A stretch of 64,000 bases of DNA from Candidatus Omnitrophota bacterium (GCA_041650935.1 JBAZKH010000004.1:5040-69039); one strand, 5' to 3'. Shown: positions 1 to 64,000, counted from the first letter of the stretch. The notes: generated by a model not told the origin, from the letters alone. Translations and numbers: made by a program.

Positions 1-330
1 CTTAACTGGGCGGCAAGGTCCTTGGGCTTTATGCTGCTCAGTACCCCGGCACATGAATTTGGCCACAGCATGCTTGCCCGGGACGCCCGGACAGAACGTC
101 ACATATTCTTAGGCTATGTAAAAGACGCCGAAGGTAACGCCGCAAAATACGGAGGGATCCTAGGCAATCTTTTAACAGCCTCTCTATTTGGCATAATAAC
201 AGCCGTCTCCATATGCTTTTCCGGCCAAATGAACGGGCTGCATTACTACGCATTATTTATCATAACCGCCAACCTATTTTCGATTCTTTCAGAACTTATA
301 GGTATACCCTTTGGCCGCGGAGACCTCTCA
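1..330 (+). other. Site-2-protease (peptidase M50)-like membrane module: HEFGH in a hydrophobic helix plus a downstream NLFSILSELIGIPFGRGD motif (compare NxxPxxxLDGG).
   Basis: HEFGH is encoded at 52-66 inside a TM segment. A second hydrophobic helix ending in ...IPFGRGD is at about 271-324. The spacing and context resemble the RseP/SpoIVFB family. Confidence 0.4.
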
Positions 331-3300
331 GTTACGAAGACCGCACCGGCGGAATCGGAATCTGCGCCTGCAACACAACCTGCGGAAACTATAACCCCGC
401 TTGCGCGTACCGGATGGCTGCTCAGCAGAGCGGCTATAGCTCTAAGTATTGGCGGCCTTATCGCCTATCCGGAGATATTATACGGCTACCTGCCTATATT
501 TATACAAGGATGGCTTATTATCGCTCTCTTAGCCGGTGTAAGCAAGATCAAAGATAAGTTCATCCTGAAGGCGGGGATATCATTTTTAGGCGTAGTAATG
601 ATAACCGGTATGTTCCAAGATATCGCAGTAAACGGCGTACTGCCGATAATGGCCGTTGAATCTGCCTGCAAATTTGCCGGCGCTCTCTTAGCCAGAAAGA
701 TCTTTACGAAAGAGCCTCTGAAGAAGACGATCGGCACCGCGACGAAATGGAGCCTGGGTCCGGCAGTGACCGACCAGTACTATTATAATCTCGTCCTATA
801 TCCTTTCCTGCAGGCGTCTTTCTCTAAAGCGCATTTCGGTGTTTGGGCGCCGTTATTAATGGCGTCATTCGACACGGCGCTGGCAACGCTGATCCTGCAT
901 ATGTGGCTTTCGGTAGCGGTTGGAACCATCCTGGTCGAAAATAAGGATATCTTTAAAGAGATGGCAAAGGCGCGCTCTGTCGCAAAGAAGGTCTATCCCT
1001 ACAATTTTCTCTTCTGGTTTACGGCGCTCCTGACGGGATGGATTATACTATATGCTTTTTCGCTCGACGCATCGTGGCTTAAAGTCATGCTTATGCCTTT
1101 TAAGATCGTATGGATAGGGGTTATTTCCGAGGTGATGAGGCGTAAATTCGAGACGGAAGAGTCCGCTCCGCCGGCCGGGACCAAAACCGTTGCCGGCGCC
1201 GGCCGGGTGGTTCGCGCCGTTTTGATAATGGTTACTTTTGGCATTGCATCGCTATTGTTTAATACCGGTACCGCCCTGGCAAATAAAGCGAACCAGCAGG
1301 AAACGCCAGCGGCGACCGTTGAAGAGGTTATGGACCTATCCGCCAAAGTCTATCCCGGCAGAGATGTGGAAGAAAAAGTGCGGGCCATGGATGCCGAAAA
1401 GCTTACTAATACGAGAGACAGGTTAAGAAAAATGTGGGAAAAGAAGCTGGCGGAGGAAGCAGAAAAGAAGCAGGATGTGCTGATAAAGGCCAGTGATCCG
1501 GCAGTGCAGGCTCAGTTTAGAAAAATAGCGGGTGAGAACGCGGTATATTTCAGCCCCGGCGTGGGATACGACACGACGACAGGCCTTGTATATAATCATA
1601 TAAAAGTAGATAACGGTATCATTGTAAGCAGGATGGGCTTTTTCAATGGGACCGACATCGGACTGTGCCTTGACTCCCTGAAAGATTCTGTAAAAGGCAA
1701 TATAAACATACCGGGAGTTACGCCTGTAAAGGCCGCGCAGATGATAAGAAAGACGCTTAATACCCTTTTAAAGATACAAAGGGATCCCAGGCTAAGTCAT
1801 AGAGGGCTATTTTACTGGTATCAGTTTAACGGGGAAAACATAAATGTAGATCCGGGCCATCCTATTGCTTCATCGGTCGATAATGGAAAGCTCAGCCTTT
1901 CTTTAGCGGCAGTAGCAGGCGGTTTGTTGAAGGAGAAAGGATGCCGGGATATAGTTCGCATGGCGCGCGAGATAATAAATGAACAAAATAAACCATTCAG
2001 GAACGCTGACGGCAGGATTGTAAACGGCGCCTGGGCAGAGCTTTACGATCCGGTTAAAGGTTTATTGCGGGCAGGTGTTGATAGTAACAGCAGCTTTCTT
2101 ACATATTGGATAGATAGAAAGACCAATGAATCCCGCTCGGCGGTCGCATGGGCTATCTTAAATTCCGGCGGTCAGGTGCCGATAAGCGCTTTTACGAACA
2201 TGGAAGCACCCGTCTGGCCTGAACCATATGAAACTCTGGGAGGGAAAAGCGTCAGCAGGGTCTTATCATGGAAGGGTTGCAAGTTTGAATTTGCCGATAC
2301 GTCTTTATGGATAGACGAGGGAGCTCTATCTTCCGCGTACCGCGAAGCAGCCTTGGAATTTCTCACGGTTATGATAGACAACAATATAGGAAGGGAAAAA
2401 TTGCCGGCTTTCAAGTCGGCAGCTTTTGGCCCAGACGGCACATACAGGACCTACGGAACGCATAGTTTGGCCGAAACGGAAGTGCGGTTCAATAATCAGG
2501 GAGAAGTCTGCGACGGGGTAGCGTCGCCCCACACTATAGGCCTGGCGCGTCTTATTTCACCCGATGTAGCGGCTACGCTAATGGCGCGGCTAATTGCCAA
2601 TTACCCTCAGCTTAATACACCGTTTGGATTATTGGACGGCATAGATACTAATGGAAATGTAGCTAATACCATATGCGGCCAAAACCAGGGTATGCTTGTC
2701 ATCGGATTGCAGGGACACGAAAACTCCAAAGATGTCGCCGCCTATTTACAATCGACCGGGCAATATAATCTGCTGAAGCAGATATATGCAGTTCAGGAAA
2801 TTACCGGTCTCCACAGTAACACAACACCCGAGGATGCGTTGCGCCTCATAATTGCCGCCGAAAAACGCCCGCACATAGCCATTCCCGATAAAAAACAGTC
2901 TCCCGCGCGGCATGCGCCCGCGCCGAAACCGGCGGCGGGTTATAACCTGCTGGCAGATTATGCCCTTTCTTCTTCTTCGGAAAACATGGGCGGCAAAGCG
3001 ATTATTTCATGGCACGGCGGTGTATTGACCGTAAAACATAATCCCGCAGACGGCGCCGGCCATAGTTATGCGGCAAACAATTTAAAGAAGCCGTATATAT
3101 TGGGAGAGGGCGAGGCGATCGAGATAAGGGGCCGCGGTAGTTTTACGCTGAAACTGGAAGGCTCTACGACGATACTCAGGAAAGTCGATCTCGATGGAAC
3201 GAACGGGGTATTTACGGTATCCGATCTGCCGGCCGGCATGAGTATAGGGATTATGGTTATAGATAATGTCAAGCCCGGCCCGCCGGTTATTATTAAAGAG

Positions 3301-6300
3301 ATACGGGTAATAAATACGCGGGGAAGCGTAAAGACAAGTCTCTTTAAGCCGGCAATTCCAGGTCTGAAGATTATGAGGGCCGCTGCAGGTTTGGGTATCT
3401 TCTTCGCCGCGCCGGCACTTTTACCGGCCGCGGAGGTAGCGGTCCGGAATACGCCCGGGGCCTCATTACCGTTATTTGCCGGCCTCGACCCGGCGGTTTA
3501 TGTAGCCTGCGGCGTTATAGGTTTTGTGGCGCTGTTATTAATAGGGTGCATGTCAGCCGGAATGATGCTTGATAAGAGCCGGCGGAAGGAATCTCATCAG
3601 GCGCAGTTTAATAGACTGGGATTGCAAGAGGCAAAAAAACCGACGGCACATGGGACTCCCGGTCTTCCAAAGAGCCCTGCAGGATCCGCGAAACCTCATG
3701 AGGAGACGGCAGGCGTTGCCTTGAAGGCGCCGGTTGCACCACCGGCTAGAGCGCCGGAAACGGTAAGCGTACCGCCTGCCGAAGCATCCGTAGAACATCA
3801 TACTGCCAGAGAGAAGACGGAAGAAGAGTTGAGGGAGGAAGGTAAGGCGCTAATAAATGGGTATTTCGCAACGATAAATGGCCACCTGGCTTACCTTGAA
3901 GGCCTGCGTAACAAATGCGCTGAAAAGAATACCGGTGCGGCGTGGAAAGAGTACGGGGAAGAGTATCAGGGCGTGAAGATGCTGATAGATGGGATAAGAG
4001 AAGATATAAAGAAGGCATACAGGGCGATATCCAGGGAAAAAAGCAGTATAGAAAAAAGCATAGTAAAATTCCTGACAGAGGCTAATGTGAAACTTAAAAA
4101 CCTTGCCCCCGGGCATGTTACCGGCGCCGGAGACCAAAGGTTCGGAACTACAGGCATGGTCCCGGCCGTATGGAAAAAAGTCATTCCCGTTTTAAGAAAT
4201 TGGGGTTTGCCAGCCAGGGTAATAGCGGCCATGGGCGGGTTCGAGGAGATCTTCTTTAGTTCAATAGTCGTCGGATGCCCGGGAGTTGCCGGAAAACTCA
4301 TCGGCGGCGCGTTCGGTCACGTAGGGATCGGAACATATACCGGCTTAGCGATCGGCTCGCTCCTAAGCGCCTGGCTATTCCGCAGGGCGCATGCGAAAGG
4401 AGTCTATCATTACGATGCCGGCGGAGAGCTGACCCGCGGCCCGCCGTCGGCCAGGGCTATAACTATCCTTGGTGTTGCTTTACGTCTCGCATATTTTATT
4501 CCAGCTCTGCTATTACCTCTAAATGTCCCGCCGCTGCTTTTATGGGCCCCTTTCTTTACCGCCGCTATCCACGCTATTTATAACAGCATTCTTGCGCCGG
4601 GTCTTGGCCTTGCGCTGGGGATAGCAAACATGCGGCACGCAATAAATTCTAACGAGAAAAGCGTACAGGGCAAGATAAACAGGGTAATAGAGAAGATACT
4701 CGCGATTCCGACTATTCAGCAGCATGGCGATGAGGCGGCTAAGTTTTTGAACGGTTTCGCCGATTCGATGCCGCTTCTTCATAAGGGCGAAGCGTCGGAA
4801 GAGCGGTTGTATGAGCAGATGCTTATAGTATACCAGTATTACAGATCCGCCCCAAAAGAAATCAAGTTTAACAACCCTTATGATGAAGACGGCCGCTCTT
4901 TTGGACATACCGATATTATATTCGTCGGGGAGAACAGGAATAATCTTGAATCGGAGGTAATGAAAATTATTAAAAAGAATTGCGCCGTCGAATCGAAATG
5001 GGCGTATGTATACGGCGATACCATAATCATAGTCTTCGAAGCAATAAAGAAGAAAGGCGTCTATGGCACATTGAACCGGCAAGGCATGCGTGCCATAAGG
5101 CGCGATGTCGAGAACCTTATAAACGTAGGAGGAGAACGCAGGAAGATCGCGATTGAAGGTACGGCATCCGATGTCCACAAGATCATCATCGGCGCGGCGC
5201 ACAAGCTCGATTTAATACACAGTGTGGATGTCTATGGATCTAATTTAGCCCATCCGTGGGACAAGCCTTACATAGCAGGGCTGAAGATAAAAAATGAGGT
5301 TCGGTACTTTATAAGCACTATGCTGGAGATAATAGCTGCCTTTGCCGCCGCCGGCGGGCCGGAAAGCACGGAAGCGCAGATTTTGTCTTCGCTGATAGAA
5401 CCGTCAATAACCCTGATAGAGAACCGCGGCAAACGATGCGAGATATGCTTCAAGTCGTGTATCGACGAGGAGATCCGCCGCTACCCCGGTAAACGGGATG
5501 AGCTTCGCAGACTGAAGGCTCGCGTCATGAAGGAGTTTAAAAAGCGTAATAACGTTAAGAAAGACGACGTAGAGAAAGAGATCCAGCTTTTTAACAGGGC
5601 GGTAGAAGGGGTTGTGCGGGAACTCGATGAGATGATTTGGCGGTTTAAGCGCGGCACTACGGGAAGCTCGAAGAGCATCGCCAGTGCATATGAAGTTGTC
5701 AAAGGCGCGTTCCTGGAATACGATCCCGCAAGCTGTGAAAAAATCAAGTCATGGATACGCGGCACGGACGGCCCCGCTAATCTCAGGGGTAAGAATGCTA
5801 TTACGATCGTCGAGCATCAGGCGCGTAACTATAAAAAATGTTATGACAAAACGCCCGCCAAACACCATGAGTTTAAGAGCACTATGTATGAGATGTACAC
5901 TATGTGGAATATGCTCTTGAACCAGCTCCACCGGGTGAGGGCCCTGGATGGCGGGATCGATGCCGTATCGCTTAAAGATCGTGTACGCGCAGAACAGAAG
6001 CGTTTGCAATATGCCATAATCCAGCTAAGGAGTGAGATAAGGGCATCGGCCAGCAGGCTATATCTCGAAGAATTTATCGATGATGTGAAGCGGCGCGCTC
6101 CCCGCATCATAAGGACGGGGGGTGTGACAGCGATGAGCGCAGTGGAGGATCTTGCAGGGGCCGCGGAAAGGTTGATAACCGGCGATAAAGATGTTTCCGA
6201 GACGGAGCGGGAGTCCAGGCGAAGCGGAGTGCGTCTTGTTGTCATGCGCCTTGCCGAGCTGATCGAGGGAGATCAGCTCGGGCCCATAGAGGTTAAGGGT

Positions 6301-9300
6301 AAAGAGGATATAGTCCTCTTCGTTGAGGCGATGGACCCGTCAAGGGTATGGCAGATAAAGCGTAACTGGGGTGACCGGGTAAAGACTATCGTGTGCCCGG
6401 TCGGAAGCTCTAACTCCCATTGGGTTGTGCTGGCGCGCCAGCTAGGTTTTAACGTCATAGCCGCCGCACGTTACAGGGCACGTAAAAGATTACCCATGAA
6501 CCCCTATGATATAGAGACGGGACAGCCTGTTTTGGTCGATACCGCGAGAGGGCTTGTAACTATTAACCCGAAAGAAGAGACTCTGAATAGTTACGCGGAG
6601 CGTAAAAAGATGCTTGGCTCAAGAGAGCGTTTCTACCTTTCGAAAGCCAAAGAGGATGCCTGCACCAAAGACGGTGCCAGGCTCAATGTTTTAGCGGATG
6701 TCGGCAACCTCGACCAGATCCCGGAGGTTATAAGCCGCGGCGCCGAAGGGGTAGGGTTATACAGGACCGAGTGGCTTTACGACGGCGCGCGGAGGCTGAC
6801 GGAAGACGAGATGACAAAGATTTTTGTAAAGGCGTCGGAGAAACTCGCCGCCGGTAAGCCTCTGACCCTGCGCCTTCTCGATATGCGCGAGGACAAGCTT
6901 CCCTCGACGCTTGCCCCCAGCAGTTACGGAGGGTGTGACTATTACTTTTCTGATCAGGAAGGGACCAGGGTGGCGATAGAAGAGTTGAGGGCAATGATGA
7001 AGGCTTACGCCAAAAGCAGGAAGAAGAATATCGAGATACTATTTCCCATGGTCTCCTCCGACGATATACCTATGATCAAAAAAATCGTCGAAGGGCAAAA
7101 GAGAATGTTGATAAATGAAGGTATCCCTGTCGAGGCGCTCAACGGAATTAAAATAGGCGGCATGATAGAGACGCCCGAAGCGGCCAGAGATGCGGAAAGG
7201 CTATTCGAGTATTTCGATTTCATCAAAGTCGGCATGAACGACTTCTACACGGAATCGAAACCCGGCACCGACAGGGAATCCGACAAAGACGACGAATATT
7301 TTACGACGCTCAACCCCGTGATACTGGGGCGGCTTGTGCATGTAGCGAAAGCGGCCAGGATAGCGCGAAAGTCTCTCGGTTTTTGCGGCATGTGGGCCAG
7401 TTCCCCGCGGTTTGCCCTATTCCTATTGCGGCTTACGCGTATATACCCGGACATTTCTATTACATCCGAAATAGAGGAATTACCCCGGCTTAAGGCGATA
7501 ATCAGGCGCTCTACGGTCAGAGAATGCCTGCAGTTATTCAGGCCCGTGCGTTCGATCGCGGATGCAAAGACTCCTGTCTCTTCCTCGGACCTTCTGGATA
7601 AAATGGCGCGCAAAAAGGAGAAGCAGGTGGAGGCTAGGATATTGCAGAGCGCCGAATACAGGAGATGGAAGGTGGAGGGCGCGGAGGCTAAGTTACAGGC
7701 TGGCGCGTGGACGGGCCTGGCTGAGCGATTCGGTATACGTAATTACTCGCCTTTTATACACGCACCCTTCTTGGAGGAACTTGCCAAAGTGTGTCTGCCG
7801 CTGTATATAGCCGGGAGCGTATCCTGGGCGGTATTAGGCATTGCCGCGTTTGTCTTTGTCGCGTTACACATCTTTAACGAGCCCCTGCCGTTTGCGCCGC
7901 GGAATATAGATCCTAAGGAAGCCGCGGGCGGGCTAGTTGCGGAACGTCCGGTAAGAATCATGGCCTCAAGCGGGGAAGTCTTCGATTTCCGGTATCAGAA
8001 AGTTCCGAAAGAAGGAAAAGCGGCTTTTACGCTGACCGCGCATGATAGCGCCGGCAGAGCCGTGGGATTTATAGACGTGGTCCGCGATGCGTACGGCCAA
8101 AACGCGGTATATGGGCCTTTTTCTCACGACCTGCATAGCGGCCTTAAATCCGATTATGGTTTATATGTAAGAGATGAATATAGGAATGGGGGTATTGCGA
8201 CCGGCCTGCTTATCCTCGCCATGGCAATAGCCCAGTCCAGGGGGAATGACACTTTTATACTAGGATGCCCGAATATAGACCAGAATATTTCCATGGAGAT
8301 ACTTGTCAACAAGCTTTCCGGGCAAGGAGTCATATTTTATAAGAGTAGTATGGGCAAGTATTGTGTTTCGCTGGTTGGTATCAGGGACAAGCTTCCCATT
8401 GCGTTACCATATGTGGTAATAGGCGATAAGGATAAGAAGTTTATAGAGCGTCCATGGGTTATCCTAAGCTGGTTTGCCAGAGTGTTTACCGCGCCGCTCG
8501 TCGCGGCGTCGGCCGGCATAGCGATACCTGTATTCGGCCCGTCATTATTCGATAAACTGGGCCTTGTCTATATGTCCGGATTTTCCTCCAACGCCTCCGG
8601 AGCGACGATCCTCGCCATGCTCGTTCACCTGGGGATCAATGCTTTAGCGGCATTGGTGAATAAGACGTCCGGCGCAAAGTCCGGATACGCCGCGTGGGCT
8701 GGGAAATTTTACGGAAGGAGCGGATCGCCGTCGGACGATCCTCTGTCGGTGAGGATAAAACAATACGTAAAGGGCGAGCCATTTGACGAACTAGCGCAAT
8801 ACATCGCGCATAAAACCGCGCCGGCTAATAAATTTGCCGGCGCTATCCGGAGATTCACAAGCCGTTTCTCCTCCAGGATAACTCCGGATGAAAAAGCCCA
8901 TCTTGAGAGATTTGCTTCGATGCTTTATATCATGGGCAGGAACGGCGCAGGGTTGTCGGAGATATTCAGGTCCGGGATTTCCGCCGATACTCGCGCCGCA
9001 TTACAGCAGAATAGACGTATACTAGCGCTGATAGACAACTATAACGATATTGTGAAGGAGATGGTCAAAGTGCCCGCCGGGCCGTTGGAACCGGCCTGGT
9101 CTATGGAACATGTCGCGGACATATTCGCAAGGCTCCATGATGAAGGTTCGACAGGCGCGGCGGAGAAGAAGTATATCCGCAAGATGCGCAAAGAGTTAGG
9201 CGAATTTTTAATCGCCAGTCCCAGCTTCAACTCTTATCTGGGAAATTTAAAGAGCAGGTTAATGGAAGCTGTTATGGAAGAGAGGGGCTGGGGTAAAGCG

Positions 9301-12300
9301 GTTGCATGTTTCGAGGACCTGATCAGGAGCGATACGGCGCGGCATTGCCTTAACGACCTGGATTTATTGTTAGCCGCGAAGAGTGATAAGTATATCATGC
9401 CGTACGATATCGAAACTATCGTAAAACTGGTGATGATAGGCCTGGCGGATAGGGACGGTATGATTATATGTCACACGGCCGAAGCGGCATTGAATGCTAT
9501 CCTTGAAGAGGCGTATAACCCTAAGTATTCCAATAGTAAAAAGCGCGATCTTATATTAAATACCGTTCGCAATACAAAAGTTATGATAGACGGCCGGGAA
9601 GAGACGGTCCTGAGCCTTGTGACCCGGAATGCGGTCGAAGGCAATGTGCTTATCCGCGCGGAAGCCCTTGAAACACTCAAGCTCTTAGGCGAACCCGGGC
9701 CGAAAGGCGGGACAGGCCCCGAACCGCTCGGCCCTTCGGGCTTCGGATCCGGGGCGGGCATAAGCGCTAAGTCGCTCCTGCCGATATTTATCGCGCTTAC
9801 ATTATTTGTCAGTATGGGCGCTAAAGGTGACGTTCCCATCTGGGAACTGCTGTGGAATATCGCAAAGAGTTATCCGGGCCCTATGCTTCTCTTTATAGCC
9901 GCTGTATTATTTATCCTAGCTAGTTTGATTAAAGAGCCGGACGCGACCATAAATAAGGCTAAAACCGCCAAGCCTGCCGACGTATCCAAACCGCCGGAAG
10001 TACCAAGTAGTGAGCCCGCTGTAGCGTATGAACCCGGTACATTGAACGATAAATCCGGGCGGATCAGTGTCATGGTATTTATATTCGGCGTGCTTCTAAT
10101 GGCGGGGAGCTGGATCTGCGTAAAATACGGCTATACCGGAGCGGCAGGTCTCTTGACCCCTCTTGCTATGTCCGGGCCGCATATGGCGATTCCGGTTGTA
10201 TTTGCCATAATATTCTCGGCTATAGGATTCTCCTCCGGGGGATTTGTCTCTTTTCTTTCTCTGGCCGCGTCTTCCGCCGCGAAGATATTTTTATGTACGG
10301 CAGTCAAGAATAATTACTATCATAATATATTGGCCATGATGCCGGGTTCGATATTCAACTATTCCGACATGGCGGCGTATGCTATCGGCGCGATAGTCAT
10401 ATATCTGGCATATCCGGATAAAAGATCCATTAGGGGGGCATTTATCTTCCCGCTCCTTATTATAGCGGCCATATTGGCAGGTTTCGAGATCATGCGTCCC
10501 GGTTCTCCCGTACCGGCGTGGCATGGCTTCTCTTGGGAGACGATCAAGTCGTCGCCGTTGCAGAACCTTGTGCCGAAAGGTTTCTCCGCGGCTATGCTTA
10601 CCGGTTTTGCCTTTATCGGAATGGCCGCGCAATTTAATGGCATAGGGAAGAAGCGGCCGGCTTCTTCTCCGGATTCCCCCGATGGTGATCCGCATCGTCG
10701 TCTTCGCAGGGATTACATTATATATGGAGCGGTTTTCCACGCTCTTAGTTTTGCCGCGTTTGGGTATTTGTCGGTACTGCTCGTCTCTTCCAGCAGCACT
10801 GTCTTACTGCGCAGTATAGCCGCTCCCGGCGTCCTGTATTTCCTGGCGCAATTCGCCTCTACGATGAGTTTTGTGGCTTATGGTATAGGGTTATTGCCTC
10901 CGATGGAAAAGTTTTTCATATCGACGCATGAAAAGATGCGCCGGTGGTTTGTCAGCGAGCCGCTCGCATGGACCGTCCAATATATAATATCGCCGTTCTG
11001 GGTGTTGCCGTATATGGTGATATCGTTTGGTAAGCGCGCAGGCGCGATAGAGGCCGCGGCGGATAATGAGCGCAGGATCTCTGAGCTGGAGGCGGAAGAG
11101 GTCGTCGAAAGAGAGTTCCCAGGTGAGAGTGTGCCTGTAAAAGAGACTTTAAAGAGATTTTTAACCGCGTACAAGATGCTGGTTCGGGGGCATAGCACTA
11201 TCAACAAAGTAAAATTCATTTATGCCGGGAATAAAGAATCTCCGGGTAATATCAAGAGGGTGATCGATGCTGTTACGCAGTCTCTTGCCCGGGAATCCGG
11301 CATTATTATGGATCAGCCGGAGATAGAACGCGCCATCGAGCTTTCTAAAGCGGCGCTTGCGCTCGAGTATATAACTAAAGGCAGTCCGGTACTTATCAAA
11401 GCCAATAAGAGTTTTTCGGATAAGGCCGAAAAATTAATTATAAGAGCACATAAAGCTCTTGGGGTGATCTCGATATTACTGATTTTCTCCCACGCATTTT
11501 TAGCAAATATCACCATCACTAGCATAGGATTCCTGGGCCTCGCTTTTGCAATAGGCGGATTTGCCGCTATTATGGCAGTACGTTTTGCGCCCGACGGGCT
11601 GATAAGAAAAAAGGGGCTGGAACTGCTTTCCGCATCGGATATCCCGGATCTTTATAGAAGAGCTATTATCGATAAAGTTATCGCTATGCTGGCGGACGGC
11701 AGACTGCCCCGGAAGTCTTATGAGGATAGCGTGATCAATAGTTTATCGCGGGTAGCAAAGACAGATTCCGATACGGAAAGTATCAGGCAATATTTGGATA
11801 CTCGCTTAATGACCGAAGGGAATATATTTACTCGCAGGAGACTGGAGGAGTACGTGACACTCACTGTGAACGTGGGCCCCAAACCACTCGGCCCTTCGGG
11901 CCTCGGATTCGGGGCAGGCCCCAAACCACTCGGCCCTTCGGGCCTCGGATTCGGGGCAGGCCCCAAACCACTCGGCCCTTCGGGCCTCGGACTGCGCCCA
12001 GAACCGGATGGTTCTGGGTCCGGGGCAGGCCCCGAACCACTCGGTCCTTCGGACCTCGGATTCGGGGCAGGCATGATACCGGCCCTGAGGTGGATATTCC
12101 AGAGGACGCAAAATACGCGGCTAAAGTATCTGGGCATGACCGAGCGCGGCCAGGCCGTGTGGGAGCAAGCCGTATTCACTGCTATTACTAATTTGCTTTC
12201 CTGGACAGGCTGGTACGGCGGGACGATCGGAGCCATCTTTATTAGCTGGTCTGTATTTTATGCGAGCCATTTGGGGAGCGTAGGCGGAGTAAGAGCCCCT

Positions 12301-15300
12301 CCGGCAAGCGCCATATTTCGCGTGTATTTATTGAATGTATTAAGCCTTTCTGCTATTACTCCTTTCGGCGGTATCACAGGTCTTGTATTAAATATCCTGC
12401 AATTTGCGGTAGTTTCAGCCATTCATTACAGATGGAATATCGGATACCTTGCTTCTACAACTAAAGAACCCCCTGCAGAATTAAAGGTGCCGGCCGATTT
12501 AAAAAGAGATATCATGATCTCTTTCGCAAGCGTAAGCATGTTCTTTGGAATTCTTGGAATTATTAATTTAGGCGGTTTTGTATCTATAGGTATGCTAATT
12601 GGCGGTATCGCTGTCATGGTATTCTATATCCTTAAAAGGGAATCCGATGAAGAAAGGGATCTGGTCAACAAGCGGATGGAATTGATGATACCCCATGAAC
12701 TCGTCGGGCGCATGCATAGTATGCTGCACGATTATTATAGCAAAATAGCTCCGGTCGGCGGTAACAGCTTTTTACAGCCCGTAATCCTTGTGGACAAAGA
12801 GTGTAAAGATAGAGTGATAAAAAGGCTGAGGTTTGATTTGGACATTTACGACGAAATGGAAAGGCATATAAACAGCACATGGCGTTCGCCGCGCGCTGTA
12901 AGAGAAGCGGCCCTTCTCCCCGTAGAAGCGCGTCACAAAAAATGGCGTGAAACTATCATAGCGCAGTTAGGGCTTAAGTATGAAGCGAGGGAACGAAGGG
13001 GCTTAAGCATAACAGGTATTTACGATGTTGCCGGAGATGTTGACGAAGAGTATATACGCATGATCGGGGACCTGGCCCTGGATTACCGTGTAAATCCAAT
13101 CCTGGTGACTACGGACGAAAAAGTTGCCGACCGGCTGATTAGAAATATGCGCGCGTCGGGCGTAGTGAAGTTTGACTTACGAGTCGGCTCGCCGGAACCC
13201 GTTGAAAATTATGAGGCTCCAAATATGCTCGAAATGCTCTCACCTGCCATCCGGGGAAAACTCGGCCGATTGTTATCGGAAAGGTTCCGTCCGGATCATT
13301 GGCATCCCGCGGCGGGGGTTATATTTGTAGACGACGCTGATGTGGAACCTGTGATGAAAGCCTTGGAAGAGGAACTGAAGTACCGGGTACCTTTTAATGT
13401 GATAAGAGGTAACTTATTATATTCCAGCGATGATCGCACAAAAGCCGGAAAGGAAAAGAGGCGGAGATATTACAGGGAACTTCAAGATGAGTTGGGAGTA
13501 AACGGTGATTTCCATTTCGAACCTGTCGCGTTAATAATAACCCGGGGGATGGATGAAGGATACGCGGCAATGCTTATGGGCTCAGATGCGAACAAGGAGT
13601 TTGCGCCTGTCTTGATAGTTCCGTCGGGAGCAAGAGCCGCGAAAGGTTTCGAAAAACTGGGCTCATCCAACCGGGTGGATTTCACATTTTACATGGATCT
13701 TAGAAGCGAAAAGTCCAGGCAGAAGGATCCGCTCCCTGAAAATAGTATCGCCGCGCATGCGGTAAAAGCGTGGGAAGAGCCTTTTGCCTGCGCCGGTTTT
13801 GCCGGAGGCCTTCCTTTTGGCTCGTCTGCCGCCGCAGTGCCTCATCTCGCGCCGGAATATAGGTATATAGGCGGGGCGGCGGGTTTTTTTGCGTCGGCGC
13901 CTTTCCTTATTGCTCAGCAGGGAACCCTCGGTCTGGCACTTGCGGTAATAATACCGGTCATCATGTTTCTGCCGGGATGGGGATTCCATGAACTTGGGCA
14001 CATAATAAACAGGGATTCCGCGAGAAACTCTTCCGATGAGATGTATGGCGGCCCGCTAGCCAGCGCTATATTATTTGCCATAACATCCGCCGCCGCGATA
14101 TTCTTTGCCTTCTCACCGGTCCAGGTACCGGTCATATTTACCAAAGTACCGCTGGCCGCTATCCTTACTTCCGCCGCCGCGAGTTACTTTGTCCACATCT
14201 TCGCGGATGAGAATGCGCTCATTATCAAACTGCGCTCCTCCGGGCTTGTTAAAAGGGCGGATAATTTTTATAAGCGCGGCGCCGCAGAGTTTTCGAACGG
14301 AAATTACATAGGAGCCATGCTTTTGTTCGATAAATCCATATGCGGTTACACCAGGATCGTCGAGAAATTTTCTTTTGTCCCCACCGGCTGTAAGGGCAAT
14401 ATTCTTTCGATGTTCCGGATGATGAAATCCATTATACGCTCGATCGAGATCAACGAACCTGGTGACGGCGAGAAGTCTCAATACCGTGATATTTGGAGAG
14501 GTTGTGATCACCGCATGACCAATTGCCTGAAGCTGATCGATTCGCATAGTAAGATATCCGCCCCGGCCAGAGAGATATCGATCCTGGAATTCCTTGCTGA
14601 CGATGAAGATGGCTCGGTCCAGCTCGCGCCGCGGTATATATTCGGCGGTATAGTTTTGGGCATAGCCGTCGCGGCGCCTCTTCTCTTTTTAGAGCTGGGA
14701 TGGTGGCCGCTTGCCTTAGACCTGGCGGTGATTACATCAATAGCTTCATTTACCGTGGGCTGGGTTGCCCATGAGCTTGGCCACTGGATAGGCGGAGATT
14801 TCGGCAGGACTAACGTCAAGGAGATGCGCGCCGGGCCGGCGGCGAGTCTCGCATTATTCGTAATAACATCCGCCGCCGCGATAATTTCATTTCTGTCACA
14901 CGCCCGGATATCGTTGATTTATCTGGACGTGCCGCTCTATAGCCTGTTTGCTTCCGCCGCCGCCAATTACCTGGTCCATATATTTGCCGACGGGGGCGCG
15001 CTATTCAGCGCCCGCGGTAAAGTTTCTCCGGAAGGATTGCTCGAAGAAGCGATCGGTCATTATGACGGAGGCGTAAAAGCTTTCAATGAGGATGATTATC
15101 TTGGGGCGATGATGGCGTTCGATAAAGCGATCTTAATATATAGCGAAGCATTAAAGCGATTCTCGATCGTACCGCCAGGCTGTGAGAGGATATTGAGAAA
15201 TATGTTACGGAAGATGGAAGAGATCGAGAAATTTATCAGTGGCAGGAAGTGGGATGAACAGATATACGAACCTTATTTAAAGCGATGGATACACTGCCAT

Positions 15301-16947
15301 AACCATTTGATCCATTATTTGGATATGGTCGCGACGTCGGGAAAAGTAAACGTTTCAAATGATAATACGTCCCGCCGCGGGTTGGGCGACGACGGATATT
15401 TTACACCCCGGGGTGTAATTCTCCTGCCCGCGGTCTTAGCGCTTGTTGCGGCTGTAAAAGAGGCCGGCTTTAAGTTTCCAAGTTTTAACGTGGATATCAG
15501 CCAGGTGCCGGCCGGCTATATAGTTACCTATGCTGTAGCAGGCGCTATTATTCTGTACTTTGCCGTCAAGATTTTAAGAGAGGCATATAAGATCATCGTT
15601 ACCGCGTTAAAGATTGCGGTAGGGTTAGCCCTGGTTTACGGTATCCTTGCCTACGCGGTCCCGTATATCACCGCGCACTGGCCGCAGATTACCGCTTCTT
15701 TCGGCGGACTGATGGAATGGCTCAACTCTTTAAAGAAGACCGGCGCCGCCGCGTTGTGGCTCGCGCCGGCCGGGCTCGGGGCAGCTATCTTGGGCTCAAT
15801 AATCGATATGCGAAGTTTTATGAATGGTGAAGAGGCGGGCCCCGCCCCAAGGAAACTCCTTATCGGGACGACGTCCGAAAAGATATACGATGAACTGAAG
15901 CCCAGAGTAGGCAGTGCCGGATTCCCGCAAGATATAGTTGCTGATGTGGTCTTGCTCAAAGATACGGTGTCTGCGGCTAAAGAATTGTCCGCCCGGGCCA
16001 GGGAGCAAAACCTCACAGGTGTCCTGGTCGACGACACGATCTCCATCGAGAATACAAGGACGGAACAATTCAAGCAAGACCTGGCCGAGGTTAAATTAAC
16101 AAGGGATTACGATATCGTATTCCGGGCGACGACGATAGATAATAGCGTCCGCGACCGGATAGACGATGTTATTAAAGCGCTCCTGCCGAGGCTCGGTAAG
16201 GTCGACTTCGACAAGGCAATACGCGAATATCAGAAGAAACATGCGGCTAAAGGCTTCAGCCTGGAAGAGGCCGAGAGGCTGGCTACATTGCGCAGGCTCG
16301 TTACGGAGCGCAGGGTCGATGAAAGGGTGAAGGATGCATATTACACCCCGGTCCCGGCCATCGATAGGTCTAGCCTGGCCAAACCGGTAGTCATAGTTAC
16401 AAGCGAGGATACGGCCCTCTCCGACCCGTACACCGTCGAGAACATGGACGAGGCCGCAAAACAGGGCATAGTAAGCTACATTGTCGGCGGAGACGATATA
16501 AAGAACGCGGAAGATATGCTCTTATTCTTACGCGCGGGCGGTTATGCGGGAGATGGCAGTATGGCCAGGTTCGTGAACAAGCACGACTACGCCTCCTATA
16601 GCGCGATGATGGATGCGATTGCGGGCCAGACTGGCACTTCCAGAGAATTCATAGGCGTGCGGGCCGCTAAGGGCGAACTTATGAAAGATGGTGAAAAGCC
16701 GGGCGCCGAAAAGTTCCTCGAGATCGAAGAGATAGAAGTGAATAATACCAGGGTCCTTGCCGCCATACACTCATACTCGGTGCTGGTCAACCTGGTTGTG
16801 GACGGGGCGGGCAAACTACCTCCGGGCGTTACCGATGAGCGTCAAGTTAGCGGTAAGTTCAGGTTTAACCCGATCCTGCCGATAGGCATAGATAAGGAGA
16901 TTGCAACATACAGGCACGCGATGCTCTTACTCAGCAGCGCCGCATAA
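1..16947 (+). CDS. Giant multidomain polytopic membrane protein, 5'-partial (at least 5,647 aa). It has M50-like HExxH modules, a GH144/DUF3131-like domain, a PEP-utilising-enzyme module, a GNAT-like domain and Gly/Pro tandem repeats.
   Basis: The reading frame is open from nt 1 (no stop before the first Met at 22) to TAA at 16945-16947. Many long hydrophobic segments alternate with recognisable soluble-domain motifs. A REP hairpin follows the stop. Confidence 0.8.
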   Translation, partial: LNWAARSLGFMLLSTPAHEFGHSMLARDARTERHIFLGYVKDAEGNAAKYGGILGNLLTASLFGIITAVSICFSGQMNGLHYYALFIITANLFSILSELIGIPFGRGDLSVTKTAPAESESAPATQPAETITPLARTGWLLSRAAIALSIGGLIAYPEILYGYLPIFIQGWLIIALLAGVSKIKDKFILKAGISFLGVVMITGMFQDIAVNGVLPIMAVESACKFAGALLARKIFTKEPLKKTIGTATKWSLGPAVTDQYYYNLVLYPFLQASFSKAHFGVWAPLLMASFDTALATLILHMWLSVAVGTILVENKDIFKEMAKARSVAKKVYPYNFLFWFTALLTGWIILYAFSLDASWLKVMLMPFKIVWIGVISEVMRRKFETEESAPPAGTKTVAGAGRVVRAVLIMVTFGIASLLFNTGTALANKANQQETPAATVEEVMDLSAKVYPGRDVEEKVRAMDAEKLTNTRDRLRKMWEKKLAEEAEKKQDVLIKASDPAVQAQFRKIAGENAVYFSPGVGYDTTTGLVYNHIKVDNGIIVSRMGFFNGTDIGLCLDSLKDSVKGNINIPGVTPVKAAQMIRKTLNTLLKIQRDPRLSHRGLFYWYQFNGENINVDPGHPIASSVDNGKLSLSLAAVAGGLLKEKGCRDIVRMAREIINEQNKPFRNADGRIVNGAWAELYDPVKGLLRAGVDSNSSFLTYWIDRKTNESRSAVAWAILNSGGQVPISAFTNMEAPVWPEPYETLGGKSVSRVLSWKGCKFEFADTSLWIDEGALSSAYREAALEFLTVMIDNNIGREKLPAFKSAAFGPDGTYRTYGTHSLAETEVRFNNQGEVCDGVASPHTIGLARLISPDVAATLMARLIANYPQLNTPFGLLDGIDTNGNVANTICGQNQGMLVIGLQGHENSKDVAAYLQSTGQYNLLKQIYAVQEITGLHSNTTPEDALRLIIAAEKRPHIAIPDKKQSPARHAPAPKPAAGYNLLADYALSSSSENMGGKAIISWHGGVLTVKHNPADGAGHSYAANNLKKPYILGEGEAIEIRGRGSFTLKLEGSTTILRKVDLDGTNGVFTVSDLPAGMSIGIMVIDNVKPGPPVIIKEIRVINTRGSVKTSLFKPAIPGLKIMRAAAGLGIFFAAPALLPAAEVAVRNTPGASLPLFAGLDPAVYVACGVIGFVALLLIGCMSAGMMLDKSRRKESHQAQFNRLGLQEAKKPTAHGTPGLPKSPAGSAKPHEETAGVALKAPVAPPARAPETVSVPPAEASVEHHTAREKTEEELREEGKALINGYFATINGHLAYLEGLRNKCAEKNTGAAWKEYGEEYQGVKMLIDGIREDIKKAYRAISREKSSIEKSIVKFLTEANVKLKNLAPGHVTGAGDQRFGTTGMVPAVWKKVIPVLRNWGLPARVIAAMGGFEEIFFSSIVVGCPGVAGKLIGGAFGHVGIGTYTGLAIGSLLSAWLFRRAHAKGVYHYDAGGELTRGPPSARAITILGVALRLAYFIPALLLPLNVPPLLLWAPFFTAAIHAIYNSILAPGLGLALGIANMRHAINSNEKSVQGKINRVIEKILAIPTIQQHGDEAAKFLNGFADSMPLLHKGEASEERLYEQMLIVYQYYRSAPKEIKFNNPYDEDGRSFGHTDIIFVGENRNNLESEVMKIIKKNCAVESKWAYVYGDTIIIVFEAIKKKGVYGTLNRQGMRAIRRDVENLINVGGERRKIAIEGTASDVHKIIIGAAHKLDLIHSVDVYGSNLAHPWDKPYIAGLKIKNEVRYFISTMLEIIAAFAAAGGPESTEAQILSSLIEPSITLIENRGKRCEICFKSCIDEEIRRYPGKRDELRRLKARVMKEFKKRNNVKKDDVEKEIQLFNRAVEGVVRELDEMIWRFKRGTTGSSKSIASAYEVVKGAFLEYDPASCEKIKSWIRGTDGPANLRGKNAITIVEHQARNYKKCYDKTPAKHHEFKSTMYEMYTMWNMLLNQLHRVRALDGGIDAVSLKDRVRAEQKRLQYAIIQLRSEIRASASRLYLEEFIDDVKRRAPRIIRTGGVTAMSAVEDLAGAAERLITGDKDVSETERESRRSGVRLVVMRLAELIEGDQLGPIEVKGKEDIVLFVEAMDPSRVWQIKRNWGDRVKTIVCPVGSSNSHWVVLARQLGFNVIAAARYRARKRLPMNPYDIETGQPVLVDTARGLVTINPKEETLNSYAERKKMLGSRERFYLSKAKEDACTKDGARLNVLADVGNLDQIPEVISRGAEGVGLYRTEWLYDGARRLTEDEMTKIFVKASEKLAAGKPLTLRLLDMREDKLPSTLAPSSYGGCDYYFSDQEGTRVAIEELRAMMKAYAKSRKKNIEILFPMVSSDDIPMIKKIVEGQKRMLINEGIPVEALNGIKIGGMIETPEAARDAERLFEYFDFIKVGMNDFYTESKPGTDRESDKDDEYFTTLNPVILGRLVHVAKAARIARKSLGFCGMWASSPRFALFLLRLTRIYPDISITSEIEELPRLKAIIRRSTVRECLQLFRPVRSIADAKTPVSSSDLLDKMARKKEKQVEARILQSAEYRRWKVEGAEAKLQAGAWTGLAERFGIRNYSPFIHAPFLEELAKVCLPLYIAGSVSWAVLGIAAFVFVALHIFNEPLPFAPRNIDPKEAAGGLVAERPVRIMASSGEVFDFRYQKVPKEGKAAFTLTAHDSAGRAVGFIDVVRDAYGQNAVYGPFSHDLHSGLKSDYGLYVRDEYRNGGIATGLLILAMAIAQSRGNDTFILGCPNIDQNISMEILVNKLSGQGVIFYKSSMGKYCVSLVGIRDKLPIALPYVVIGDKDKKFIERPWVILSWFARVFTAPLVAASAGIAIPVFGPSLFDKLGLVYMSGFSSNASGATILAMLVHLGINALAALVNKTSGAKSGYAAWAGKFYGRSGSPSDDPLSVRIKQYVKGEPFDELAQYIAHKTAPANKFAGAIRRFTSRFSSRITPDEKAHLERFASMLYIMGRNGAGLSEIFRSGISADTRAALQQNRRILALIDNYNDIVKEMVKVPAGPLEPAWSMEHVADIFARLHDEGSTGAAEKKYIRKMRKELGEFLIASPSFNSYLGNLKSRLMEAVMEERGWGKAVACFEDLIRSDTARHCLNDLDLLLAAKSDKYIMPYDIETIVKLVMIGLADRDGMIICHTAEAALNAILEEAYNPKYSNSKKRDLILNTVRNTKVMIDGREETVLSLVTRNAVEGNVLIRAEALETLKLLGEPGPKGGTGPEPLGPSGFGSGAGISAKSLLPIFIALTLFVSMGAKGDVPIWELLWNIAKSYPGPMLLFIAAVLFILASLIKEPDATINKAKTAKPADVSKPPEVPSSEPAVAYEPGTLNDKSGRISVMVFIFGVLLMAGSWICVKYGYTGAAGLLTPLAMSGPHMAIPVVFAIIFSAIGFSSGGFVSFLSLAASSAAKIFLCTAVKNNYYHNILAMMPGSIFNYSDMAAYAIGAIVIYLAYPDKRSIRGAFIFPLLIIAAILAGFEIMRPGSPVPAWHGFSWETIKSSPLQNLVPKGFSAAMLTGFAFIGMAAQFNGIGKKRPASSPDSPDGDPHRRLRRDYIIYGAVFHALSFAAFGYLSVLLVSSSSTVLLRSIAAPGVLYFLAQFASTMSFVAYGIGLLPPMEKFFISTHEKMRRWFVSEPLAWTVQYIISPFWVLPYMVISFGKRAGAIEAAADNERRISELEAEEVVEREFPGESVPVKETLKRFLTAYKMLVRGHSTINKVKFIYAGNKESPGNIKRVIDAVTQSLARESGIIMDQPEIERAIELSKAALALEYITKGSPVLIKANKSFSDKAEKLIIRAHKALGVISILLIFSHAFLANITITSIGFLGLAFAIGGFAAIMAVRFAPDGLIRKKGLELLSASDIPDLYRRAIIDKVIAMLADGRLPRKSYEDSVINSLSRVAKTDSDTESIRQYLDTRLMTEGNIFTRRRLEEYVTLTVNVGPKPLGPSGLGFGAGPKPLGPSGLGFGAGPKPLGPSGLGLRPEPDGSGSGAGPEPLGPSDLGFGAGMIPALRWIFQRTQNTRLKYLGMTERGQAVWEQAVFTAITNLLSWTGWYGGTIGAIFISWSVFYASHLGSVGGVRAPPASAIFRVYLLNVLSLSAITPFGGITGLVLNILQFAVVSAIHYRWNIGYLASTTKEPPAELKVPADLKRDIMISFASVSMFFGILGIINLGGFVSIGMLIGGIAVMVFYILKRESDEERDLVNKRMELMIPHELVGRMHSMLHDYYSKIAPVGGNSFLQPVILVDKECKDRVIKRLRFDLDIYDEMERHINSTWRSPRAVREAALLPVEARHKKWRETIIAQLGLKYEARERRGLSITGIYDVAGDVDEEYIRMIGDLALDYRVNPILVTTDEKVADRLIRNMRASGVVKFDLRVGSPEPVENYEAPNMLEMLSPAIRGKLGRLLSERFRPDHWHPAAGVIFVDDADVEPVMKALEEELKYRVPFNVIRGNLLYSSDDRTKAGKEKRRRYYRELQDELGVNGDFHFEPVALIITRGMDEGYAAMLMGSDANKEFAPVLIVPSGARAAKGFEKLGSSNRVDFTFYMDLRSEKSRQKDPLPENSIAAHAVKAWEEPFACAGFAGGLPFGSSAAAVPHLAPEYRYIGGAAGFFASAPFLIAQQGTLGLALAVIIPVIMFLPGWGFHELGHIINRDSARNSSDEMYGGPLASAILFAITSAAAIFFAFSPVQVPVIFTKVPLAAILTSAAASYFVHIFADENALIIKLRSSGLVKRADNFYKRGAAEFSNGNYIGAMLLFDKSICGYTRIVEKFSFVPTGCKGNILSMFRMMKSIIRSIEINEPGDGEKSQYRDIWRGCDHRMTNCLKLIDSHSKISAPAREISILEFLADDEDGSVQLAPRYIFGGIVLGIAVAAPLLFLELGWWPLALDLAVITSIASFTVGWVAHELGHWIGGDFGRTNVKEMRAGPAASLALFVITSAAAIISFLSHARISLIYLDVPLYSLFASAAANYLVHIFADGGALFSARGKVSPEGLLEEAIGHYDGGVKAFNEDDYLGAMMAFDKAILIYSEALKRFSIVPPGCERILRNMLRKMEEIEKFISGRKWDEQIYEPYLKRWIHCHNHLIHYLDMVATSGKVNVSNDNTSRRGLGDDGYFTPRGVILLPAVLALVAAVKEAGFKFPSFNVDISQVPAGYIVTYAVAGAIILYFAVKILREAYKIIVTALKIAVGLALVYGILAYAVPYITAHWPQITASFGGLMEWLNSLKKTGAAALWLAPAGLGAAILGSIIDMRSFMNGEEAGPAPRKLLIGTTSEKIYDELKPRVGSAGFPQDIVADVVLLKDTVSAAKELSARAREQNLTGVLVDDTISIENTRTEQFKQDLAEVKLTRDYDIVFRATTIDNSVRDRIDDVIKALLPRLGKVDFDKAIREYQKKHAAKGFSLEEAERLATLRRLVTERRVDERVKDAYYTPVPAIDRSSLAKPVVIVTSEDTALSDPYTVENMDEAAKQGIVSYIVGGDDIKNAEDMLLFLRAGGYAGDGSMARFVNKHDYASYSAMMDAIAGQTGTSREFIGVRAAKGELMKDGEKPGAEKFLEIEEIEVNNTRVLAAIHSYSVLVNLVVDGAGKLPPGVTDERQVSGKFRFNPILPIGIDKEIATYRHAMLLLSSAA
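1500..2800 (+). other. DUF3131/GH144-like (alpha/alpha)6 glucanase-like domain inside ORF1.
   Basis: The segment ...SSVDNGKLSLSLAAVAGGLL... through ...TPFGLLDGIDTNGNVANTICGQNQGMLVIGL... parallels the stand-alone GH144-like proteins in this window (STVDTAILVAGALTAGEYF ... YGFRDSIN ... GIGEAMILLPIEN). Confidence 0.4.
6270..7500 (+). other. PEP-utilising-enzyme module: a phosphohistidine swivel domain followed by a PEP-binding TIM-barrel domain.
   Basis: CPVGSSNSHWVVLARQLGFNVIAAA (His codon at 6418-6420) ends ...VDTARGLVTINP, matching the GGRTSHAAIIARELGIP...vdG..G.v.vnP pattern. Downstream, AEGVGLYRTEWLY, IKIGGMIETPEAA, VGMNDFYTE and GFCGMWASSP match the Enzyme I / PEP synthase TIM-barrel motifs. 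Confidence 0.6.
7960..8350 (+). other. GNAT N-acetyltransferase-like domain.
   Basis: YVRDEYRNGGIATGLLILAMAIAQSRG (8180-8212) has the RxxGxA acetyl-CoA motif A in a typical beta-alpha context. Confidence 0.45.
11875..12069 (+). repeat. In-frame 42-nt tandem repeat array of about four units, encoding GPKPLGPSGLGFGA.
   Basis: Units 11875-11916 and 11917-11958 are nucleotide-identical. Unit 3 (11959-12000) is identical for 33 nt and then diverges. After a 27-nt insert, unit 4 (12028-12069) has 4 substitutions. A diverged solitary copy (EPLGPSGFGSGAG) lies at about 9715-9765. Confidence 0.9.
13940..14470 (+). other. M50-like HELGH membrane module, copy 2, first unit of an internal tandem duplication.
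   Basis: WGFHELGHIINRD (HELGH at 13987-14001) is followed by ...GPLASAILFAITSAAAIFFAF..., ...SYFVHIFADENAL and a helical ...NYIGAMLLFDKSICGYTRIVEKFSFVPTGC... tail. Confidence 0.45.
14720..15250 (+). other. M50-like HELGH membrane module, copy 3, second unit of the tandem duplication.
   Basis: VAHELGHWIGGD (HELGH at 14770-14784) is followed by ...GPAASLALFVITSAAAIISF..., ...NYLVHIFADGGAL (an xDGG-type motif) and ...DYLGAMMAFDKAILIYSEALKRFSIVPPGC..., collinear with copy 2. Confidence 0.45.
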
Positions 16948-16953
16948 CCTATA

Positions 16954-16983
16954 TTCTTGCCGGGTGAATTCACCCGGCAAGAA
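16954..16983. repeat. REP family A copy 1: a perfect palindrome ttcttgccgggtgaattcacccggcaagaa.
   Basis: It lies 7 nt after the ORF1 stop. The same 24-nt core recurs at 33879 and 34585, both flanking a RAYT gene. Confidence 0.7.
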
Positions 16984-17010
16984 AGTGGTAATTGCGTAAA
17001 ATGTAAAAAA

Positions 17011-17087
17011 CACTACTGCGCGCCACCGCGGTAGTGGGTTAACTTTGCTCTTGCAGCCCCGCCAAGCGGTTGCAGAGCAAAGTTAAC
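17011..17087 (+). other. Two further stem-loops in the ORF1-ORF2 intergenic region.
   Basis: The first has cactac...gtagtg arms (17011-17036). The second has a 13-bp stem gttaactttgctc / gagcaaagttaac (17038-17050 / 17075-17087) enclosing an inner ccgc...gcgg hairpin. Confidence 0.5.
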
Positions 17088-17090
17088 CAT

Positions 17091-17112
17091 ATTTCCACCC
17101 CGGGGTGGAAAT
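17091..17112. repeat. REP family B copy 1: palindrome atttccaccccggggtggaaat.
   Basis: It is a perfect 22-nt palindrome. The same core recurs immediately after the ORF2 stop at 26675-26692. Confidence 0.6.
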
Positions 17113-17141
17113 TAAAATATAAAATAGTTAGTTTTTTTGTA

Positions 17142-17169
17142 TTGACATACCAGCTTAATATGGTAAACT
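17142..17169 (+). promoter_or_regulatory. σ70-like promoter for ORF2.
   Basis: -35 TTGACA (17142-17147), a 16-nt spacer, then extended -10 TGgTAAACT (17161-17169). RBS AAAGGAG at 17208-17214, 8 nt before the ATG at 17223. Confidence 0.4.
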
Positions 17170-17222
17170 TATTACACTATTTATTAATGTTAAAAAAGTT
17201 AGATATTAAAGGAGATAGAACT

Positions 17223-20200
17223 ATGATGCGAAAATTAATTTCGGTTCTAGTAATCCAGTCTTTCCTTCTCTCTAACATCGCGTTCGCGGAAACCCTTCAA
17301 ACCAAACCCAATACGCCGCAAAATACCCAAACTCTTACAAATGCTTCGAGTATCGCAATCGAAAAAGAGTACGGGCTCATCAAGTCCAGGTTTATGGGCA
17401 ATTCCAACAAACTGATAGTAAATATCCAGGACGCCCATTGTAACTATGAGGCACAGACCAATATAGTCCGTATCTTAGAGACGCTTATAAAGAATCATAA
17501 TCTCAGCCTGATATCGGTCGAAGGCGCGGACGGCATCATCGATACGACATGGTTCAAGGCTTTCCCGGATGAAGAGGTGCGCAAAGAGGTCGCGACCTAC
17601 TTCATGAAGAAAGGCGAGATCACCGGTCCGGAATTCCTATCCATAACCCAGAACTATGCGATAAAATTATTCGGCGCGGAAGATAGAGCCGCCTATATAC
17701 AGAATTTAAACGCGTTTACATCCAGTTATCCGCTCAAGGCCGATACCGAAAAGTACTATAATTCGATAAAAGGCGCCCTCAATAAATTAAAAGGTTTCAT
17801 ATATTCTAACGAACTGCGGGCGATGGACGCCAAAGCCGCGGATTACGACTCAAAGAAGATGCAATTTAACGATTATATACGCTTTTTACAGGAGATGGCC
17901 GAGAGGCGTAAGCTTAACGTAAGAAGCTACGAGAACTTCTTCAGGCTCGTAAGCGTACTCGGCTACGAGAAGAAGATAGACTTCAACGTAACCGACAGGG
18001 AAAGAAGCGCCCTCATCGACGAACTCTCCAAGCTCCTGGATAAGGACGGCTTGAGCGACATGGTGGCGCAGTCGATAGCGTTCAAGTCGGGCAAGATATC
18101 GTCCGTGGACTTTTATGCCTATCTAAAGAAATGCACTATCGATAAGAATATCGACCTCGCTAAGAAGTACCCCAACCTCTACAACTATATAATATATAAC
18201 TCCGTATATTCCAAGATCGATAACGAACGGCTCTTCACCGAGATAAAGACGGTAGAGACCGATATAAAGGAACGGCTCTTCACGAACGACGACCAGAGGA
18301 CGCTCGATAAACTGTCGCGCCATATCGATATCCTGATCGGCATGGTGAATATAAAACTATTGAACGGCGATTTTAACTATTACCAGACGCACAAGGATGA
18401 CTTTACGCACGACTCTTTCGCCGGCTTTATAAAGAAGAAGGGCGAGCAGTACGGCCTTGCCTATGCCCTCGAGCCTCCGAGCGATGCGGTCGCGAAGGCT
18501 ATGCCGAAGCTCGAAGACTTCTACATGATCGCCACAAAGCGCGATAAGGCGCTGGTCGAGAATACCTTAAAGGAGATGGACAGGGAGAAACAGTCGATAG
18601 CGGTGCTCGTTACGGGCGGTTTCCATTCCGAAGGCATGTCCAGACTGCTCGAGAAGAGCGGCGTATCATATATAGTAGTATGCCCGACCATCACAAAGGA
18701 TGTACCATCGCCTTATATCCAGATACTTACGAACCAGAGAACGCCAATAGAAGATATATTGACGGCCCCGGACACAGCGAAACAGCGCATGCTTGCTCCG
18801 ATAAGCCGGGCACAGCTCGTTACGATGGAGCCCAAGAAACTCAAAGTATTCTTAAGGGCCTCTCCCGTAGAAGACGCCAAGACAAAAGACCTCATAGAAA
18901 GAGTCATAGACAATAATGTGGAGTTCAGGGATGACTGGTTCTTTGCCATTATGAGGGATTGGCTCAGGAAGACAGTGGCTGTTAATCCCAACCATCGCTT
19001 AACGCGCGAAAAGGCGGCTATGCTGGAGGCATACATGATGGGTATGCAGCTCAGCCTCGAAAATTGTCTGCATGAAACATGGCCGCGCCAGTCCGATGCC
19101 AAGATTACCGCCCAGGCGAAAAAGATGCTGGAAGCGATAGCGGCAACGCCCGGGTTCAATGATGCGTTTGAGCGGGCATTCACTGCCGTTGCGCCCAAAG
19201 CCGAACTCGATATGATACGAGCAAGTGCTAAGCCGGCAGGCAAAATATCTCTTGCCGAAGCCTACTCCTCACCCGAATTATTCAATGCATACATATTACA
19301 GGCGATGAAAGAGTTGACGAAAGTTATCCCTGAGCTCCCGCGTATTATGAGCGAATACTCTGCATGGAGAACAGCCGAAGTAGAGCCGCTAGAGGCACAA
19401 CTCGCAGATATGCAAAAGCGCTTTGATGGCATGGAATCCGATCCGCAAGCCGACGCTACAGCCGTTGCCGCGCTCAAGGAAGAGATAAGGGTTCTCACCA
19501 AGAAGATCGGGGATATGATAAAGAAGAAGGTCGAGCCTGTAGATGATCTTATTTCCGAAAAGTATAATCAGTCTGTCGCCGAGTCATATGTCGGTTCTCT
19601 CGAGAATATATCGACCGATAACTTTTTTAAGGATATACCATTACTCGAAGACTTCATGAAATCACCGGAATTTCCTCAATATCTTGAGCAGGCACGCGCA
19701 TTGACCGCCAGTACCGAATGCGGTTATATTGACACATTCGCCGGCGCGGCCTCGCGTCTGTTTGGTGAAGGCCAGAAAGCCGACCCTACCAAATCGCACG
19801 CCGCAGCCGATGTCTATGATATTGCCGACAGGATGGGTAAAAAGATACCCGCGGATGGCATCAAGGACCTTAGCGTAATCACACGTATAGCCGTCCAGAG
19901 ATGGCTTAATATAGAGGAAGAGCTAAAGAAAAAATACGAGCGAGCCGGTATAAAAAAGACGGATAAACAAATTATTAAAGAACGGCAAAAGATCATACGG
20001 AACAGGCCGTGGACTATTATAATAAACGACGAAAGCGGTTTTCCGCTTATGCAGGAGATAATAAAGAATAATTTTTACGGTCATAATCCCGAACACGTGC
20101 TTTTTGTGGTCCAACCTACATTCCACGGATATGGTTTTAATGCATCGGGAAAACCTATATGCATGACGAATACCAAGCCTACCCCTGTCGGGCATGGCTC

Positions 20201-23200
20201 CGGCACTATGCAGGTCGTCGCGAATAACAGGGCTTTCTGGATAGACGCCAAAGGCGCTATTCATAATATTAAGGAAGACGCGGAGTCTTATCTGCGCAAA
20301 AGAACGGGAGTGAAGTACTGGATACAGGGCCGCGTAAATGATTTGATAGTAATGGGGTATTCGTCATCACCCCATCCGACCCTTTCGCCGTATGATATCG
20401 ACATGGGCATCATGGCCCTTGCGCTCAAGATGATGGGAAATCCCGACAGGCTCGATGAGGGCAAGAACGCGGTATTGGAGCAGACCCGTACGGATCCGAG
20501 GATAAAGGGCGGGACGCCTCTGGCGCTTAATGGAAAACATTTCTTGATGGAAAAAGTCGCAATGAATGCCAAGACCAGAAAAGTCGTTATAGGCCCCAAT
20601 CCACAGAACAGGTTCTATATCTATTATAAATGGATCGCCCTGCAGGAGATGAAGAAGCAGGGGCTCCCGGTCTATTTCAGGTTCCGGGACGGATTTATAT
20701 ATCCGGAGACGGTTACCGGCGACCTCACAATGCTGAAAAATATGAACGCAGGTTTCGCGATGGAGGCTTCACGTCAACTCGACGATTTTAAGAATCCGGA
20801 GACGGCGGACCAGGCCGTTGAGGCCAGTGATAGGCAGGATAAAAGGCCCGGCTTCGCAAGATGCATCGATGAGTTAAGGGCGTCCCAGAAAGATACCAGG
20901 ATCACCGGTATAGAATTGGTCCCAGATATAGCAAGGCACGTCGGCGCCGGCCCCGCCGGGACTCAAGCCCAGGGCGGGACAGGCGCGATACGCGCTAACG
21001 GTGAAGGCGTCTCGGCCGAGGATCATGGCGTCAGGACGAGCATCGCAGGCATACCTGCTGAGAAAAGGCTCTATGCCGAACGGACCCTGAACGGAATAAT
21101 TAGGAAGTTGATAGATTTTAATAGGCAGGCCGCTTCGCTTTTGCCCTATCATAATGTAGATAGTTATTCTGACCGGACGATACCCGAACTAGCGAAGGAA
21201 AACAATGTAGGCGTTAAAGGGGCCGATCTTGATAAGGTAAAAGAGTTGCAAGGAAAAGTGGAAACCAAATTCCCGGGGTTGAATTTTGTCATACTGAGAG
21301 GGCTTAAAGAAGAACTTGTAAAAAATAATATTACGCCGGACCTTTACTTCCATTACGGCCATATTAGAAGCTCCATATATGTGGATGAGGTTGACTTCCT
21401 GTATCTCTTATCGCTTCCGGACGGTTTAGATCTTATGATGGAGGCAATATGCCATGAAGTAGAGCATATAAAAAATCCGCAGCGTAACGGCGAGACGGAT
21501 GTCGAATACGAAGCGAGGATCGAGGGTATCGCATTGACAAAGAACGTCCGCGCGGCGCTTAACGAAAGAGACCTTGTCAATAATGTGCAGAAATTATCAA
21601 GAGTAGGGAATGGTATAGTGGCAGGTGCCGGTCTTACGGACATACATGGACGAAAATTCACACCCGACGGGCGTTTCTTTACCGCCGACGGCGAGATGAC
21701 GGAAGGCCTGAAAAAGTTTATGGACAGCCTCGACGAAGCGTCCGTCCAGCAGGCGCTCGAAGCGGGCATTATGTATTACGATATCCGTTCACCGTTCTGG
21801 AGAGACGGCGCCGACAAAGGGCATCCCGAATTTGCTGTTGCTTTTGCCTTTGCTTTCGCGAAAAAACTTCAGCAGAAGACCGGAAAAAAAGACGGCATAG
21901 TCCTTCACATAGGAGTCGATTGCTATAATAAACACTTTGAAGCGGCCCAGATTTTTGTGGATGCCATATTGCGCACCGGTATATGCGATAACGGAGGCGG
22001 TATCTATTACTGGGGCGTGATAAACGGCGGAGATATGCGTAATTATGCCCAACTCTATGATGCGGTAAACGGCACCGGCGGTAACTGGGCATTTTTTACC
22101 ATGAGTCATGTTAAAAATGACTTTTTAGGCGCAAAACTGGGTATCGATTCCCAGGTCTACTGCGGTCCTGAAGTGCGGCATTGCGAAGGCGTCACAAGCG
22201 GCACGTTGACCGATGCTATTGAGGAAAGAGATTTTGCTCCAATTAAGCATACAAAACCGGAAGGGAACATTGTGACCATTTCCAAGTTCCTGGATAATAA
22301 TATACAGGTAGCCGCGGATATGATCCGGGCAACTTCTGCCCCGAAGAATACTCCTACGAAAGAACTTCTGAAAGGCGCCAAGCTTTGTGTCGACATGAAT
22401 GGAAGCCCGATAGGTAAGAATCTCGTTGATATACTTAATGCTTTGGGCGCGGATGTAATGGTCGATAACGGAGTGCTTGAGCCTGATTATAAGACTGACT
22501 ATATAATCGATCCCAATGAGCATAAAAAAGATGCGATGAAGCGCCTGCGGGCTAAAGCCAAAGAGATCGGCCGTGTCATATTAGCAGTTGATCCCGACGG
22601 TGACAGAGGTTCTATAGTAGCCGTGGGGCCGGACGGTAACCCCGTATCGCTAAGCGGCGCGAAACTCTTGCTCTTAAGTATGGAACAACTCGCCATCAGC
22701 TATTATAAGCAGGGAAAGACGCTCACTATCATAAACGATATGAGGACTGGAGTGAGCGCGCGTGATCTGGCGAATGCGATCAATGATAAATATAGGAAGG
22801 AACTGGGGGGTAAGGATTTAGTCAGGGTCATTCCCCACGAGGCAGGATATCCTTTCTTTATGAGAGGCATGGCCGCGCTTCCTGCGGACCTGGCCGTAGA
22901 AAATACGACACATGCCTTTACTAACCCCATGACCAATACAAACTGGGGAGCGCCAAAAGATTATAAGCGGCCCGATGGAAAAGGATATCAGGGCGGGGAC
23001 AATGCCGCGCTTTATCTCATATCTTTATTGGGCGCCATGGTCCATCAGTGGGATGGTAGAAACCCGGTTGAACAGCTTGACTGGATAGAGAAGAATTACA
23101 ACCTCAGGCCGACGGTCGATGAGGAAAGAAAGCCTGCACTGGCAAAAGAAGACGATAGATTTAAATACATGGTTGCTGACAGGATGAAAGAGCTGGCCGA

Positions 23201-26200
23201 TCAATGGTTTGCGGGTGATGAACGGTTCCTAGTCAATTTTAACGACCCTAAAGTAACGGTGGTAAGCGGAGTCCATATAACCAATAGCATTACGGGGGCC
23301 ATGATGCTGGTGAGGTTCTCCAATACAGGAGCGACCTTTACAATATCCGGCGAAGCATATAAGGGCGTGGAAGGCCACGAGACAGATGAGCTTTATGAAA
23401 TGTTGGGGTTAGGGCAGCTTATCATTAAAACGGCAGTGGAGCAATTACAGGCGGAAGGCAATAATTTTACATTTGATCTGGCAGATGCCTCCGACCTGGC
23501 AGGAAAATTTGACGTAAACAGGTACTTCCCGCAAGGGTTACCCGGCGTGGCGAATGGACTCGCCGCTTCGGATCTTGAGAAAGCACTCGGTAAGTCTGAC
23601 AAAGTAGTTTTGCTCGGCAATGCCGAGGTAGCTACTTATGCGGCACGGTGCGGCACAGATAAGGCTATGGCCATTCCACACGGGTTCTTTAATATTAACC
23701 CTCAAGCCGCGGCGCCGAAAGATCTAACCATCAGTGTAGTGGGCTCGGTGACCACATGGTCGGATATGAGGTGGGTAAAAGACGTTGTAGGCTTGGTGAA
23801 GGAGATTAGAAGGCGGTCTGTTGAAACAAAAGCTCTTGGTTATGTGGCCGGTAAATTTGTTCCGTATAAGAATCCGGACGGAACCGTCGTAGATGAATTG
23901 AGAGAGTTAAGAACGAACCCGGACTGCATTATATTGAAAGCAGAAGATCTGGAGAGTGCATATAGGCAAACAGGCGGATTTACCGATCTAGCTTCATTTA
24001 AAACATGGCTATGGGAACGATCGGACGGAGGCAAAATTGTAATTGTCGACGGTGAAATAAATAAGGAAGAAGTGAAAAAGTTGCAGGCGTCTCTGGTTGA
24101 TTTCAATACTCAGATGTACAGGGAGTTATTGAATGGTTTCGAGCCTAAGGTAGAATATTCCGGCACTCTTCACGAGAATCCGGGTAGCTCGATTCCCGTG
24201 GTTTTTGAATCTCCTTCTATGACGGATGTCGCGTCAGAAGGTCTCAATATGGTAACTGTTAAGTTTGGACCCGACGGCAAGGTAGATTTTTCAGGGGCGG
24301 CGCAACGTATTATCGAATTGATAGGAAACCCTGCAATGTATAACGAACAACGCGCCCAGAGTTTAGCGGCGGCGCAGAAGTTGACAATGGCAGACGTCGC
24401 TTCCAGATATTTGGATGTTGCAAGAAAAGCGGCCTCAAAGAAGCCGGGCGAGGCCATACGTATCGCTATCGTTACGCCTATTTCTTTGAGAAACTACGGA
24501 GAAATATTGAATAACGGTTTTAGCGCATTAAACGCGGAAAACATAGTCGTGGATCTACTTGTGCCAAACGACAGTGAGGCTATGGGTGCGTTTGTTGCAC
24601 GAGTAAAAGACGGCCATTACGATGTCAATATACTACAGCTGCATGGAGCGCACACTGAAAAGCCTGTAGCTTTTGAGGATTTTGGAGATACTAAGAATGT
24701 CCTCCTCGTTCACAGGCCGGAAGAGGTTTTGGCGAGGGAGAAGACGGGCGTGACTCCGGATCGGGCTACTCGCGATAAAACGACGGATGCGTCGCGCTCA
24801 GACGGCACGATCGACAAGAACCAGGCGAAGATCGTAGACCTGTCAGGTTACGCGGGGCTCGACATAAAACTGACGAGCGGGACCGGGGAGCTGATTTTAG
24901 GCGGGAATATAGTATCCGAGCCGAAATGGGTAAGACCGCTCGCGGCCGCCGGCAACAGCATAATGAATCCGGGTGCCATAACAAGCGTGAATCGCGATAG
25001 GGTCGTATACTACGGGTATAGGAACGTGGCGGCCCGGCAGAGCGCCTCGGCTGTAGATCATAACCACCTGAGGTTCGATATAACGGTGCTTCAGCCCGGC
25101 GTTGTAGCGGCGGGCGCCGACGAAGAATTCATAATGACGAAAGGGCACATCCATCCCAGCCGCCGGGTAGTGTTTACCGATACGACTTCGCAGCCTGCTC
25201 CGGTCTGGTATCCCGAATTCTACGAAGTATGGAGCGGATACGCGCTATATGTCCAGCAGGGCAGGAATCCCGAAACCGGCGAGTTCGAAGTCGAGGTTAC
25301 ATTCGCTAAGCCCGGCGACAAGGTACTGCTCAAGCCCGGTTATTCGCACAGGACGGTCAATATAGGTAATGAGCCGCTTGTTATGGCGAACTGGATAGCC
25401 GAAGACGTCGGAGGGAAGAACGCGAGAGTAGAAGGCGAAGAGAGGTACGATGTAAGTAAAAAACCCGCGGAAACTGTCGCGCCTGCAGTGAGGCCGGACT
25501 TCTCGGAGATAGAGCGGAAGAATGGATATGCTTATTGGGTAGAACGTACTCCGGAAGGCGGCATCCGTTTCGAATTTAATCCGAATTATTCACCCGCCGA
25601 GGACCTTGGTTACGGGCCGCGGCGCGCGCAGCTTCGTTACGCGACGCCTGCCGCCGCAATACCGGCGCTCGGCCTTTCGAATAGCGAGCCGATGTATAAG
25701 CAAGCCGCTAATAGCGCGCTTAGCAGTTTCTTAAGAGGCGGCATGTCGGCTCCGGAAAGACGGGCCGAGTATAATGAATTGGCGGCTGCGGCATCTAATA
25801 AGGAAACAAAGGCAACGTTTGAAAGCAAGATACGGCAAGCTTTACCGGATGTTACGGTTACGGCTCCTCCGTCGAAGGGTGGGGCAAAAGCCGTGGAAAG
25901 CGATACTGCGGCAATTACGGATGACATAGATCCATTCGTAATTAAAACAGTGGAAGATGCTACGGGCGGCAAGCCTCTTACAGGGCCTAATGCCATAGAG
26001 ATCATGGCCAGCATTAAGCATGAAGGCGCGCTTTTGTGGTCGATTCTAGAGGATATCAGTAAAAAGAAGTTTGCCGGGAAAAAGGTCAAGCAGGTCGTCC
26101 TTTTGAGGGACACCGACCTTTATCCTACAAGCCTGGCACATTCGGGCGAAGATGCCGTGAAAAAGTATCTTGGGGATACGCTAATAGAAGTGTCCGGCAG

Positions 26201-26666
26201 AGGAAGCAGCCTCCTGGATAATGCGCGTAGGCAGCTGACTCAGCTTATTGACGTGGAGGGTAAAACCCCGGGTGAGGATTTTGTAGTGGTTACCTTGACG
26301 GGAAATAATACCTTGGCCGAGATTTCCGGGGTACAAGCGGAAAACCTGACTCCGGAGGTCTTAAACGGTAATGAAAAGATCAAAGATCTCGGCAAAATAT
26401 TAAGCATCCAGACGACGGAAGGGCATATACTGCCGCCGATAATCGGTTTATATGCCGTCGCATTGCGTCTTGCCAACGATACAGGTGAAGAGAATATATT
26501 GCGGTGCCTTAATAGCATCGCGTGGAATGGCCGGCCCAACCAGCCATTTACCGTAGCTGACCTGGCTCGAGGCGTACTTGTAATATTGCCGAGGGTCGGC
26601 CCGGTCAACTACACCGAGGTCGTAGAGGCATTTAAAGCGGCGGAAGCGGTACTGCGGGCATTATAA
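17223..26666 (+). CDS. Giant secreted or membrane-anchored multidomain protein (3,147 aa). Domain order: signal peptide, TraB/GumN-like, UDP-sugar pyrophosphorylase-like, phosphohexomutase-like, cupin-type phosphoglucose-isomerase-like.
   Basis: Start ATG with a good RBS. N-terminus MMRKLISVLVIQSFLLSNIAFA|ETLQ is a Sec-type signal peptide. Single ORF to TAA at 26664-26666. A REP and an intrinsic terminator follow. Confidence 0.85.
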   Translation: MMRKLISVLVIQSFLLSNIAFAETLQTKPNTPQNTQTLTNASSIAIEKEYGLIKSRFMGNSNKLIVNIQDAHCNYEAQTNIVRILETLIKNHNLSLISVEGADGIIDTTWFKAFPDEEVRKEVATYFMKKGEITGPEFLSITQNYAIKLFGAEDRAAYIQNLNAFTSSYPLKADTEKYYNSIKGALNKLKGFIYSNELRAMDAKAADYDSKKMQFNDYIRFLQEMAERRKLNVRSYENFFRLVSVLGYEKKIDFNVTDRERSALIDELSKLLDKDGLSDMVAQSIAFKSGKISSVDFYAYLKKCTIDKNIDLAKKYPNLYNYIIYNSVYSKIDNERLFTEIKTVETDIKERLFTNDDQRTLDKLSRHIDILIGMVNIKLLNGDFNYYQTHKDDFTHDSFAGFIKKKGEQYGLAYALEPPSDAVAKAMPKLEDFYMIATKRDKALVENTLKEMDREKQSIAVLVTGGFHSEGMSRLLEKSGVSYIVVCPTITKDVPSPYIQILTNQRTPIEDILTAPDTAKQRMLAPISRAQLVTMEPKKLKVFLRASPVEDAKTKDLIERVIDNNVEFRDDWFFAIMRDWLRKTVAVNPNHRLTREKAAMLEAYMMGMQLSLENCLHETWPRQSDAKITAQAKKMLEAIAATPGFNDAFERAFTAVAPKAELDMIRASAKPAGKISLAEAYSSPELFNAYILQAMKELTKVIPELPRIMSEYSAWRTAEVEPLEAQLADMQKRFDGMESDPQADATAVAALKEEIRVLTKKIGDMIKKKVEPVDDLISEKYNQSVAESYVGSLENISTDNFFKDIPLLEDFMKSPEFPQYLEQARALTASTECGYIDTFAGAASRLFGEGQKADPTKSHAAADVYDIADRMGKKIPADGIKDLSVITRIAVQRWLNIEEELKKKYERAGIKKTDKQIIKERQKIIRNRPWTIIINDESGFPLMQEIIKNNFYGHNPEHVLFVVQPTFHGYGFNASGKPICMTNTKPTPVGHGSGTMQVVANNRAFWIDAKGAIHNIKEDAESYLRKRTGVKYWIQGRVNDLIVMGYSSSPHPTLSPYDIDMGIMALALKMMGNPDRLDEGKNAVLEQTRTDPRIKGGTPLALNGKHFLMEKVAMNAKTRKVVIGPNPQNRFYIYYKWIALQEMKKQGLPVYFRFRDGFIYPETVTGDLTMLKNMNAGFAMEASRQLDDFKNPETADQAVEASDRQDKRPGFARCIDELRASQKDTRITGIELVPDIARHVGAGPAGTQAQGGTGAIRANGEGVSAEDHGVRTSIAGIPAEKRLYAERTLNGIIRKLIDFNRQAASLLPYHNVDSYSDRTIPELAKENNVGVKGADLDKVKELQGKVETKFPGLNFVILRGLKEELVKNNITPDLYFHYGHIRSSIYVDEVDFLYLLSLPDGLDLMMEAICHEVEHIKNPQRNGETDVEYEARIEGIALTKNVRAALNERDLVNNVQKLSRVGNGIVAGAGLTDIHGRKFTPDGRFFTADGEMTEGLKKFMDSLDEASVQQALEAGIMYYDIRSPFWRDGADKGHPEFAVAFAFAFAKKLQQKTGKKDGIVLHIGVDCYNKHFEAAQIFVDAILRTGICDNGGGIYYWGVINGGDMRNYAQLYDAVNGTGGNWAFFTMSHVKNDFLGAKLGIDSQVYCGPEVRHCEGVTSGTLTDAIEERDFAPIKHTKPEGNIVTISKFLDNNIQVAADMIRATSAPKNTPTKELLKGAKLCVDMNGSPIGKNLVDILNALGADVMVDNGVLEPDYKTDYIIDPNEHKKDAMKRLRAKAKEIGRVILAVDPDGDRGSIVAVGPDGNPVSLSGAKLLLLSMEQLAISYYKQGKTLTIINDMRTGVSARDLANAINDKYRKELGGKDLVRVIPHEAGYPFFMRGMAALPADLAVENTTHAFTNPMTNTNWGAPKDYKRPDGKGYQGGDNAALYLISLLGAMVHQWDGRNPVEQLDWIEKNYNLRPTVDEERKPALAKEDDRFKYMVADRMKELADQWFAGDERFLVNFNDPKVTVVSGVHITNSITGAMMLVRFSNTGATFTISGEAYKGVEGHETDELYEMLGLGQLIIKTAVEQLQAEGNNFTFDLADASDLAGKFDVNRYFPQGLPGVANGLAASDLEKALGKSDKVVLLGNAEVATYAARCGTDKAMAIPHGFFNINPQAAAPKDLTISVVGSVTTWSDMRWVKDVVGLVKEIRRRSVETKALGYVAGKFVPYKNPDGTVVDELRELRTNPDCIILKAEDLESAYRQTGGFTDLASFKTWLWERSDGGKIVIVDGEINKEEVKKLQASLVDFNTQMYRELLNGFEPKVEYSGTLHENPGSSIPVVFESPSMTDVASEGLNMVTVKFGPDGKVDFSGAAQRIIELIGNPAMYNEQRAQSLAAAQKLTMADVASRYLDVARKAASKKPGEAIRIAIVTPISLRNYGEILNNGFSALNAENIVVDLLVPNDSEAMGAFVARVKDGHYDVNILQLHGAHTEKPVAFEDFGDTKNVLLVHRPEEVLAREKTGVTPDRATRDKTTDASRSDGTIDKNQAKIVDLSGYAGLDIKLTSGTGELILGGNIVSEPKWVRPLAAAGNSIMNPGAITSVNRDRVVYYGYRNVAARQSASAVDHNHLRFDITVLQPGVVAAGADEEFIMTKGHIHPSRRVVFTDTTSQPAPVWYPEFYEVWSGYALYVQQGRNPETGEFEVEVTFAKPGDKVLLKPGYSHRTVNIGNEPLVMANWIAEDVGGKNARVEGEERYDVSKKPAETVAPAVRPDFSEIERKNGYAYWVERTPEGGIRFEFNPNYSPAEDLGYGPRRAQLRYATPAAAIPALGLSNSEPMYKQAANSALSSFLRGGMSAPERRAEYNELAAAASNKETKATFESKIRQALPDVTVTAPPSKGGAKAVESDTAAITDDIDPFVIKTVEDATGGKPLTGPNAIEIMASIKHEGALLWSILEDISKKKFAGKKVKQVVLLRDTDLYPTSLAHSGEDAVKKYLGDTLIEVSGRGSSLLDNARRQLTQLIDVEGKTPGEDFVVVTLTGNNTLAEISGVQAENLTPEVLNGNEKIKDLGKILSIQTTEGHILPPIIGLYAVALRLANDTGEENILRCLNSIAWNGRPNQPFTVADLARGVLVILPRVGPVNYTEVVEAFKAAEAVLRAL
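17390..18700 (+). other. TraB/GumN (Tiki-like) family domain.
   Basis: N-terminal ...KLIVNIQDAHCNYEAQTNIVRIL...ISVEG and C-terminal ...SIAVLVTGGFHSEGMSRLLEKSG match the family hallmarks (LVGTAHVS... and ...VVGAGHLxG). Confidence 0.45.
19650..20700 (+). other. UDP-sugar pyrophosphorylase (UDPGP family)-like region.
   Basis: FAGAASRLFG (19737-19766) resembles the AGGQGTRLG nucleotide loop. PVGHGSG (20184-20204) resembles the P(P)GHGD motif of UGPase/UAP enzymes. Confidence 0.4.
21700..23350 (+). other. Alpha-D-phosphohexomutase (PGM/PMM)-like region.
   Basis: TMSHVKNDFLGAKL (Ser-His at 22104-22109) resembles the TASHNPxxxNGxK phosphoserine loop. AVDPDGDRGSIV (22591-22608) matches the metal-binding DxDGDR loop. 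Confidence 0.5.
25000..25450 (+). other. Cupin-type phosphoglucose isomerase-like signature.
   Basis: TKGHIHP...PEFYEV (TxGHxH...ExY) and KPGYSHRTVNIGNEPL (Px3Hx3N) are the two cPGI signature motifs, found in order within one cupin-sized segment. Confidence 0.45.
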
Positions 26667-26674
26667 TCATCTCT

Positions 26675-26692
26675 TTCCACCCCGGGGTGGAA
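26675..26692. repeat. REP family B copy 2: palindrome ttccaccccggggtggaa.
   Basis: Begins 9 nt after the ORF2 stop. Identical core to 17091-17112. Confidence 0.6.
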
Positions 26693-26703
26693 GCCATGTG
26701 AAT

Positions 26704-26740
26704 TGTGGGGGAGGCCAAAAACCTCCCCCACAGTTTTTTT
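26704..26740 (+). terminator. Rho-independent terminator after ORF2.
   Basis: An 11-bp GC-rich stem tgtgggggagg / cctcccccaca with loop ccaaaaa, followed by TTTTTTT (26734-26740). Confidence 0.75.
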
Positions 26741-26762
26741 GGGATATTTATTCCTGTCCATA

Positions 26763-26771
26763 TGCTATAAT
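26763..26771 (+). promoter_or_regulatory. Extended -10 element TGcTATAAT for the HAMP-protein / GH144 operon.
   Basis: TG at 26763-26764 and TATAAT at 26766-26771, with only a weak -35. It lies 28 nt before the ATG at 26799, which has RBS AAAGGAAAA. Confidence 0.3.
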
Positions 26772-26798
26772 TATACTAATAAACGAAAGGAAAACGGT

Positions 26799-27485
26799 AT
26801 GGCGGCGGCATATAAAAGGAAGAATTATTTCATCAATAAACCCTTTCAGCTTAAGTATACCATTCTGATAGTGGGGGCGCTCCTGGCGGTGATGCTTGCG
26901 AGCGGTTTCGGCCTTTATATGGGGATGTGGGGCTCGATAATCGAGAACTTCTCGAAGTTCAAGGTCTCGCAGAGCCTGGAGAACGTGAACCGCATTACCG
27001 ATTACGAGGCGGCGCGCTACCGGAAGGGCGATTACCGTCTGGAGAAGATATTCCGCGAGGCGGAACTCTTGAGCGATCAGGAGCGGACGACACTTAAAGA
27101 GGCGCTCCGTTCCGTCAACAGGTCGCTCGTCCCGAAGATTGTTATCCTCACCGCGTTGATATTCCTCGCCGGGATATTCCTGTCGCACAAGATAGCCGGT
27201 CCCATGTACCGGATAGAGCGGTCGGCCGAGGCGATCCGGCACGGCGACCTGCGGGTGAATTTTAAGATAAGAAAGAATGACGAGATGAAGGATGCCGCCG
27301 CCGCGCTCGAAGAGATGGTCGAGACGCTACATAGCGATGTCAAGAGGATGAAGGCCGAGTCGATCGCCCTCGAAGAGAAGATGGATTCGCTTGTCAAAAT
27401 GGGCGCGATACCCGAAAACGAAATTACCCGCCTGAAAGAGATATTGAACAGCATAGACTCGGTGTTATCGAAATATAAGACGTGA
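26799..27485 (+). CDS. Small two-TM membrane protein with a HAMP domain and a coiled-coil tail, with no output domain.
   Basis: ATG at 26799 with an RBS. The track's longer start at 26703 lies inside the terminator hairpin. AGPMYRIERSAEAIRHGDLRVNFKIRKNDEMKDAAAALEEMVETL is a canonical HAMP domain. The stop overlaps the next gene's start. Confidence 0.6.
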   Translation: MAAAYKRKNYFINKPFQLKYTILIVGALLAVMLASGFGLYMGMWGSIIENFSKFKVSQSLENVNRITDYEAARYRKGDYRLEKIFREAELLSDQERTTLKEALRSVNRSLVPKIVILTALIFLAGIFLSHKIAGPMYRIERSAEAIRHGDLRVNFKIRKNDEMKDAAAALEEMVETLHSDVKRMKAESIALEEKMDSLVKMGAIPENEITRLKEILNSIDSVLSKYKT

Positions 27486-28726
27486 TGAAAAGACCGTTAT
27501 TGACGATATTGCTGATGATGACGATTTTGCCCGCTGTCTCTGCCCATACTGTCCGGGCGGAGGAGCTTTCGTTCCTGGACAAGCTGGAATATGACAGCAT
27601 AAAGTATTTTGCCGGAGAGGCCAACCGGGCAAACGGCCTTATTAAAGACTCATCGCGTCCCGGCGCGCCTGCGAGTGTCGCCGCCGTAGGCTTCGGGTTG
27701 ACCGCGCTCTGTATCGCGGATGCCCGCGGCTGGCTCGAGAGCGGCCAGGCGTACGAACGCGCGCTAAAGACGCTGGTCGCGTTCCGCGACGAGATCCCGA
27801 ACGAGCGCGGTTTCTTCTACCACTTCCTCGACATGAGGACGGGCCAGCGGACCTGGCGGTCGGAGCTCTCCTCGATCGACACGGCGCTCTTCCTGGCCGG
27901 TGCGCTCTTCGCGGGCGAGTATTTCAAAGGGACCGAGGTCGAGACCGTCGCGGGCCAGATATACGACAGGGTCGACTGGCCGTGGATGATGAACGGCCGC
28001 AAAGTTATCTGTATGGGCTGGACGCCCGAAAACGGGTTTCTGCCTTATTATTGGGATTCCTACAGCGAGGCGATGATACTATACGCGCTCGCGATAGGGT
28101 CTGCAACGCACCCGATCGACCCGGAATCGTGGTATGAATGGTCCCGCCCGGCGGATTCATACAAGGGCTACAAACTGATCTACTGTTATACGGGCAGTAT
28201 ATTTACCTACCAGTATTCGCACGCTTGGATAGATTTCCGCGGGCTGGTCGAGAACAGGACGGGCACGGACTATTATGCGAATTCCGCGAATGCCGTAAAA
28301 GCTAACCGCGAATTTTGCATAGATAATTCCGACTTATACAAAAGCTACGGCGCGGATAGCTGGGGCTTGACGGCATGTATCGGACCCGTTGGCTACAAGG
28401 GGTATGGCGCCAAGCCCGGAGAGGCTTTAAACGACGGGACGATAGCCCCGGCGGGCATAGCCGGTTCCATAGTATTCGATTGGCAGGATTCGATAAACGG
28501 CCTGGAGTATCTATACAGGGAGCACGGCGGTTTTCTATATGGGAAGTACGGTTTCAAGGATGCGTTCAATCTCGACAAGACGTGGTGGGCGGAGGAGTAC
28601 CTGGGTATCGATGTGGGCATAACGGTCATAATGGTCGAGAACTATCAGACGGGCCTTGTCTGGGAAAAGTTCATGCAGCTTGAGCCGGTAAAGAAGTGGG
28701 TGAGCCTCTGCTTTTCCAAACGCTAA
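27485..28726 (+). CDS. Secreted DUF3131/GH144-like glycoside hydrolase (putative endo-β-1,2-glucanase-like).
   Basis: ATG overlaps the upstream stop (tgATG); an alternative GTG lies at 27482. Signal peptide MKRPLLTILLMMTILPAVSAHTVRA. Motifs SSIDTALFLAGALFAGEYF, YQYSHAWIDFRG and YGFKDAFNLDKTWWAEEYLGIDVGITVIMVENYQ are shared with the other GH144-like proteins here. Confidence 0.8.
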   Translation: MKRPLLTILLMMTILPAVSAHTVRAEELSFLDKLEYDSIKYFAGEANRANGLIKDSSRPGAPASVAAVGFGLTALCIADARGWLESGQAYERALKTLVAFRDEIPNERGFFYHFLDMRTGQRTWRSELSSIDTALFLAGALFAGEYFKGTEVETVAGQIYDRVDWPWMMNGRKVICMGWTPENGFLPYYWDSYSEAMILYALAIGSATHPIDPESWYEWSRPADSYKGYKLIYCYTGSIFTYQYSHAWIDFRGLVENRTGTDYYANSANAVKANREFCIDNSDLYKSYGADSWGLTACIGPVGYKGYGAKPGEALNDGTIAPAGIAGSIVFDWQDSINGLEYLYREHGGFLYGKYGFKDAFNLDKTWWAEEYLGIDVGITVIMVENYQTGLVWEKFMQLEPVKKWVSLCFSKR

Positions 28727-28742
28727 GATCCTGCCAGGAGGC

Positions 28743-28770
28743 TTGACAAATATACAATATATGATAAGAT
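28743..28770 (+). promoter_or_regulatory. σ70-like promoter giving a near-leaderless transcript for the outer-membrane protein gene.
   Basis: -35 TTGACA (28743-28748), a 16-nt spacer, then extended -10 TGaTAAGAT (28762-28770). The predicted TSS is about 28777, 2 nt before the ATG at 28779. Confidence 0.45.
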
Positions 28771-28778
28771 TAATAAAA

Positions 28779-30128
28779 ATGAAGATATTAGCCATTACCT
28801 TTTGTGCCATCCTTTTCGCAAGCCCCGTCTTTTGCGCGGATGGCACTACCGTCTCCTCTGTGGAACCCGATATCCCGCCTGCCAAAGGAATAACTATTAC
28901 CAAGAACGGCATGATTAAAGAAGTTACGCCCGTAGAAGAACCGGTCCTCAAGAGGATAGATATAAATAAGATAGGCGTTACGCCTTACTATCCTACCTTC
29001 GAAGGATTGAGGCTGGCGAAGTACTTTACCGTCGCCCAGCGTGTGGAAATATTCCAGGAGCCGCGGCCGATCGACTCGTATATCCTGGATGCCAAGAAGA
29101 TCCGATGGCTGCACTGGAACCAGCCCTGGAACTGCGATGATAATTACAGGCTCCAGATAGTGCCTATATTTACAAGGGCCTACGGCACCGAAATTACGAT
29201 GAGCGACCCCCGGAATAAAGATGCCCAGTGGCGCTACACGCACGATTACCGCGATATATACCAGAACCAGTTCCCCATCTATCGCCTGAACCCCCGGCAG
29301 CTTACGCAGTTTACGGGGGTAGATACCCCTTACAGGATAAATACCAATTATAAACGTGAAGAATGGGACCAGAATGAGATACTCTGGATGTACGCTAAGA
29401 GGATCGAGCCTATAGATTGGCTCACGACGCTCAACTTCGGCTACCGGTATTCGACGATGGACGCCAAGAATGATGGTTCGACATCTTCCTATTACGAGAA
29501 CAGGCATACTTATTTTACATATTTTTCGGTGGCGCCTACCAATACATGCGAATTATTTGGACAGTTCGAATATTTTAAATCCAAGCGCCCGCACGCCGCC
29601 TTTATCTACAGCCCGGACCACTTCTTCTATGCCGGTGAGCTGAGGATGAAGTCTGCCGACATGAAGACGAGCGTTATACCCAGGATGAGCTATTCGATCG
29701 ATTACTACTGGCCTACCAAGAATACGTTCAGTAAATACGAGATGCAGATAAGGGCCGGCCACGAATTTACGCCGAAATTGAGCTGGACGAATACGGTCAG
29801 GGCCAATTTCGCTTTCAGGGACGAGCCCGATAACATGGCCCCTATGTATACGCGCCGGGGCGCTAACCCCGTACACGATATGGCGGGCTGGGTCGGAGAC
29901 GAAGTGCGCTTACAGTATAATTTCTACGACAAACTATGGTACCAGGGCGGCGTCGATTACGCGGCCGGTACGAACATGTGCGATTTCGACAACGGCGGCT
30001 TCCTGGCGGGCCTTGAATATTACGCGCCCGGGCTTATCAGGGTCGACGTCGGCTATAGGGGTAATTACTACTATAACATATCGGATTACCTCTCCTCGAT
30101 ATATTTCAAAGTTTACTTCTTCATGTAG
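28779..30128 (+). CDS. Outer-membrane β-barrel-like protein (putative glycan porin or OMP).
   Basis: Signal peptide MKILAITFCAILFASPVFCADG. The mature part is Tyr/Gly/Asn-rich with alternating hydrophobic patterning and an aromatic C-terminus ...YFKVYFFM. The start is chosen because the TTG at 28743 and the ATG at 28761 sit inside the promoter elements. Confidence 0.55.
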   Translation: MKILAITFCAILFASPVFCADGTTVSSVEPDIPPAKGITITKNGMIKEVTPVEEPVLKRIDINKIGVTPYYPTFEGLRLAKYFTVAQRVEIFQEPRPIDSYILDAKKIRWLHWNQPWNCDDNYRLQIVPIFTRAYGTEITMSDPRNKDAQWRYTHDYRDIYQNQFPIYRLNPRQLTQFTGVDTPYRINTNYKREEWDQNEILWMYAKRIEPIDWLTTLNFGYRYSTMDAKNDGSTSSYYENRHTYFTYFSVAPTNTCELFGQFEYFKSKRPHAAFIYSPDHFFYAGELRMKSADMKTSVIPRMSYSIDYYWPTKNTFSKYEMQIRAGHEFTPKLSWTNTVRANFAFRDEPDNMAPMYTRRGANPVHDMAGWVGDEVRLQYNFYDKLWYQGGVDYAAGTNMCDFDNGGFLAGLEYYAPGLIRVDVGYRGNYYYNISDYLSSIYFKVYFFM

Positions 30129-30163
30129 AATAGTGTAGCCTATGTAATAATGTCATGGCAATC

Positions 30164-30191
30164 TGCAGGGCACACTTAAGTGTGCCCTGCA
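30164..30191. repeat. Palindrome family C copy 1: tgcagggcacacttaagtgtgccctgca.
   Basis: A perfect 28-nt palindrome between the OMP and SBP genes, preceded by aatagtgta...gtaataat. It is related to 47121-47152. Confidence 0.6.
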
Positions 30192-30208
30192 AAATTAGAG
30201 GGCCTTTT

Positions 30209-31498
30209 GTGAATAGAAAACTCGCAGCGACAGTTTTTACGGCGCTCTTTTTGTTTTGCTTTTCCGGATGCGCCAAAGAAGGGGGCCTGTCCCAGGGCGC
30301 GGCAAAGCCCGTAGAGATCGAAGTGGCGTTCTGGGGCGCGCCCGACGAGATAAATATCATAACGGGCATGATAGAGCGGTGGCAGGCCAAGCACCCCGAG
30401 ATACTCGTAAAGCTTCAGCATACCCCTTACCGCGGTTATGTGGATAAACTCCTCACAAGAATAGCCGGCCGCGCCGCGCCGGACATCATCTGCACCGAGG
30501 TCGATCTATTCGTTACGTTCCAGACGAAGAATGTCCTGCTCCCCCTCGACGAATATGTAAAGAACGACCCGGAGTTCGACGCCAAAGCCTTTTATCCCGA
30601 GATAATAAAGAGATTCACCGTCGGCGGTAAGTTATACGCCATGCCCAGGGATACCGCTCCGTTTGCCTGCGTATATTATAATAAGAAGTTATTCGACGAG
30701 GCGGGCGTGCCTTATCCTTCGGATGATTGGGATGTAAATGATATGCTCGATAAGGCCAAGCGGCTTACCAAATATGATAAGGACGGCAGGGTCACGCAAT
30801 ACGGGTTCTACGCCTGGGCGTGGCAGAATTTTGTCTACGCCTTCGGCGGGAGCCTGGTCGACGATGTTAAGGCTCCCACAAGGTGCACGCTCGATTCGAA
30901 AGAGGCTGTAGCGGGACTACAGTTCTACGCCGACCTCATAAATAAACACAAGGTCCATCCGTCCTCGATAGCGATGACGAACCTGGCTATGGGCGTTCAG
31001 GCGATGTTCATGACGGGCAGGCTCGCGATGTTCTCGTCGGGCATCTGGGAGACTCCGGGCCTGAGGAAGACGAAAGAGTTCGATTGGGATGTCGCCATGT
31101 TTCCGAAAGGCTCGAAAGGCGTACGCGGCATGGGAACGGGCGGATCCGGTTACTGCATACTTAATACAACGCGGCATCCGAAAGAAGCCTACCAGGTCAT
31201 AAAGGCCCTGACGGGTAAAGACGCCGAGAGCATGCTCGCGGATACGGGACTTGCCCAGCCGGCGCTTGTCGAGATAGCTCAAGGCGTTCACTGGCTCGGC
31301 AGCGACCTGCCGCCCAGGAACAAGCGGATGCTCGACGAGGCGATGAAGTACGTCGTCTATTCCCCATTCCACCCCAAATGGAGGGAACTCCAGGACCTTT
31401 ACATCAATCCCCAATTCGACCTGCTATTCAGCGGAAAACGGACGGCCGCGGAAGCGGTAGCCGGCTTCATCAAGAAAGTAAATGACTCCCTTAAATGA
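30209..31498 (+). CDS. Extracellular solute-binding lipoprotein of a carbohydrate ABC transporter (family 1 SBP).
   Basis: GTG at 30209 with RBS AGAGGG at 30197-30202. The track's ATG at 30155 lies before the palindrome. Lipobox ...LFCFSGC. Typical sugar-SBP sequence features (...GGKLYAMPRDTAP..., ...FSSGIWE...). Confidence 0.8.
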   Translation: MNRKLAATVFTALFLFCFSGCAKEGGLSQGAAKPVEIEVAFWGAPDEINIITGMIERWQAKHPEILVKLQHTPYRGYVDKLLTRIAGRAAPDIICTEVDLFVTFQTKNVLLPLDEYVKNDPEFDAKAFYPEIIKRFTVGGKLYAMPRDTAPFACVYYNKKLFDEAGVPYPSDDWDVNDMLDKAKRLTKYDKDGRVTQYGFYAWAWQNFVYAFGGSLVDDVKAPTRCTLDSKEAVAGLQFYADLINKHKVHPSSIAMTNLAMGVQAMFMTGRLAMFSSGIWETPGLRKTKEFDWDVAMFPKGSKGVRGMGTGGSGYCILNTTRHPKEAYQVIKALTGKDAESMLADTGLAQPALVEIAQGVHWLGSDLPPRNKRMLDEAMKYVVYSPFHPKWRELQDLYINPQFDLLFSGKRTAAEAVAGFIKKVNDSLK

Positions 31499-33867
31499 GT
31501 AAATTCAAGACCAGATACGGCTATTTTACCGATGACGGGAAAGAGTTTGTCATAACCCGTCCCGATACGCCGCGGCCGTGGATAAATATACTCTCGAACG
31601 GCAGTTACGGGGCAATTATGTCGCAGACGGGCTCCGGTTACAGCTGGTGGAGAAATTCCGCCGTTGCCAGGATGACCCGCTGGTTCCAGGACCTTGTGTG
31701 CGACGACATGGGCAGGTATATCTTTATAAAGGACCGCGGCAATAAGAATTTTTGGTCGCTTGCCTGGAAGCCGCTATGCCCGAAATTCGATTTTTACGAG
31801 GTACGTAACGGCATAGGTTACACTACGATTACTTCGAAGCTATACGATATACGGGCTTCCGAGACGGTCTTTATCCCGCCGGACGAGGATCTTGAGATAT
31901 GGCGGATAACGATAAGGAACGAGGGCCCGCGCAAGCGGCGGCTAAGCCTTATAACATACCTCGAGTGGTGCCTCGGCAATTCCGACGATACCCACCGGGA
32001 ATTCCAGAAGACTTTCATAGCGACCCGGTTCGATAAAAATTTAAATGCCATATTTGCGCGGAAGAAGAAACATCTCGTCCCAAAATATATATCGACGGGC
32101 ATGGCCGAATATCCGCTTTCCGGGTTCGCGTCCATAAGCAAAAAGTGCGCTTCTTACGAAGGCGATAAGGAACGGTTCTTCGGCCTGTACAGGTCGATAG
32201 CCAATCCCGTTGCGCTTGAGAATGATAAGCTTTCGAATACCGTCGGAGAATGGTATGATCCGATTTCGAGTCTCCAGGTAAATATCGACCTGAAGCCCGG
32301 CGAAAAGAAGACGATTATCTATACGATCGGCCACATGGCCGATGAGCGGACGGCGAGGGCCATGATCAGGAAGTACCATAGCGTCAAAGCCGCCGATAAG
32401 GCATTTGAAAGGACGAAGAAGTTCTGGGCCGATCTCTTCGCGGGGCTCGAAGTCAAGACTCCCGACGACGCGTTCAATATCCTTACGAATAGATGGCTCA
32501 AATACCAGACGATCGCCGGCAGGCTGTGGGCAAAGACGGCGTATTACCAGTTCTCCGGCGGTACCGGCTTCAGGGACCAGCTGCAGGATTCGCAGGTCTT
32601 CCTTCCCCTGAGGCCTGCGCTATGCAAGAAGCAGATACTGGAGCACGCCGGGCATCAATTTAAAGACGGCACGGTCCACCACTGGTGGCACCAGCTTACG
32701 AAGATAGGCGCGCCTACGGATATGACGGATAACCTTCTCTGGATGGTCTATATACTATTGAGTTATCTCGAGGAGACAAAAGATTTCGGCGCCCTGGACG
32801 AGCGGATAGCGTATCTGGACGGCCCGGCGGGCACTCTCTACGAACATTGCTGTAAGGCCATAGACAGGGTTCTCTCGCGCTTTTCTAAGCGCGGCCTGCC
32901 GCTAATCGGAGCGGGCGACTGGAATGACGGGTTTAACCTCATCGGGGCGGGTTGGAAGGGCGAGAGCACGTGGCTCGGGCAGTTCCTCTACGGCATCCTT
33001 ATTAAATTCGCGGATATCGCCGGGAGACGGAAGGACAGGAAGCGGGCGAGGAGTTACATTGCCCGCGCGCGGCGGCTCAAAGACGCTGTAAACAGGTATT
33101 GCTGGGATGGGGAATGGTACTTTGCCGCGACAAGAGATGACGGAAAAGTCGTAGGCAGCCGCAAGTGTAAAGAAGGTAAAATATATCTTATGACTCAGAC
33201 CTGGGGTGTCTTTAACGACGTCTCGACCGAGGAACGCAAAGTTAAGTCGATGAACTCCGTCTGGAAGCGCCTGCAAAAAGAGTACGGCCCGCTTTTAATA
33301 GCGCCCGGTTTCACGGTCCCTGACGAACATATCGGCTACATTACGCGGTATGCTCCAGGAGTGCGGGAGAACGGCGCTGTCTATACGCACGCGGCGTGCT
33401 GGGCGGTATTGGCGGAGTGCGTGCTCGGCCGCGGCGACAGGGCATACGAAATGTACTCGAGTTTCTGCCCGGTAAAGCGCGGTATGGATCCCGACCTCTA
33501 CAAGTGCGAGCCGTACGTTACCCCCGGTAATACAAACGGCCCGCAGGCCGCCGATTACGGCGCGGGCGGATGGACCTGGTATTCGGGTTCCGGCGGCTGG
33601 CTCTACAGGGTATCGACCAACTGGATCCTTGGCGTGCGGCCGACTTACGAGGGGCTGCTCATCGATCCGTGTATCCCTTCGAAATGGGATGGTTTCACAA
33701 TGAAACGGCGATACGGCAACGCTACATATAATATCGAAGTGAAGAATCCGCGGCATCTTTCGCGAGGCGTCAAGGAAGTTTTTCTAGACGGAAAAATGCA
33801 AAATTCCAACCTGATAAAAGACTTGAGCGATGATAAACCCCACCATATCAAGATCATCCTTGGTTAA
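31495..33867 (+). CDS. GH94 family glycoside phosphorylase, probably a cytoplasmic β-1,2-oligoglucan / cellobiose-type phosphorylase.
   Basis: ATGA overlap with the SBP stop. N-terminus MSKFKTRYGYFTDDGKEFVITRPDTPRPWINILSNGSYG is typical of GH94. GTGFRDQLQD at 32566-32589. Catalytic-acid motif GDWNDG at 32914-32931. No signal peptide. Confidence 0.85.
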   Translation: MSKFKTRYGYFTDDGKEFVITRPDTPRPWINILSNGSYGAIMSQTGSGYSWWRNSAVARMTRWFQDLVCDDMGRYIFIKDRGNKNFWSLAWKPLCPKFDFYEVRNGIGYTTITSKLYDIRASETVFIPPDEDLEIWRITIRNEGPRKRRLSLITYLEWCLGNSDDTHREFQKTFIATRFDKNLNAIFARKKKHLVPKYISTGMAEYPLSGFASISKKCASYEGDKERFFGLYRSIANPVALENDKLSNTVGEWYDPISSLQVNIDLKPGEKKTIIYTIGHMADERTARAMIRKYHSVKAADKAFERTKKFWADLFAGLEVKTPDDAFNILTNRWLKYQTIAGRLWAKTAYYQFSGGTGFRDQLQDSQVFLPLRPALCKKQILEHAGHQFKDGTVHHWWHQLTKIGAPTDMTDNLLWMVYILLSYLEETKDFGALDERIAYLDGPAGTLYEHCCKAIDRVLSRFSKRGLPLIGAGDWNDGFNLIGAGWKGESTWLGQFLYGILIKFADIAGRRKDRKRARSYIARARRLKDAVNRYCWDGEWYFAATRDDGKVVGSRKCKEGKIYLMTQTWGVFNDVSTEERKVKSMNSVWKRLQKEYGPLLIAPGFTVPDEHIGYITRYAPGVRENGAVYTHAACWAVLAECVLGRGDRAYEMYSSFCPVKRGMDPDLYKCEPYVTPGNTNGPQAADYGAGGWTWYSGSGGWLYRVSTNWILGVRPTYEGLLIDPCIPSKWDGFTMKRRYGNATYNIEVKNPRHLSRGVKEVFLDGKMQNSNLIKDLSDDKPHHIKIILG

Positions 33868-33878
33868 TTACCATGTCC

Positions 33879-33910
33879 TTGCCGGGTGAATTCACCCGGC
33901 AAATTTTTTT
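33879..33910. repeat. REP family A copy 2 (ttgccgggtgaattcacccggcaa) plus a T7 run. It acts as the terminator for the GH94 gene and contains the RAYT stop codon.
   Basis: The palindrome is at 33879-33902 and TTTTTTT at 33904-33910. On the minus strand the RAYT reading frame ends ...KKFAG-TGA inside the REP. Confidence 0.7.
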
Positions 33911-34554
33911 GAGATTGCTGTTTGTCTCTGATATTCAATGTTTTCCTTAACAAACTTTTCGTAACTAGTACTATCCAGAGTTAAATATTCACCAAAATTA
34001 CATATTTTTTCATGAGAATCAATAGATCCTATGTATTCTTTGAAGGAAGAATACTTCCAATCTTCAGGGTTTTCAACAAGATATGCTGTGACTGGATTTA
34101 AGTGAAGGTAGCGGGTGAGGTGCAGTAATTGTTCGTCATTTTTTATTAAAACATTACCGAATCGGTTTTCCCATAATGGCCCCTTACGCTCATACTTTAT
34201 ATTGAAGTATCTACTATAGCTATTTAATATATGCCGCATATAATTCGATATTCCATCTTGACGAACTTCTTTTAGAACTAGATGGATGTGCGTGGGCATA
34301 ATACAATAACAAACAAGGTTGGTGCATTGCGGAGAAGGGTTGGATGCTAGAAATTCATCTTTTGCTTTTGCGTCAGCACAGATTTTACGAAATTCACGAA
34401 AAGTACAGGGAGATTTATCGTGTAAATAGAAACGGATCAGATCCAAAATTAATCGATAATCATTTTCGTTATTGAATATTTTAAAATCAGCGATGCTTTT
34501 ATTATATACATGATATAAGCCATCCATAAACAACGGAATCTCTCGTATTGGCAT
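33892..34554 (-). CDS. REP-associated tyrosine transposase (RAYT; IS200/IS605 TnpA-like Y1 HUH enzyme).
   Basis: HUH motif CYCIMPTHIHLVL and the catalytic-Tyr helix ...HLTRYLHLNPV (YxxxNP). AGGAGG RBS 5 nt upstream of the ATG (34554). Flanked by REP-A copies. The gene is markedly AT-rich relative to its neighbours. Confidence 0.8.
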   Translation of the reverse strand: MPIREIPLFMDGLYHVYNKSIADFKIFNNENDYRLILDLIRFYLHDKSPCTFREFRKICADAKAKDEFLASNPSPQCTNLVCYCIMPTHIHLVLKEVRQDGISNYMRHILNSYSRYFNIKYERKGPLWENRFGNVLIKNDEQLLHLTRYLHLNPVTAYLVENPEDWKYSSFKEYIGSIDSHEKICNFGEYLTLDSTSYEKFVKENIEYQRQTAISKKFAG

Positions 34555-34969
34555 AACATCCTCCTGTTTTATTCTTACTTTTACCCTTACTCTTGCCGGG
34601 TGAATTCACCCGGCAAGAGTAAGGTCTCTCATCTATAAGGACGCAAAAAGGGGCAAATTTGTTGCAATTTTTTTTAAATAAGCTTACTTCGAATTTTTCC
34701 CCGACGGGAAATGAATGTTGTGTAACTCTGATAGTGCACAGATATGTTACGCAGTCCAAATTCGTTAAGATTTCAAAAAGATAGACTTTGCTGCTTGACA
34801 AACTTCCCTTATATGCTAAACTAAACACAATGTCGCCCTCCTTCGCTAACTGACTTAAGATAACGGAAAGCTTCGGAGGGTGTTCTAATACAGAAAACAA
34901 TAACGAATGCTTGGCAAAGTTGCCAGGCATTTTTGTTTTATAAGTAAAGTAATTTATTAAGTCAGTCAA
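34502..34969 (-). CDS. Hypothetical small protein upstream of the RAYT on the same strand. Doubtful.
   Basis: A 155-codon ORF, mostly in the AT-rich spacer where random ORFs are rare. It reads through REP-A3 and overlaps the RAYT start by 52 nt. No recognisable motifs. Confidence 0.15.
   Translation of the reverse strand: MTDLINYFTYKTKMPGNFAKHSLLFSVLEHPPKLSVILSQLAKEGDIVFSLAYKGSLSSSKVYLFEILTNLDCVTYLCTIRVTQHSFPVGEKFEVSLFKKNCNKFAPFCVLIDERPYSCRVNSPGKSKGKSKNKTGGCYANTRDSVVYGWLISCI
34585..34624. repeat. REP family A copy 3: a 40-nt perfect palindrome ccttactcttgccgggtgaattcacccggcaagagtaagg.
   Basis: It lies 31 nt upstream of the RAYT start and completes the REP-RAYT-REP arrangement. Confidence 0.75.
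34795..34822 (+). promoter_or_regulatory. σ70-like promoter candidate for ORF3, implying a leader of about 160 nt.
   Basis: -35 TTGACA (34795-34800), a 16-nt spacer, then extended -10 TGcTAAACT (34814-34822). The architecture matches the ORF2 promoter. Confidence 0.35.
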
Positions 34970-34989
34970 ACCTGAGGAGCAGACTAATA

Positions 34990-37900
34990 ATGAAACGAAT
35001 AAATCGAGCGATTTCAGTCTTAATTTTAACCTCCTTTATATTCAATACTGCCGTATCGGACTTTGCTTACGGTGCGCCGATAAATTTAAAACCTTCCGTT
35101 GATAAACTTGCCCCGTCGTCTAAGTTCTGTGATCTGACCGGACGTATAGATAACCAGGATATTGCGAGGGTAGAGATGACCCTCGAGAGCCTGGTCTGGA
35201 AGGCGAGGAAATCCGACGGCACGCTCGATATCGAAAAGCTCATTAAAAACTCCAATGAATCTAGCGACAGCCTTTTCAAATCCCCCGTAAGGTTCGGAGA
35301 GGGGCTCCAGTTCTTCCCGCGCGAAGCAAAAGACTTACCCGGCGGATGCTGGCGTATTACCGCAAAGATAAACGACCGCCAAAATTTCAGCGGCAAAGGC
35401 TTTAGGACATATTATGCGGTACTTCCTGCGCATACCGATGCGCTCGGCGGATTCCCTGTAAGGGGTTATAAAGTAGAAGAGTGGCCGGCGGTAGAGAAAG
35501 AGATATTGGAGCGCGGGAAAACGCCTGACAGGGCGTCCGAAAGGTCCGAAGACGCTAAAGCGATCAACCGTTATAAAGAGAGTAACGAACGGATTATATC
35601 GACTTTTATCCGCGAACGTCTCTATGCGGGTGATTTCGCCGAAATAGAGGGGAGGGCCCATGCGCTCGACTGGGACGCGGAGTATCCGAACAGGATATCG
35701 CCTGATAGCAATCATAATGCCGCATACTGGACTAAAGATATAGAAGATATCTTCCGTAGTAATTCCAGGGAATTTTTTGATCTATTCGGCATAGAGTTCG
35801 ATAAAGTCTTCGGGAAGAAAAATTTCGTATTCATGAAGATCCCCAGGGGGATGGAAAGGCAGCTCGATATTATCGAGAACGGCGAAAGAGTACCGGTAAG
35901 AAGCCGCACGAGCAATAATGCCGTATACTTCTTCCTGAATGAAGATGATTTTAATGAGATCGGCAATTTATCGGCTTCTCATGATGTTGCACAGCTTCGG
36001 GAGCTTGTTATTAGCAGTATGCTGTTAAGTTTTATTCACGAGACAGGCGCCGCCTGCGGCCTGCCATTTTCCGTCCTGGAAGGCGGATTGGTCCAAAGCG
36101 ATCTGGACATAGCCTATAATACTTACTGGAGAATATTTACCGCGGCAACTTTAGAACCTATCGACGTACCGAAGGCTCGCCTCGCCGAAAAATTTTCCAA
36201 CCTTAAAAATCTAAAAGCCGTCGACCTTGATATTCTGCGCGGAGTGAATTTAGCCGGCGAGGAGTACAACCGTGACCTTGCGGCGGCAGTGTTTCCAAAA
36301 ACAGCGCGCGAAGCGACACGCGCACAAGATCTCCCGGGCGATCTGTTCCAGAGTTATGTACGCAGTAATGTGAATAATGTTACCGGGTTGGCTGCGTATG
36401 TGGAAAGCCGCCCGGCGCATGAGAGACCCGCTATTACCCAGAATATCCGCCGCATCCTGAGGGGTTTTCCCGTTGCCCGCAGGGCATTTAACCGCGCCAT
36501 AGCAGATAGCGCTATGAAGAACGCCGATAGCAGGTTAAAAGAGCTCGCCGCGGCCGTCCTGGACGATCGCGATATAAGAGGTTTCGATTTTTCTGTCCGA
36601 TACACCAATACCGGCAGGATTCCCGAGTACTACGAGACATTGCTGATAGATTTTGTAAACCCGCTAAGGCCCGGAGACAGCCAGGAGTTTGTGATTTCGC
36701 TGGTTGCGGGAACCGTAGGCTTGAAGGCCCTGTGGAATGGAGAACCTTACTACTATAGTAGCTTCTCCTCCGGCGGCGTACTGACTACTACCATAACAAA
36801 TGAATTCAAAGCCCGCCTGGCCAAAGTCAAAGAGGAGAATGCGTGGCAGGATTGGGCGCGTATTACGGACGAAGAAGCCGCCGAACAGCCCATTCCGCAA
36901 CCGAAAGGGCCTGTTGCCGGGGAATCCCTCACAAATCAGTCAAAAAGGAAGGTTCAGGAACTTGCTCTGGCGTCCAGGCGCGCTGCAAGGAAGGCCGCTA
37001 GAGAGCTAAAATGGGCCACAGGTTTAGTAGATGACGCAGAACCTCAAGATGCGGAGCCGGCGCTTCTCGCAGAGCCCGCCAAACCCGCGGCAAACCTGGC
37101 AACGATTGACGCTAAACATGCATATTTTTCTGAACTTCACCGGAAAGCCGGGGAGTTAGGCAAGAAAGCTGTGGTCGAGCTTCAGTTCCTTGAGGCCGAC
37201 GGCCGGATAGGCAGAGAGACCGTAACGCTTCCTATTGGTGAAGTCTCCAGGAATATGGATTGCCTGGTAGATTATCTTGCGACATTGCTTAACGTCAGGG
37301 GGCTAATAAACGGCGCAACAAAAGTTGCCGTTCTGACGAAAGAAACCGATGCCGGAGACATTATAGCGCGTTTACGCGAGCACCTGAGGGCGAATTTCGG
37401 AAAGACGGAATTTATGATGTCGTTCGGCCAGGGGATCAGCTTTACCAGGAAACCACTGAAGGCTGAAGCCCGAACCGAAAATAAGGCTAAGACTGTTCCG
37501 GTTGATTATGATAAAGGCGTCGGTGTTGGTTTTGACCTGGGCGGCCAGGGGATAAAATGGGCCCAGAGAACAAAGCCCGGCGAAAAGCCTGCTACCGGTC
37601 GTGTAGATATGGAAGAGCTTATGCGGCCCGGCGCTCTGGCTGGTTTCATCGAGCAAAAGATCAAAGAGACCGAGGAGTCGACGGGCCAGAAAGTAAGTCC
37701 AGGTCACCCCTGTATTATTACCATACCGGGTCCGGTTACACCGGATGGGCGTATAGTACTTATCACTAACCTGGAAAAGACAAGGCCTGGTACCCAGAAG
37801 GAACTTGAAGAGTTGCAGGCAAAGTATCCTCGCGGGACGATCCAGTTCCAGAATGATGCCAATGTGCCCGGCCACTTCTATACTGTATCCCAAAATATAA

Positions 37901-40900
37901 AAGGAAACGTTATCTTCAATACTCTCGGGACAGGCCTGGGGCTTGCGGTCCTCAAAGATCAAAAGTTGGGGCTGGGGCCGATGGAGGCTCATATAAAGAT
38001 GACCTCGGCGCCGGACGCCATTTATCATGATGGTTTTGGCATGAGTGGCGACCTTGAATCCTACGCGAATGCCGAGTTCGTGGTATGGAGAGCGAAGCAG
38101 CTTTGCGCGGAAAGAGGCGTTAGATGGATAGACGGCGCTTCCCCTAAAACCATTGCCAAATGGCTGGACCATCCTGTAGTAGATGCCGAAAAATATCTTA
38201 TTGCCAAAGATGTGTTTATGGAATTCGGAGAGAATCTCACCGTTCTTTATTCTGAAATTGCGCGTGTCCAGGAGGAAAACGAATGGACGGTCGTATGTAT
38301 AGGAGGTATTGCTCAGGGTAAAGCTATAGAAGCGATAATAAAGGGAGTGAACGCAGCGGTTAAGACGAAATATCCGCATTTAAAATTAAATATCAAAACT
38401 TTCCCCGAAGCCGCTTACGCAGGTGCCATAGGCGCTCTCAATCTGGGTATTCAGGCCGCCGCAGAGACAGCGAAAACTACTGTCGAAGCCGCGCGGAATA
38501 CCGGCGGAGACGGCCAGGCGTACGGTGATAGCAATAAGTCTACGGTGGAAGTTATTCGCGCAGCCGAATCTAAGTGGGGCGGAGAGCTCTGGAAAAAAGA
38601 AGAGCTCAAGGCATTTGTAGATGAAAAGTTTGATGCCGTAACGGCGCTTTCCGCCGGCCCGATCTTTGTGCCGAGATCCGTAGTCCCAAATGAGGCGAGG
38701 GTGGGCTTGACACCTATCGGCATCGCATTTTTACGCGCCATAGGTGTTAAAAATCCCATTTATGTCCAAGTGGGTTGCGGTGTTAATCGCGGCACAGGCG
38801 AAGTCTATTTTTCCGACGATGAATACCGTCGGGCAGGGGCCGAGGTGCTTACCTGGGATGCTTTTGTGGCGAAAGCGCAAAGCGTTGACCGGAAGACTGT
38901 AGTCAATACAAAAGATCCGCAAGAATCCGAATTCCCGATCCTCAAAGGAGCGACTTTATTTGCGTATTTACACCTGGCGGCGCATCCGGAGCTTGCCCGA
39001 AGGCTATGCGATGTCATTGAAACAGGTATTGGTTACGAAACGATCGCTTTCTATGACAACGGAGTTTTACGCACTCCCGTTCTTCGCCCGGCAAGCCGTC
39101 CGACAGGCTGGTTATCCGCGCTTCGTTATTTAGAAACGGTGCGTGCGAAAAAAGAAGGACTGGATTTAAAGTCACCCGCGGTGCAAGTTCAGATGGGGCG
39201 TTGGTATAATGAAGACGCCGGGCAGTATCCTATGATGCCGCGACATACTACAGGAGCCCTTTCCGGCAAGACGGTAGTTGTTTTAGGCGGAGGGGAAGTA
39301 GGCTCAAGCGCCGCATTTGCGGCCGCCGACATGGGAGCCGCTGTTTATGTCACCGAAATCAATAGCAATCGTATTACCGAACTTGAGCAGATGATAGCCG
39401 AACGGCGCATAAGAGGCGCCGCGGGTTCCGTAGAAGTGGTCGCGAGAGACCAGAGAACGCCTATCGGCCAGGACGGGATCGGCAAGCATTTGTGGGAAGC
39501 CGACGCCATAATCGGCGCCTGTTATGTCGAAGGTTCCAGGCCTCCCGTTGAGATCGACTATACGCTTTACCGGGCACTTGTTGAACATGGCAACCTTGAG
39601 TATATGGCGGATCCCCCGATTGACCAGGGAGGAAGTATCGCGATAAGGCCCGGCCCGGAAGCTTCTGTTGAGCATACTGTTGAGCATACTTATGAGGATG
39701 GCTGGATAATAGAAGACGGTGTCTCGATCTTTACCGTGAGGAATATACCGAGCCTTCTGTCGCTTCAAGTTTCTCTCGGCCTTGAGCGGGCCAAGATGCC
39801 GTATCTTGTAGCGTCTCTCATGGGGCTCGAAAAAGCGATCGCTGCTTTCCCCGAGTTTGCCAGGGGCGTTAATGTTTATAAGGGGGCAGTAACCCAAGAG
39901 AATGTTGCCAGAGACATCGGCAAAGAGTATCTTCCGCTGGATACCGCTCTTTCCGGCGCAGGGTTGGGCGCGAGGCCGACAGCCGAGTATGTACTGCCGG
40001 CAGGTATTAAGGTAAATGATGTGAATGGCGCGATAAATGTAAAAGTATTCGAGCGCGAGGCATCCTTTAGTGTTTCGGATAATGCCGCAGTGATCGAGCA
40101 AAAATTAAGGGATATTTTAACGCCTTACAACATGCGGATCGGGGAAGGATGTTTAATTAACACTTATTTAAAACGTAAAGTGCTGCTCCCGAAGTTTGTG
40201 CGCAGTGCCGAAGGACTTCGCGCCGTTATCGCGGAACTGTTCGGCAGGATAAGCATTACGCTGCCCGGCCGAAAAGACAGGATCGAGATAACGAATTCTG
40301 CCAGTGTGGTTACCGCTCAACTTAACATAAGTGAAGCATTCAGGGGTAGCGGTATAGATGCATATGCAATAGGCGGCGATATGGTTACGTTGACACGCCC
40401 CGGCGTGAGCAGGATTAACGTCCCCGTACCGTTAGAACCGGCCAAACTCCAGGAAGCCTTCGAAACGCTATATGGAGAAACTCCGGCTAGTGACGTGCCT
40501 GTAGCAGGGACGACGCTTTCACTGAAAGATATTGTCAGGCATGATGTATTGAACGCGCTCTTAAACATGGCCATCAACTATTCCCGTGGAAGAAATGATA
40601 ACTTTATAAAGCATGAATATGATGGCGATGCTGAAATCTACTGGATTAAAGGAGGCGATTTCCGCGGTCTGCTGCAGTATTTGCTTGATTGCAAGCGTGA
40701 AGACCTGAAAATGGCAAAACGGTCTGTCGAAAACGATACCGAGTTATTCACTCTACTCATGCGCAATATCTTGAGCAGGTCTTATATATCCAACGAGATA
40801 CGCGTGATGTATGATTTAAGCTCATTTGCAGAACAGGTCGACAGCATGTTTTTGCTGGACTACCAACTGTCGGGGCAATTTGAACACTTCGGAGTCGGCT

Positions 40901-43900
40901 CCGGTGTTTCCACCGGCCCCATAAGGATCTTTATGTCTTCAGGCATGAGAGAGCATAAAGATGAGATCATTGCTCACGTCAAGGCCGAACGGGCACTCCA
41001 CTGGGCGGTCATCAATAAGTATTTTAAAGGCAACCTCAATAACTATCGGGAATGGAGAAAAAGCAGGATATCTATTAAGATCAATGTCGAGATAGAAGCC
41101 GAAAATTATACGGAGAAAAAAGGTGCCGTTACCTTATTACAAATCGATTCAGGAAGTAAACAGTTAACTTATAACGAATTTGCGGAAGAGGCCCATAAAA
41201 CGGCCGATGTTATTGCGAATGTTTCCCGTTTCAAAGAAATCTACAAGCGGCAGGGGGGAAGAAATACATCTCTTCTGCATGGGGAAGTTTCGGTTGCCGG
41301 CACCGCCTCCGGGCAGGATGGAGGCAAGCCGGATGAAAGGAAGAAAGATCTCGCTGGCATGGTTAGAAGCCTGACCAAGGCTGGCAAGAGCCCGGAAGAC
41401 GCGATCATAATTATCGCGATGGAAGGCCTGCGTAAATTTACTATAGATAAGTATAAAAGTGTTTATGAGTTACAAAGATCGCGAGGGGTATTAAAGCTCG
41501 ATCCCCTTGCCGGCAGCGATTCTACCGTGAGGGATAACATCTACCGTGGTTCCAATTCGCTCGAGAGCCGGCATTTAATCGCGCCTATCTATGGCGAGGT
41601 TAATGTAAAGGGCAGGTCTGTGCGCGCATGGCAACTGACAAGGCGCGGCGCGGAGATGGCAGAAGCGATAAGGATAATAAGGATCACCATGCAGGATATT
41701 ATGACAACGAGCGAGTCTATGCGTGGTGAGATCGAGGATGGCGAAGCGAAATCTGTCGCTAAAGCACTAGAAAGCGAATGCAGACAGGTTTTCGATCTCA
41801 AAGGTCCGGAATTTTTTGCAGAAATGGGGAGTCCGATAAATTTTGCAAATGCGCTTTACACAGCGCATTTGTCGAGACTTATAACCGTTTTAAGCGGCCT
41901 GAGCGCCAGGGAACATTCGGATTATTTTGGGAAACTGTCCAATAAACTGCGTGGTTATCGTGATGCGCTTCGGACGGGCGCGGACAAATTTGCGGCATCC
42001 CTTAAAGGAGAATTTTCCGGGGGCTCGCGCATCGATTTACCCAAAGCTGCCGACGCCGGCGCGATAGGCGGCGCTTCCAATATGGGTGTCCAGGCGGCTG
42101 TGCGTGCAGGGACGGAAAGCGCAAGCGAGCCGCAGCCGGCTAGTGACGCGCCTGTGGCGGAAGACGACAAAATGTCGTCTATTTCGCGTCTTACGAAAAT
42201 TTTAGACAGGGCACGGGAGGAAGGGATAAGGAATGCCCTGTTTGTCTTCGATATCGGCGGGACCCTTACAGGATGGAACGATGTTAAAGTCAATGAAATG
42301 GGAGGATATCCCGAAGTAAACAAGAGCCTGGAATCTTTATTGAAGAATGGGTACTATTCCGGCGTGCCGGATTTTGCGCAGGTTGTTTCACTTCTGGCAA
42401 GATATGGACACAAGGTGGGATTTATAACTACCGCAACGCTGGAGGAGACTGTAGGGATATTGCATGAGACCATGAGGGTGGAAGATTTGAATAGTGTGGC
42501 GTTAATAGTCGCGAAAAAATCGAACTCGCAATATATTCCTTCCCTTGCGGGCAGGTTTGGTATCCCGGCCGGTTTAGCAACAAGCGGTGAGCTCATCAAT
42601 CATTTACAAACGGCATATCCCGGCATGGTGGTTGAGTTAAGCGCCCTTCCAAAGCCGGAGATCGTAACGTCTGTGCCAAGAGTTGAAGATCTGCTTGATA
42701 AATATCCCGTCATTGCCATAGGTGATAGAGAAGAGGATTGTTCTTGGACGCAGGCCCTAAGCATGGCCGCAGGCGTTCGGGTCCCGTCCATCGGTAAAGA
42801 CGCTATAAATAATGTTGCCAAGACGGCCGCCGCGGGAATAGAGCTTTTATTGGAAAAGGACCAGCCTGCCGCGCCGGCGAGTAGTACCGGAGAAACAGCG
42901 GAAGTAGGGGGCCTTGGCCGTTTTATCGATAGTTCCGATCTGGGAGAGCACTACCGCGCTGTTATGGATGAAAATCCCGGGCCGACGGATCGTATCAGCA
43001 TTATAGTGAGCGGCAGGATAAGCCAATTAGATGGAAGCAGTGATCCCGTTTCCTATAATATAATCATCGGTAACGGGTGTATTGAGATTTGGGAACGTGA
43101 CGCATGGGACGTAAGATGGTATCCGGTTAAAGCGGAGATGACAGGGGCAAGACAGCTTACCTTGAGAGGTTCTGGTAAATCCGAAGTTGTCAAATTACCT
43201 GCGAGAATATTTGATCTTGTGGCGGCTATTAATAATGTCCTGGGACATAGATTTGTAAGCGTCCCATCGGTGAAGTTATCCAAAATAGCCGAGGAATCAG
43301 AAATAGAAGACCATGGCAGCCGGCCGGCGCCGCAAAATTCGTCGAAGGCAGCGGCCCTTGCGAAGACGTGCGCGGAAATTAAAGCTATGAGCGAAATAGC
43401 GCCGCAGATAGGCGACATAGCCGAACTTGCCGGAAAACAGATGGACAGGGAAAAGGACGGGAAGTATACCCTAGCTGTGCCGCCGGAAATGTTCAAGAAT
43501 AAGTGGGAGTTCAATAAACGCCGCAGGGAGTATGGCGACAGGTTCAACCTGGTCGAGACGAGTGCGCTTACGGCATCGGCGGAGACGTTTGTTAATAATC
43601 TGTTGAATCCCAAAACCATTCCGGAAGATCAAAGAAGCAAAACGATTGCGCTTGTACCGAAGAGTTTATCCAGAGATGACCTGGCAAGGCTCAAGGATGC
43701 CAAGATAAGATTTATCCCGGTCAGCGACCAACTGGCAAGCGTGAAAAGCTATCCTGAAGACGACAGGAAAATATTCCAGGTAAATACTTTTGCCGCCATG
43801 CATTCTTTGCGTCACGTAAACGATTCGCACGATACCGCATCCGTAGTTTATAGGATATCGGCTTTCTACGCATTACGCCATATTACTTCAAAAGACGGCG

Positions 43901-44043
43901 TTAAGATCAGTATAGAGGATTTCATCAAGGCAGTCGTCGATGGAAATGTCGACATATTGATCGATGTCTGTTTCGAGCCGGTCCGTCCGAAAGACGCGGA
44001 GAAAGAGCATGATATGGTTTCGAAACCTCTGATATTTGCGTAA
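34990..44043 (+). CDS. Giant secreted or anchored multidomain protein (3,017 aa). It has a ROK/glucokinase-like ATPase, an alanine-dehydrogenase/transhydrogenase-like NAD module and a degenerate HAD-like module.
   Basis: ATG at 34990 with RBS GAGGAG at 34974-34979. Signal peptide MKRINRAISVLILTSFIFNTAVSDFAYGAP. Single ORF to TAA at 44041-44043. Confidence 0.85.
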   Translation: MKRINRAISVLILTSFIFNTAVSDFAYGAPINLKPSVDKLAPSSKFCDLTGRIDNQDIARVEMTLESLVWKARKSDGTLDIEKLIKNSNESSDSLFKSPVRFGEGLQFFPREAKDLPGGCWRITAKINDRQNFSGKGFRTYYAVLPAHTDALGGFPVRGYKVEEWPAVEKEILERGKTPDRASERSEDAKAINRYKESNERIISTFIRERLYAGDFAEIEGRAHALDWDAEYPNRISPDSNHNAAYWTKDIEDIFRSNSREFFDLFGIEFDKVFGKKNFVFMKIPRGMERQLDIIENGERVPVRSRTSNNAVYFFLNEDDFNEIGNLSASHDVAQLRELVISSMLLSFIHETGAACGLPFSVLEGGLVQSDLDIAYNTYWRIFTAATLEPIDVPKARLAEKFSNLKNLKAVDLDILRGVNLAGEEYNRDLAAAVFPKTAREATRAQDLPGDLFQSYVRSNVNNVTGLAAYVESRPAHERPAITQNIRRILRGFPVARRAFNRAIADSAMKNADSRLKELAAAVLDDRDIRGFDFSVRYTNTGRIPEYYETLLIDFVNPLRPGDSQEFVISLVAGTVGLKALWNGEPYYYSSFSSGGVLTTTITNEFKARLAKVKEENAWQDWARITDEEAAEQPIPQPKGPVAGESLTNQSKRKVQELALASRRAARKAARELKWATGLVDDAEPQDAEPALLAEPAKPAANLATIDAKHAYFSELHRKAGELGKKAVVELQFLEADGRIGRETVTLPIGEVSRNMDCLVDYLATLLNVRGLINGATKVAVLTKETDAGDIIARLREHLRANFGKTEFMMSFGQGISFTRKPLKAEARTENKAKTVPVDYDKGVGVGFDLGGQGIKWAQRTKPGEKPATGRVDMEELMRPGALAGFIEQKIKETEESTGQKVSPGHPCIITIPGPVTPDGRIVLITNLEKTRPGTQKELEELQAKYPRGTIQFQNDANVPGHFYTVSQNIKGNVIFNTLGTGLGLAVLKDQKLGLGPMEAHIKMTSAPDAIYHDGFGMSGDLESYANAEFVVWRAKQLCAERGVRWIDGASPKTIAKWLDHPVVDAEKYLIAKDVFMEFGENLTVLYSEIARVQEENEWTVVCIGGIAQGKAIEAIIKGVNAAVKTKYPHLKLNIKTFPEAAYAGAIGALNLGIQAAAETAKTTVEAARNTGGDGQAYGDSNKSTVEVIRAAESKWGGELWKKEELKAFVDEKFDAVTALSAGPIFVPRSVVPNEARVGLTPIGIAFLRAIGVKNPIYVQVGCGVNRGTGEVYFSDDEYRRAGAEVLTWDAFVAKAQSVDRKTVVNTKDPQESEFPILKGATLFAYLHLAAHPELARRLCDVIETGIGYETIAFYDNGVLRTPVLRPASRPTGWLSALRYLETVRAKKEGLDLKSPAVQVQMGRWYNEDAGQYPMMPRHTTGALSGKTVVVLGGGEVGSSAAFAAADMGAAVYVTEINSNRITELEQMIAERRIRGAAGSVEVVARDQRTPIGQDGIGKHLWEADAIIGACYVEGSRPPVEIDYTLYRALVEHGNLEYMADPPIDQGGSIAIRPGPEASVEHTVEHTYEDGWIIEDGVSIFTVRNIPSLLSLQVSLGLERAKMPYLVASLMGLEKAIAAFPEFARGVNVYKGAVTQENVARDIGKEYLPLDTALSGAGLGARPTAEYVLPAGIKVNDVNGAINVKVFEREASFSVSDNAAVIEQKLRDILTPYNMRIGEGCLINTYLKRKVLLPKFVRSAEGLRAVIAELFGRISITLPGRKDRIEITNSASVVTAQLNISEAFRGSGIDAYAIGGDMVTLTRPGVSRINVPVPLEPAKLQEAFETLYGETPASDVPVAGTTLSLKDIVRHDVLNALLNMAINYSRGRNDNFIKHEYDGDAEIYWIKGGDFRGLLQYLLDCKREDLKMAKRSVENDTELFTLLMRNILSRSYISNEIRVMYDLSSFAEQVDSMFLLDYQLSGQFEHFGVGSGVSTGPIRIFMSSGMREHKDEIIAHVKAERALHWAVINKYFKGNLNNYREWRKSRISIKINVEIEAENYTEKKGAVTLLQIDSGSKQLTYNEFAEEAHKTADVIANVSRFKEIYKRQGGRNTSLLHGEVSVAGTASGQDGGKPDERKKDLAGMVRSLTKAGKSPEDAIIIIAMEGLRKFTIDKYKSVYELQRSRGVLKLDPLAGSDSTVRDNIYRGSNSLESRHLIAPIYGEVNVKGRSVRAWQLTRRGAEMAEAIRIIRITMQDIMTTSESMRGEIEDGEAKSVAKALESECRQVFDLKGPEFFAEMGSPINFANALYTAHLSRLITVLSGLSAREHSDYFGKLSNKLRGYRDALRTGADKFAASLKGEFSGGSRIDLPKAADAGAIGGASNMGVQAAVRAGTESASEPQPASDAPVAEDDKMSSISRLTKILDRAREEGIRNALFVFDIGGTLTGWNDVKVNEMGGYPEVNKSLESLLKNGYYSGVPDFAQVVSLLARYGHKVGFITTATLEETVGILHETMRVEDLNSVALIVAKKSNSQYIPSLAGRFGIPAGLATSGELINHLQTAYPGMVVELSALPKPEIVTSVPRVEDLLDKYPVIAIGDREEDCSWTQALSMAAGVRVPSIGKDAINNVAKTAAAGIELLLEKDQPAAPASSTGETAEVGGLGRFIDSSDLGEHYRAVMDENPGPTDRISIIVSGRISQLDGSSDPVSYNIIIGNGCIEIWERDAWDVRWYPVKAEMTGARQLTLRGSGKSEVVKLPARIFDLVAAINNVLGHRFVSVPSVKLSKIAEESEIEDHGSRPAPQNSSKAAALAKTCAEIKAMSEIAPQIGDIAELAGKQMDREKDGKYTLAVPPEMFKNKWEFNKRRREYGDRFNLVETSALTASAETFVNNLLNPKTIPEDQRSKTIALVPKSLSRDDLARLKDAKIRFIPVSDQLASVKSYPEDDRKIFQVNTFAAMHSLRHVNDSHDTASVVYRISAFYALRHITSKDGVKISIEDFIKAVVDGNVDILIDVCFEPVRPKDAEKEHDMVSKPLIFA
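37510..38450 (+). other. ROK / glucokinase-like ASKHA sugar-kinase domain.
   Basis: VGFDLGGQGIKWA (the phosphate-1 DxGGT-type loop, from 37525), FQNDANVPG (the ROK NDAN motif), NTLGTGLGLAV (the phosphate-2 GTGxG loop) and ...CIGGIAQG... Confidence 0.55.
38680..39800 (+). other. Alanine dehydrogenase / pyridine-nucleotide transhydrogenase-like N-terminal and NAD(H)-binding domains.
   Basis: ...RVGLTPIGIAFLRAIG... followed by KTVVVLGGGEVGSSAAFAAADMGAAVYVTEINSNRITELE (a GxGxxG Rossmann fingerprint at 39275-39316). Confidence 0.5.
42200..42830 (+). other. HAD-like module with a degenerate motif I.
   Basis: LFVFDIGGTLTGW (42247-42267) is DxGGTL rather than DxDGTL. Downstream ...VIAIGDREEDCSWTQ... 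resembles a GDxxxD motif IV. It may be non-catalytic. Confidence 0.3.
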
Positions 44044-44056
44044 CCTTTGCTTTCTC

Positions 44057-44077
44057 CCCGGCAAGAAGCTTGCCGGG
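44057..44077. repeat. REP-A-related hairpin cccggcaag-aag-cttgccggg, with the REP-A arms in swapped order.
   Basis: A 9-bp stem with a 3-nt loop, 14 nt after the ORF3 stop. The arms are identical to those of REP-A but arranged as at a REP-REP junction. Confidence 0.5.
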
Positions 44078-44088
44078 ATAAGCCTGTA

Positions 44089-44097
44089 TGGTATAAT
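44089..44097 (+). promoter_or_regulatory. Extended -10 TGgTATAAT, giving a leaderless transcript for the response-regulator gene.
   Basis: TATAAT at 44092-44097 with TG at 44089-44090. The ATG at 44104 is 7 nt downstream, so the TSS falls at or near the A of the ATG. No RBS is possible. Confidence 0.4.
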
Positions 44098-44103
44098 ATC
44101 CCT

Positions 44104-44787
44104 ATGCGAATACTCGTTATCGAAGACGAGCGGAAGATAGCCGATTTCATCAGGCGCGGCTTAAAAGAAGAAGGCTATGCCGTCGATACTTCTTACGACG
44201 GCGAGAACGGCCTATTTCTCGCCAAGACCAATAACTATGACCTCATCCTTCTCGATCTTATGCTCCCTAAAATAGACGGTATTACGGTCTGCAAAAAGCT
44301 GAGAGCGGATAAGATCGTATCGCCTATCATAATGCTTACCGCCAAAGACGCCGTAAAGGATAAGGTCACAGGCCTCGACGCCGGCGCCGACGATTATCTG
44401 ACAAAACCATTTGCCTTCGAGGAGCTATTGGCCAGGATCCGCGCAATATTAAGGAAGAAGGGCGAACAGGAACAGGCGACGCGTCTTGCGGTCGGCGATC
44501 TTTCACTCGACCTCACGACGCATAAAGTTACCAGGGCGGGGAAAGATATAGAGCTGACTTCAAAAGAATTTGCGCTGCTGGAATACCTTATGAGAAACGC
44601 CGGCAAGGTTGTGACCAGGACGATGATATCCGAGCACGTCTGGGATATAGATTTCGACACGTTCACCAACGTCATAGACGTCTACATCAATTATCTCCGT
44701 AATAAAATAGACTCCGACGCCAGAGTGAAGCTCATCCAGACCGTGAGGGGAAGAGGATATATACTGAAAAGTGATAATGACAAATGA
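44104..44787 (+). CDS. OmpR-family response regulator (receiver plus winged-helix DNA-binding domain).
   Basis: MRILVIEDERKIADFIRRGL...DLILLDLMLPKIDG...LTAKDAVKDKVTGLDAGADDYLTKPF... followed by a trans_reg_C-like C-terminus ...LEYLMRNAGKVVTRTMISEHVW... Confidence 0.85.
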   Translation: MRILVIEDERKIADFIRRGLKEEGYAVDTSYDGENGLFLAKTNNYDLILLDLMLPKIDGITVCKKLRADKIVSPIIMLTAKDAVKDKVTGLDAGADDYLTKPFAFEELLARIRAILRKKGEQEQATRLAVGDLSLDLTTHKVTRAGKDIELTSKEFALLEYLMRNAGKVVTRTMISEHVWDIDFDTFTNVIDVYINYLRNKIDSDARVKLIQTVRGRGYILKSDNDK

Positions 44788-44811
44788 CAAAATCCGAATG
44801 ACAAATTAATC
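44772..44811 (+). promoter_or_regulatory. Conserved direct-repeat element, copy 1: gtgataatgacaaatgacaaaatccgaatgacaaattaatc. It spans the response-regulator stop codon.
   Basis: 35 of 41 positions are identical to 63513-63552. Three TGACAAA half-sites at about 14-nt spacing. An inverted copy tttgtcattg lies at 44825-44834. The element sits between the response-regulator and kinase genes. Confidence 0.4.
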
Positions 44812-44860
44812 ATTAAATATCAAATTTGTCATTGAACACCGTATTCTTGGGCAAAAATAT

Positions 44861-46336
44861 ATGTTCTACAAGTCCATCCGCTTCAAGGTATCGATCGTCT
44901 ACATGGCCATACTGGCCATCACGCTCTCCATATTCAGCACGCTCCTGTATCACCAGGTGAGCAAATCCCTCTACGATAATATCGATGCTATCTTAAGTTC
45001 GCGCGCCGAAGGTATAGTCTCGGCTATCGGCACGTACTGGTCGACAGAACGGCTGGGCACGGCCCGTTACGGCGCGGCGGCGCAGATACCTCCGCCTGCC
45101 GGAGAGAATGCCGATTTCGCGACCATTGCCCAGCGCTGGGTCGAGGCGCGGTCAAAGGACCCGAAGCTCCTCAATATCATAGTCCAGATATTCGATGCCA
45201 GGGGAGATATAGTCACCTCATCGAAGAATACTCAGGGCATAACGAGCGTCTCCGACTCCACCCTCTACGCGGCACTCCAGGGCAAGAGCACGTTCGATAC
45301 GCTTACGACGTCATTTCCCACGAAAAAGATGCAGGTATTCCGCGTCTACATTACGCCCGCGCTCCAGGACGAGCGGGTGGAATATATCGTCCAGGTCGCC
45401 AGTCCGCTCGATTCGATAATAGACGCCCTGAATACCCTTAAAGTCACGGTCTTCATACTCTTCCCGATAACGGTTTTGATCACCGGGGTCATGGGCGCAT
45501 TCCTGGCGAAGCTTACCCTGCGGCCGGTAGACAGCATGATACGCACGATACATAATATAACCGTCGAGAATATGAAGATGAAGCTGGCGATCCCCAACAC
45601 CAAAGACGAGATACAGAAACTCGCCGAAACTTTTAACGATATGCTCGGCCGGCTCGATATAGCTTTCACTTCCCAGCGGCATCTTTTTGAAAACCTTTCG
45701 CATGAGCTGAAGACCCCGCTCACGATACTTAACGGCGAGTTCGAGGTCATCCTTAAGAAGATGCGTTCCCCGGCGGATTATGAGGCCGTCCTGCGTTCGA
45801 GCCTCGAAGAGATCAATAAGATGACACGGCTGGTGGAGAATCTCCTTCTCCTGGCGAGTTTCGAATCGAAAAATTTCATGCCGGAGAAAAAGACGCTCGA
45901 CCTGACGGCCTTGCTGAAGGGCGTAAGCGACAATATGCGCAGGCTGGCCGAAAGGAAGAAGATAGCCATATCGTTTACGGCCAAAGAGGCGGTCGGGATA
46001 GTCGGCGATGAAAAAGAGCTGAAGCAGCTCTTCCTTAATATAATAGATAATGCCGTTAAGTATACCCCCGATGGCGGCCGGATAAGCGTGAGCGTTGAAA
46101 AGTCCTATGAGTCGGCCAGGATCGTCATAAGCGATACGGGTGTCGGCATCCCATCGGGCGATACAGTGCACATATTCGACAGGTTCTATCGTGTCCAGGA
46201 TACGAGATCGAGCTGCGGTTTTGGTCTCGGATTGAGCATAGCCAAGGCCGTTATAGACTCCCATAACGGCTCCGTTAAGGTAGAGAGCGCCCCGGGAGAA
46301 GGAAGTTCCTTCATTATTACCCTGCCATTGCGATAG
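44861..46336 (+). CDS. Sensor histidine kinase (two TM helices with a periplasmic loop, then HAMP, HisKA and HATPase_c).
   Basis: H-box HELKTPL (45701-45721). N-box ...IIDNAVKYTP... G-boxes DTGVGIP and GFGLGLSIAK. TM segments at the N-terminus and at about residue 190. Confidence 0.85.
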   Translation: MFYKSIRFKVSIVYMAILAITLSIFSTLLYHQVSKSLYDNIDAILSSRAEGIVSAIGTYWSTERLGTARYGAAAQIPPPAGENADFATIAQRWVEARSKDPKLLNIIVQIFDARGDIVTSSKNTQGITSVSDSTLYAALQGKSTFDTLTTSFPTKKMQVFRVYITPALQDERVEYIVQVASPLDSIIDALNTLKVTVFILFPITVLITGVMGAFLAKLTLRPVDSMIRTIHNITVENMKMKLAIPNTKDEIQKLAETFNDMLGRLDIAFTSQRHLFENLSHELKTPLTILNGEFEVILKKMRSPADYEAVLRSSLEEINKMTRLVENLLLLASFESKNFMPEKKTLDLTALLKGVSDNMRRLAERKKIAISFTAKEAVGIVGDEKELKQLFLNIIDNAVKYTPDGGRISVSVEKSYESARIVISDTGVGIPSGDTVHIFDRFYRVQDTRSSCGFGLGLSIAKAVIDSHNGSVKVESAPGEGSSFIITLPLR

Positions 46337-46406
46337 CCAATATTAGAATCTTTTAATCTTTCTCTAATTGGGATTTAATGGCCTATTGTGTATACTTTTA
46401 CTAAAA

Positions 46407-46445
46407 GCCTTAGACTCCGCTCAGGATTTTATCCAGAGTATGGCC
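46407..46445 (+). promoter_or_regulatory. Shared upstream motif, copy 1: agccttagactccgctcagg-attttat-ccagagtatggccg.
   Basis: GACTCcGCTCAGG, a 7-nt spacer, CCaGAG, then TATCCAGA and GGCCG. It is related to 51236-51275 and partly to 57481-57505. Confidence 0.3.
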
Positions 46446-46470
46446 GAGGGCTAAAAGAAAGGGGGAGGGT

Positions 46471-47091
46471 ATGGTTAAAAAGCTTGTATATATAGCTATG
46501 CTCATAGCTATGGTTTGCGCTATGGCGCTGCCGTCGGCAAATGCCGCCGATAAGGCCGCGACAGCAGGTCCCGCGGGCGAGCTTCTTGTTGCGGATTTCG
46601 AGTCCGGGGAGAAGCCGAACAATATCGGCGGTGACTTCGGTGCGTGGAACAAAGATCCCACCGATTTTTCGCAGGGCTGCAGCGAGGCCTTTGACAGTGT
46701 CAACAGGTATGGCACCAAAGGATTCGCCATGAAGCTCGAATACAGCGTTGAATCCAAGAATCCCGCATATAACGGATTCTGGATGTTCCTTCAGAACCTG
46801 GATGCTACAAAGTACGATAACGTAGCGTTAAGGGTAAAAGGTGATGCGAAGACCGGTTATACCACGGTATTCAAAATCGAGCTTAAGAACGCGGCGAAGC
46901 AGGTCGGCCGTTATTATGTAACAAACATAACGGACCAGTGGCAGGATATCGTGATCCCGCTCAAAGAGTTCAAGGGTATCACCGACTATTCTAACCTCAC
47001 AGAGTTTGTAATCGTCTTTGAAGACAGGATTGCCTCCAATAAGAAGGGCGTAATCTACATCGACGATATCAGATTCACGAAGAACAAATAA
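46471..47091 (+). CDS. Secreted stand-alone CBM-like β-sandwich protein.
   Basis: RBS GGGGGAGGG. Signal peptide MVKKLVYIAMLIAMVCAMALPSANA. The body is collinear with the N-terminal domains of the 47199 and 57517 proteins (...LEYSV...NGFW...VKGD...KIE...WQ...IPL...VIYIDDIRF). Confidence 0.7.
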   Translation: MVKKLVYIAMLIAMVCAMALPSANAADKAATAGPAGELLVADFESGEKPNNIGGDFGAWNKDPTDFSQGCSEAFDSVNRYGTKGFAMKLEYSVESKNPAYNGFWMFLQNLDATKYDNVALRVKGDAKTGYTTVFKIELKNAAKQVGRYYVTNITDQWQDIVIPLKEFKGITDYSNLTEFVIVFEDRIASNKKGVIYIDDIRFTKNK

Positions 47092-47120
47092 AAATAGTGA
47101 ATAGTGTATAGTAAATAAAT

Positions 47121-47152
47121 ATTGTAGGGCAGGCTTAAGCCTGCCCTACAAT
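47121..47152. repeat. Palindrome family C copy 2: attgtagggcaggcttaagcctgccctacaat.
   Basis: A perfect 32-nt palindrome, preceded by aatagtgaatagtgtatagtaaataaat. It shares the gggcaNNcttaagNNtgccc core and upstream flank with 30164-30191. Confidence 0.6.
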
Positions 47153-47198
47153 AATGTGCAGAAAGATAGCTACGTACTACCTCTGTAAAAGGATAGCA

Positions 47199-49460
47199 AT
47201 GAAGCGCATAGCCGCTCTTATACTACTCTTCGGACTGATCCTAGATATACCATCATCCGCATCCGCGCAGAATAAAGCGCAGAAATTCGTTGCACCCATT
47301 ATTGTAAGCGATTATACAGACGGGACAATTACAAACTCTCTCGGCGGCATATCCGGCGGGAAAGAGACGCTGCCGGGTGTGCTCTACGCCGCGGCCACTC
47401 CCGATGAGTGCTCTACGCGCGGCGCTTCGGGTTATTCGCTGCAGCTCGATTATGATGTCTCTAAGCTAGGAGAATACGCGTTTTACTGGATGAAGCTCGG
47501 CGGGGAGATACCCGGCCGCGATAAGGCCACAAAGACGCTCGACCTGACCGGTTATAGTTACATTACCTTCTGGGTGAAGGGCGCGCAGGAGGGCGGAGAC
47601 CTGAAGATAGAACTCCATCAGGATATAGACGCTAACGGCATCTTCGAATTCGGCAAGGATATTACAAGCTGCGTATACGCCAAAGGCTACCTTAAGAGCG
47701 GCACCATTACCAAAGAGTGGCAGAAGCTCGTGATACCGTTAAAAAATTTTACTTTAATTACAGACTGGAAACGGATCCTGGAATTTGTCATTGTCCTTGA
47801 GAACAAAGCGGGCAATGCGGCGGGAACGGTATATATAGACGATATCCTTTTTGGTTACAGGCCGGCCGATGTTTTGGAGAGCCTGGGCACAGAGGATCTG
47901 AAAGCCCCGGCGGAATCTTCTTTCACGGTGAACGGCGTCAATTCCAAAAGATGCGCCGCGTTTGCCGGCACCACAACGCTGGCTATAAAAGCGGAAGATG
48001 TAAATAACAACCCGTTCATCGAAAGCGTCAGGTTTGAGTATTCGGTGGACAAGGGCGCGAACTGGCGGATCATAGGCTGCGATTACAACGTCTCCAAGAA
48101 CGTATATAAAGTAGAGTGGCAGCCCGATAATTCCAGACAGCTTTACAATTATGAAATAAGGGCCGTTGCTTCCAGCGTGGGAGGCGTCGAAAAGGCCACG
48201 GGCGTCCTGATAGACTGTCCCGTCAAGCCGATAACGGACGATGAGTTCCTGGACCTGGTCGAGCGTAAAGCGTTCGACTTCTTCAAGGACCACCAGAATC
48301 CGGTTACAGGCCTCTTCGCCGATACATCCGGCGGCGGGGACGCGAGCATCGCCTCGACCGGTTTTGGCATGGCGGCTCTTTGTGTCGGCGCCCAGCGGGG
48401 TTGGATCGACAAGAAGGAAGCTAAGGCGCGCGTCCTTACGGCGCTGAACATGTTCCTTCCCAAAGGACCGGAGGCCGAACCGCTTGCCGACGGAAGATAC
48501 GGTTTCTTCTACCATTTCCTGAATGCGCATAACGGCAAAAGGGCCGGCAGGAGCGAGATATCGACCGTCGATACCGCAATACTGGTTGCCGGGGCGCTCA
48601 CCGCGGGTGAATATTTCGGCCAGGACGTGAAAGCCAGGGCGGAAGAGATATATAAACGGGTCGAGTGGGAAAAATTTTTGTGTACAACGAAAGGCGGATG
48701 GTATAACTGTTATTCGATGGGATGGTCGCCCGAGAGAGGGTTCCTCGATTCTTACTGGGATTATTATACGGATGAAGTTGTACTCATAACGCTCCTTGCC
48801 ATAGGTTCCCCGACCCACCCCGCGCCGCCGGATGTTTTTTACGCGTGGGCCAGGAACAAAGATGCTTATAAGGACGGGAAACCGTTTATCTACAGCTGGC
48901 ATGGCAGTCTCTTCTCTTATCAGTATGCCAATATATGGTTCGATTTCCGCGGCATAGCCGACAAACAGGGTGTGAACTGGTTCGAGAATTCGACGAACGC
49001 GACATTGGCAAACAGACAATTTTGTATCGATAATGCCGACAAACTTAAAGGCATGGGCCCGAATATGTGGGGGATAACTTCGATGTCCAGGCCGGAGGGT
49101 TATACAATGCATTTCGGCGTCCCCCCTACGGGAAACGGCGAACCCGAATACGACAACACCGTATCGCCCACAGGGCCGGCCGGGTCGATCGTATTTACGC
49201 CGTATCTTTCGTTGTCGGCCCTGAAGCATATGTACCTGACATATCCGAGGCTCTGGGGCCAGTATGGGTTCAGGGATTCGATCAATGCCGGACGCAGCTG
49301 GTACGCCTTTACATATTACGGTATAGGCGAGGCGATGATACTTCTGCCGATAGAGAATTTCCGTTCCGGATTTATCTGGAAGAATTTTATGAAGAATACG
49401 TATATAAAGGATGCGCTTACGAAAGCCGGTTTCACCAAGGCGAAAGGGGCACTAAAGTGA
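47199..49460 (+). CDS. Secreted CBM-like domain + Ig-like linker + DUF3131/GH144-like glucanase-like domain.
   Basis: ATG at 47199 with RBS AAAAGGA. The track's ATG at 47154 is inside the palindrome. Signal peptide MKRIAALILLFGLILDIPSSASA. C-terminal motifs STVDTAILVAGALTAGEYF, YQYANIWFDFRG and YGFRDSINAGRSWYAFTYYGIGEAMILLPIEN. Confidence 0.8.
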   Translation: MKRIAALILLFGLILDIPSSASAQNKAQKFVAPIIVSDYTDGTITNSLGGISGGKETLPGVLYAAATPDECSTRGASGYSLQLDYDVSKLGEYAFYWMKLGGEIPGRDKATKTLDLTGYSYITFWVKGAQEGGDLKIELHQDIDANGIFEFGKDITSCVYAKGYLKSGTITKEWQKLVIPLKNFTLITDWKRILEFVIVLENKAGNAAGTVYIDDILFGYRPADVLESLGTEDLKAPAESSFTVNGVNSKRCAAFAGTTTLAIKAEDVNNNPFIESVRFEYSVDKGANWRIIGCDYNVSKNVYKVEWQPDNSRQLYNYEIRAVASSVGGVEKATGVLIDCPVKPITDDEFLDLVERKAFDFFKDHQNPVTGLFADTSGGGDASIASTGFGMAALCVGAQRGWIDKKEAKARVLTALNMFLPKGPEAEPLADGRYGFFYHFLNAHNGKRAGRSEISTVDTAILVAGALTAGEYFGQDVKARAEEIYKRVEWEKFLCTTKGGWYNCYSMGWSPERGFLDSYWDYYTDEVVLITLLAIGSPTHPAPPDVFYAWARNKDAYKDGKPFIYSWHGSLFSYQYANIWFDFRGIADKQGVNWFENSTNATLANRQFCIDNADKLKGMGPNMWGITSMSRPEGYTMHFGVPPTGNGEPEYDNTVSPTGPAGSIVFTPYLSLSALKHMYLTYPRLWGQYGFRDSINAGRSWYAFTYYGIGEAMILLPIENFRSGFIWKNFMKNTYIKDALTKAGFTKAKGALK

Positions 49461-51235
49461 AAAAGATAACGTTAGCGGTTTTAGCGATAGTACTCGCGGC
49501 AACGGCCTTCGCAGCCGAGCCGGCAAATTTCGACGATGAACTTGCCCGCATAGCTCATGCCGATTCCGACGCAGCCATAATGAAGATCACCGAAGAGGCG
49601 ATCGCGAAATGCGCGGCGGCGGCGGATTTCGAAAAACTTGCCTTGAGCATAAAGAATTTCGTTTCCGAGAAGTCCGATTTCAAGTATTCGAACGCGTTAT
49701 ATTATGCCATCGCAAAGACCAGGATAGACGAGCTCACGTTCCTTTCCCAGAAGAATGACATAGAATCCGGCAGGCTCTATATGTCCCTGAACGAAAGTTA
49801 CCGCATCGAGGCGGCCGATTATATCGATAAGGTGCTCGGTAACGCGAAATCGAAAGACCTCGCCCTGGACGCGTATCTCCTGAAGTTCCTTACGATAAAG
49901 GATGAATTCCAGCCGCAGAGGACGGAAGCATTCCTAGATGAGATGGCGGATAGGATCGCGAAATATTCCGACGACGGCGCGCTCAACAGGCGCCAGCTCT
50001 CGCGCATAGCGGGTGAATTGACGGATAAGGGGTCCGGTAATTATGCCATGAAGTTAAGGATCTCGTATGCTCAGAAGGTCGACCCGAAATCGGCCCAGGA
50101 GGTATTGGAGGATATACGCAGGGACGGCGACAAAAGCTTTGCTCAAGGCAACATGAGGGGCGCCGCCGCGTTATACGATACGTACATAAATTCGGCGCAG
50201 TCATATTTCAATAAAGAGGCCATGGGCGCCAAGGTCATGGAGATAGCGGAGCGGTACTTCGGTTCCAACAGGTACCGCGATGCGAGAAAATATTATGAGC
50301 TGTTTGCGCAGGGCTATCCGGATTCCAAAGTCATAGATTACTGCAAATATAAGACGGCGCTCTGTTATTGCTATGAGAAGGATTATGCCAATGCTGTTGC
50401 TAACCTCGAAAGTTTCCTGGGGACTTACCAGAATTCCGTATGGTTTGACCGCGCCTTCGAGACGCTTTGCCGCATATATTTCGGCGAATTCCCGAAAGAG
50501 AAAGCCGCTGCCGGGCTCCAGAAACTGATCGACAATTATTACCGGAAGAATATAGGCGATTACGCTTATCTGCTCCTGGGGGCTCTCTATTACTCGGACA
50601 AAGAGTATGACAAAGCGGCCGAGTACCTCAAGAAAGTGGATATCAACAGCGTCTATTCGTACGCGGCCGAGATATTAAGCGCCGATATAAAAGATATAAA
50701 GAACGGCAGCAACCCTTCGTATAGTTTCGGCGGGAAAGATAAATACAGGATGTGGGAACCGGGAAAGCCTAGTAAAATAGATATGGTTCCTATGGCGGCC
50801 GGGGACGCGAGCGCGTGGATTAAAGGCGGCGGCAAAGGCGAGGACAAGAAACTGGAAGTTACTTATAACGAGGCCGGGGCCGCGCAGATTACAGTCCCGC
50901 CCGGCACTAAGGTAAAATTCGCTCTCTCTACGCTTATAGACGACGACCGCTTCGCAGAATATCTGCAGGATAAAGAGGATTTGAGCAGGCTTCCCAAGAA
51001 GGTAAAAGATGAGGACGAAAAAGATTTCATTGCGCTCCAGTGGAAGAGTGAGGGCGGGCGGTTTGTAGATGAGAGACAAACAAGGGACAAGATATGGCAG
51101 GCTCCGGATGAACCGGGCGCCTATAAGATATCTGTCCTTGCCGACGACCTGGGCCTTGTCCGCACACCTGATAAAGGTGTAAGAAAGGACCCGGCCAAGG
51201 AAGTCGCAATTATCGTGAATGTCGTAAAATCATAG
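49457..51235 (+). CDS. Secreted TPR-like repeat protein.
   Basis: GTG at 49457 overlaps the upstream TGA (GTGA), with RBS AAAGGGG. Signal peptide VKKITLAVLAIVLAATAFA|AEP. Helical repeats (...YYELFAQGYPDSKVIDYCKYKTALCYCYEKDYANAVANLESFL...). Confidence 0.7.
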   Translation: MKKITLAVLAIVLAATAFAAEPANFDDELARIAHADSDAAIMKITEEAIAKCAAAADFEKLALSIKNFVSEKSDFKYSNALYYAIAKTRIDELTFLSQKNDIESGRLYMSLNESYRIEAADYIDKVLGNAKSKDLALDAYLLKFLTIKDEFQPQRTEAFLDEMADRIAKYSDDGALNRRQLSRIAGELTDKGSGNYAMKLRISYAQKVDPKSAQEVLEDIRRDGDKSFAQGNMRGAAALYDTYINSAQSYFNKEAMGAKVMEIAERYFGSNRYRDARKYYELFAQGYPDSKVIDYCKYKTALCYCYEKDYANAVANLESFLGTYQNSVWFDRAFETLCRIYFGEFPKEKAAAGLQKLIDNYYRKNIGDYAYLLLGALYYSDKEYDKAAEYLKKVDINSVYSYAAEILSADIKDIKNGSNPSYSFGGKDKYRMWEPGKPSKIDMVPMAAGDASAWIKGGGKGEDKKLEVTYNEAGAAQITVPPGTKVKFALSTLIDDDRFAEYLQDKEDLSRLPKKVKDEDEKDFIALQWKSEGGRFVDERQTRDKIWQAPDEPGAYKISVLADDLGLVRTPDKGVRKDPAKEVAIIVNVVKS

Positions 51236-51275
51236 GAGCCCTTCGACTCAGCTCAGGGCTGTATCCTGAGCGCCG
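51236..51275 (+). promoter_or_regulatory. Shared upstream motif, copy 2: gagcccttcgactcagctcagg-gctgtat-cctgagcgccg.
   Basis: A perfect 7-bp inverted repeat GCTCAGG / CCTGAGC with a 7-nt spacer, then TGTATCCTGA and GCCGCCG. It lies 21 nt before the ORF4 ATG, where the RBS is AGGAGAG. Confidence 0.3.
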
Positions 51276-51295
51276 CCGAAGGATAGGAGAGTTTT

Positions 51296-54200
51296 ATGAT
51301 CGAGTGCTGCAGAAAAAAATGTTTTTCCCTGTTGATCCCGGTTATTTTACTAACTGTCTGCGCCACGGCCGCGTTTGCCGATGAGGGCCGCCGGTCCTCG
51401 ATCGTGACGGACCCGACCGGCTTCAGTATCCTGGAGGCCGGTGAAAAAGGCATGTTCAACATGGGGCCTGCCATGGGCGATGTGACGAGCGAGCGCGAAG
51501 AATTTATCAATAAAGACGTCCTGAAATTCGATTACACAATATTTGGCGGCGCGATAGTCGGCGTATGGACGAAGAGTTTTCCTCCGAGGCTGGGACCGAA
51601 GCTGGTTGACGCTGTGAGGATCGGCGTAAAAATTTCGACGAAAGAACAACTGCGCCAGATATCGGTAAAGGCGGAGATAAAAGGCAAGAATGCCGTCCAG
51701 ACGATACCGCTGCGTCTTGAAAATGGATGGATACATGTGCGTGAGGCGGTCGACTGGAACAGGATAGGCGCTCTCAATGAGGCTGTATTTGTGGTCAGCC
51801 CTATGGTAACGAATAAGAAGCTCGATGGGATCATCTATTTTGAGCTCGATTTCTACAAGATGACATTTCTGGAGAAGCGCCTTGCCGCAATAAAGGACGT
51901 TATAGTCCTGGCGCTGGCGCTTTTCTTAATTTTGGCAGCCGGATTTTTAGGCAGGCTATTCGTCCGGAAAAGCGGCGATGGCCGTGCGGTGTCGGGCATC
52001 AAACGGGATTTCCTGTACGGTATAACAGCCGTCTTGATCGCAAGCGCCGGTCTCGGTATATATGCCATGGGAATGGAGAACCCCCTCAATACCGGCCTTC
52101 GTTTCGATTTCGTGATAATTGCGTTCCTGGGTCCGGCAATAGCAGAAATTTTTAAACGCGGCCTCACCGGAAGACACCTCACACCCGGTGAAGTTTTTCA
52201 GAATGTTTTAATCTCGGGTTTCCTTGCCGCCGCTTCAAGCAGGATGACTCTCTTGCAGGCCCCTTCTTCATGGGTCCAGCTTATCATGTTCAATAATTTT
52301 GCGGCAGCCCTTACCTTTATAATATATCATGCGGCCAATGGGCGGGCGCTTGCAGTGCATGGTAAACACTTAAGGCCTATTACCGTAGCGCTTATCGGCG
52401 GAACGCCGTATATATTCAACTGGCTTCTTCTTCTGGAAAGTTCCGGCATTGTGGAGGCTATCGGTAACGCCTTTACTTTCGGCATATGGGTATACTGGTC
52501 TGATATATTACAGAATATAGGAAGGTTTATAGTAATATTCGTCTTTAACGAAATCATCGCCAACGGTATCAGTCTTGCGTTGAGGGAGAGGGTGCTCAAA
52601 CCCGCAAAGGCCCATATAGCCATCTTTTTGGTCTCCGTGGGCGTTGTGATAGCCCCGATTATTGCCGACCTCGGCTCGACAGCGGCGATAGCGTCGCTGC
52701 CGGCATTCCTGAAGGCTGTCGCGTGTATCCTGACAAGCATGCTGTCTTTCGGCGGTCTATGGGCGGAGGTCTACCTGATCACCGGAATGTTTCTGGATAG
52801 CGGGAAACTTATAGCGCCCTCGGCCGAAACATTGGTGAGGCATGTAAACGCCGGCACGAAGAAGGGTATGGCATTCAGCGCGATTGTGATGGCGATCCTC
52901 TTTGCGCTTAGCATGGTGATCGCGGCGCCGATATCGCAAAAAGTAATTAGCGGGATACCTCTTGTGATCGGGATTATAGTCGGAGCTATCATCTTCCCGT
53001 TTGCCAAGACTATTATGGAGACCTTCGACGGCAGCCTGCCGTTTTTCGAGAGGACGCGTTACAGTTATAAAGACGTGTCATTATATGCCAGAGGCGCAGT
53101 CGTAGGATTCGGCTTCGCCTACGCCCTTAGTAAGGGTATGGTGGGCCGCCCGATGGGCGACAGGGTCCTCTTCGGTTTTATCATAGGTATCTTGTCGTCC
53201 GGCGGGGTGAGTTTCCTGAGAGATGTGGTCTGGGCCTTTAAAGGCCAGGGCCGCGTCCACACCTGGAAGCTCTATTTCGTCGATTCCATATTCGGCGCGT
53301 TTATAGGGAGCGCCGCGGCGTTCTATATGGACGCCCTGCAGGTCCCGGTTATCGTCGATAAATTTAAACTCTATGTAAGTTCCGGATTCCAGGCGATGGA
53401 GTACATAACCTACCCGCTTATCAATAACAATAAATGGGGCAATATAAACCTCGGCGCCTATACCGGCGGAGTGAAGCTGTTGTATACAGAGTCTTTGGCC
53501 GGCGTCATCAACTGGTCGATCGCGGCATGGCTCTTTGCCATAAACAAAGTCTTTATGCAGGCGTATTTCGAGAAAGACAAGACGCCTATAAAATTCTTCT
53601 TCTCGAAGGCAGGATTTGCCCAGCTCGTCGAGCACATGATATATGTTTTGCGGTGGGGCCTCTGGATGTCGCCGATCATATTTACCGGGTTGCGCATGAT
53701 GCCCGACCCGACGTGGTATAACCAGGACGGAGCCATCCGCACCATCTTTGCCACCTTCAATAATATTACTATGTCGCCGGAGGGTTTCAGGCAGTGGAGC
53801 CTGCAGGTATTTATATGGATAATGGCCTTCGATTTCTTCCGGGTACTTATCTGGATGGACCATATGGGACTGCGTGTCGCGACGCTGGTCAATTTGAGCT
53901 TCCTCGGCCTCGACAGGCTCGATGAGAAACTGGCCAGGTTCATAGGCCCGGCCGCGGCACAGAGATATATTCCCGACGCCGTCAAGCGCTTCGCGACATG
54001 GGCGCCGCTCTTGATTCCTTTTTATATTCCGCGCGGCAGGGAGTGGGACCAGGTGTGGGATACTTCGCAGGCGATGCAGAATGCGGCTATGTCCAGGAAG
54101 GGAATGGTTGCCGTGTTCCAGGATTTTCCGGCCCTTGAAAAAATACTTATCCTCGCAGGAGCAGTGATCCTATTTACCGCCGTCTCGTTCGGCGTGCGCG

Positions 54201-57200
54201 CCCTGCACCGCCGCCGCAAGGCCCGCAGCGGTGAGAGTTACGAGATGTCCAACATGGAATACAGGGTGATACTTAGAAATACCGGGGAGATATTCAGCGA
54301 GGGTATTCACAAGGAATGCGACGTGACCAGGCGCTCTTACGACCCGATGGACCCTTGCGGAAGGATACTCTTTATTATGGATGCGGCCGAGAAACCCGAT
54401 AGCGCAAAACGCTTCTGGCCGGTCGTCGGAAATTTCCCGCAAGGCAAATTCGAGGCCTCTTCTATCGAAAAGAAGGCAGATGCCTTCAATATCCTCAATA
54501 CATCCAACGGTATCAGGACGACCGTAAAGATCGGCCTGCCCGACAAAGAGAGCACGGTGGAGATATGGGAAGTTACCGTAGAGAATACGACGGATAAGGC
54601 GCGCCGGATCAAAGTTGTGCCGTATCTGGAATGGGTGCTCGTCGGAGGGATTCACGACAGGTTCCATACGCAGTACGCAAGGTTATATCCCGAGATGGAG
54701 TATGCGGCCCAGGCCAACGCTATCCTCGCTTATCAGAAGAGCGCTAAGACGATGGGACTATTGGCGAGCGATATTCCGCCGGAAGGTTTTCTTACTTCAC
54801 GCATCGATTTTATCGGCCGGAGCCGGAGTATCTGGTCGCCGCGGATCGCCCAGACTATGGATTTCCTGGGAGCCGGGGATACGAACCCTTATCCGACGTT
54901 CGATCCGATAGGGAGCCTTGCGGTAAATGCGGAATTGCAGGCCGGGGGTTCTATAAAGATGCGTTTTGCAATAGGTTTTACAAAGAATAGGAAGATGGCG
55001 CTCGAGATGATAACAAGGTTCCTGAAGCCGGCTGTGTCCAAGGCGGCTGTTGCGCCGGAGAAGAAGAAAGAGCTTTTGATAGGCCACGGCGAGATCCCCC
55101 CGGGGACGCCGCAGCCGTACTCGACATTTACCGATAACGGCAGGCGGCTCGTCGTCCATACGCCGTTTACGCCGCGGCCGGTCGATCATGCCGTGTCGAA
55201 TGCCATACATTCCATAATGGTCACCAACCGCGGCCTTCACACGTCGTCCAACGGCAATTCACAGCAGAACCGCCTGACGCCGGATTGGCCGGATATAGTT
55301 ACAAAAGAGATACCGACCGAGGCGTTCTATCTATACGACCCGGACGCCAAAGAGTGGTATTCGCCGACCTATCTTCCGCTCGCCGATGGCAGCGCGAAGA
55401 ACGAATCGGAGTTCGGCGTGGACGGGACGGCAGTCTTCCGCATGTCCCGCGGGGACATTGCGACGGAGCTGACGGTATTCGTTCCGCCGGATGATCCCGC
55501 AGGCATCTATCTATTAACGATAAGGAATAACGCAAAACGCGAAAAGCGCCTGCGTATCGTGCCGTATTTCCAGATGGTTCTGGGGTTCCAGCCCGAAAGA
55601 GCGGGTCCTCTGGTGATGCGTTACGATAAGACATTGCAGACACTCTTCTTCTCTAACCCGCGCAACATCTTCCGTACAGGATGGGCCTTTGTCTCCACAT
55701 CGATGCGGCAGGTGCGCGTAGAGACGAATCGCGGCAGATTTTTCGGCAAGGGACGCGATGTTGTGCATCCGTTCATGGTCAAGGAAGGCTCGCCGGACAG
55801 GAAACAATCCGGCGATGAGTCGCAGGTGGCATCTTTCTTAAGCGAGGTGCGGATACCAGCCGGAGGAGAATATACGCTCGCGGTCGTTATGGGACAGACC
55901 GACGAATGCAAGGACGCGCGTAAGATCATCGAGAAGTATAAAGACCTCGACGCCGCGCGTAAGAGCCTTGAGGATACAAAGAAGTGGTGGTTAAGTCTCA
56001 TGGGAACGCTAGAGGTCCAGACCAACTCTCCGGAGTTCGACCGTTACCAGAACTGGCTTAAATACCAGGCTCTCGCGGAGCGCATATGGGCCCGCCGGGG
56101 TTTTTACCAGACGAGCGGCGCTTACGGTTTCAGGGACCAGCTGCAGGATACCGTGAATCTTATATGGGTCGATCCGGCCCTGGCGCGCAAGCAGATAATA
56201 TTACATGCCTCTCAGCAGTTTATCGAAGGCGACGTATTCCACTGGTTCTTTACATTGACAGACGGCCGTACTGCATTTTCGTGCCGGTCGCATGCCTCCG
56301 ATAACCCGATATGGCTGGTATGGGGCGTTGCGGAGTATATAAAAGCAACGGGGGATTCGTCGATCCTGGACGAGATGGCTTCGTACGTGGTATCGCAATT
56401 CCCGTTTGCAAAGCTTCCCAAGAATAAACAGGGATGGGGCCACCTGTATCACAGGACGACCCGCGCGGATACTGTCTACAGACACTGCGTAAAGTCGCTC
56501 GACCTCATACTGAATGATCGTATGGGCAAGAACGAACTGCCGCTTATCCAGACCGGCGACTGGAATGACGGTCTCGACGAGATAGGCAGCGAGGGGCGGG
56601 GCGAGAGCGTATGGCTCGGCTTCTTCCTATATTATATATTGAGGGACATGCTCGGTGTGATCGAGCTAAAAGAAGGCCCGAAACGCAGGGCGCATTACGC
56701 TGCCAGGATGGAGGCGCTAAAAGCCGCTTTAGAAAAGACATGGCGCTCGGACCGTTACCTCAGGGCGATCCATGACGACGGCACCGAGATCGGCATAAAA
56801 GGCAGCGGCGTCTGGGAGATAGACGCGCTTACCGCGTCGTGGGCCGTCATGAGCGGTATAAATTTCGAAAGGGGCCTTACGATATTCAATACCGCCCTTA
56901 GCATTCTTGAAAAAGATAACGCGATACTTTTGGGATGGCCCGCCCTGCGCGAAGATACCAAGCCGTATCTCGGCCGCTCGAGCAAGTACCCCGAAGGCGT
57001 CCGCGAGAACGGCATGTATTGCCATGGCGTCCAGTGGCTCGTAAAGGCCGCGAGGATCCTGGCGGAAGAATTCGACAAGAGAAATCAGGCCGCCGAAGCG
57101 GATGAGTATAGAAAGACCGCTTACAGGCTCTGGCTCAAGGTCTCGGCGATCCCGCGCGTAAAAGAGATGGAACTCTACGGGGGACAGCCGAACAAACAGT

Positions 57201-57430
57201 CCGCCGATATACTCACTACCTTCGACCGCGGCCGCATGATATGGCACGGTTATACCGGCGCTGCCGGATGGATGCTGCGCCAGGCTTTTGAAGGCGTCGT
57301 CGGTGCGTCGCTTGTCAAGAATGAGCTCATCCTGCCCAAGGACCTCGATAAGCCAAGAGGCGACCTTAAGGTAAAGAGCGTGCGCCGCGACATAACGAAA
57401 AGCCCGATCAAAGATCTGAAACCCTGTTAA
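51296..57430 (+). CDS. Giant membrane protein (2,044 aa): signal peptide + CBM-like domain + large polytopic membrane region + C-terminal GH94 domain. It is like the cyclic-β-1,2-glucan-synthase C-terminus, but lacks a recognisable GT84 domain.
   Basis: Signal peptide MIECCRKKCFSLLIPVILLTVCATAAFA|DEG. About 700 residues of stacked TM helices. C-terminal YGFRDQLQD (56122-56150) and GDWNDG (56554-56571). Confidence 0.85.
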   Translation: MIECCRKKCFSLLIPVILLTVCATAAFADEGRRSSIVTDPTGFSILEAGEKGMFNMGPAMGDVTSEREEFINKDVLKFDYTIFGGAIVGVWTKSFPPRLGPKLVDAVRIGVKISTKEQLRQISVKAEIKGKNAVQTIPLRLENGWIHVREAVDWNRIGALNEAVFVVSPMVTNKKLDGIIYFELDFYKMTFLEKRLAAIKDVIVLALALFLILAAGFLGRLFVRKSGDGRAVSGIKRDFLYGITAVLIASAGLGIYAMGMENPLNTGLRFDFVIIAFLGPAIAEIFKRGLTGRHLTPGEVFQNVLISGFLAAASSRMTLLQAPSSWVQLIMFNNFAAALTFIIYHAANGRALAVHGKHLRPITVALIGGTPYIFNWLLLLESSGIVEAIGNAFTFGIWVYWSDILQNIGRFIVIFVFNEIIANGISLALRERVLKPAKAHIAIFLVSVGVVIAPIIADLGSTAAIASLPAFLKAVACILTSMLSFGGLWAEVYLITGMFLDSGKLIAPSAETLVRHVNAGTKKGMAFSAIVMAILFALSMVIAAPISQKVISGIPLVIGIIVGAIIFPFAKTIMETFDGSLPFFERTRYSYKDVSLYARGAVVGFGFAYALSKGMVGRPMGDRVLFGFIIGILSSGGVSFLRDVVWAFKGQGRVHTWKLYFVDSIFGAFIGSAAAFYMDALQVPVIVDKFKLYVSSGFQAMEYITYPLINNNKWGNINLGAYTGGVKLLYTESLAGVINWSIAAWLFAINKVFMQAYFEKDKTPIKFFFSKAGFAQLVEHMIYVLRWGLWMSPIIFTGLRMMPDPTWYNQDGAIRTIFATFNNITMSPEGFRQWSLQVFIWIMAFDFFRVLIWMDHMGLRVATLVNLSFLGLDRLDEKLARFIGPAAAQRYIPDAVKRFATWAPLLIPFYIPRGREWDQVWDTSQAMQNAAMSRKGMVAVFQDFPALEKILILAGAVILFTAVSFGVRALHRRRKARSGESYEMSNMEYRVILRNTGEIFSEGIHKECDVTRRSYDPMDPCGRILFIMDAAEKPDSAKRFWPVVGNFPQGKFEASSIEKKADAFNILNTSNGIRTTVKIGLPDKESTVEIWEVTVENTTDKARRIKVVPYLEWVLVGGIHDRFHTQYARLYPEMEYAAQANAILAYQKSAKTMGLLASDIPPEGFLTSRIDFIGRSRSIWSPRIAQTMDFLGAGDTNPYPTFDPIGSLAVNAELQAGGSIKMRFAIGFTKNRKMALEMITRFLKPAVSKAAVAPEKKKELLIGHGEIPPGTPQPYSTFTDNGRRLVVHTPFTPRPVDHAVSNAIHSIMVTNRGLHTSSNGNSQQNRLTPDWPDIVTKEIPTEAFYLYDPDAKEWYSPTYLPLADGSAKNESEFGVDGTAVFRMSRGDIATELTVFVPPDDPAGIYLLTIRNNAKREKRLRIVPYFQMVLGFQPERAGPLVMRYDKTLQTLFFSNPRNIFRTGWAFVSTSMRQVRVETNRGRFFGKGRDVVHPFMVKEGSPDRKQSGDESQVASFLSEVRIPAGGEYTLAVVMGQTDECKDARKIIEKYKDLDAARKSLEDTKKWWLSLMGTLEVQTNSPEFDRYQNWLKYQALAERIWARRGFYQTSGAYGFRDQLQDTVNLIWVDPALARKQIILHASQQFIEGDVFHWFFTLTDGRTAFSCRSHASDNPIWLVWGVAEYIKATGDSSILDEMASYVVSQFPFAKLPKNKQGWGHLYHRTTRADTVYRHCVKSLDLILNDRMGKNELPLIQTGDWNDGLDEIGSEGRGESVWLGFFLYYILRDMLGVIELKEGPKRRAHYAARMEALKAALEKTWRSDRYLRAIHDDGTEIGIKGSGVWEIDALTASWAVMSGINFERGLTIFNTALSILEKDNAILLGWPALREDTKPYLGRSSKYPEGVRENGMYCHGVQWLVKAARILAEEFDKRNQAAEADEYRKTAYRLWLKVSAIPRVKEMELYGGQPNKQSADILTTFDRGRMIWHGYTGAAGWMLRQAFEGVVGASLVKNELILPKDLDKPRGDLKVKSVRRDITKSPIKDLKPC
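51390..51860 (+). other. CBM-like β-sandwich at the ORF4 N-terminus.
   Basis: ...VLKFDYTIFGGAIVGVWTKSF...AVRIGVKIS...IIYFELDFY follows the pattern of the other CBM-like domains in this window. Confidence 0.3.
54240..57430 (+). other. GH94 (glycosyl transferase family 36-type) phosphorylase-like domain of ORF4.
   Basis: Collinear with the 31495 GH94 protein: the N-terminal β-sandwich ...YRVILRNTGE..., the (alpha/alpha)6 core with FRDQLQD, and the catalytic DWNDG loop. Confidence 0.6.
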
Positions 57431-57463
57431 TTCTGCAGGGGGAGAAGGGTCCTGACATAAACC

Positions 57464-57505
57464 TTGCCTTGCATCCGGTAATCTGATATCCTGATGGCCG
57501 CAACT
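57464..57505 (+). promoter_or_regulatory. Promoter candidate and shared motif, copy 3, for the 57517 gene.
   Basis: -35 TTGCCT (57464-57469), a 17-nt spacer, then TGaTATCCT (57484-57492). ...TATCCTGAtGGCCGCaa parallels TATCCTGAgcGCCGCcg (copy 2) and TATCCAGAgtatGGCCGag (copy 1). Confidence 0.35.
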
Positions 57506-57516
57506 AACGGGGCAAA

Positions 57517-59565
57517 ATGAAGATTATTGCGAGAATTATCGTATTAAGCATGCTCTTGGCCGCTATAGACTCACCTTTGGTATTTTGCGAAAAAGATACT
57601 GCGAAAGAACCTTCCTATATAGTAATAGCCGATTTTAGCAATCCCCATCTGATCAATAATCTTAACGGCGAATCCGGCACATGGGAAAAGAATCCCGAGG
57701 ATAGATCGCAGTGGATAACTGCGTCGATCGACGATGTGACCCGCCGCGGCGAATCCGGGTCCTCGCTGAAACTGGAGTACAGCGTTGCTTCGCCCAATGA
57801 TGCGGTCAATGGTTTCTGGACGCAGCTCAGGGATTTCGACGCCTCGGGTTATGACCATTTCGAGTTTTGGGTAAAGGGGGACGAGAAGAGAGGATTTACA
57901 ACGACTTTCAAGATTGAATTTAAAAAATTCCAGAAGAGCTGGGTAGACCAGGCGGAAGAGACGGTTACCGGTACATATATAGTGAAGGGCGTTACATCCG
58001 AATGGCAGAAGGTATCGATTCCTCTGAATGTAATGAGCGGCATATCGGATTGGAAGGGCATGAGAGAGATGGTGATAAGCTTCGAGCGGAAGCGCATAAA
58101 TTCGCTCGAAGGCACTTTGTATTTCGACGACTTCGCTTTTGTCCGCACAGGTAACCCTGGCCCCGGTATAAATGATATAGTCGCGCACAAAAAGCAGAAG
58201 GCGGACATCCCTCTGGAGACGGAGGAGTTTGCCAGGTTCCTCATAGCGCGCCTGGGCGGATTTCCCGCCAAGGTCTTCGTCAAGAAAGAGTTTCCCAGGA
58301 CGGACACGGCGTTCCTGAAAGAGATTGCCAGGGATACGTGGAAATACTTCGATCTCATCGTCGACAAACAATACGGCCTGCCGCTCGATTACATAAAGTT
58401 TAATGAAACCATGACCGTTTCGAAAGATACCCGCGTCGGGGACTACACAAGCGTTACCGATATCGGCCTTTACCTGATGTGCGTAATATCCGGCTATGAC
58501 CTGGGTTTTATTACGAAAGAGGAGGCCGTCAGGCGTCTTGGCCTTACGCTCGCTTCCATAGAGAATCTTGAAAAGTATCATAATTTTCCATATAACTATT
58601 ATGATATTACGATCTTCCAGCGGACAAGCAACTTTATATCTTACGTCGACAGCGGATGGCTTGTTGCCGGTATCATCGTCACAAAGAACGCGTTTCCGAA
58701 GGAACTCGGCGCGCGGTGTCAAAAACTGATCGACAGCATAGATTTCGCCTTTTTCTACGATCCCGTGGAAGAAGAGATGTATCACGGTTTTTACACAAAT
58801 ATCGATTATTATTCGGAATACCATTACGGTGCGTTTTATACTGAGCCCAGGGCAGTGAGTTATATAGCTATAGGCAAAGGAGACGTTCCCAAACAGCATT
58901 GGTTTTCGCTCGACAGGACTATTCCAGAAACGTGGTATTGGCAGACGCAGAAACCCAAGAACAGGAAAGAGAAGACCTATCTTGGCTGTAAGACGATGGG
59001 CGGTTATTATGAATATGAAGGCGCGAAGTTCGTCCCGAGCTGGGGCGGGAGTATGTTCGAGGCGCTTATGCCGACGCTTATATTAGAGGAAAGACGCCTT
59101 GCGCCGAAAGGACTGGGACTTAACGATGAGGTCCATGCGCGGATACAGGCCAAATACGCGCTCGAGAAACTGAACTATCCCGTCTTCGGCATGTCGCCGT
59201 CGTGCGTGCCTGCCAACGGGTATTCGGAATACGGCGTAAAGCTTCTGGGCATGAAAGGGTATAAGACGGGTGTCGTTACGCCTCACGCCTCTTTTTTAGC
59301 GCTCGAATTCATCCCGAAAGAGTGCATTAAAAACCTGCGCACGATCCTGGCAAAATATAATGCCTACGGCGAATACGGCTTTTATGATGCGATAGATGTC
59401 AATACCGGTAAAGTTGCCGTAGAGTATCTCTGTCTCGACCAGGCGATGTCGCTGGTCGCTATAAATAATTACCTCAATAACGGCGCCATCCGCAAAAGGT
59501 TCCACGCCGACCCCATAGCCAAGAAAGCCGAAGAACTGCTCAAAATCGAAAAAATCTTCGAATAG
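57517..59565 (+). CDS. Secreted CBM-like domain + DUF3131/GH144-related six-hairpin glycoside-hydrolase-like domain.
   Basis: Signal peptide MKIIARIIVLSMLLAAIDSPLVFC. The N-terminal domain is collinear with the 46471 protein (...LEYSV...NGFW...VKGD...KIE...WQKVSIPL...TLYFDDFAF). C-terminal ...TSVTDIGLYLMCVISGYDLGF... and ...YGFYDAIDVNTGKVAVEYLCLDQAMSLVAINNYL parallel the GH144-like proteins. Confidence 0.75.
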   Translation: MKIIARIIVLSMLLAAIDSPLVFCEKDTAKEPSYIVIADFSNPHLINNLNGESGTWEKNPEDRSQWITASIDDVTRRGESGSSLKLEYSVASPNDAVNGFWTQLRDFDASGYDHFEFWVKGDEKRGFTTTFKIEFKKFQKSWVDQAEETVTGTYIVKGVTSEWQKVSIPLNVMSGISDWKGMREMVISFERKRINSLEGTLYFDDFAFVRTGNPGPGINDIVAHKKQKADIPLETEEFARFLIARLGGFPAKVFVKKEFPRTDTAFLKEIARDTWKYFDLIVDKQYGLPLDYIKFNETMTVSKDTRVGDYTSVTDIGLYLMCVISGYDLGFITKEEAVRRLGLTLASIENLEKYHNFPYNYYDITIFQRTSNFISYVDSGWLVAGIIVTKNAFPKELGARCQKLIDSIDFAFFYDPVEEEMYHGFYTNIDYYSEYHYGAFYTEPRAVSYIAIGKGDVPKQHWFSLDRTIPETWYWQTQKPKNRKEKTYLGCKTMGGYYEYEGAKFVPSWGGSMFEALMPTLILEERRLAPKGLGLNDEVHARIQAKYALEKLNYPVFGMSPSCVPANGYSEYGVKLLGMKGYKTGVVTPHASFLALEFIPKECIKNLRTILAKYNAYGEYGFYDAIDVNTGKVAVEYLCLDQAMSLVAINNYLNNGAIRKRFHADPIAKKAEELLKIEKIFE

Positions 59566-59618
59566 GAAAATTTTCGCTATTATTCTCAAATCTCTTATGA
59601 TACAATATAGGCATAGCG

Positions 59619-59647
59619 GGACAGATATCGAGGGGAGGTATCTGTCC
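59619..59647 (+). other. Stem-loop ggacagata / tatctgtcc with an RBS-like loop (tcgaggggagg), between the 57517 gene and the permease gene.
   Basis: A 9-bp perfect stem with an 11-nt purine-rich loop. It is followed by ttaatt rather than a T-run. It could be a terminator, a processing site or an RBS-sequestering element. Confidence 0.35.
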
Positions 59648-59665
59648 TTAATTGGAGCTACTTAA

Positions 59666-60610
59666 TTGACGAAATTAAAAAGTTCTGAAAAAGAAGCTAT
59701 CTCCGGATACCTGTTCATCCTTCCGAATTTTTTAGGGTTCCTTGTCTTTACTCTTCTGCCGGTCATATTCTCTCTGGTCTTCAGTTTCGTCAGGTGGGAC
59801 CTGCTCTCCGCGCCGGTATTTATCGGCTTCAGTAATTTCATAAGTCTTCTCGGGTTCCATAAAGAGGGGGCGGGCTGGATTGCCAACGATCCGCTATTCT
59901 GGAAGTGTTTCGGCAATACTCTTTACCTTATGATGATAATCCCCCTGGAGATAATGGCCTCCCTTATCGTTGCGCTCGTCATGAACCATAAAATGAAAGG
60001 CATGAACTTTTTTAAGACCGTCTTTTTCCTGCCCACGATCACGAACGGCGTTGCTATATGCCTTTTGTGGTACTGGATATATAATACGGATTTTGGGTTG
60101 ATAAATACCGTGATGGTAAATGCCGGCAGAGCGCTTGGCATACATATAAACGGCATCCCGTGGCTCACTTCTACGCTGTGGTCCAAGCCGTCTTTGATGA
60201 TGATGGGACTGTGGATAATGATCGGCGGCTACAACATGATCCTGTTTCTTGCCGCGCTGCAGGGGGTGCCGAGAGAGCTTTATGAAGCTGCGGAGATAGA
60301 TGGGGCGGGTTCATGGGAGAAGTTCTGGTCGATAACGTGGCCCATGATAAGCCCGACAACCTTTTTCGTCACGATAATGGCCGTTATAGGCGGGTTCCAG
60401 GGCGGGTTTATGCAGGCCTATATAATGACGGGCGGCGGACCGGAATATTCGACTACTACGCTCGAGTACCTGATATACAACCATCTCTATAGCTGGCATA
60501 ACGTCGGATATGCCGCCGCCATAGCGTGGTTTGTCTTTATAGTCATATTTTTAGTGACGCTGTTCAACTGGCGGTTCGGCGGCAAGCTCGTACAATATGC
60601 GCATTATTAA
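59666..60610 (+). CDS. Carbohydrate ABC transporter permease (MalF/UgpA-like).
   Basis: TTG start with GGAG 9 nt upstream. Six TM helices. The EAA loop ...LYEAAEIDGAGSWEKFWSITWP... Confidence 0.8.
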   Translation: MTKLKSSEKEAISGYLFILPNFLGFLVFTLLPVIFSLVFSFVRWDLLSAPVFIGFSNFISLLGFHKEGAGWIANDPLFWKCFGNTLYLMMIIPLEIMASLIVALVMNHKMKGMNFFKTVFFLPTITNGVAICLLWYWIYNTDFGLINTVMVNAGRALGIHINGIPWLTSTLWSKPSLMMMGLWIMIGGYNMILFLAALQGVPRELYEAAEIDGAGSWEKFWSITWPMISPTTFFVTIMAVIGGFQGGFMQAYIMTGGGPEYSTTTLEYLIYNHLYSWHNVGYAAAIAWFVFIVIFLVTLFNWRFGGKLVQYAHY

Positions 60611-60627
60611 GGGCATGAGGGATAACG

Positions 60628-61512
60628 ATGCGTGATGAAGTCTCGCTGGCTAAAAGGGTAAGACATTCGAACGCGCGGAAGACCTTTAAGAAGGTCTTCA
60701 TGTATCTTTTCCTTATAGCCGGCGGCATTACTATGGTACTGCCTTTCCTGTGGATGGTATCGACGTCGCTTAAATCGAACAATTCCATCTTCGCTTTCGA
60801 CATGACCAGTATACAATGGGTACCACGGCCGGTATACTGGCAGAATTATTTTGATGTTTGGAAAGTCGTGCCGTTCGCGCGATTTTACATCAACAGCATA
60901 TTTGTATGCGTCGTTGTCACGTTCGGCCAGGTCGCGACGAGCGCCCTGGCGGCATACGCGTTCGCGCGGCTGAAGTTCCCCGGCAGGGACAAGCTCTTCT
61001 TCGCGTATCTGGCGACTATGATGATCCCCGGCTCGGTGACGATGATACCGGTATTTACCATGATGAGCGTATTCGGCTGGATCGACAGCTATAAGGCGCT
61101 TATAATACCGGCCATATTCTCTGCTTACGGGACGTTCCTCCTGCGGCAATTCTTCATGACATTACCGCGCGACCTGGAAGACGCCGCCAAGATCGACGGC
61201 TGCAGCCTGTGGGGGATATTCTGGCGTGTCATACTCCCGCTTTCGCATACGGCGCTGGCAACGCTTACGATATTCGTTTCGCTCGGCAACTGGGTGAGCT
61301 TTATGTGGCCGCTGCTCGTCACGAATTCGATTGAGAAGAAGACACTGCCGATAGGGCTGGCGTATTTCCAGGAACTCTACCAGTATGCGCAGCCGGAGTG
61401 GGGGCTTTTGATGGCGGGCTCACTCATAACGATGGTTCCTATAATCATAATATTCCTCTTCAACCAGCGTTTCTTTATCGAGGGGATCAAACTTACGGGA
61501 ATGAAAGGATAA
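60628..61512 (+). CDS. Carbohydrate ABC transporter permease (MalG/UgpE-like).
   Basis: RBS GAGGG 6 nt upstream. The EAA loop ...LEDAAKIDGCSLWGIFWRVILP... Six TM helices. Confidence 0.85.
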   Translation: MRDEVSLAKRVRHSNARKTFKKVFMYLFLIAGGITMVLPFLWMVSTSLKSNNSIFAFDMTSIQWVPRPVYWQNYFDVWKVVPFARFYINSIFVCVVVTFGQVATSALAAYAFARLKFPGRDKLFFAYLATMMIPGSVTMIPVFTMMSVFGWIDSYKALIIPAIFSAYGTFLLRQFFMTLPRDLEDAAKIDGCSLWGIFWRVILPLSHTALATLTIFVSLGNWVSFMWPLLVTNSIEKKTLPIGLAYFQELYQYAQPEWGLLMAGSLITMVPIIIIFLFNQRFFIEGIKLTGMKG

Positions 61513-61529
61513 GCTGCAATATAGAGACG

Positions 61530-62288
61530 ATGAGTAAAATTGTTGAGACTATGACAAATCCGTTTAAAAAAGAACGCGTCCGCGCGTCCGCCCAGGAAGA
61601 GATCGCGAAGATATACCTTAAGGTTTCCGACAAGAGTAAAAGTAAAAAAGAGCGGGTGGTGTCGAAATTTCCATGGCTCGTTGCGGCAGCGGCAGTTGTT
61701 ATCGCGCTTGCGACGCTTCTATTCAAGAGTAATATAGATGTCAGGATAAGGATACTGGGCGAGATACCGTCGATCGGTTTCGAGGGTACCGACAAATTCG
61801 GCAGTCTTCGCGAAAAAGGCCTGTATCTGGTCAGGGGCAGCGAGCTTAATACGTACCTGGTCAAGAACGCCGATTTTACCGGTGATGCGCGGACCTTCAG
61901 CAAAGCCGGCGACGGCGCGCTCATCCTGTGTAATTCGAGGGGCAGCGGCTGGGCGAATTACGAGATATCCATGAGAGATCCTGTAAATTTGCGCAAGCTC
62001 GATCTTAAGTATATGGCTAAAGGCGGCGCCGGTGACGAGTACCTTACTGTAGTCATAGTCGATTCCGACAACAGGTCGTACAGGATAGAGAAAGATATAG
62101 TTTCGAAATTGTCGAAAGATTGGCGGCCCTATACTATAAATTTTAAACCTTTAAGCAACGCCATAGACCTGGCGAATATAATAAAGGTAAGGTTCGAATT
62201 CGGGACATTGACGGCGGGAAACAGTTCTACGTCGACACTTTTTTTAAAAGATGTATGTGTCGTTAAAACCAAGAGGATGGGGCTATGA
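61530..62288 (+). CDS. Membrane-anchored protein with an extracytoplasmic CBM-like β-sandwich.
   Basis: A single TM FPWLVAAAAVVIALATLLF after a charged N-terminus. C-terminal ...GWANYEISM...YLTVVIVDSD...WRPYTINF...IKVRFEFG...LFLKDVCVV. The start is uncertain: the alternative is the ATG at 61551, and the track's 61398 overlaps the permease. The stop overlaps the ROK gene's ATG. Confidence 0.5.
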   Translation: MSKIVETMTNPFKKERVRASAQEEIAKIYLKVSDKSKSKKERVVSKFPWLVAAAAVVIALATLLFKSNIDVRIRILGEIPSIGFEGTDKFGSLREKGLYLVRGSELNTYLVKNADFTGDARTFSKAGDGALILCNSRGSGWANYEISMRDPVNLRKLDLKYMAKGGAGDEYLTVVIVDSDNRSYRIEKDIVSKLSKDWRPYTINFKPLSNAIDLANIIKVRFEFGTLTAGNSSTSTLFLKDVCVVKTKRMGL

Positions 62289-63511
62289 CAAAAGGCTCTA
62301 ATGTCTTTAGTTTTCATATTACGCAGGACAGGGAGAGGAGGAACCTCGCCATACTCGAGCTTATCCGCAAACGCGGCCCGGTCTCCAGGGCGGAGATATC
62401 GAGGATCCTCGGATCGAATATCGTTACGGTTACTAACTACGCCGACTATTATATCAACAAGAAGATAATACTCGAGGTTGGCCTCGATATGTCATCCGGG
62501 GGCAGGCGGCCCGAGCTTCTGGAATTGAGCCCGAAGAGCGGCTATGTTGTCGGCGTCGACGTCAGCCCTGCGAATATAATGGCGATAGTGGCCGATCTCA
62601 AGGTTAACGCCGCGGCGAAAGTCAGGATGCCCAGGCCGTCGACGAACATGGAAGAGCTGATCGCGCCGGTTGCCAGAATAGTAAAAGAGGTAATGGAAAA
62701 GAGTAAGATAAGCAAGCCCGATATTAAGAATATAGGTATGGGCATCTCCGGTATCATAGATTATCCTTCCGGCACGATCCGCGATACGGATCCTACCAGG
62801 GGCAGGACGCGCGTAAGTTTCCTGAAGTTCGCGAAAGCGATCGAACAGGAGTTCGACATGCCTGTATATATAGGTAACGACGCTTCCTGCGCCGCGTTCG
62901 GAGAGCGGACGCTTAATCCCTCAGCCGACGTGGATAATATCGTATATGTATATTCGGATGTGGGATGCGGTATGGTAATAAACGGCGACGTCTATACGGG
63001 TTCGAGCGGCTGCGCGGGCGAGACGCAGATAGCTTACAACGGCCTCCAGGTCGACGAGGCCAGTTACGTCGAGGAGTTTACTCATCTCAGGCCGTGGGGA
63101 GTCGACCTTGGGATAGTTGCGGGTGCGCGCAAAGCGCTGGCGGATAAAGAGACCACCGCGATCGCGGATCTAGTCGGCGGTAAAGCGGAGAAAATAACGA
63201 AGGAGATCGTGATAGACGCCGCTAAGAAAGGCGATAAACTTGCCGCGGAACTCCTGGAGATTGCCGGGAAGAACCTGGGCGTGCGTATAGCCTATATGAT
63301 AAATTTCCTGAATCCTGCCATGATAATAATAGGCGGGGGCATGGAGACGGCAGGAGATTTTATCTTCGAGCCGGTCAAGCAGATGGTGAAGAAATTTGCG
63401 TTCGAAGAACCGGCGAGCATGGTTAAGATAGTGCCGAGCTTTCTGGGCGAGGATGCGATAGTGATGGGCGCCGCGGCGCTCGCGGCCAGGGAAGTGTTTA
63501 TAGAGGCATGA
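62285..63511 (+). CDS. ROK-family transcriptional regulator (N-terminal wHTH plus sugar-kinase-like domain).
   Basis: RBS GAGGA. N-terminal ...LAILELIRKRGPVSRAEISRILGSNIVTVTNYADYY. VVGVDVSPANIMA, IGNDASCAAFGE, and a Zn-motif-like ...GCGMVINGDVYTGSSGCAGE. Confidence 0.8.
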   Translation: MTKGSNVFSFHITQDRERRNLAILELIRKRGPVSRAEISRILGSNIVTVTNYADYYINKKIILEVGLDMSSGGRRPELLELSPKSGYVVGVDVSPANIMAIVADLKVNAAAKVRMPRPSTNMEELIAPVARIVKEVMEKSKISKPDIKNIGMGISGIIDYPSGTIRDTDPTRGRTRVSFLKFAKAIEQEFDMPVYIGNDASCAAFGERTLNPSADVDNIVYVYSDVGCGMVINGDVYTGSSGCAGETQIAYNGLQVDEASYVEEFTHLRPWGVDLGIVAGARKALADKETTAIADLVGGKAEKITKEIVIDAAKKGDKLAAELLEIAGKNLGVRIAYMINFLNPAMIIIGGGMETAGDFIFEPVKQMVKKFAFEEPASMVKIVPSFLGEDAIVMGAAALAAREVFIEA

Positions 63512-63512
63512 A

Positions 63513-63552
63513 GTATAATGGCAAATGACAAAATCCAAATGACAAATCAATC
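63513..63552 (+). promoter_or_regulatory. Conserved direct-repeat element, copy 2: agtataatggcaaatgacaaaatccaaatgacaaatcaatc, with a third TGACAAA at 63557-63563.
   Basis: It sits immediately after the ROK gene stop and 83 nt upstream of htpX. It is 35/41 identical to 44772-44811. It is followed by loose gatttgg/gatttga repeats up to the RBS. Confidence 0.4.
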
Positions 63553-63634
63553 GTCAATGACAAATATTTGGATTTAAACGATTGATTTGGATTTTGAAAT
63601 TGGGATTTGAAAATTGTGATTGGAGGGTTGCGCG

Positions 63635-64000
63635 ATGTGGAGTTTGAGGCTGCGGATGTGGTTACTTACGGTAGTCCTGTTTGCGATAATATACGCGATA
63701 ATATCGATGGTGAGCTATTCGCTCGGTATCGGCAACTTTTATTTTTACCTTATATTGTCGCTTGTTATGATGTTCGCCCAATATATGCTGGGGCCGAAAC
63801 TTATCGAGTGGTCCATGCAGGTGAGGTATCTCAAGGCCGGTGAACTGCCGGAGCTTCAAACGATGGTCCGTTCGCTTGCTATGGCCGCCAACATACCGGC
63901 GCCGCGTATAGGTCTCGCCAGGATTTCGGTACCCAATGCGTTTGCGTTCGGCCGTTCCATAAAGGATGGGAGAATTTGTGTTACCGAAGGCATAATGGGT
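63635..64000 (+). CDS. htpX: Protease HtpX homologue (M48 family), 3'-truncated by the window end.
   Basis: RBS GGAGGG at 63622-63627. MWSLRLRMWLLTVVLFAIIYAIIS... two N-terminal TM helices. ...ELQTMVRSLAMAANIPAPRIGLARISVPNAFAFGRS... matches the HtpX signature PNAFATG. Confidence 0.8.
   Translation, partial: MWSLRLRMWLLTVVLFAIIYAIISMVSYSLGIGNFYFYLILSLVMMFAQYMLGPKLIEWSMQVRYLKAGELPELQTMVRSLAMAANIPAPRIGLARISVPNAFAFGRSIKDGRICVTEGIMG

Follow-up and report, generated by a model that had tools for sequence, protein, structure and literature searches.

The locus studied here raises the question of whether a GH94 enzyme fused to a large polytopic membrane region is a cyclic β-1,2-glucan synthase (Cgs) that lacks its glycosyltransferase, or a different means of coupling GH94 chemistry to membrane translocation of a glucan. 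The gene lies in a 64,000-nucleotide stretch of DNA from an uncultivated Candidatus Omnitrophota bacterium, which is called the window below.

Architecture of the fusion protein

The ORF at 51296..57430 (+) is intact, starts with ATG and encodes 2,044 aa according to the ORF list and its translation. A ribosome-binding site, GGAGAG, is located 6–7 nt 5′ of the ATG at 51296. The product is identical in sequence to MFA5143659.1, 'hypothetical protein WC522_05800 [Candidatus Omnitrophota bacterium]'. The analysis confirmed that it comprises a signal peptide, a CBM11-like sandwich, an all-helical membrane domain and a Cgs-type GH94 module. The 2,044-aa GH94 fusion of the original prediction is therefore a real, intact ORF, with its GH94 identity given by Pfam.

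A Sec-type signal peptide was read from the sequence at aa 1–28 (51296..51379, +), with a hydropathy peak at aa 16–22 and a probable cleavage site between AFA and DEG. It is followed by an extracytoplasmic CBM11-like β-sandwich at aa ~40–190 (51413..51865, +), recognised with AF2 and Foldseek and matched by no Pfam family. The AF2 model placed β-strands at aa 50–187 with a pLDDT of about 90. The best Foldseek matches of this stretch were the CBM11 structures 6r3m and 1v0a (E 8e-5 to 1e-4), and its fold, of the CBM11/CBM30 type, matches CBM11 with a target-normalised TM score of 0.57. The predicted secretion signal and CBM-like N-terminus were thus both found. The CBMs of the secreted neighbours are clear paralogues of each other, and this module is only marginally related to them.

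The membrane domain occupies aa 191–977 (51866..54226, +; about 790 aa). Its AF2 model (pLDDT 85, pTM 0.85) showed long helices from aa 196 to 977, with a hairpin at 701–722 as the sole β element. After fourteen clear TM helices come several membrane-associated helices of lower hydrophobicity, and the domain closes with a TM helix at 946–977, in agreement with the large block of hydrophobic helices that had been predicted. The loops between TM1 and TM14 alternate between short Lys/Arg-rich and Lys/Arg-poor segments, and the last TM helix is followed by the positively charged segment RALHRRRKAR and then by GH94. By the positive-inside rule, the CBM is predicted to lie outside and the GH94 module in the cytoplasm; the topology past TM14 is uncertain.

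Outside its own family, no relatives of the membrane domain were detected in Pfam, NCBIfam or the PDB. No Pfam or NCBIfam family matched it, a profile search of PDB sequences gave no relative, and Foldseek with the PDB as the only structure library gave no match (best E 0.07, prob 0.14). The transporter likeness suggested as a search target was therefore retrieved neither by structure nor by profile in the PDB. The recognisable families and folds of GT2 synthases, GT-C, MOP/Wzx/MurJ, ABC and MFS proteins were not found in the domain by these searches, and a search for an internal repeat revealed none.

Column conservation showed that aa 700–935 (53393..54100, +) is the best-conserved stretch of the whole protein, with values of 0.75–0.84 compared with 0.5–0.65 in the rest of the N-terminal 1,000 aa. 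This stretch contains the motifs RWGLWMSPII (786–795), PTWYNQDGAIRT (805–816), DHMGLRVATLVNLSF (855–869) and RFATWAPLLIPFYIPRG (898–914). Its hydrophobicity is only moderate, and W/Y/D/N/Q motifs abound in it; AF2 is least confident where conservation is highest (pLDDT 50–85). Invariant polar and aromatic residues were also located inside and at both ends of TM helices, namely N418/E419, W489/E491/Y493/T496, E575/D578, D643 and Y677/D679/Q682. Such residues would be consistent with a sugar or ion pathway.

The C-terminal half comprises GP1, a first GH94-type supersandwich with predicted cytoplasmic location (aa 978–1245; 54227..55030, +), GP2, a second GH94 supersandwich (aa 1276–1533; 55121..55894, +), and an (α/α)6 catalytic domain (aa 1564–2003; 55985..57304, +). 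PF06165 matched two stretches, one of which is GP1, supported also by the Cgs alignment; the best match, within GP2, covers 1293–1533 (E 2e-67). PF17167 matched 1564–2003 (E 4e-59), and both families scored far above their gathering scores. Both hallmarks of GH94, the supersandwich and the (α/α)6 catalytic domain, are thus present. The motifs FRDQLQD (aa 1612–1618; nt 56129–56149) and GDWNDG (aa 1754–1759; nt 56555–56572) carry Asp residues that align to Cgs D2393 and D2528, whose roles are described in PMC10901819; adding 19 to the Cgs chain numbering gives the full-length numbering of that paper. Both catalytic Asp motifs were invariant in 53/53 full-length relatives, across which YCHG, TGAAGW and GQPNKQ were invariant or nearly so. 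The Arg of RDxxQD, the His of YxHG and the Thr-Gly of TGAAGW may form the phosphate site, by analogy with CBP structures. The C-terminal GH94 domain with FRDQLQD and DWNDG was accordingly borne out by Pfam, with the catalytic Asp in place.

Alignment with Agrobacterium tumefaciens Cgs (E 1e-110) paired residues 977–1245 with Cgs 1537–1805 and residues 1276–2014 with Cgs 2032–2759. The GH94 module scored 371 bits against Cgs GP (E 1e-110) and 128 bits against cellobiose phosphorylases. The proposed comparison with Cgs GH94 thus revealed homology that includes the extra first supersandwich. The module is of the Cgs type, and its closeness to Cgs GP, together with SGL-clan and SOGP neighbours, suggests that it is specific for β-1,2 linkages.

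Gene neighbourhood and family distribution

Three SGL-clan enzymes with signal peptides are encoded in the window. The 768-aa protein (47154..49460, +) combines a signal peptide and a CBM with a GH144-like β-1,2-glucanase homologue (PF10091, E 4e-60), and its PDB matches were XCC2207 (8xul, E 9e-67) and CpSGL (5gzh, E 4e-42). The 682-aa protein (57517..59565, +), the downstream partner of the fusion, is a secreted CBM plus SGL-clan (α/α)6 protein (PF10091/DUF3131). Its best PDB match was the TiCGS cyclisation domain (8wy1, E 6e-44). The GH189 nucleophile E1442 is replaced by Pro in this protein and H1536/H1537 by Leu/Asp, while E1356 (acid/base) and E1400 are kept (residue roles from PMC10834661 and PMC12102758). 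The GH189-specific helical insertion (8wy1 chain 142–308) has no counterpart in it either. Periplasmic cyclisation is therefore unlikely. A secreted stand-alone CBM11-like protein of 206 aa (46471..47091, +; PF03425, E 4e-7) is 40% identical to the N-terminus of the 682-aa protein and 32% identical to that of the 768-aa protein, indicating paralogous CBMs.

A TPR protein with a signal peptide (49457..51235, +; TPR matches) precedes the fusion gene. Its start is probably GTG 49457 rather than 49067, because MKKITLAVLAIVLAATAFA comes after this GTG, which overlaps the stop of the upstream gene. Two ABC sugar-type permeases (59666–60610 and 60628–61512, within 59666..61512, +; PF00528, BPD_transp_1) lie downstream. 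They are followed by a translated membrane-anchored protein (61530..62288, +), which has no Pfam match and a C-terminal part weakly like the CBMs of the locus (BLAST E 1e-4 to the 206-aa protein), and by a ROK-family regulator or kinase (62285..63511, +; PF00480, E 2e-43). A two-component system was annotated with Pfam at 44047..46336 (+), comprising a response regulator (44047–44787) and a histidine kinase (44861–46336); close relatives (L002, L005, L007, L012, L054 and L071) show synteny between this pair and the locus. The window also contains a solute-binding protein (SBP) and a second, soluble GH94.

The same architecture had been proposed as a search target, and the membrane domain was found fused to a Cgs-type GH94 in at least 204 species of Omnitrophota, Planctomycetota, Elusimicrobiota and others. 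Eighty loci were retrieved from these 204 species matches, and every one of them has the CBM/TM/GP1/GP2-3 fusion where the contig allows. In an exhaustive HMMER search, 337 cluster representatives passed E<1e-30, and each of them was either GH94-linked or a fragment. The number of CBM copies per family member is 0, 1 or 2. In approximately 60 of the 80 loci the fusion gene stands amid housekeeping genes without glucan-degrading neighbours, and the same holds for CBM-less members of the Desulfobacterota type.

Cultured Lentisphaera araneosa has a membrane protein without the GH94 catalytic domain, in which a degenerate GP1 is kept. Only 10 nt separate its gene from that of an SOGP-type GH94 directly upstream, the product of which has SOGP_N, SOGP_2nd and SOGP_4th. 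An MFS_2 sugar symporter is encoded in the operon too, as is a PF10091 protein. This is an independent second association of the membrane domain with a β-1,2-glucan phosphorylase. The membrane domain is thus strictly associated with β-1,2-glucan phosphorylases across many lineages.

Possible function of the fusion protein

The best, though tentative, reading is an inner-membrane conduit that feeds captured β-1,2-glucan to a cytoplasmic phosphorylase. The extracytoplasmic CBM-like module would capture the polymer, and the ~790-residue membrane domain would serve as its conduit. The cytoplasmic GH94 would cleave the incoming chain from the non-reducing end with inorganic phosphate, and glucose-1-phosphate would be freed inside the cell. 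The fusion would act beside the secreted SGL-clan glucanases and the ABC oligosaccharide importer. Since the signal peptide and CBM precede TM1 and GH94 follows the last TM helix, carbohydrate modules are predicted on both faces of the membrane. The suggested coupling of GH94 to membrane translocation of a glucan agrees with this topology and with the strict phosphorylase association; conduction of glucan by the membrane domain, and its inward direction, are what we infer from them. The variable CBM copy number is typical of substrate-capturing CAZymes and speaks for this reading. Breakdown and uptake are also suggested by the three SGL-clan enzymes, the SBP, the two permeases, the ROK protein, the two-component system and the soluble GH94, so the genomic context here points to these processes more than to synthesis. 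Against it stands the ABC importer already present at this locus, like the MFS_2 in Lentisphaera, so that some reason for an additional importer is required, for instance the handling of long chains. If the reading is true, uptake would be coupled to phosphorolysis, and the protein would carry out 'group translocation' of a glucan without ATP.

A biosynthetic exporter is an unlikely alternative. The cytoplasmic GH94 would then use Glc-1-P to build β-1,2-glucan at the non-reducing end by reverse phosphorolysis, or else trim glucan. The chain would leave through the membrane domain with its reducing end leading, to be guided or remodelled by the outer CBM and the secreted SGL-clan enzymes. Such a layout would resemble that of BcsA-BcsB with a phosphorylase replacing GT2, and the order of a CBM outside, a channel and a glycosyl-transfer domain inside would parallel synthase-translocases, for which BcsA-BcsB is the established case. 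The GH94 module belongs to the biosynthetic Cgs clade, and the stand-alone position of most family genes amid housekeeping genes is a pattern that self-sufficient biosynthetic enzymes, Cgs among them, also show. Synthases too have secreted glucanase partners, OpgG with OpgH and BcsZ with BcsA, in osmoregulated periplasmic glucan (OPG) and cellulose synthesis, and breakdown is therefore not proven by the glucanase neighbours. SOGP-type enzymes, moreover, make β-1,2-glucan polymer from Glc-1-P in vitro (PMC3960220). However, nothing points to a primer or initiation function, and the cyclase-related neighbour lacks the GH189 nucleophile and insertion. Cellular Pi/Glc-1-P ratios normally favour phosphorolysis. 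The importer parts (SBP and BPD_transp_1 permeases here, MFS_2 in Lentisphaera), the ROK protein and the second soluble GH94 also argue against export.

It is likewise doubtful that the membrane domain conducts no glucan and is instead a membrane-embedded enzyme of the outer face, a sensor, or a scaffold keeping GH94 beside the ABC or MFS importer; in each of these cases GH94 would just phosphorolyse the oligosaccharides brought in by those transporters. Dedicated importers do occur in the same operons, and the composition of aa 700–935 would suit a catalytic or binding site. The Lentisphaera version, with its degenerate GP1 and no phosphorylase catalytic domain, implies that the membrane domain has its own function. 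Two-component and ECF sigma/kinase genes are located nearby, but a sensor-typical output domain is missing. About 790 residues with 15–19 helices and cross-phylum conservation would be excessive for an anchor, and carbohydrate modules on both faces together with a link to two phosphorylase clades are most simply explained by substrate passage.

Relation to Cgs and other known systems

An ordinary Cgs-type synthase with a glycosyltransferase fold hidden in the membrane region is highly improbable: an 'RW' dipeptide within the conserved VLRWGLW speaks for it, but the sequence and fold evidence stands strongly against it, since no GT84, GT2 or other GT family matched in Pfam even at E<=1, the family profile (A1) matches Cgs 1527–1682 and has no alignment to Cgs before residue 1527, both AF2 models are all-helical over aa 191–977 with no α/β Rossmann-type insertion or cytoplasmic α/β domain, Foldseek retrieves neither Cgs (8rf0/8rf9) nor BcsA-type synthases, and the PF10091 cyclase domain is absent from the polypeptide by Pfam. 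The predicted absence of a GT2/GT84 fold was upheld by the same searches.

The identification of the fusion as Cgs was rejected, as the protein lacks GT84/GT2, a cyclase domain and the RFL insert. The description 'Cgs-like without GT84' holds for the missing GT84 and for the C-terminal half, which is Cgs GH94; the Cgs N-terminal domain, CY/GH189, the Rossmann-fold-like (RFL) insert and the 6-TM arrangement are absent as well (Cgs architecture from PMC10901819). Only the phosphorylase module is common to both proteins, and 'Cgs-like' overstates the likeness. Within that module the order GP1-GP2-GP3 (two supersandwiches, then (α/α)6), the membrane tether and the predicted cytoplasmic location are as in Cgs. 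The gap between GP1 and GP2, in contrast, is ~30 residues in the fusion (1245 to 1276) and ~225 in Cgs (1805 to 2032), where the RFL insert spans 1847–2012 (PMC10901819). The fusion has 15–19 helices of unrelated sequence and fold, at least 15 of them TM helices, whereas Cgs has 6 TM helices, and it carries an extracytoplasmic CBM.

Like SOGP, the fusion is a GH94 on a single chain that has an additional sandwich at its N-terminal side and a presumed β-1,2-gluco-oligosaccharide substrate, and it is encoded in a breakdown locus with SGL-type glucanases and sugar importers. SOGPs are soluble, whereas the fusion is membrane-bound; its similarity to LpSOGP 5h3z is marginal (E 0.005), and none of SOGP_N, SOGP_2nd and SOGP_4th (PF21958, PF21250, PF21270) was matched in it by Pfam. 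With BcsA-BcsB and OpgH the likeness is one of layout only: a cytoplasmic glycosyl-transfer domain, a polytopic membrane domain and outer carbohydrate-binding modules. There is no Foldseek similarity, the catalytic domain of the fusion is a phosphorylase rather than a nucleotide-sugar GT2, and the direction is probably inward. For the favoured conduit coupled to phosphorolysis, the PTS has no homology and offers a conceptual parallel, in that the sugar would reach the cytoplasm phosphorylated without direct use of ATP. Unlike in the PTS, inorganic phosphate would act as the donor, and a polymer would be cut stepwise.

The fusion gene and its GH94 module

The ORF 51296..57430 (+) was intact, carried a GGAGAG Shine-Dalgarno sequence just 5' of its start and encoded a fusion protein of 2,044 aa. 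The identical sequence is deposited as MFA5143659.1, a "hypothetical protein [Candidatus Omnitrophota bacterium]" from a contig of 178 kb. Pfam annotated only GH94 domains in the protein, namely PF06165 in two stretches (the best at aa 1293-1533, E 2e-67) and PF17167 at aa 1564-2003 (E 4e-59), and NCBIfam gave no match. FRDQLQD and GDWNDG were located at aa 1612-1618 and aa 1754-1759, so the clear GH94 domain with FRDQLQD and DWNDG named in the original prediction was recovered.

The search of all PDB sequences showed that the closest one was Cgs from A. tumefaciens, the synthase of cyclic beta-1,2-glucan (8rf9/8rf0; E 1e-110, 371 bits). Residues 977-1245 and 1276-2014 of the fusion protein aligned with Cgs 1537-1805 and 2032-2759, respectively. 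In the cryo-EM structure, the phosphorylase module (GP) of Cgs begins at residue 1536 and has the subdomains GP1-3, a Rossmann-fold-like (RFL) insert (1847-2012) sits between GP1 and GP2, and the active-site residues are D2393 and D2528 (PMC10901819). Residues were matched by counting along the alignment (chain numbering +19). D2393 corresponds to the Asp of FRDQLQD and D2528 to the second Asp of DWNDG, and both catalytic Asp residues are kept, as the original prediction required. The GP1-GP2 gap in the fusion protein is only about 30 residues, which indicates that the RFL insert is absent. Across 53 full-length relatives, the Asp motifs FRDQLQD and DWNDG, together with YCHG, TGAAGW and GQPNKQ, showed no or almost no variation.

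Cellobiose phosphorylases scored 128 bits against the fusion protein, far below the 371 bits of Cgs, and the match to LpSOGP (PDB 5h3z), an SOGP or 1,2-beta-oligoglucan phosphorylase, was marginal (E 0.005). These scores and the kept catalytic motifs place the enzyme module, by its sequence, in the Cgs clade of GH94. The module appears to be catalytically competent. Homology and gene neighbourhood suggest that its substrate is beta-1,2-linked.

Fold, topology and conservation of the membrane domain

The N-terminus of the fusion protein has a predicted Sec-type signal peptide (aa 1-28, AFA-DEG junction). The AF2 model of residues 1-1000, made from a 63-sequence alignment, had a mean pLDDT of 84.5 and a pTM of 0.84, and placed a beta-sandwich at 50-187 ahead of long helices at 196-977. 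The model of residues 190-980 alone had a pLDDT of 85.1 and a pTM of 0.85. In the Foldseek search of the 1-1000 model against the PDB, the sandwich alone was matched, with CBM11 as the top match (6r3m, E 8e-5). The original prediction of a signal peptide and a CBM-like sandwich thus agrees with the models.

The membrane-only model gave no Foldseek match in the PDB at E<=1e-3. Its top match, a KATP subunit (E 0.07, probability 0.14, TM about 0.09, rmsd 35 Å), is not credible. Cgs, BcsA-type synthases, GT-C enzymes and MOP, MFS or ABC transporters were not retrieved from the PDB by Foldseek, and the likeness to transporters raised in the original prediction found no match there. Residues 1-960 had no Pfam match even at E<=1. 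Among PDB sequences, phmmer and the family profile detected no relative of the membrane region, and the profile matched GH94 proteins only, via its GP1 end. No internal repeat was detected in the region by hhalign. The membrane domain is in no described family.

The topology was derived by placing alignment-averaged hydropathy and Lys/Arg counts on the AF2 helices. TM1-TM14 (196-677) showed a clean alternation of loops, in which the short loops rich in Lys/Arg (e.g., 222-234, 287-296, 353-360, 429-436, 500-523, 577-594, and 644-659) were assigned to the cytoplasm. The segment 680-945 is less hydrophobic, and the count of membrane crossings there is uncertain. After the last TM (946-977) come RALHRRRKAR and then GP1. 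The loop charges and the basic stretch after the last TM suggest that the CBM is extracytoplasmic and GH94 is cytoplasmic. Phosphate and Glc-1-P occur in the cytoplasm.

Invariant polar and aromatic residues lie within the helices and at both of their ends: N418/E419, W489/E491/Y493/T496, E575/D578, D643, and Y677/D679/Q682. The segment 700-935 is the best-conserved part of the N-terminal 1,000 residues (column conservation 0.75-0.84) and contains the motifs RWGLWMSPII, PTWYNQDGAIRT, DHMGLRVATLVNLSF, and RFxTWAPLLIPFYIPRG. The AF2 confidence was lowest in this segment. The weaker matches of an exhaustive search yielded only fragments or chimeras, and this module was not found among them in other domain combinations.

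Distribution and gene neighbourhood

A scan that took one genome for each GTDB species showed that the membrane domain is encoded in at least 204 species. The best 80 loci of these were mostly from Omnitrophota, and the other labels were Planctomycetota (including Isosphaeraceae), Elusimicrobiota, Auribacterota, Chlamydiota, FCPU426, and Desulfobulbales. Separate tblastn searches with the parts of the protein detected the TM part in 80, GP1 in 77, GP2-3 in 71 and the CBM in 71 of these 80 loci, and the membrane domain, GP1 and GP2-3 were co-directional in every locus with sufficient contig. The profile search of 5.8 billion proteins retrieved 172 members, and the exhaustive HMMER search retrieved 910 cluster representatives at E<1e-3 (337 at E<1e-30). 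Among 129 full-length members, 20 had no CBM (median 1,833 aa), 77 had one (2,050 aa) and 32 had two (2,288 aa). Homologues of the same architecture were therefore found as the original prediction had hoped, and, as far as these sequences go, the CBM/membrane/GH94 protein is a family in which the fusion is the rule. Three high-GC homologues on long contigs (122-382 kb; P0008, P0009, and P0012) have Arg/Pro/Gly-rich ends soon after GP1. The idea that they lack the GH94 domain was rejected, and their ends look like frameshift read-through (assembly errors or pseudogenes) rather than a true shorter architecture.

A genuine GH94-less variant is found in the cultured Lentisphaera araneosa HTCC2155. 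Its protein LNTAR_18013 (1,262 aa) combines two CBMs with the membrane domain and a GP1 that is degenerate, and the GH94 catalytic domain is missing. The operon encodes, in order, an MFS_2 symporter, an SOGP-type GH94 (PF21958, PF21250, PF17167, and PF21270), LNTAR_18013, which begins 10 nt after it, a 629-aa protein of unknown function and a PF10091 protein. The membrane domain is thus paired with both beta-1,2-glucan GH94 clades, by fusion to the Cgs clade and by adjacency to SOGP, and LNTAR_18013 indicates that it has a function needing no covalently attached catalytic domain.

The 629-aa protein had 39% identity (E 8e-155) to cl9, whose gene is the next one downstream of the fusion gene in loci of Planctomycetota and Desulfobulbales. 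The cl9 proteins are conserved secreted proteins of 630-720 aa (L081 at 13792..15681; loci L065, L069, L073, L075, L077, and L080). In three phyla they are encoded directly downstream of the gene for the membrane domain, with 39% identity between Lentisphaera and Isosphaeraceae. No Pfam family or PDB sequence matched cl9, and BLAST, hhalign, Pfam and PDB sequence searches gave no link to the SGL clan of beta-1,2-glucanase-related enzymes. A weak likeness to the CBMs of the loci was confined to the C-terminal part. cl9 may be a new glycoside hydrolase family. In the window, 1879..2670 had about 25% identity to cl9 (tblastn E 7e-12).

The genes around the fusion gene in the window are, in order, a two-component system, a secreted CBM11-like protein (46471..47091, 206 aa), a secreted CBM + GH144-like enzyme (best PDB matches XCC2207, E 9e-67, and CpSGL, E 4e-42), a signal-peptide-bearing TPR protein (probably 49457..51235, +), the fusion gene, a secreted CBM + SGL-clan enzyme of 682 aa (57517..59565, +), two ABC permeases, a membrane-anchored CBM-like protein and an ROK protein. 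This order was kept in about 8-18 of 80 loci. With GTG 49067, the mechanical ORF start, the TPR gene would share about 390 nt with the upstream gene, and GTG 49457, which overlaps the upstream stop by 4 nt and yields a typical signal peptide, is the probable true start. The CBM11-like modules at 46471..47091, 47154..~47870 and 57517..~58160 are clear paralogues (32-40% identity), and the fusion protein's CBM shows a marginal relationship at best to these modules of the 206-aa protein and the two SGL-clan enzymes.

In the PDB, the 682-aa enzyme matched the cyclisation domain of TiCGS best (8wy1, E 6e-44), and it also matched that of Cgs. For this reason, a "split Cgs" was considered, in which a GH94-exporter would be complemented by a secreted GH189 cyclase finishing the product. 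By the GH189 residue roles (PMC10834661, PMC12102758), the enzyme retains the acid/base E1356 and E1400, has Pro in place of the nucleophile E1442 and Leu/Asp in place of H1536/H1537, and lacks the helical insertion specific to GH189. The "split Cgs" was down-weighted because of the Pro and the missing insertion. The enzyme falls between GH189 and GH193-type glucanases, and a glucanase activity is likelier for it than cyclisation.

Further upstream, a second glucan sub-locus (27482..33867, +) encodes two secreted proteins, one GH144-like (414 aa) and one of unknown function (461 aa), as well as an SBP_bac_1 solute-binding protein and a soluble GH94 of 790 aa. This GH94 scored 550 bits against the Cgs GP, slightly above 496 bits against cellobiose phosphorylases. 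Three giant ORFs were also present: 22..16947 (+; 5,641 aa, PEP-utilising enzyme domains at aa 2094-2495), 17070..26666 (+; 3,198 aa, cupin-type glucose-6-phosphate isomerase and a weak phosphoglucomutase domain II), and 34990..44043 (+; 3,017 aa, ROK and alanine dehydrogenase/PNT domains). Beyond these isolated central-metabolism enzyme domains, their sequence is unannotated; the 1879..2670 match lies within the first. Such giant multi-enzyme fusions adjoining a glucan phosphorolysis locus are unusual. An IS200-like Y1 transposase ORF (33892..34554, -) lies beside the only marked GC dip of the window (34001..36000; 0.417 vs about 0.50).

Possible function and comparison with known systems

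We tentatively regard uptake-coupled phosphorolysis as the most economical reading, in which transport and its direction are inferred. The outer CBM would capture beta-1,2-glucan, the membrane domain would conduct the chain, and the cytoplasmic GH94 would use phosphate to take glucose units off the non-reducing end, releasing Glc-1-P inside. This reading explains why a single polypeptide carries carbohydrate modules on both faces, why the pairing with beta-1,2-glucan phosphorylases is obligatory, why the CBM number varies, why the neighbours are of the breakdown and uptake type, and why the family predominates in uncultivated lineages known largely from groundwater and sediment. There, a phosphorolytic route that saves ATP may be advantageous. 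We further speculate that the membrane domain of about 790 residues could be a new polysaccharide translocase family with a fold absent from the PDB, performing with GH94 an ATP-free phosphorolytic group translocation that threads beta-1,2-glucan in as glucose-1-phosphate; this stronger claim is possible and rather doubtful.

Biosynthetic export would be consistent with an enzyme of the Cgs clade and with stand-alone genes amid housekeeping genes in most lineages, but thermodynamics and the importer-type neighbours argue against it, and we consider it unlikely. It is likewise improbable that the membrane domain is no conduit and acts as an outer-face enzyme, sensor or scaffold. A Cgs with a cryptic GT is hardly credible, since the only beta element of the membrane region in the AF2 model is the hairpin 701-722, which argues against a hidden GT-A/GT2 fold; the absence of a GT signature in the original prediction held, and no GT2/GT84-like fold appeared in the AF2 models.

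Should the domain prove to conduct glucan, it would define a new polysaccharide translocase class and provide an ATP-free route of polymer uptake. Omnitrophota are host-dependent nanobacteria, and such a route would bear on their carbon supply, for which the periplasmic glucans of other bacteria are a possible source. Phosphorolytic group translocation would be a previously undescribed polymer uptake in the energy-limited, largely uncultivated Omnitrophota, Planctomycetota, Elusimicrobiota and Lentisphaerota. If export were true, the protein would be the first phosphorylase-driven polysaccharide synthase. LNTAR_18013 in a cultured bacterium makes the question open to experiment.

Research on beta-1,2-glucan has grown fast since 2014, with SOGP, GH144, GH162, GH189, GH192-194 and the cryo-EM structure of Cgs. 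To our knowledge, every GH94 enzyme described so far is soluble or belongs to Cgs, and no description of a membrane-fused GH94 besides Cgs was found in the literature. Judged by its sequence, the fusion protein is a bona fide GH94, and it is no SOGP by domain content. The term "Cgs-like" in the original prediction holds for the GP module common to both proteins; the fusion protein departs from Cgs in the other four of five Cgs-defining features and should not be filed as Cgs. What is new here is the membrane partner of a GH94 phosphorylase: in this third GH94 arrangement, a Cgs-type phosphorylase is permanently fused with a membrane domain that is large and strongly conserved.
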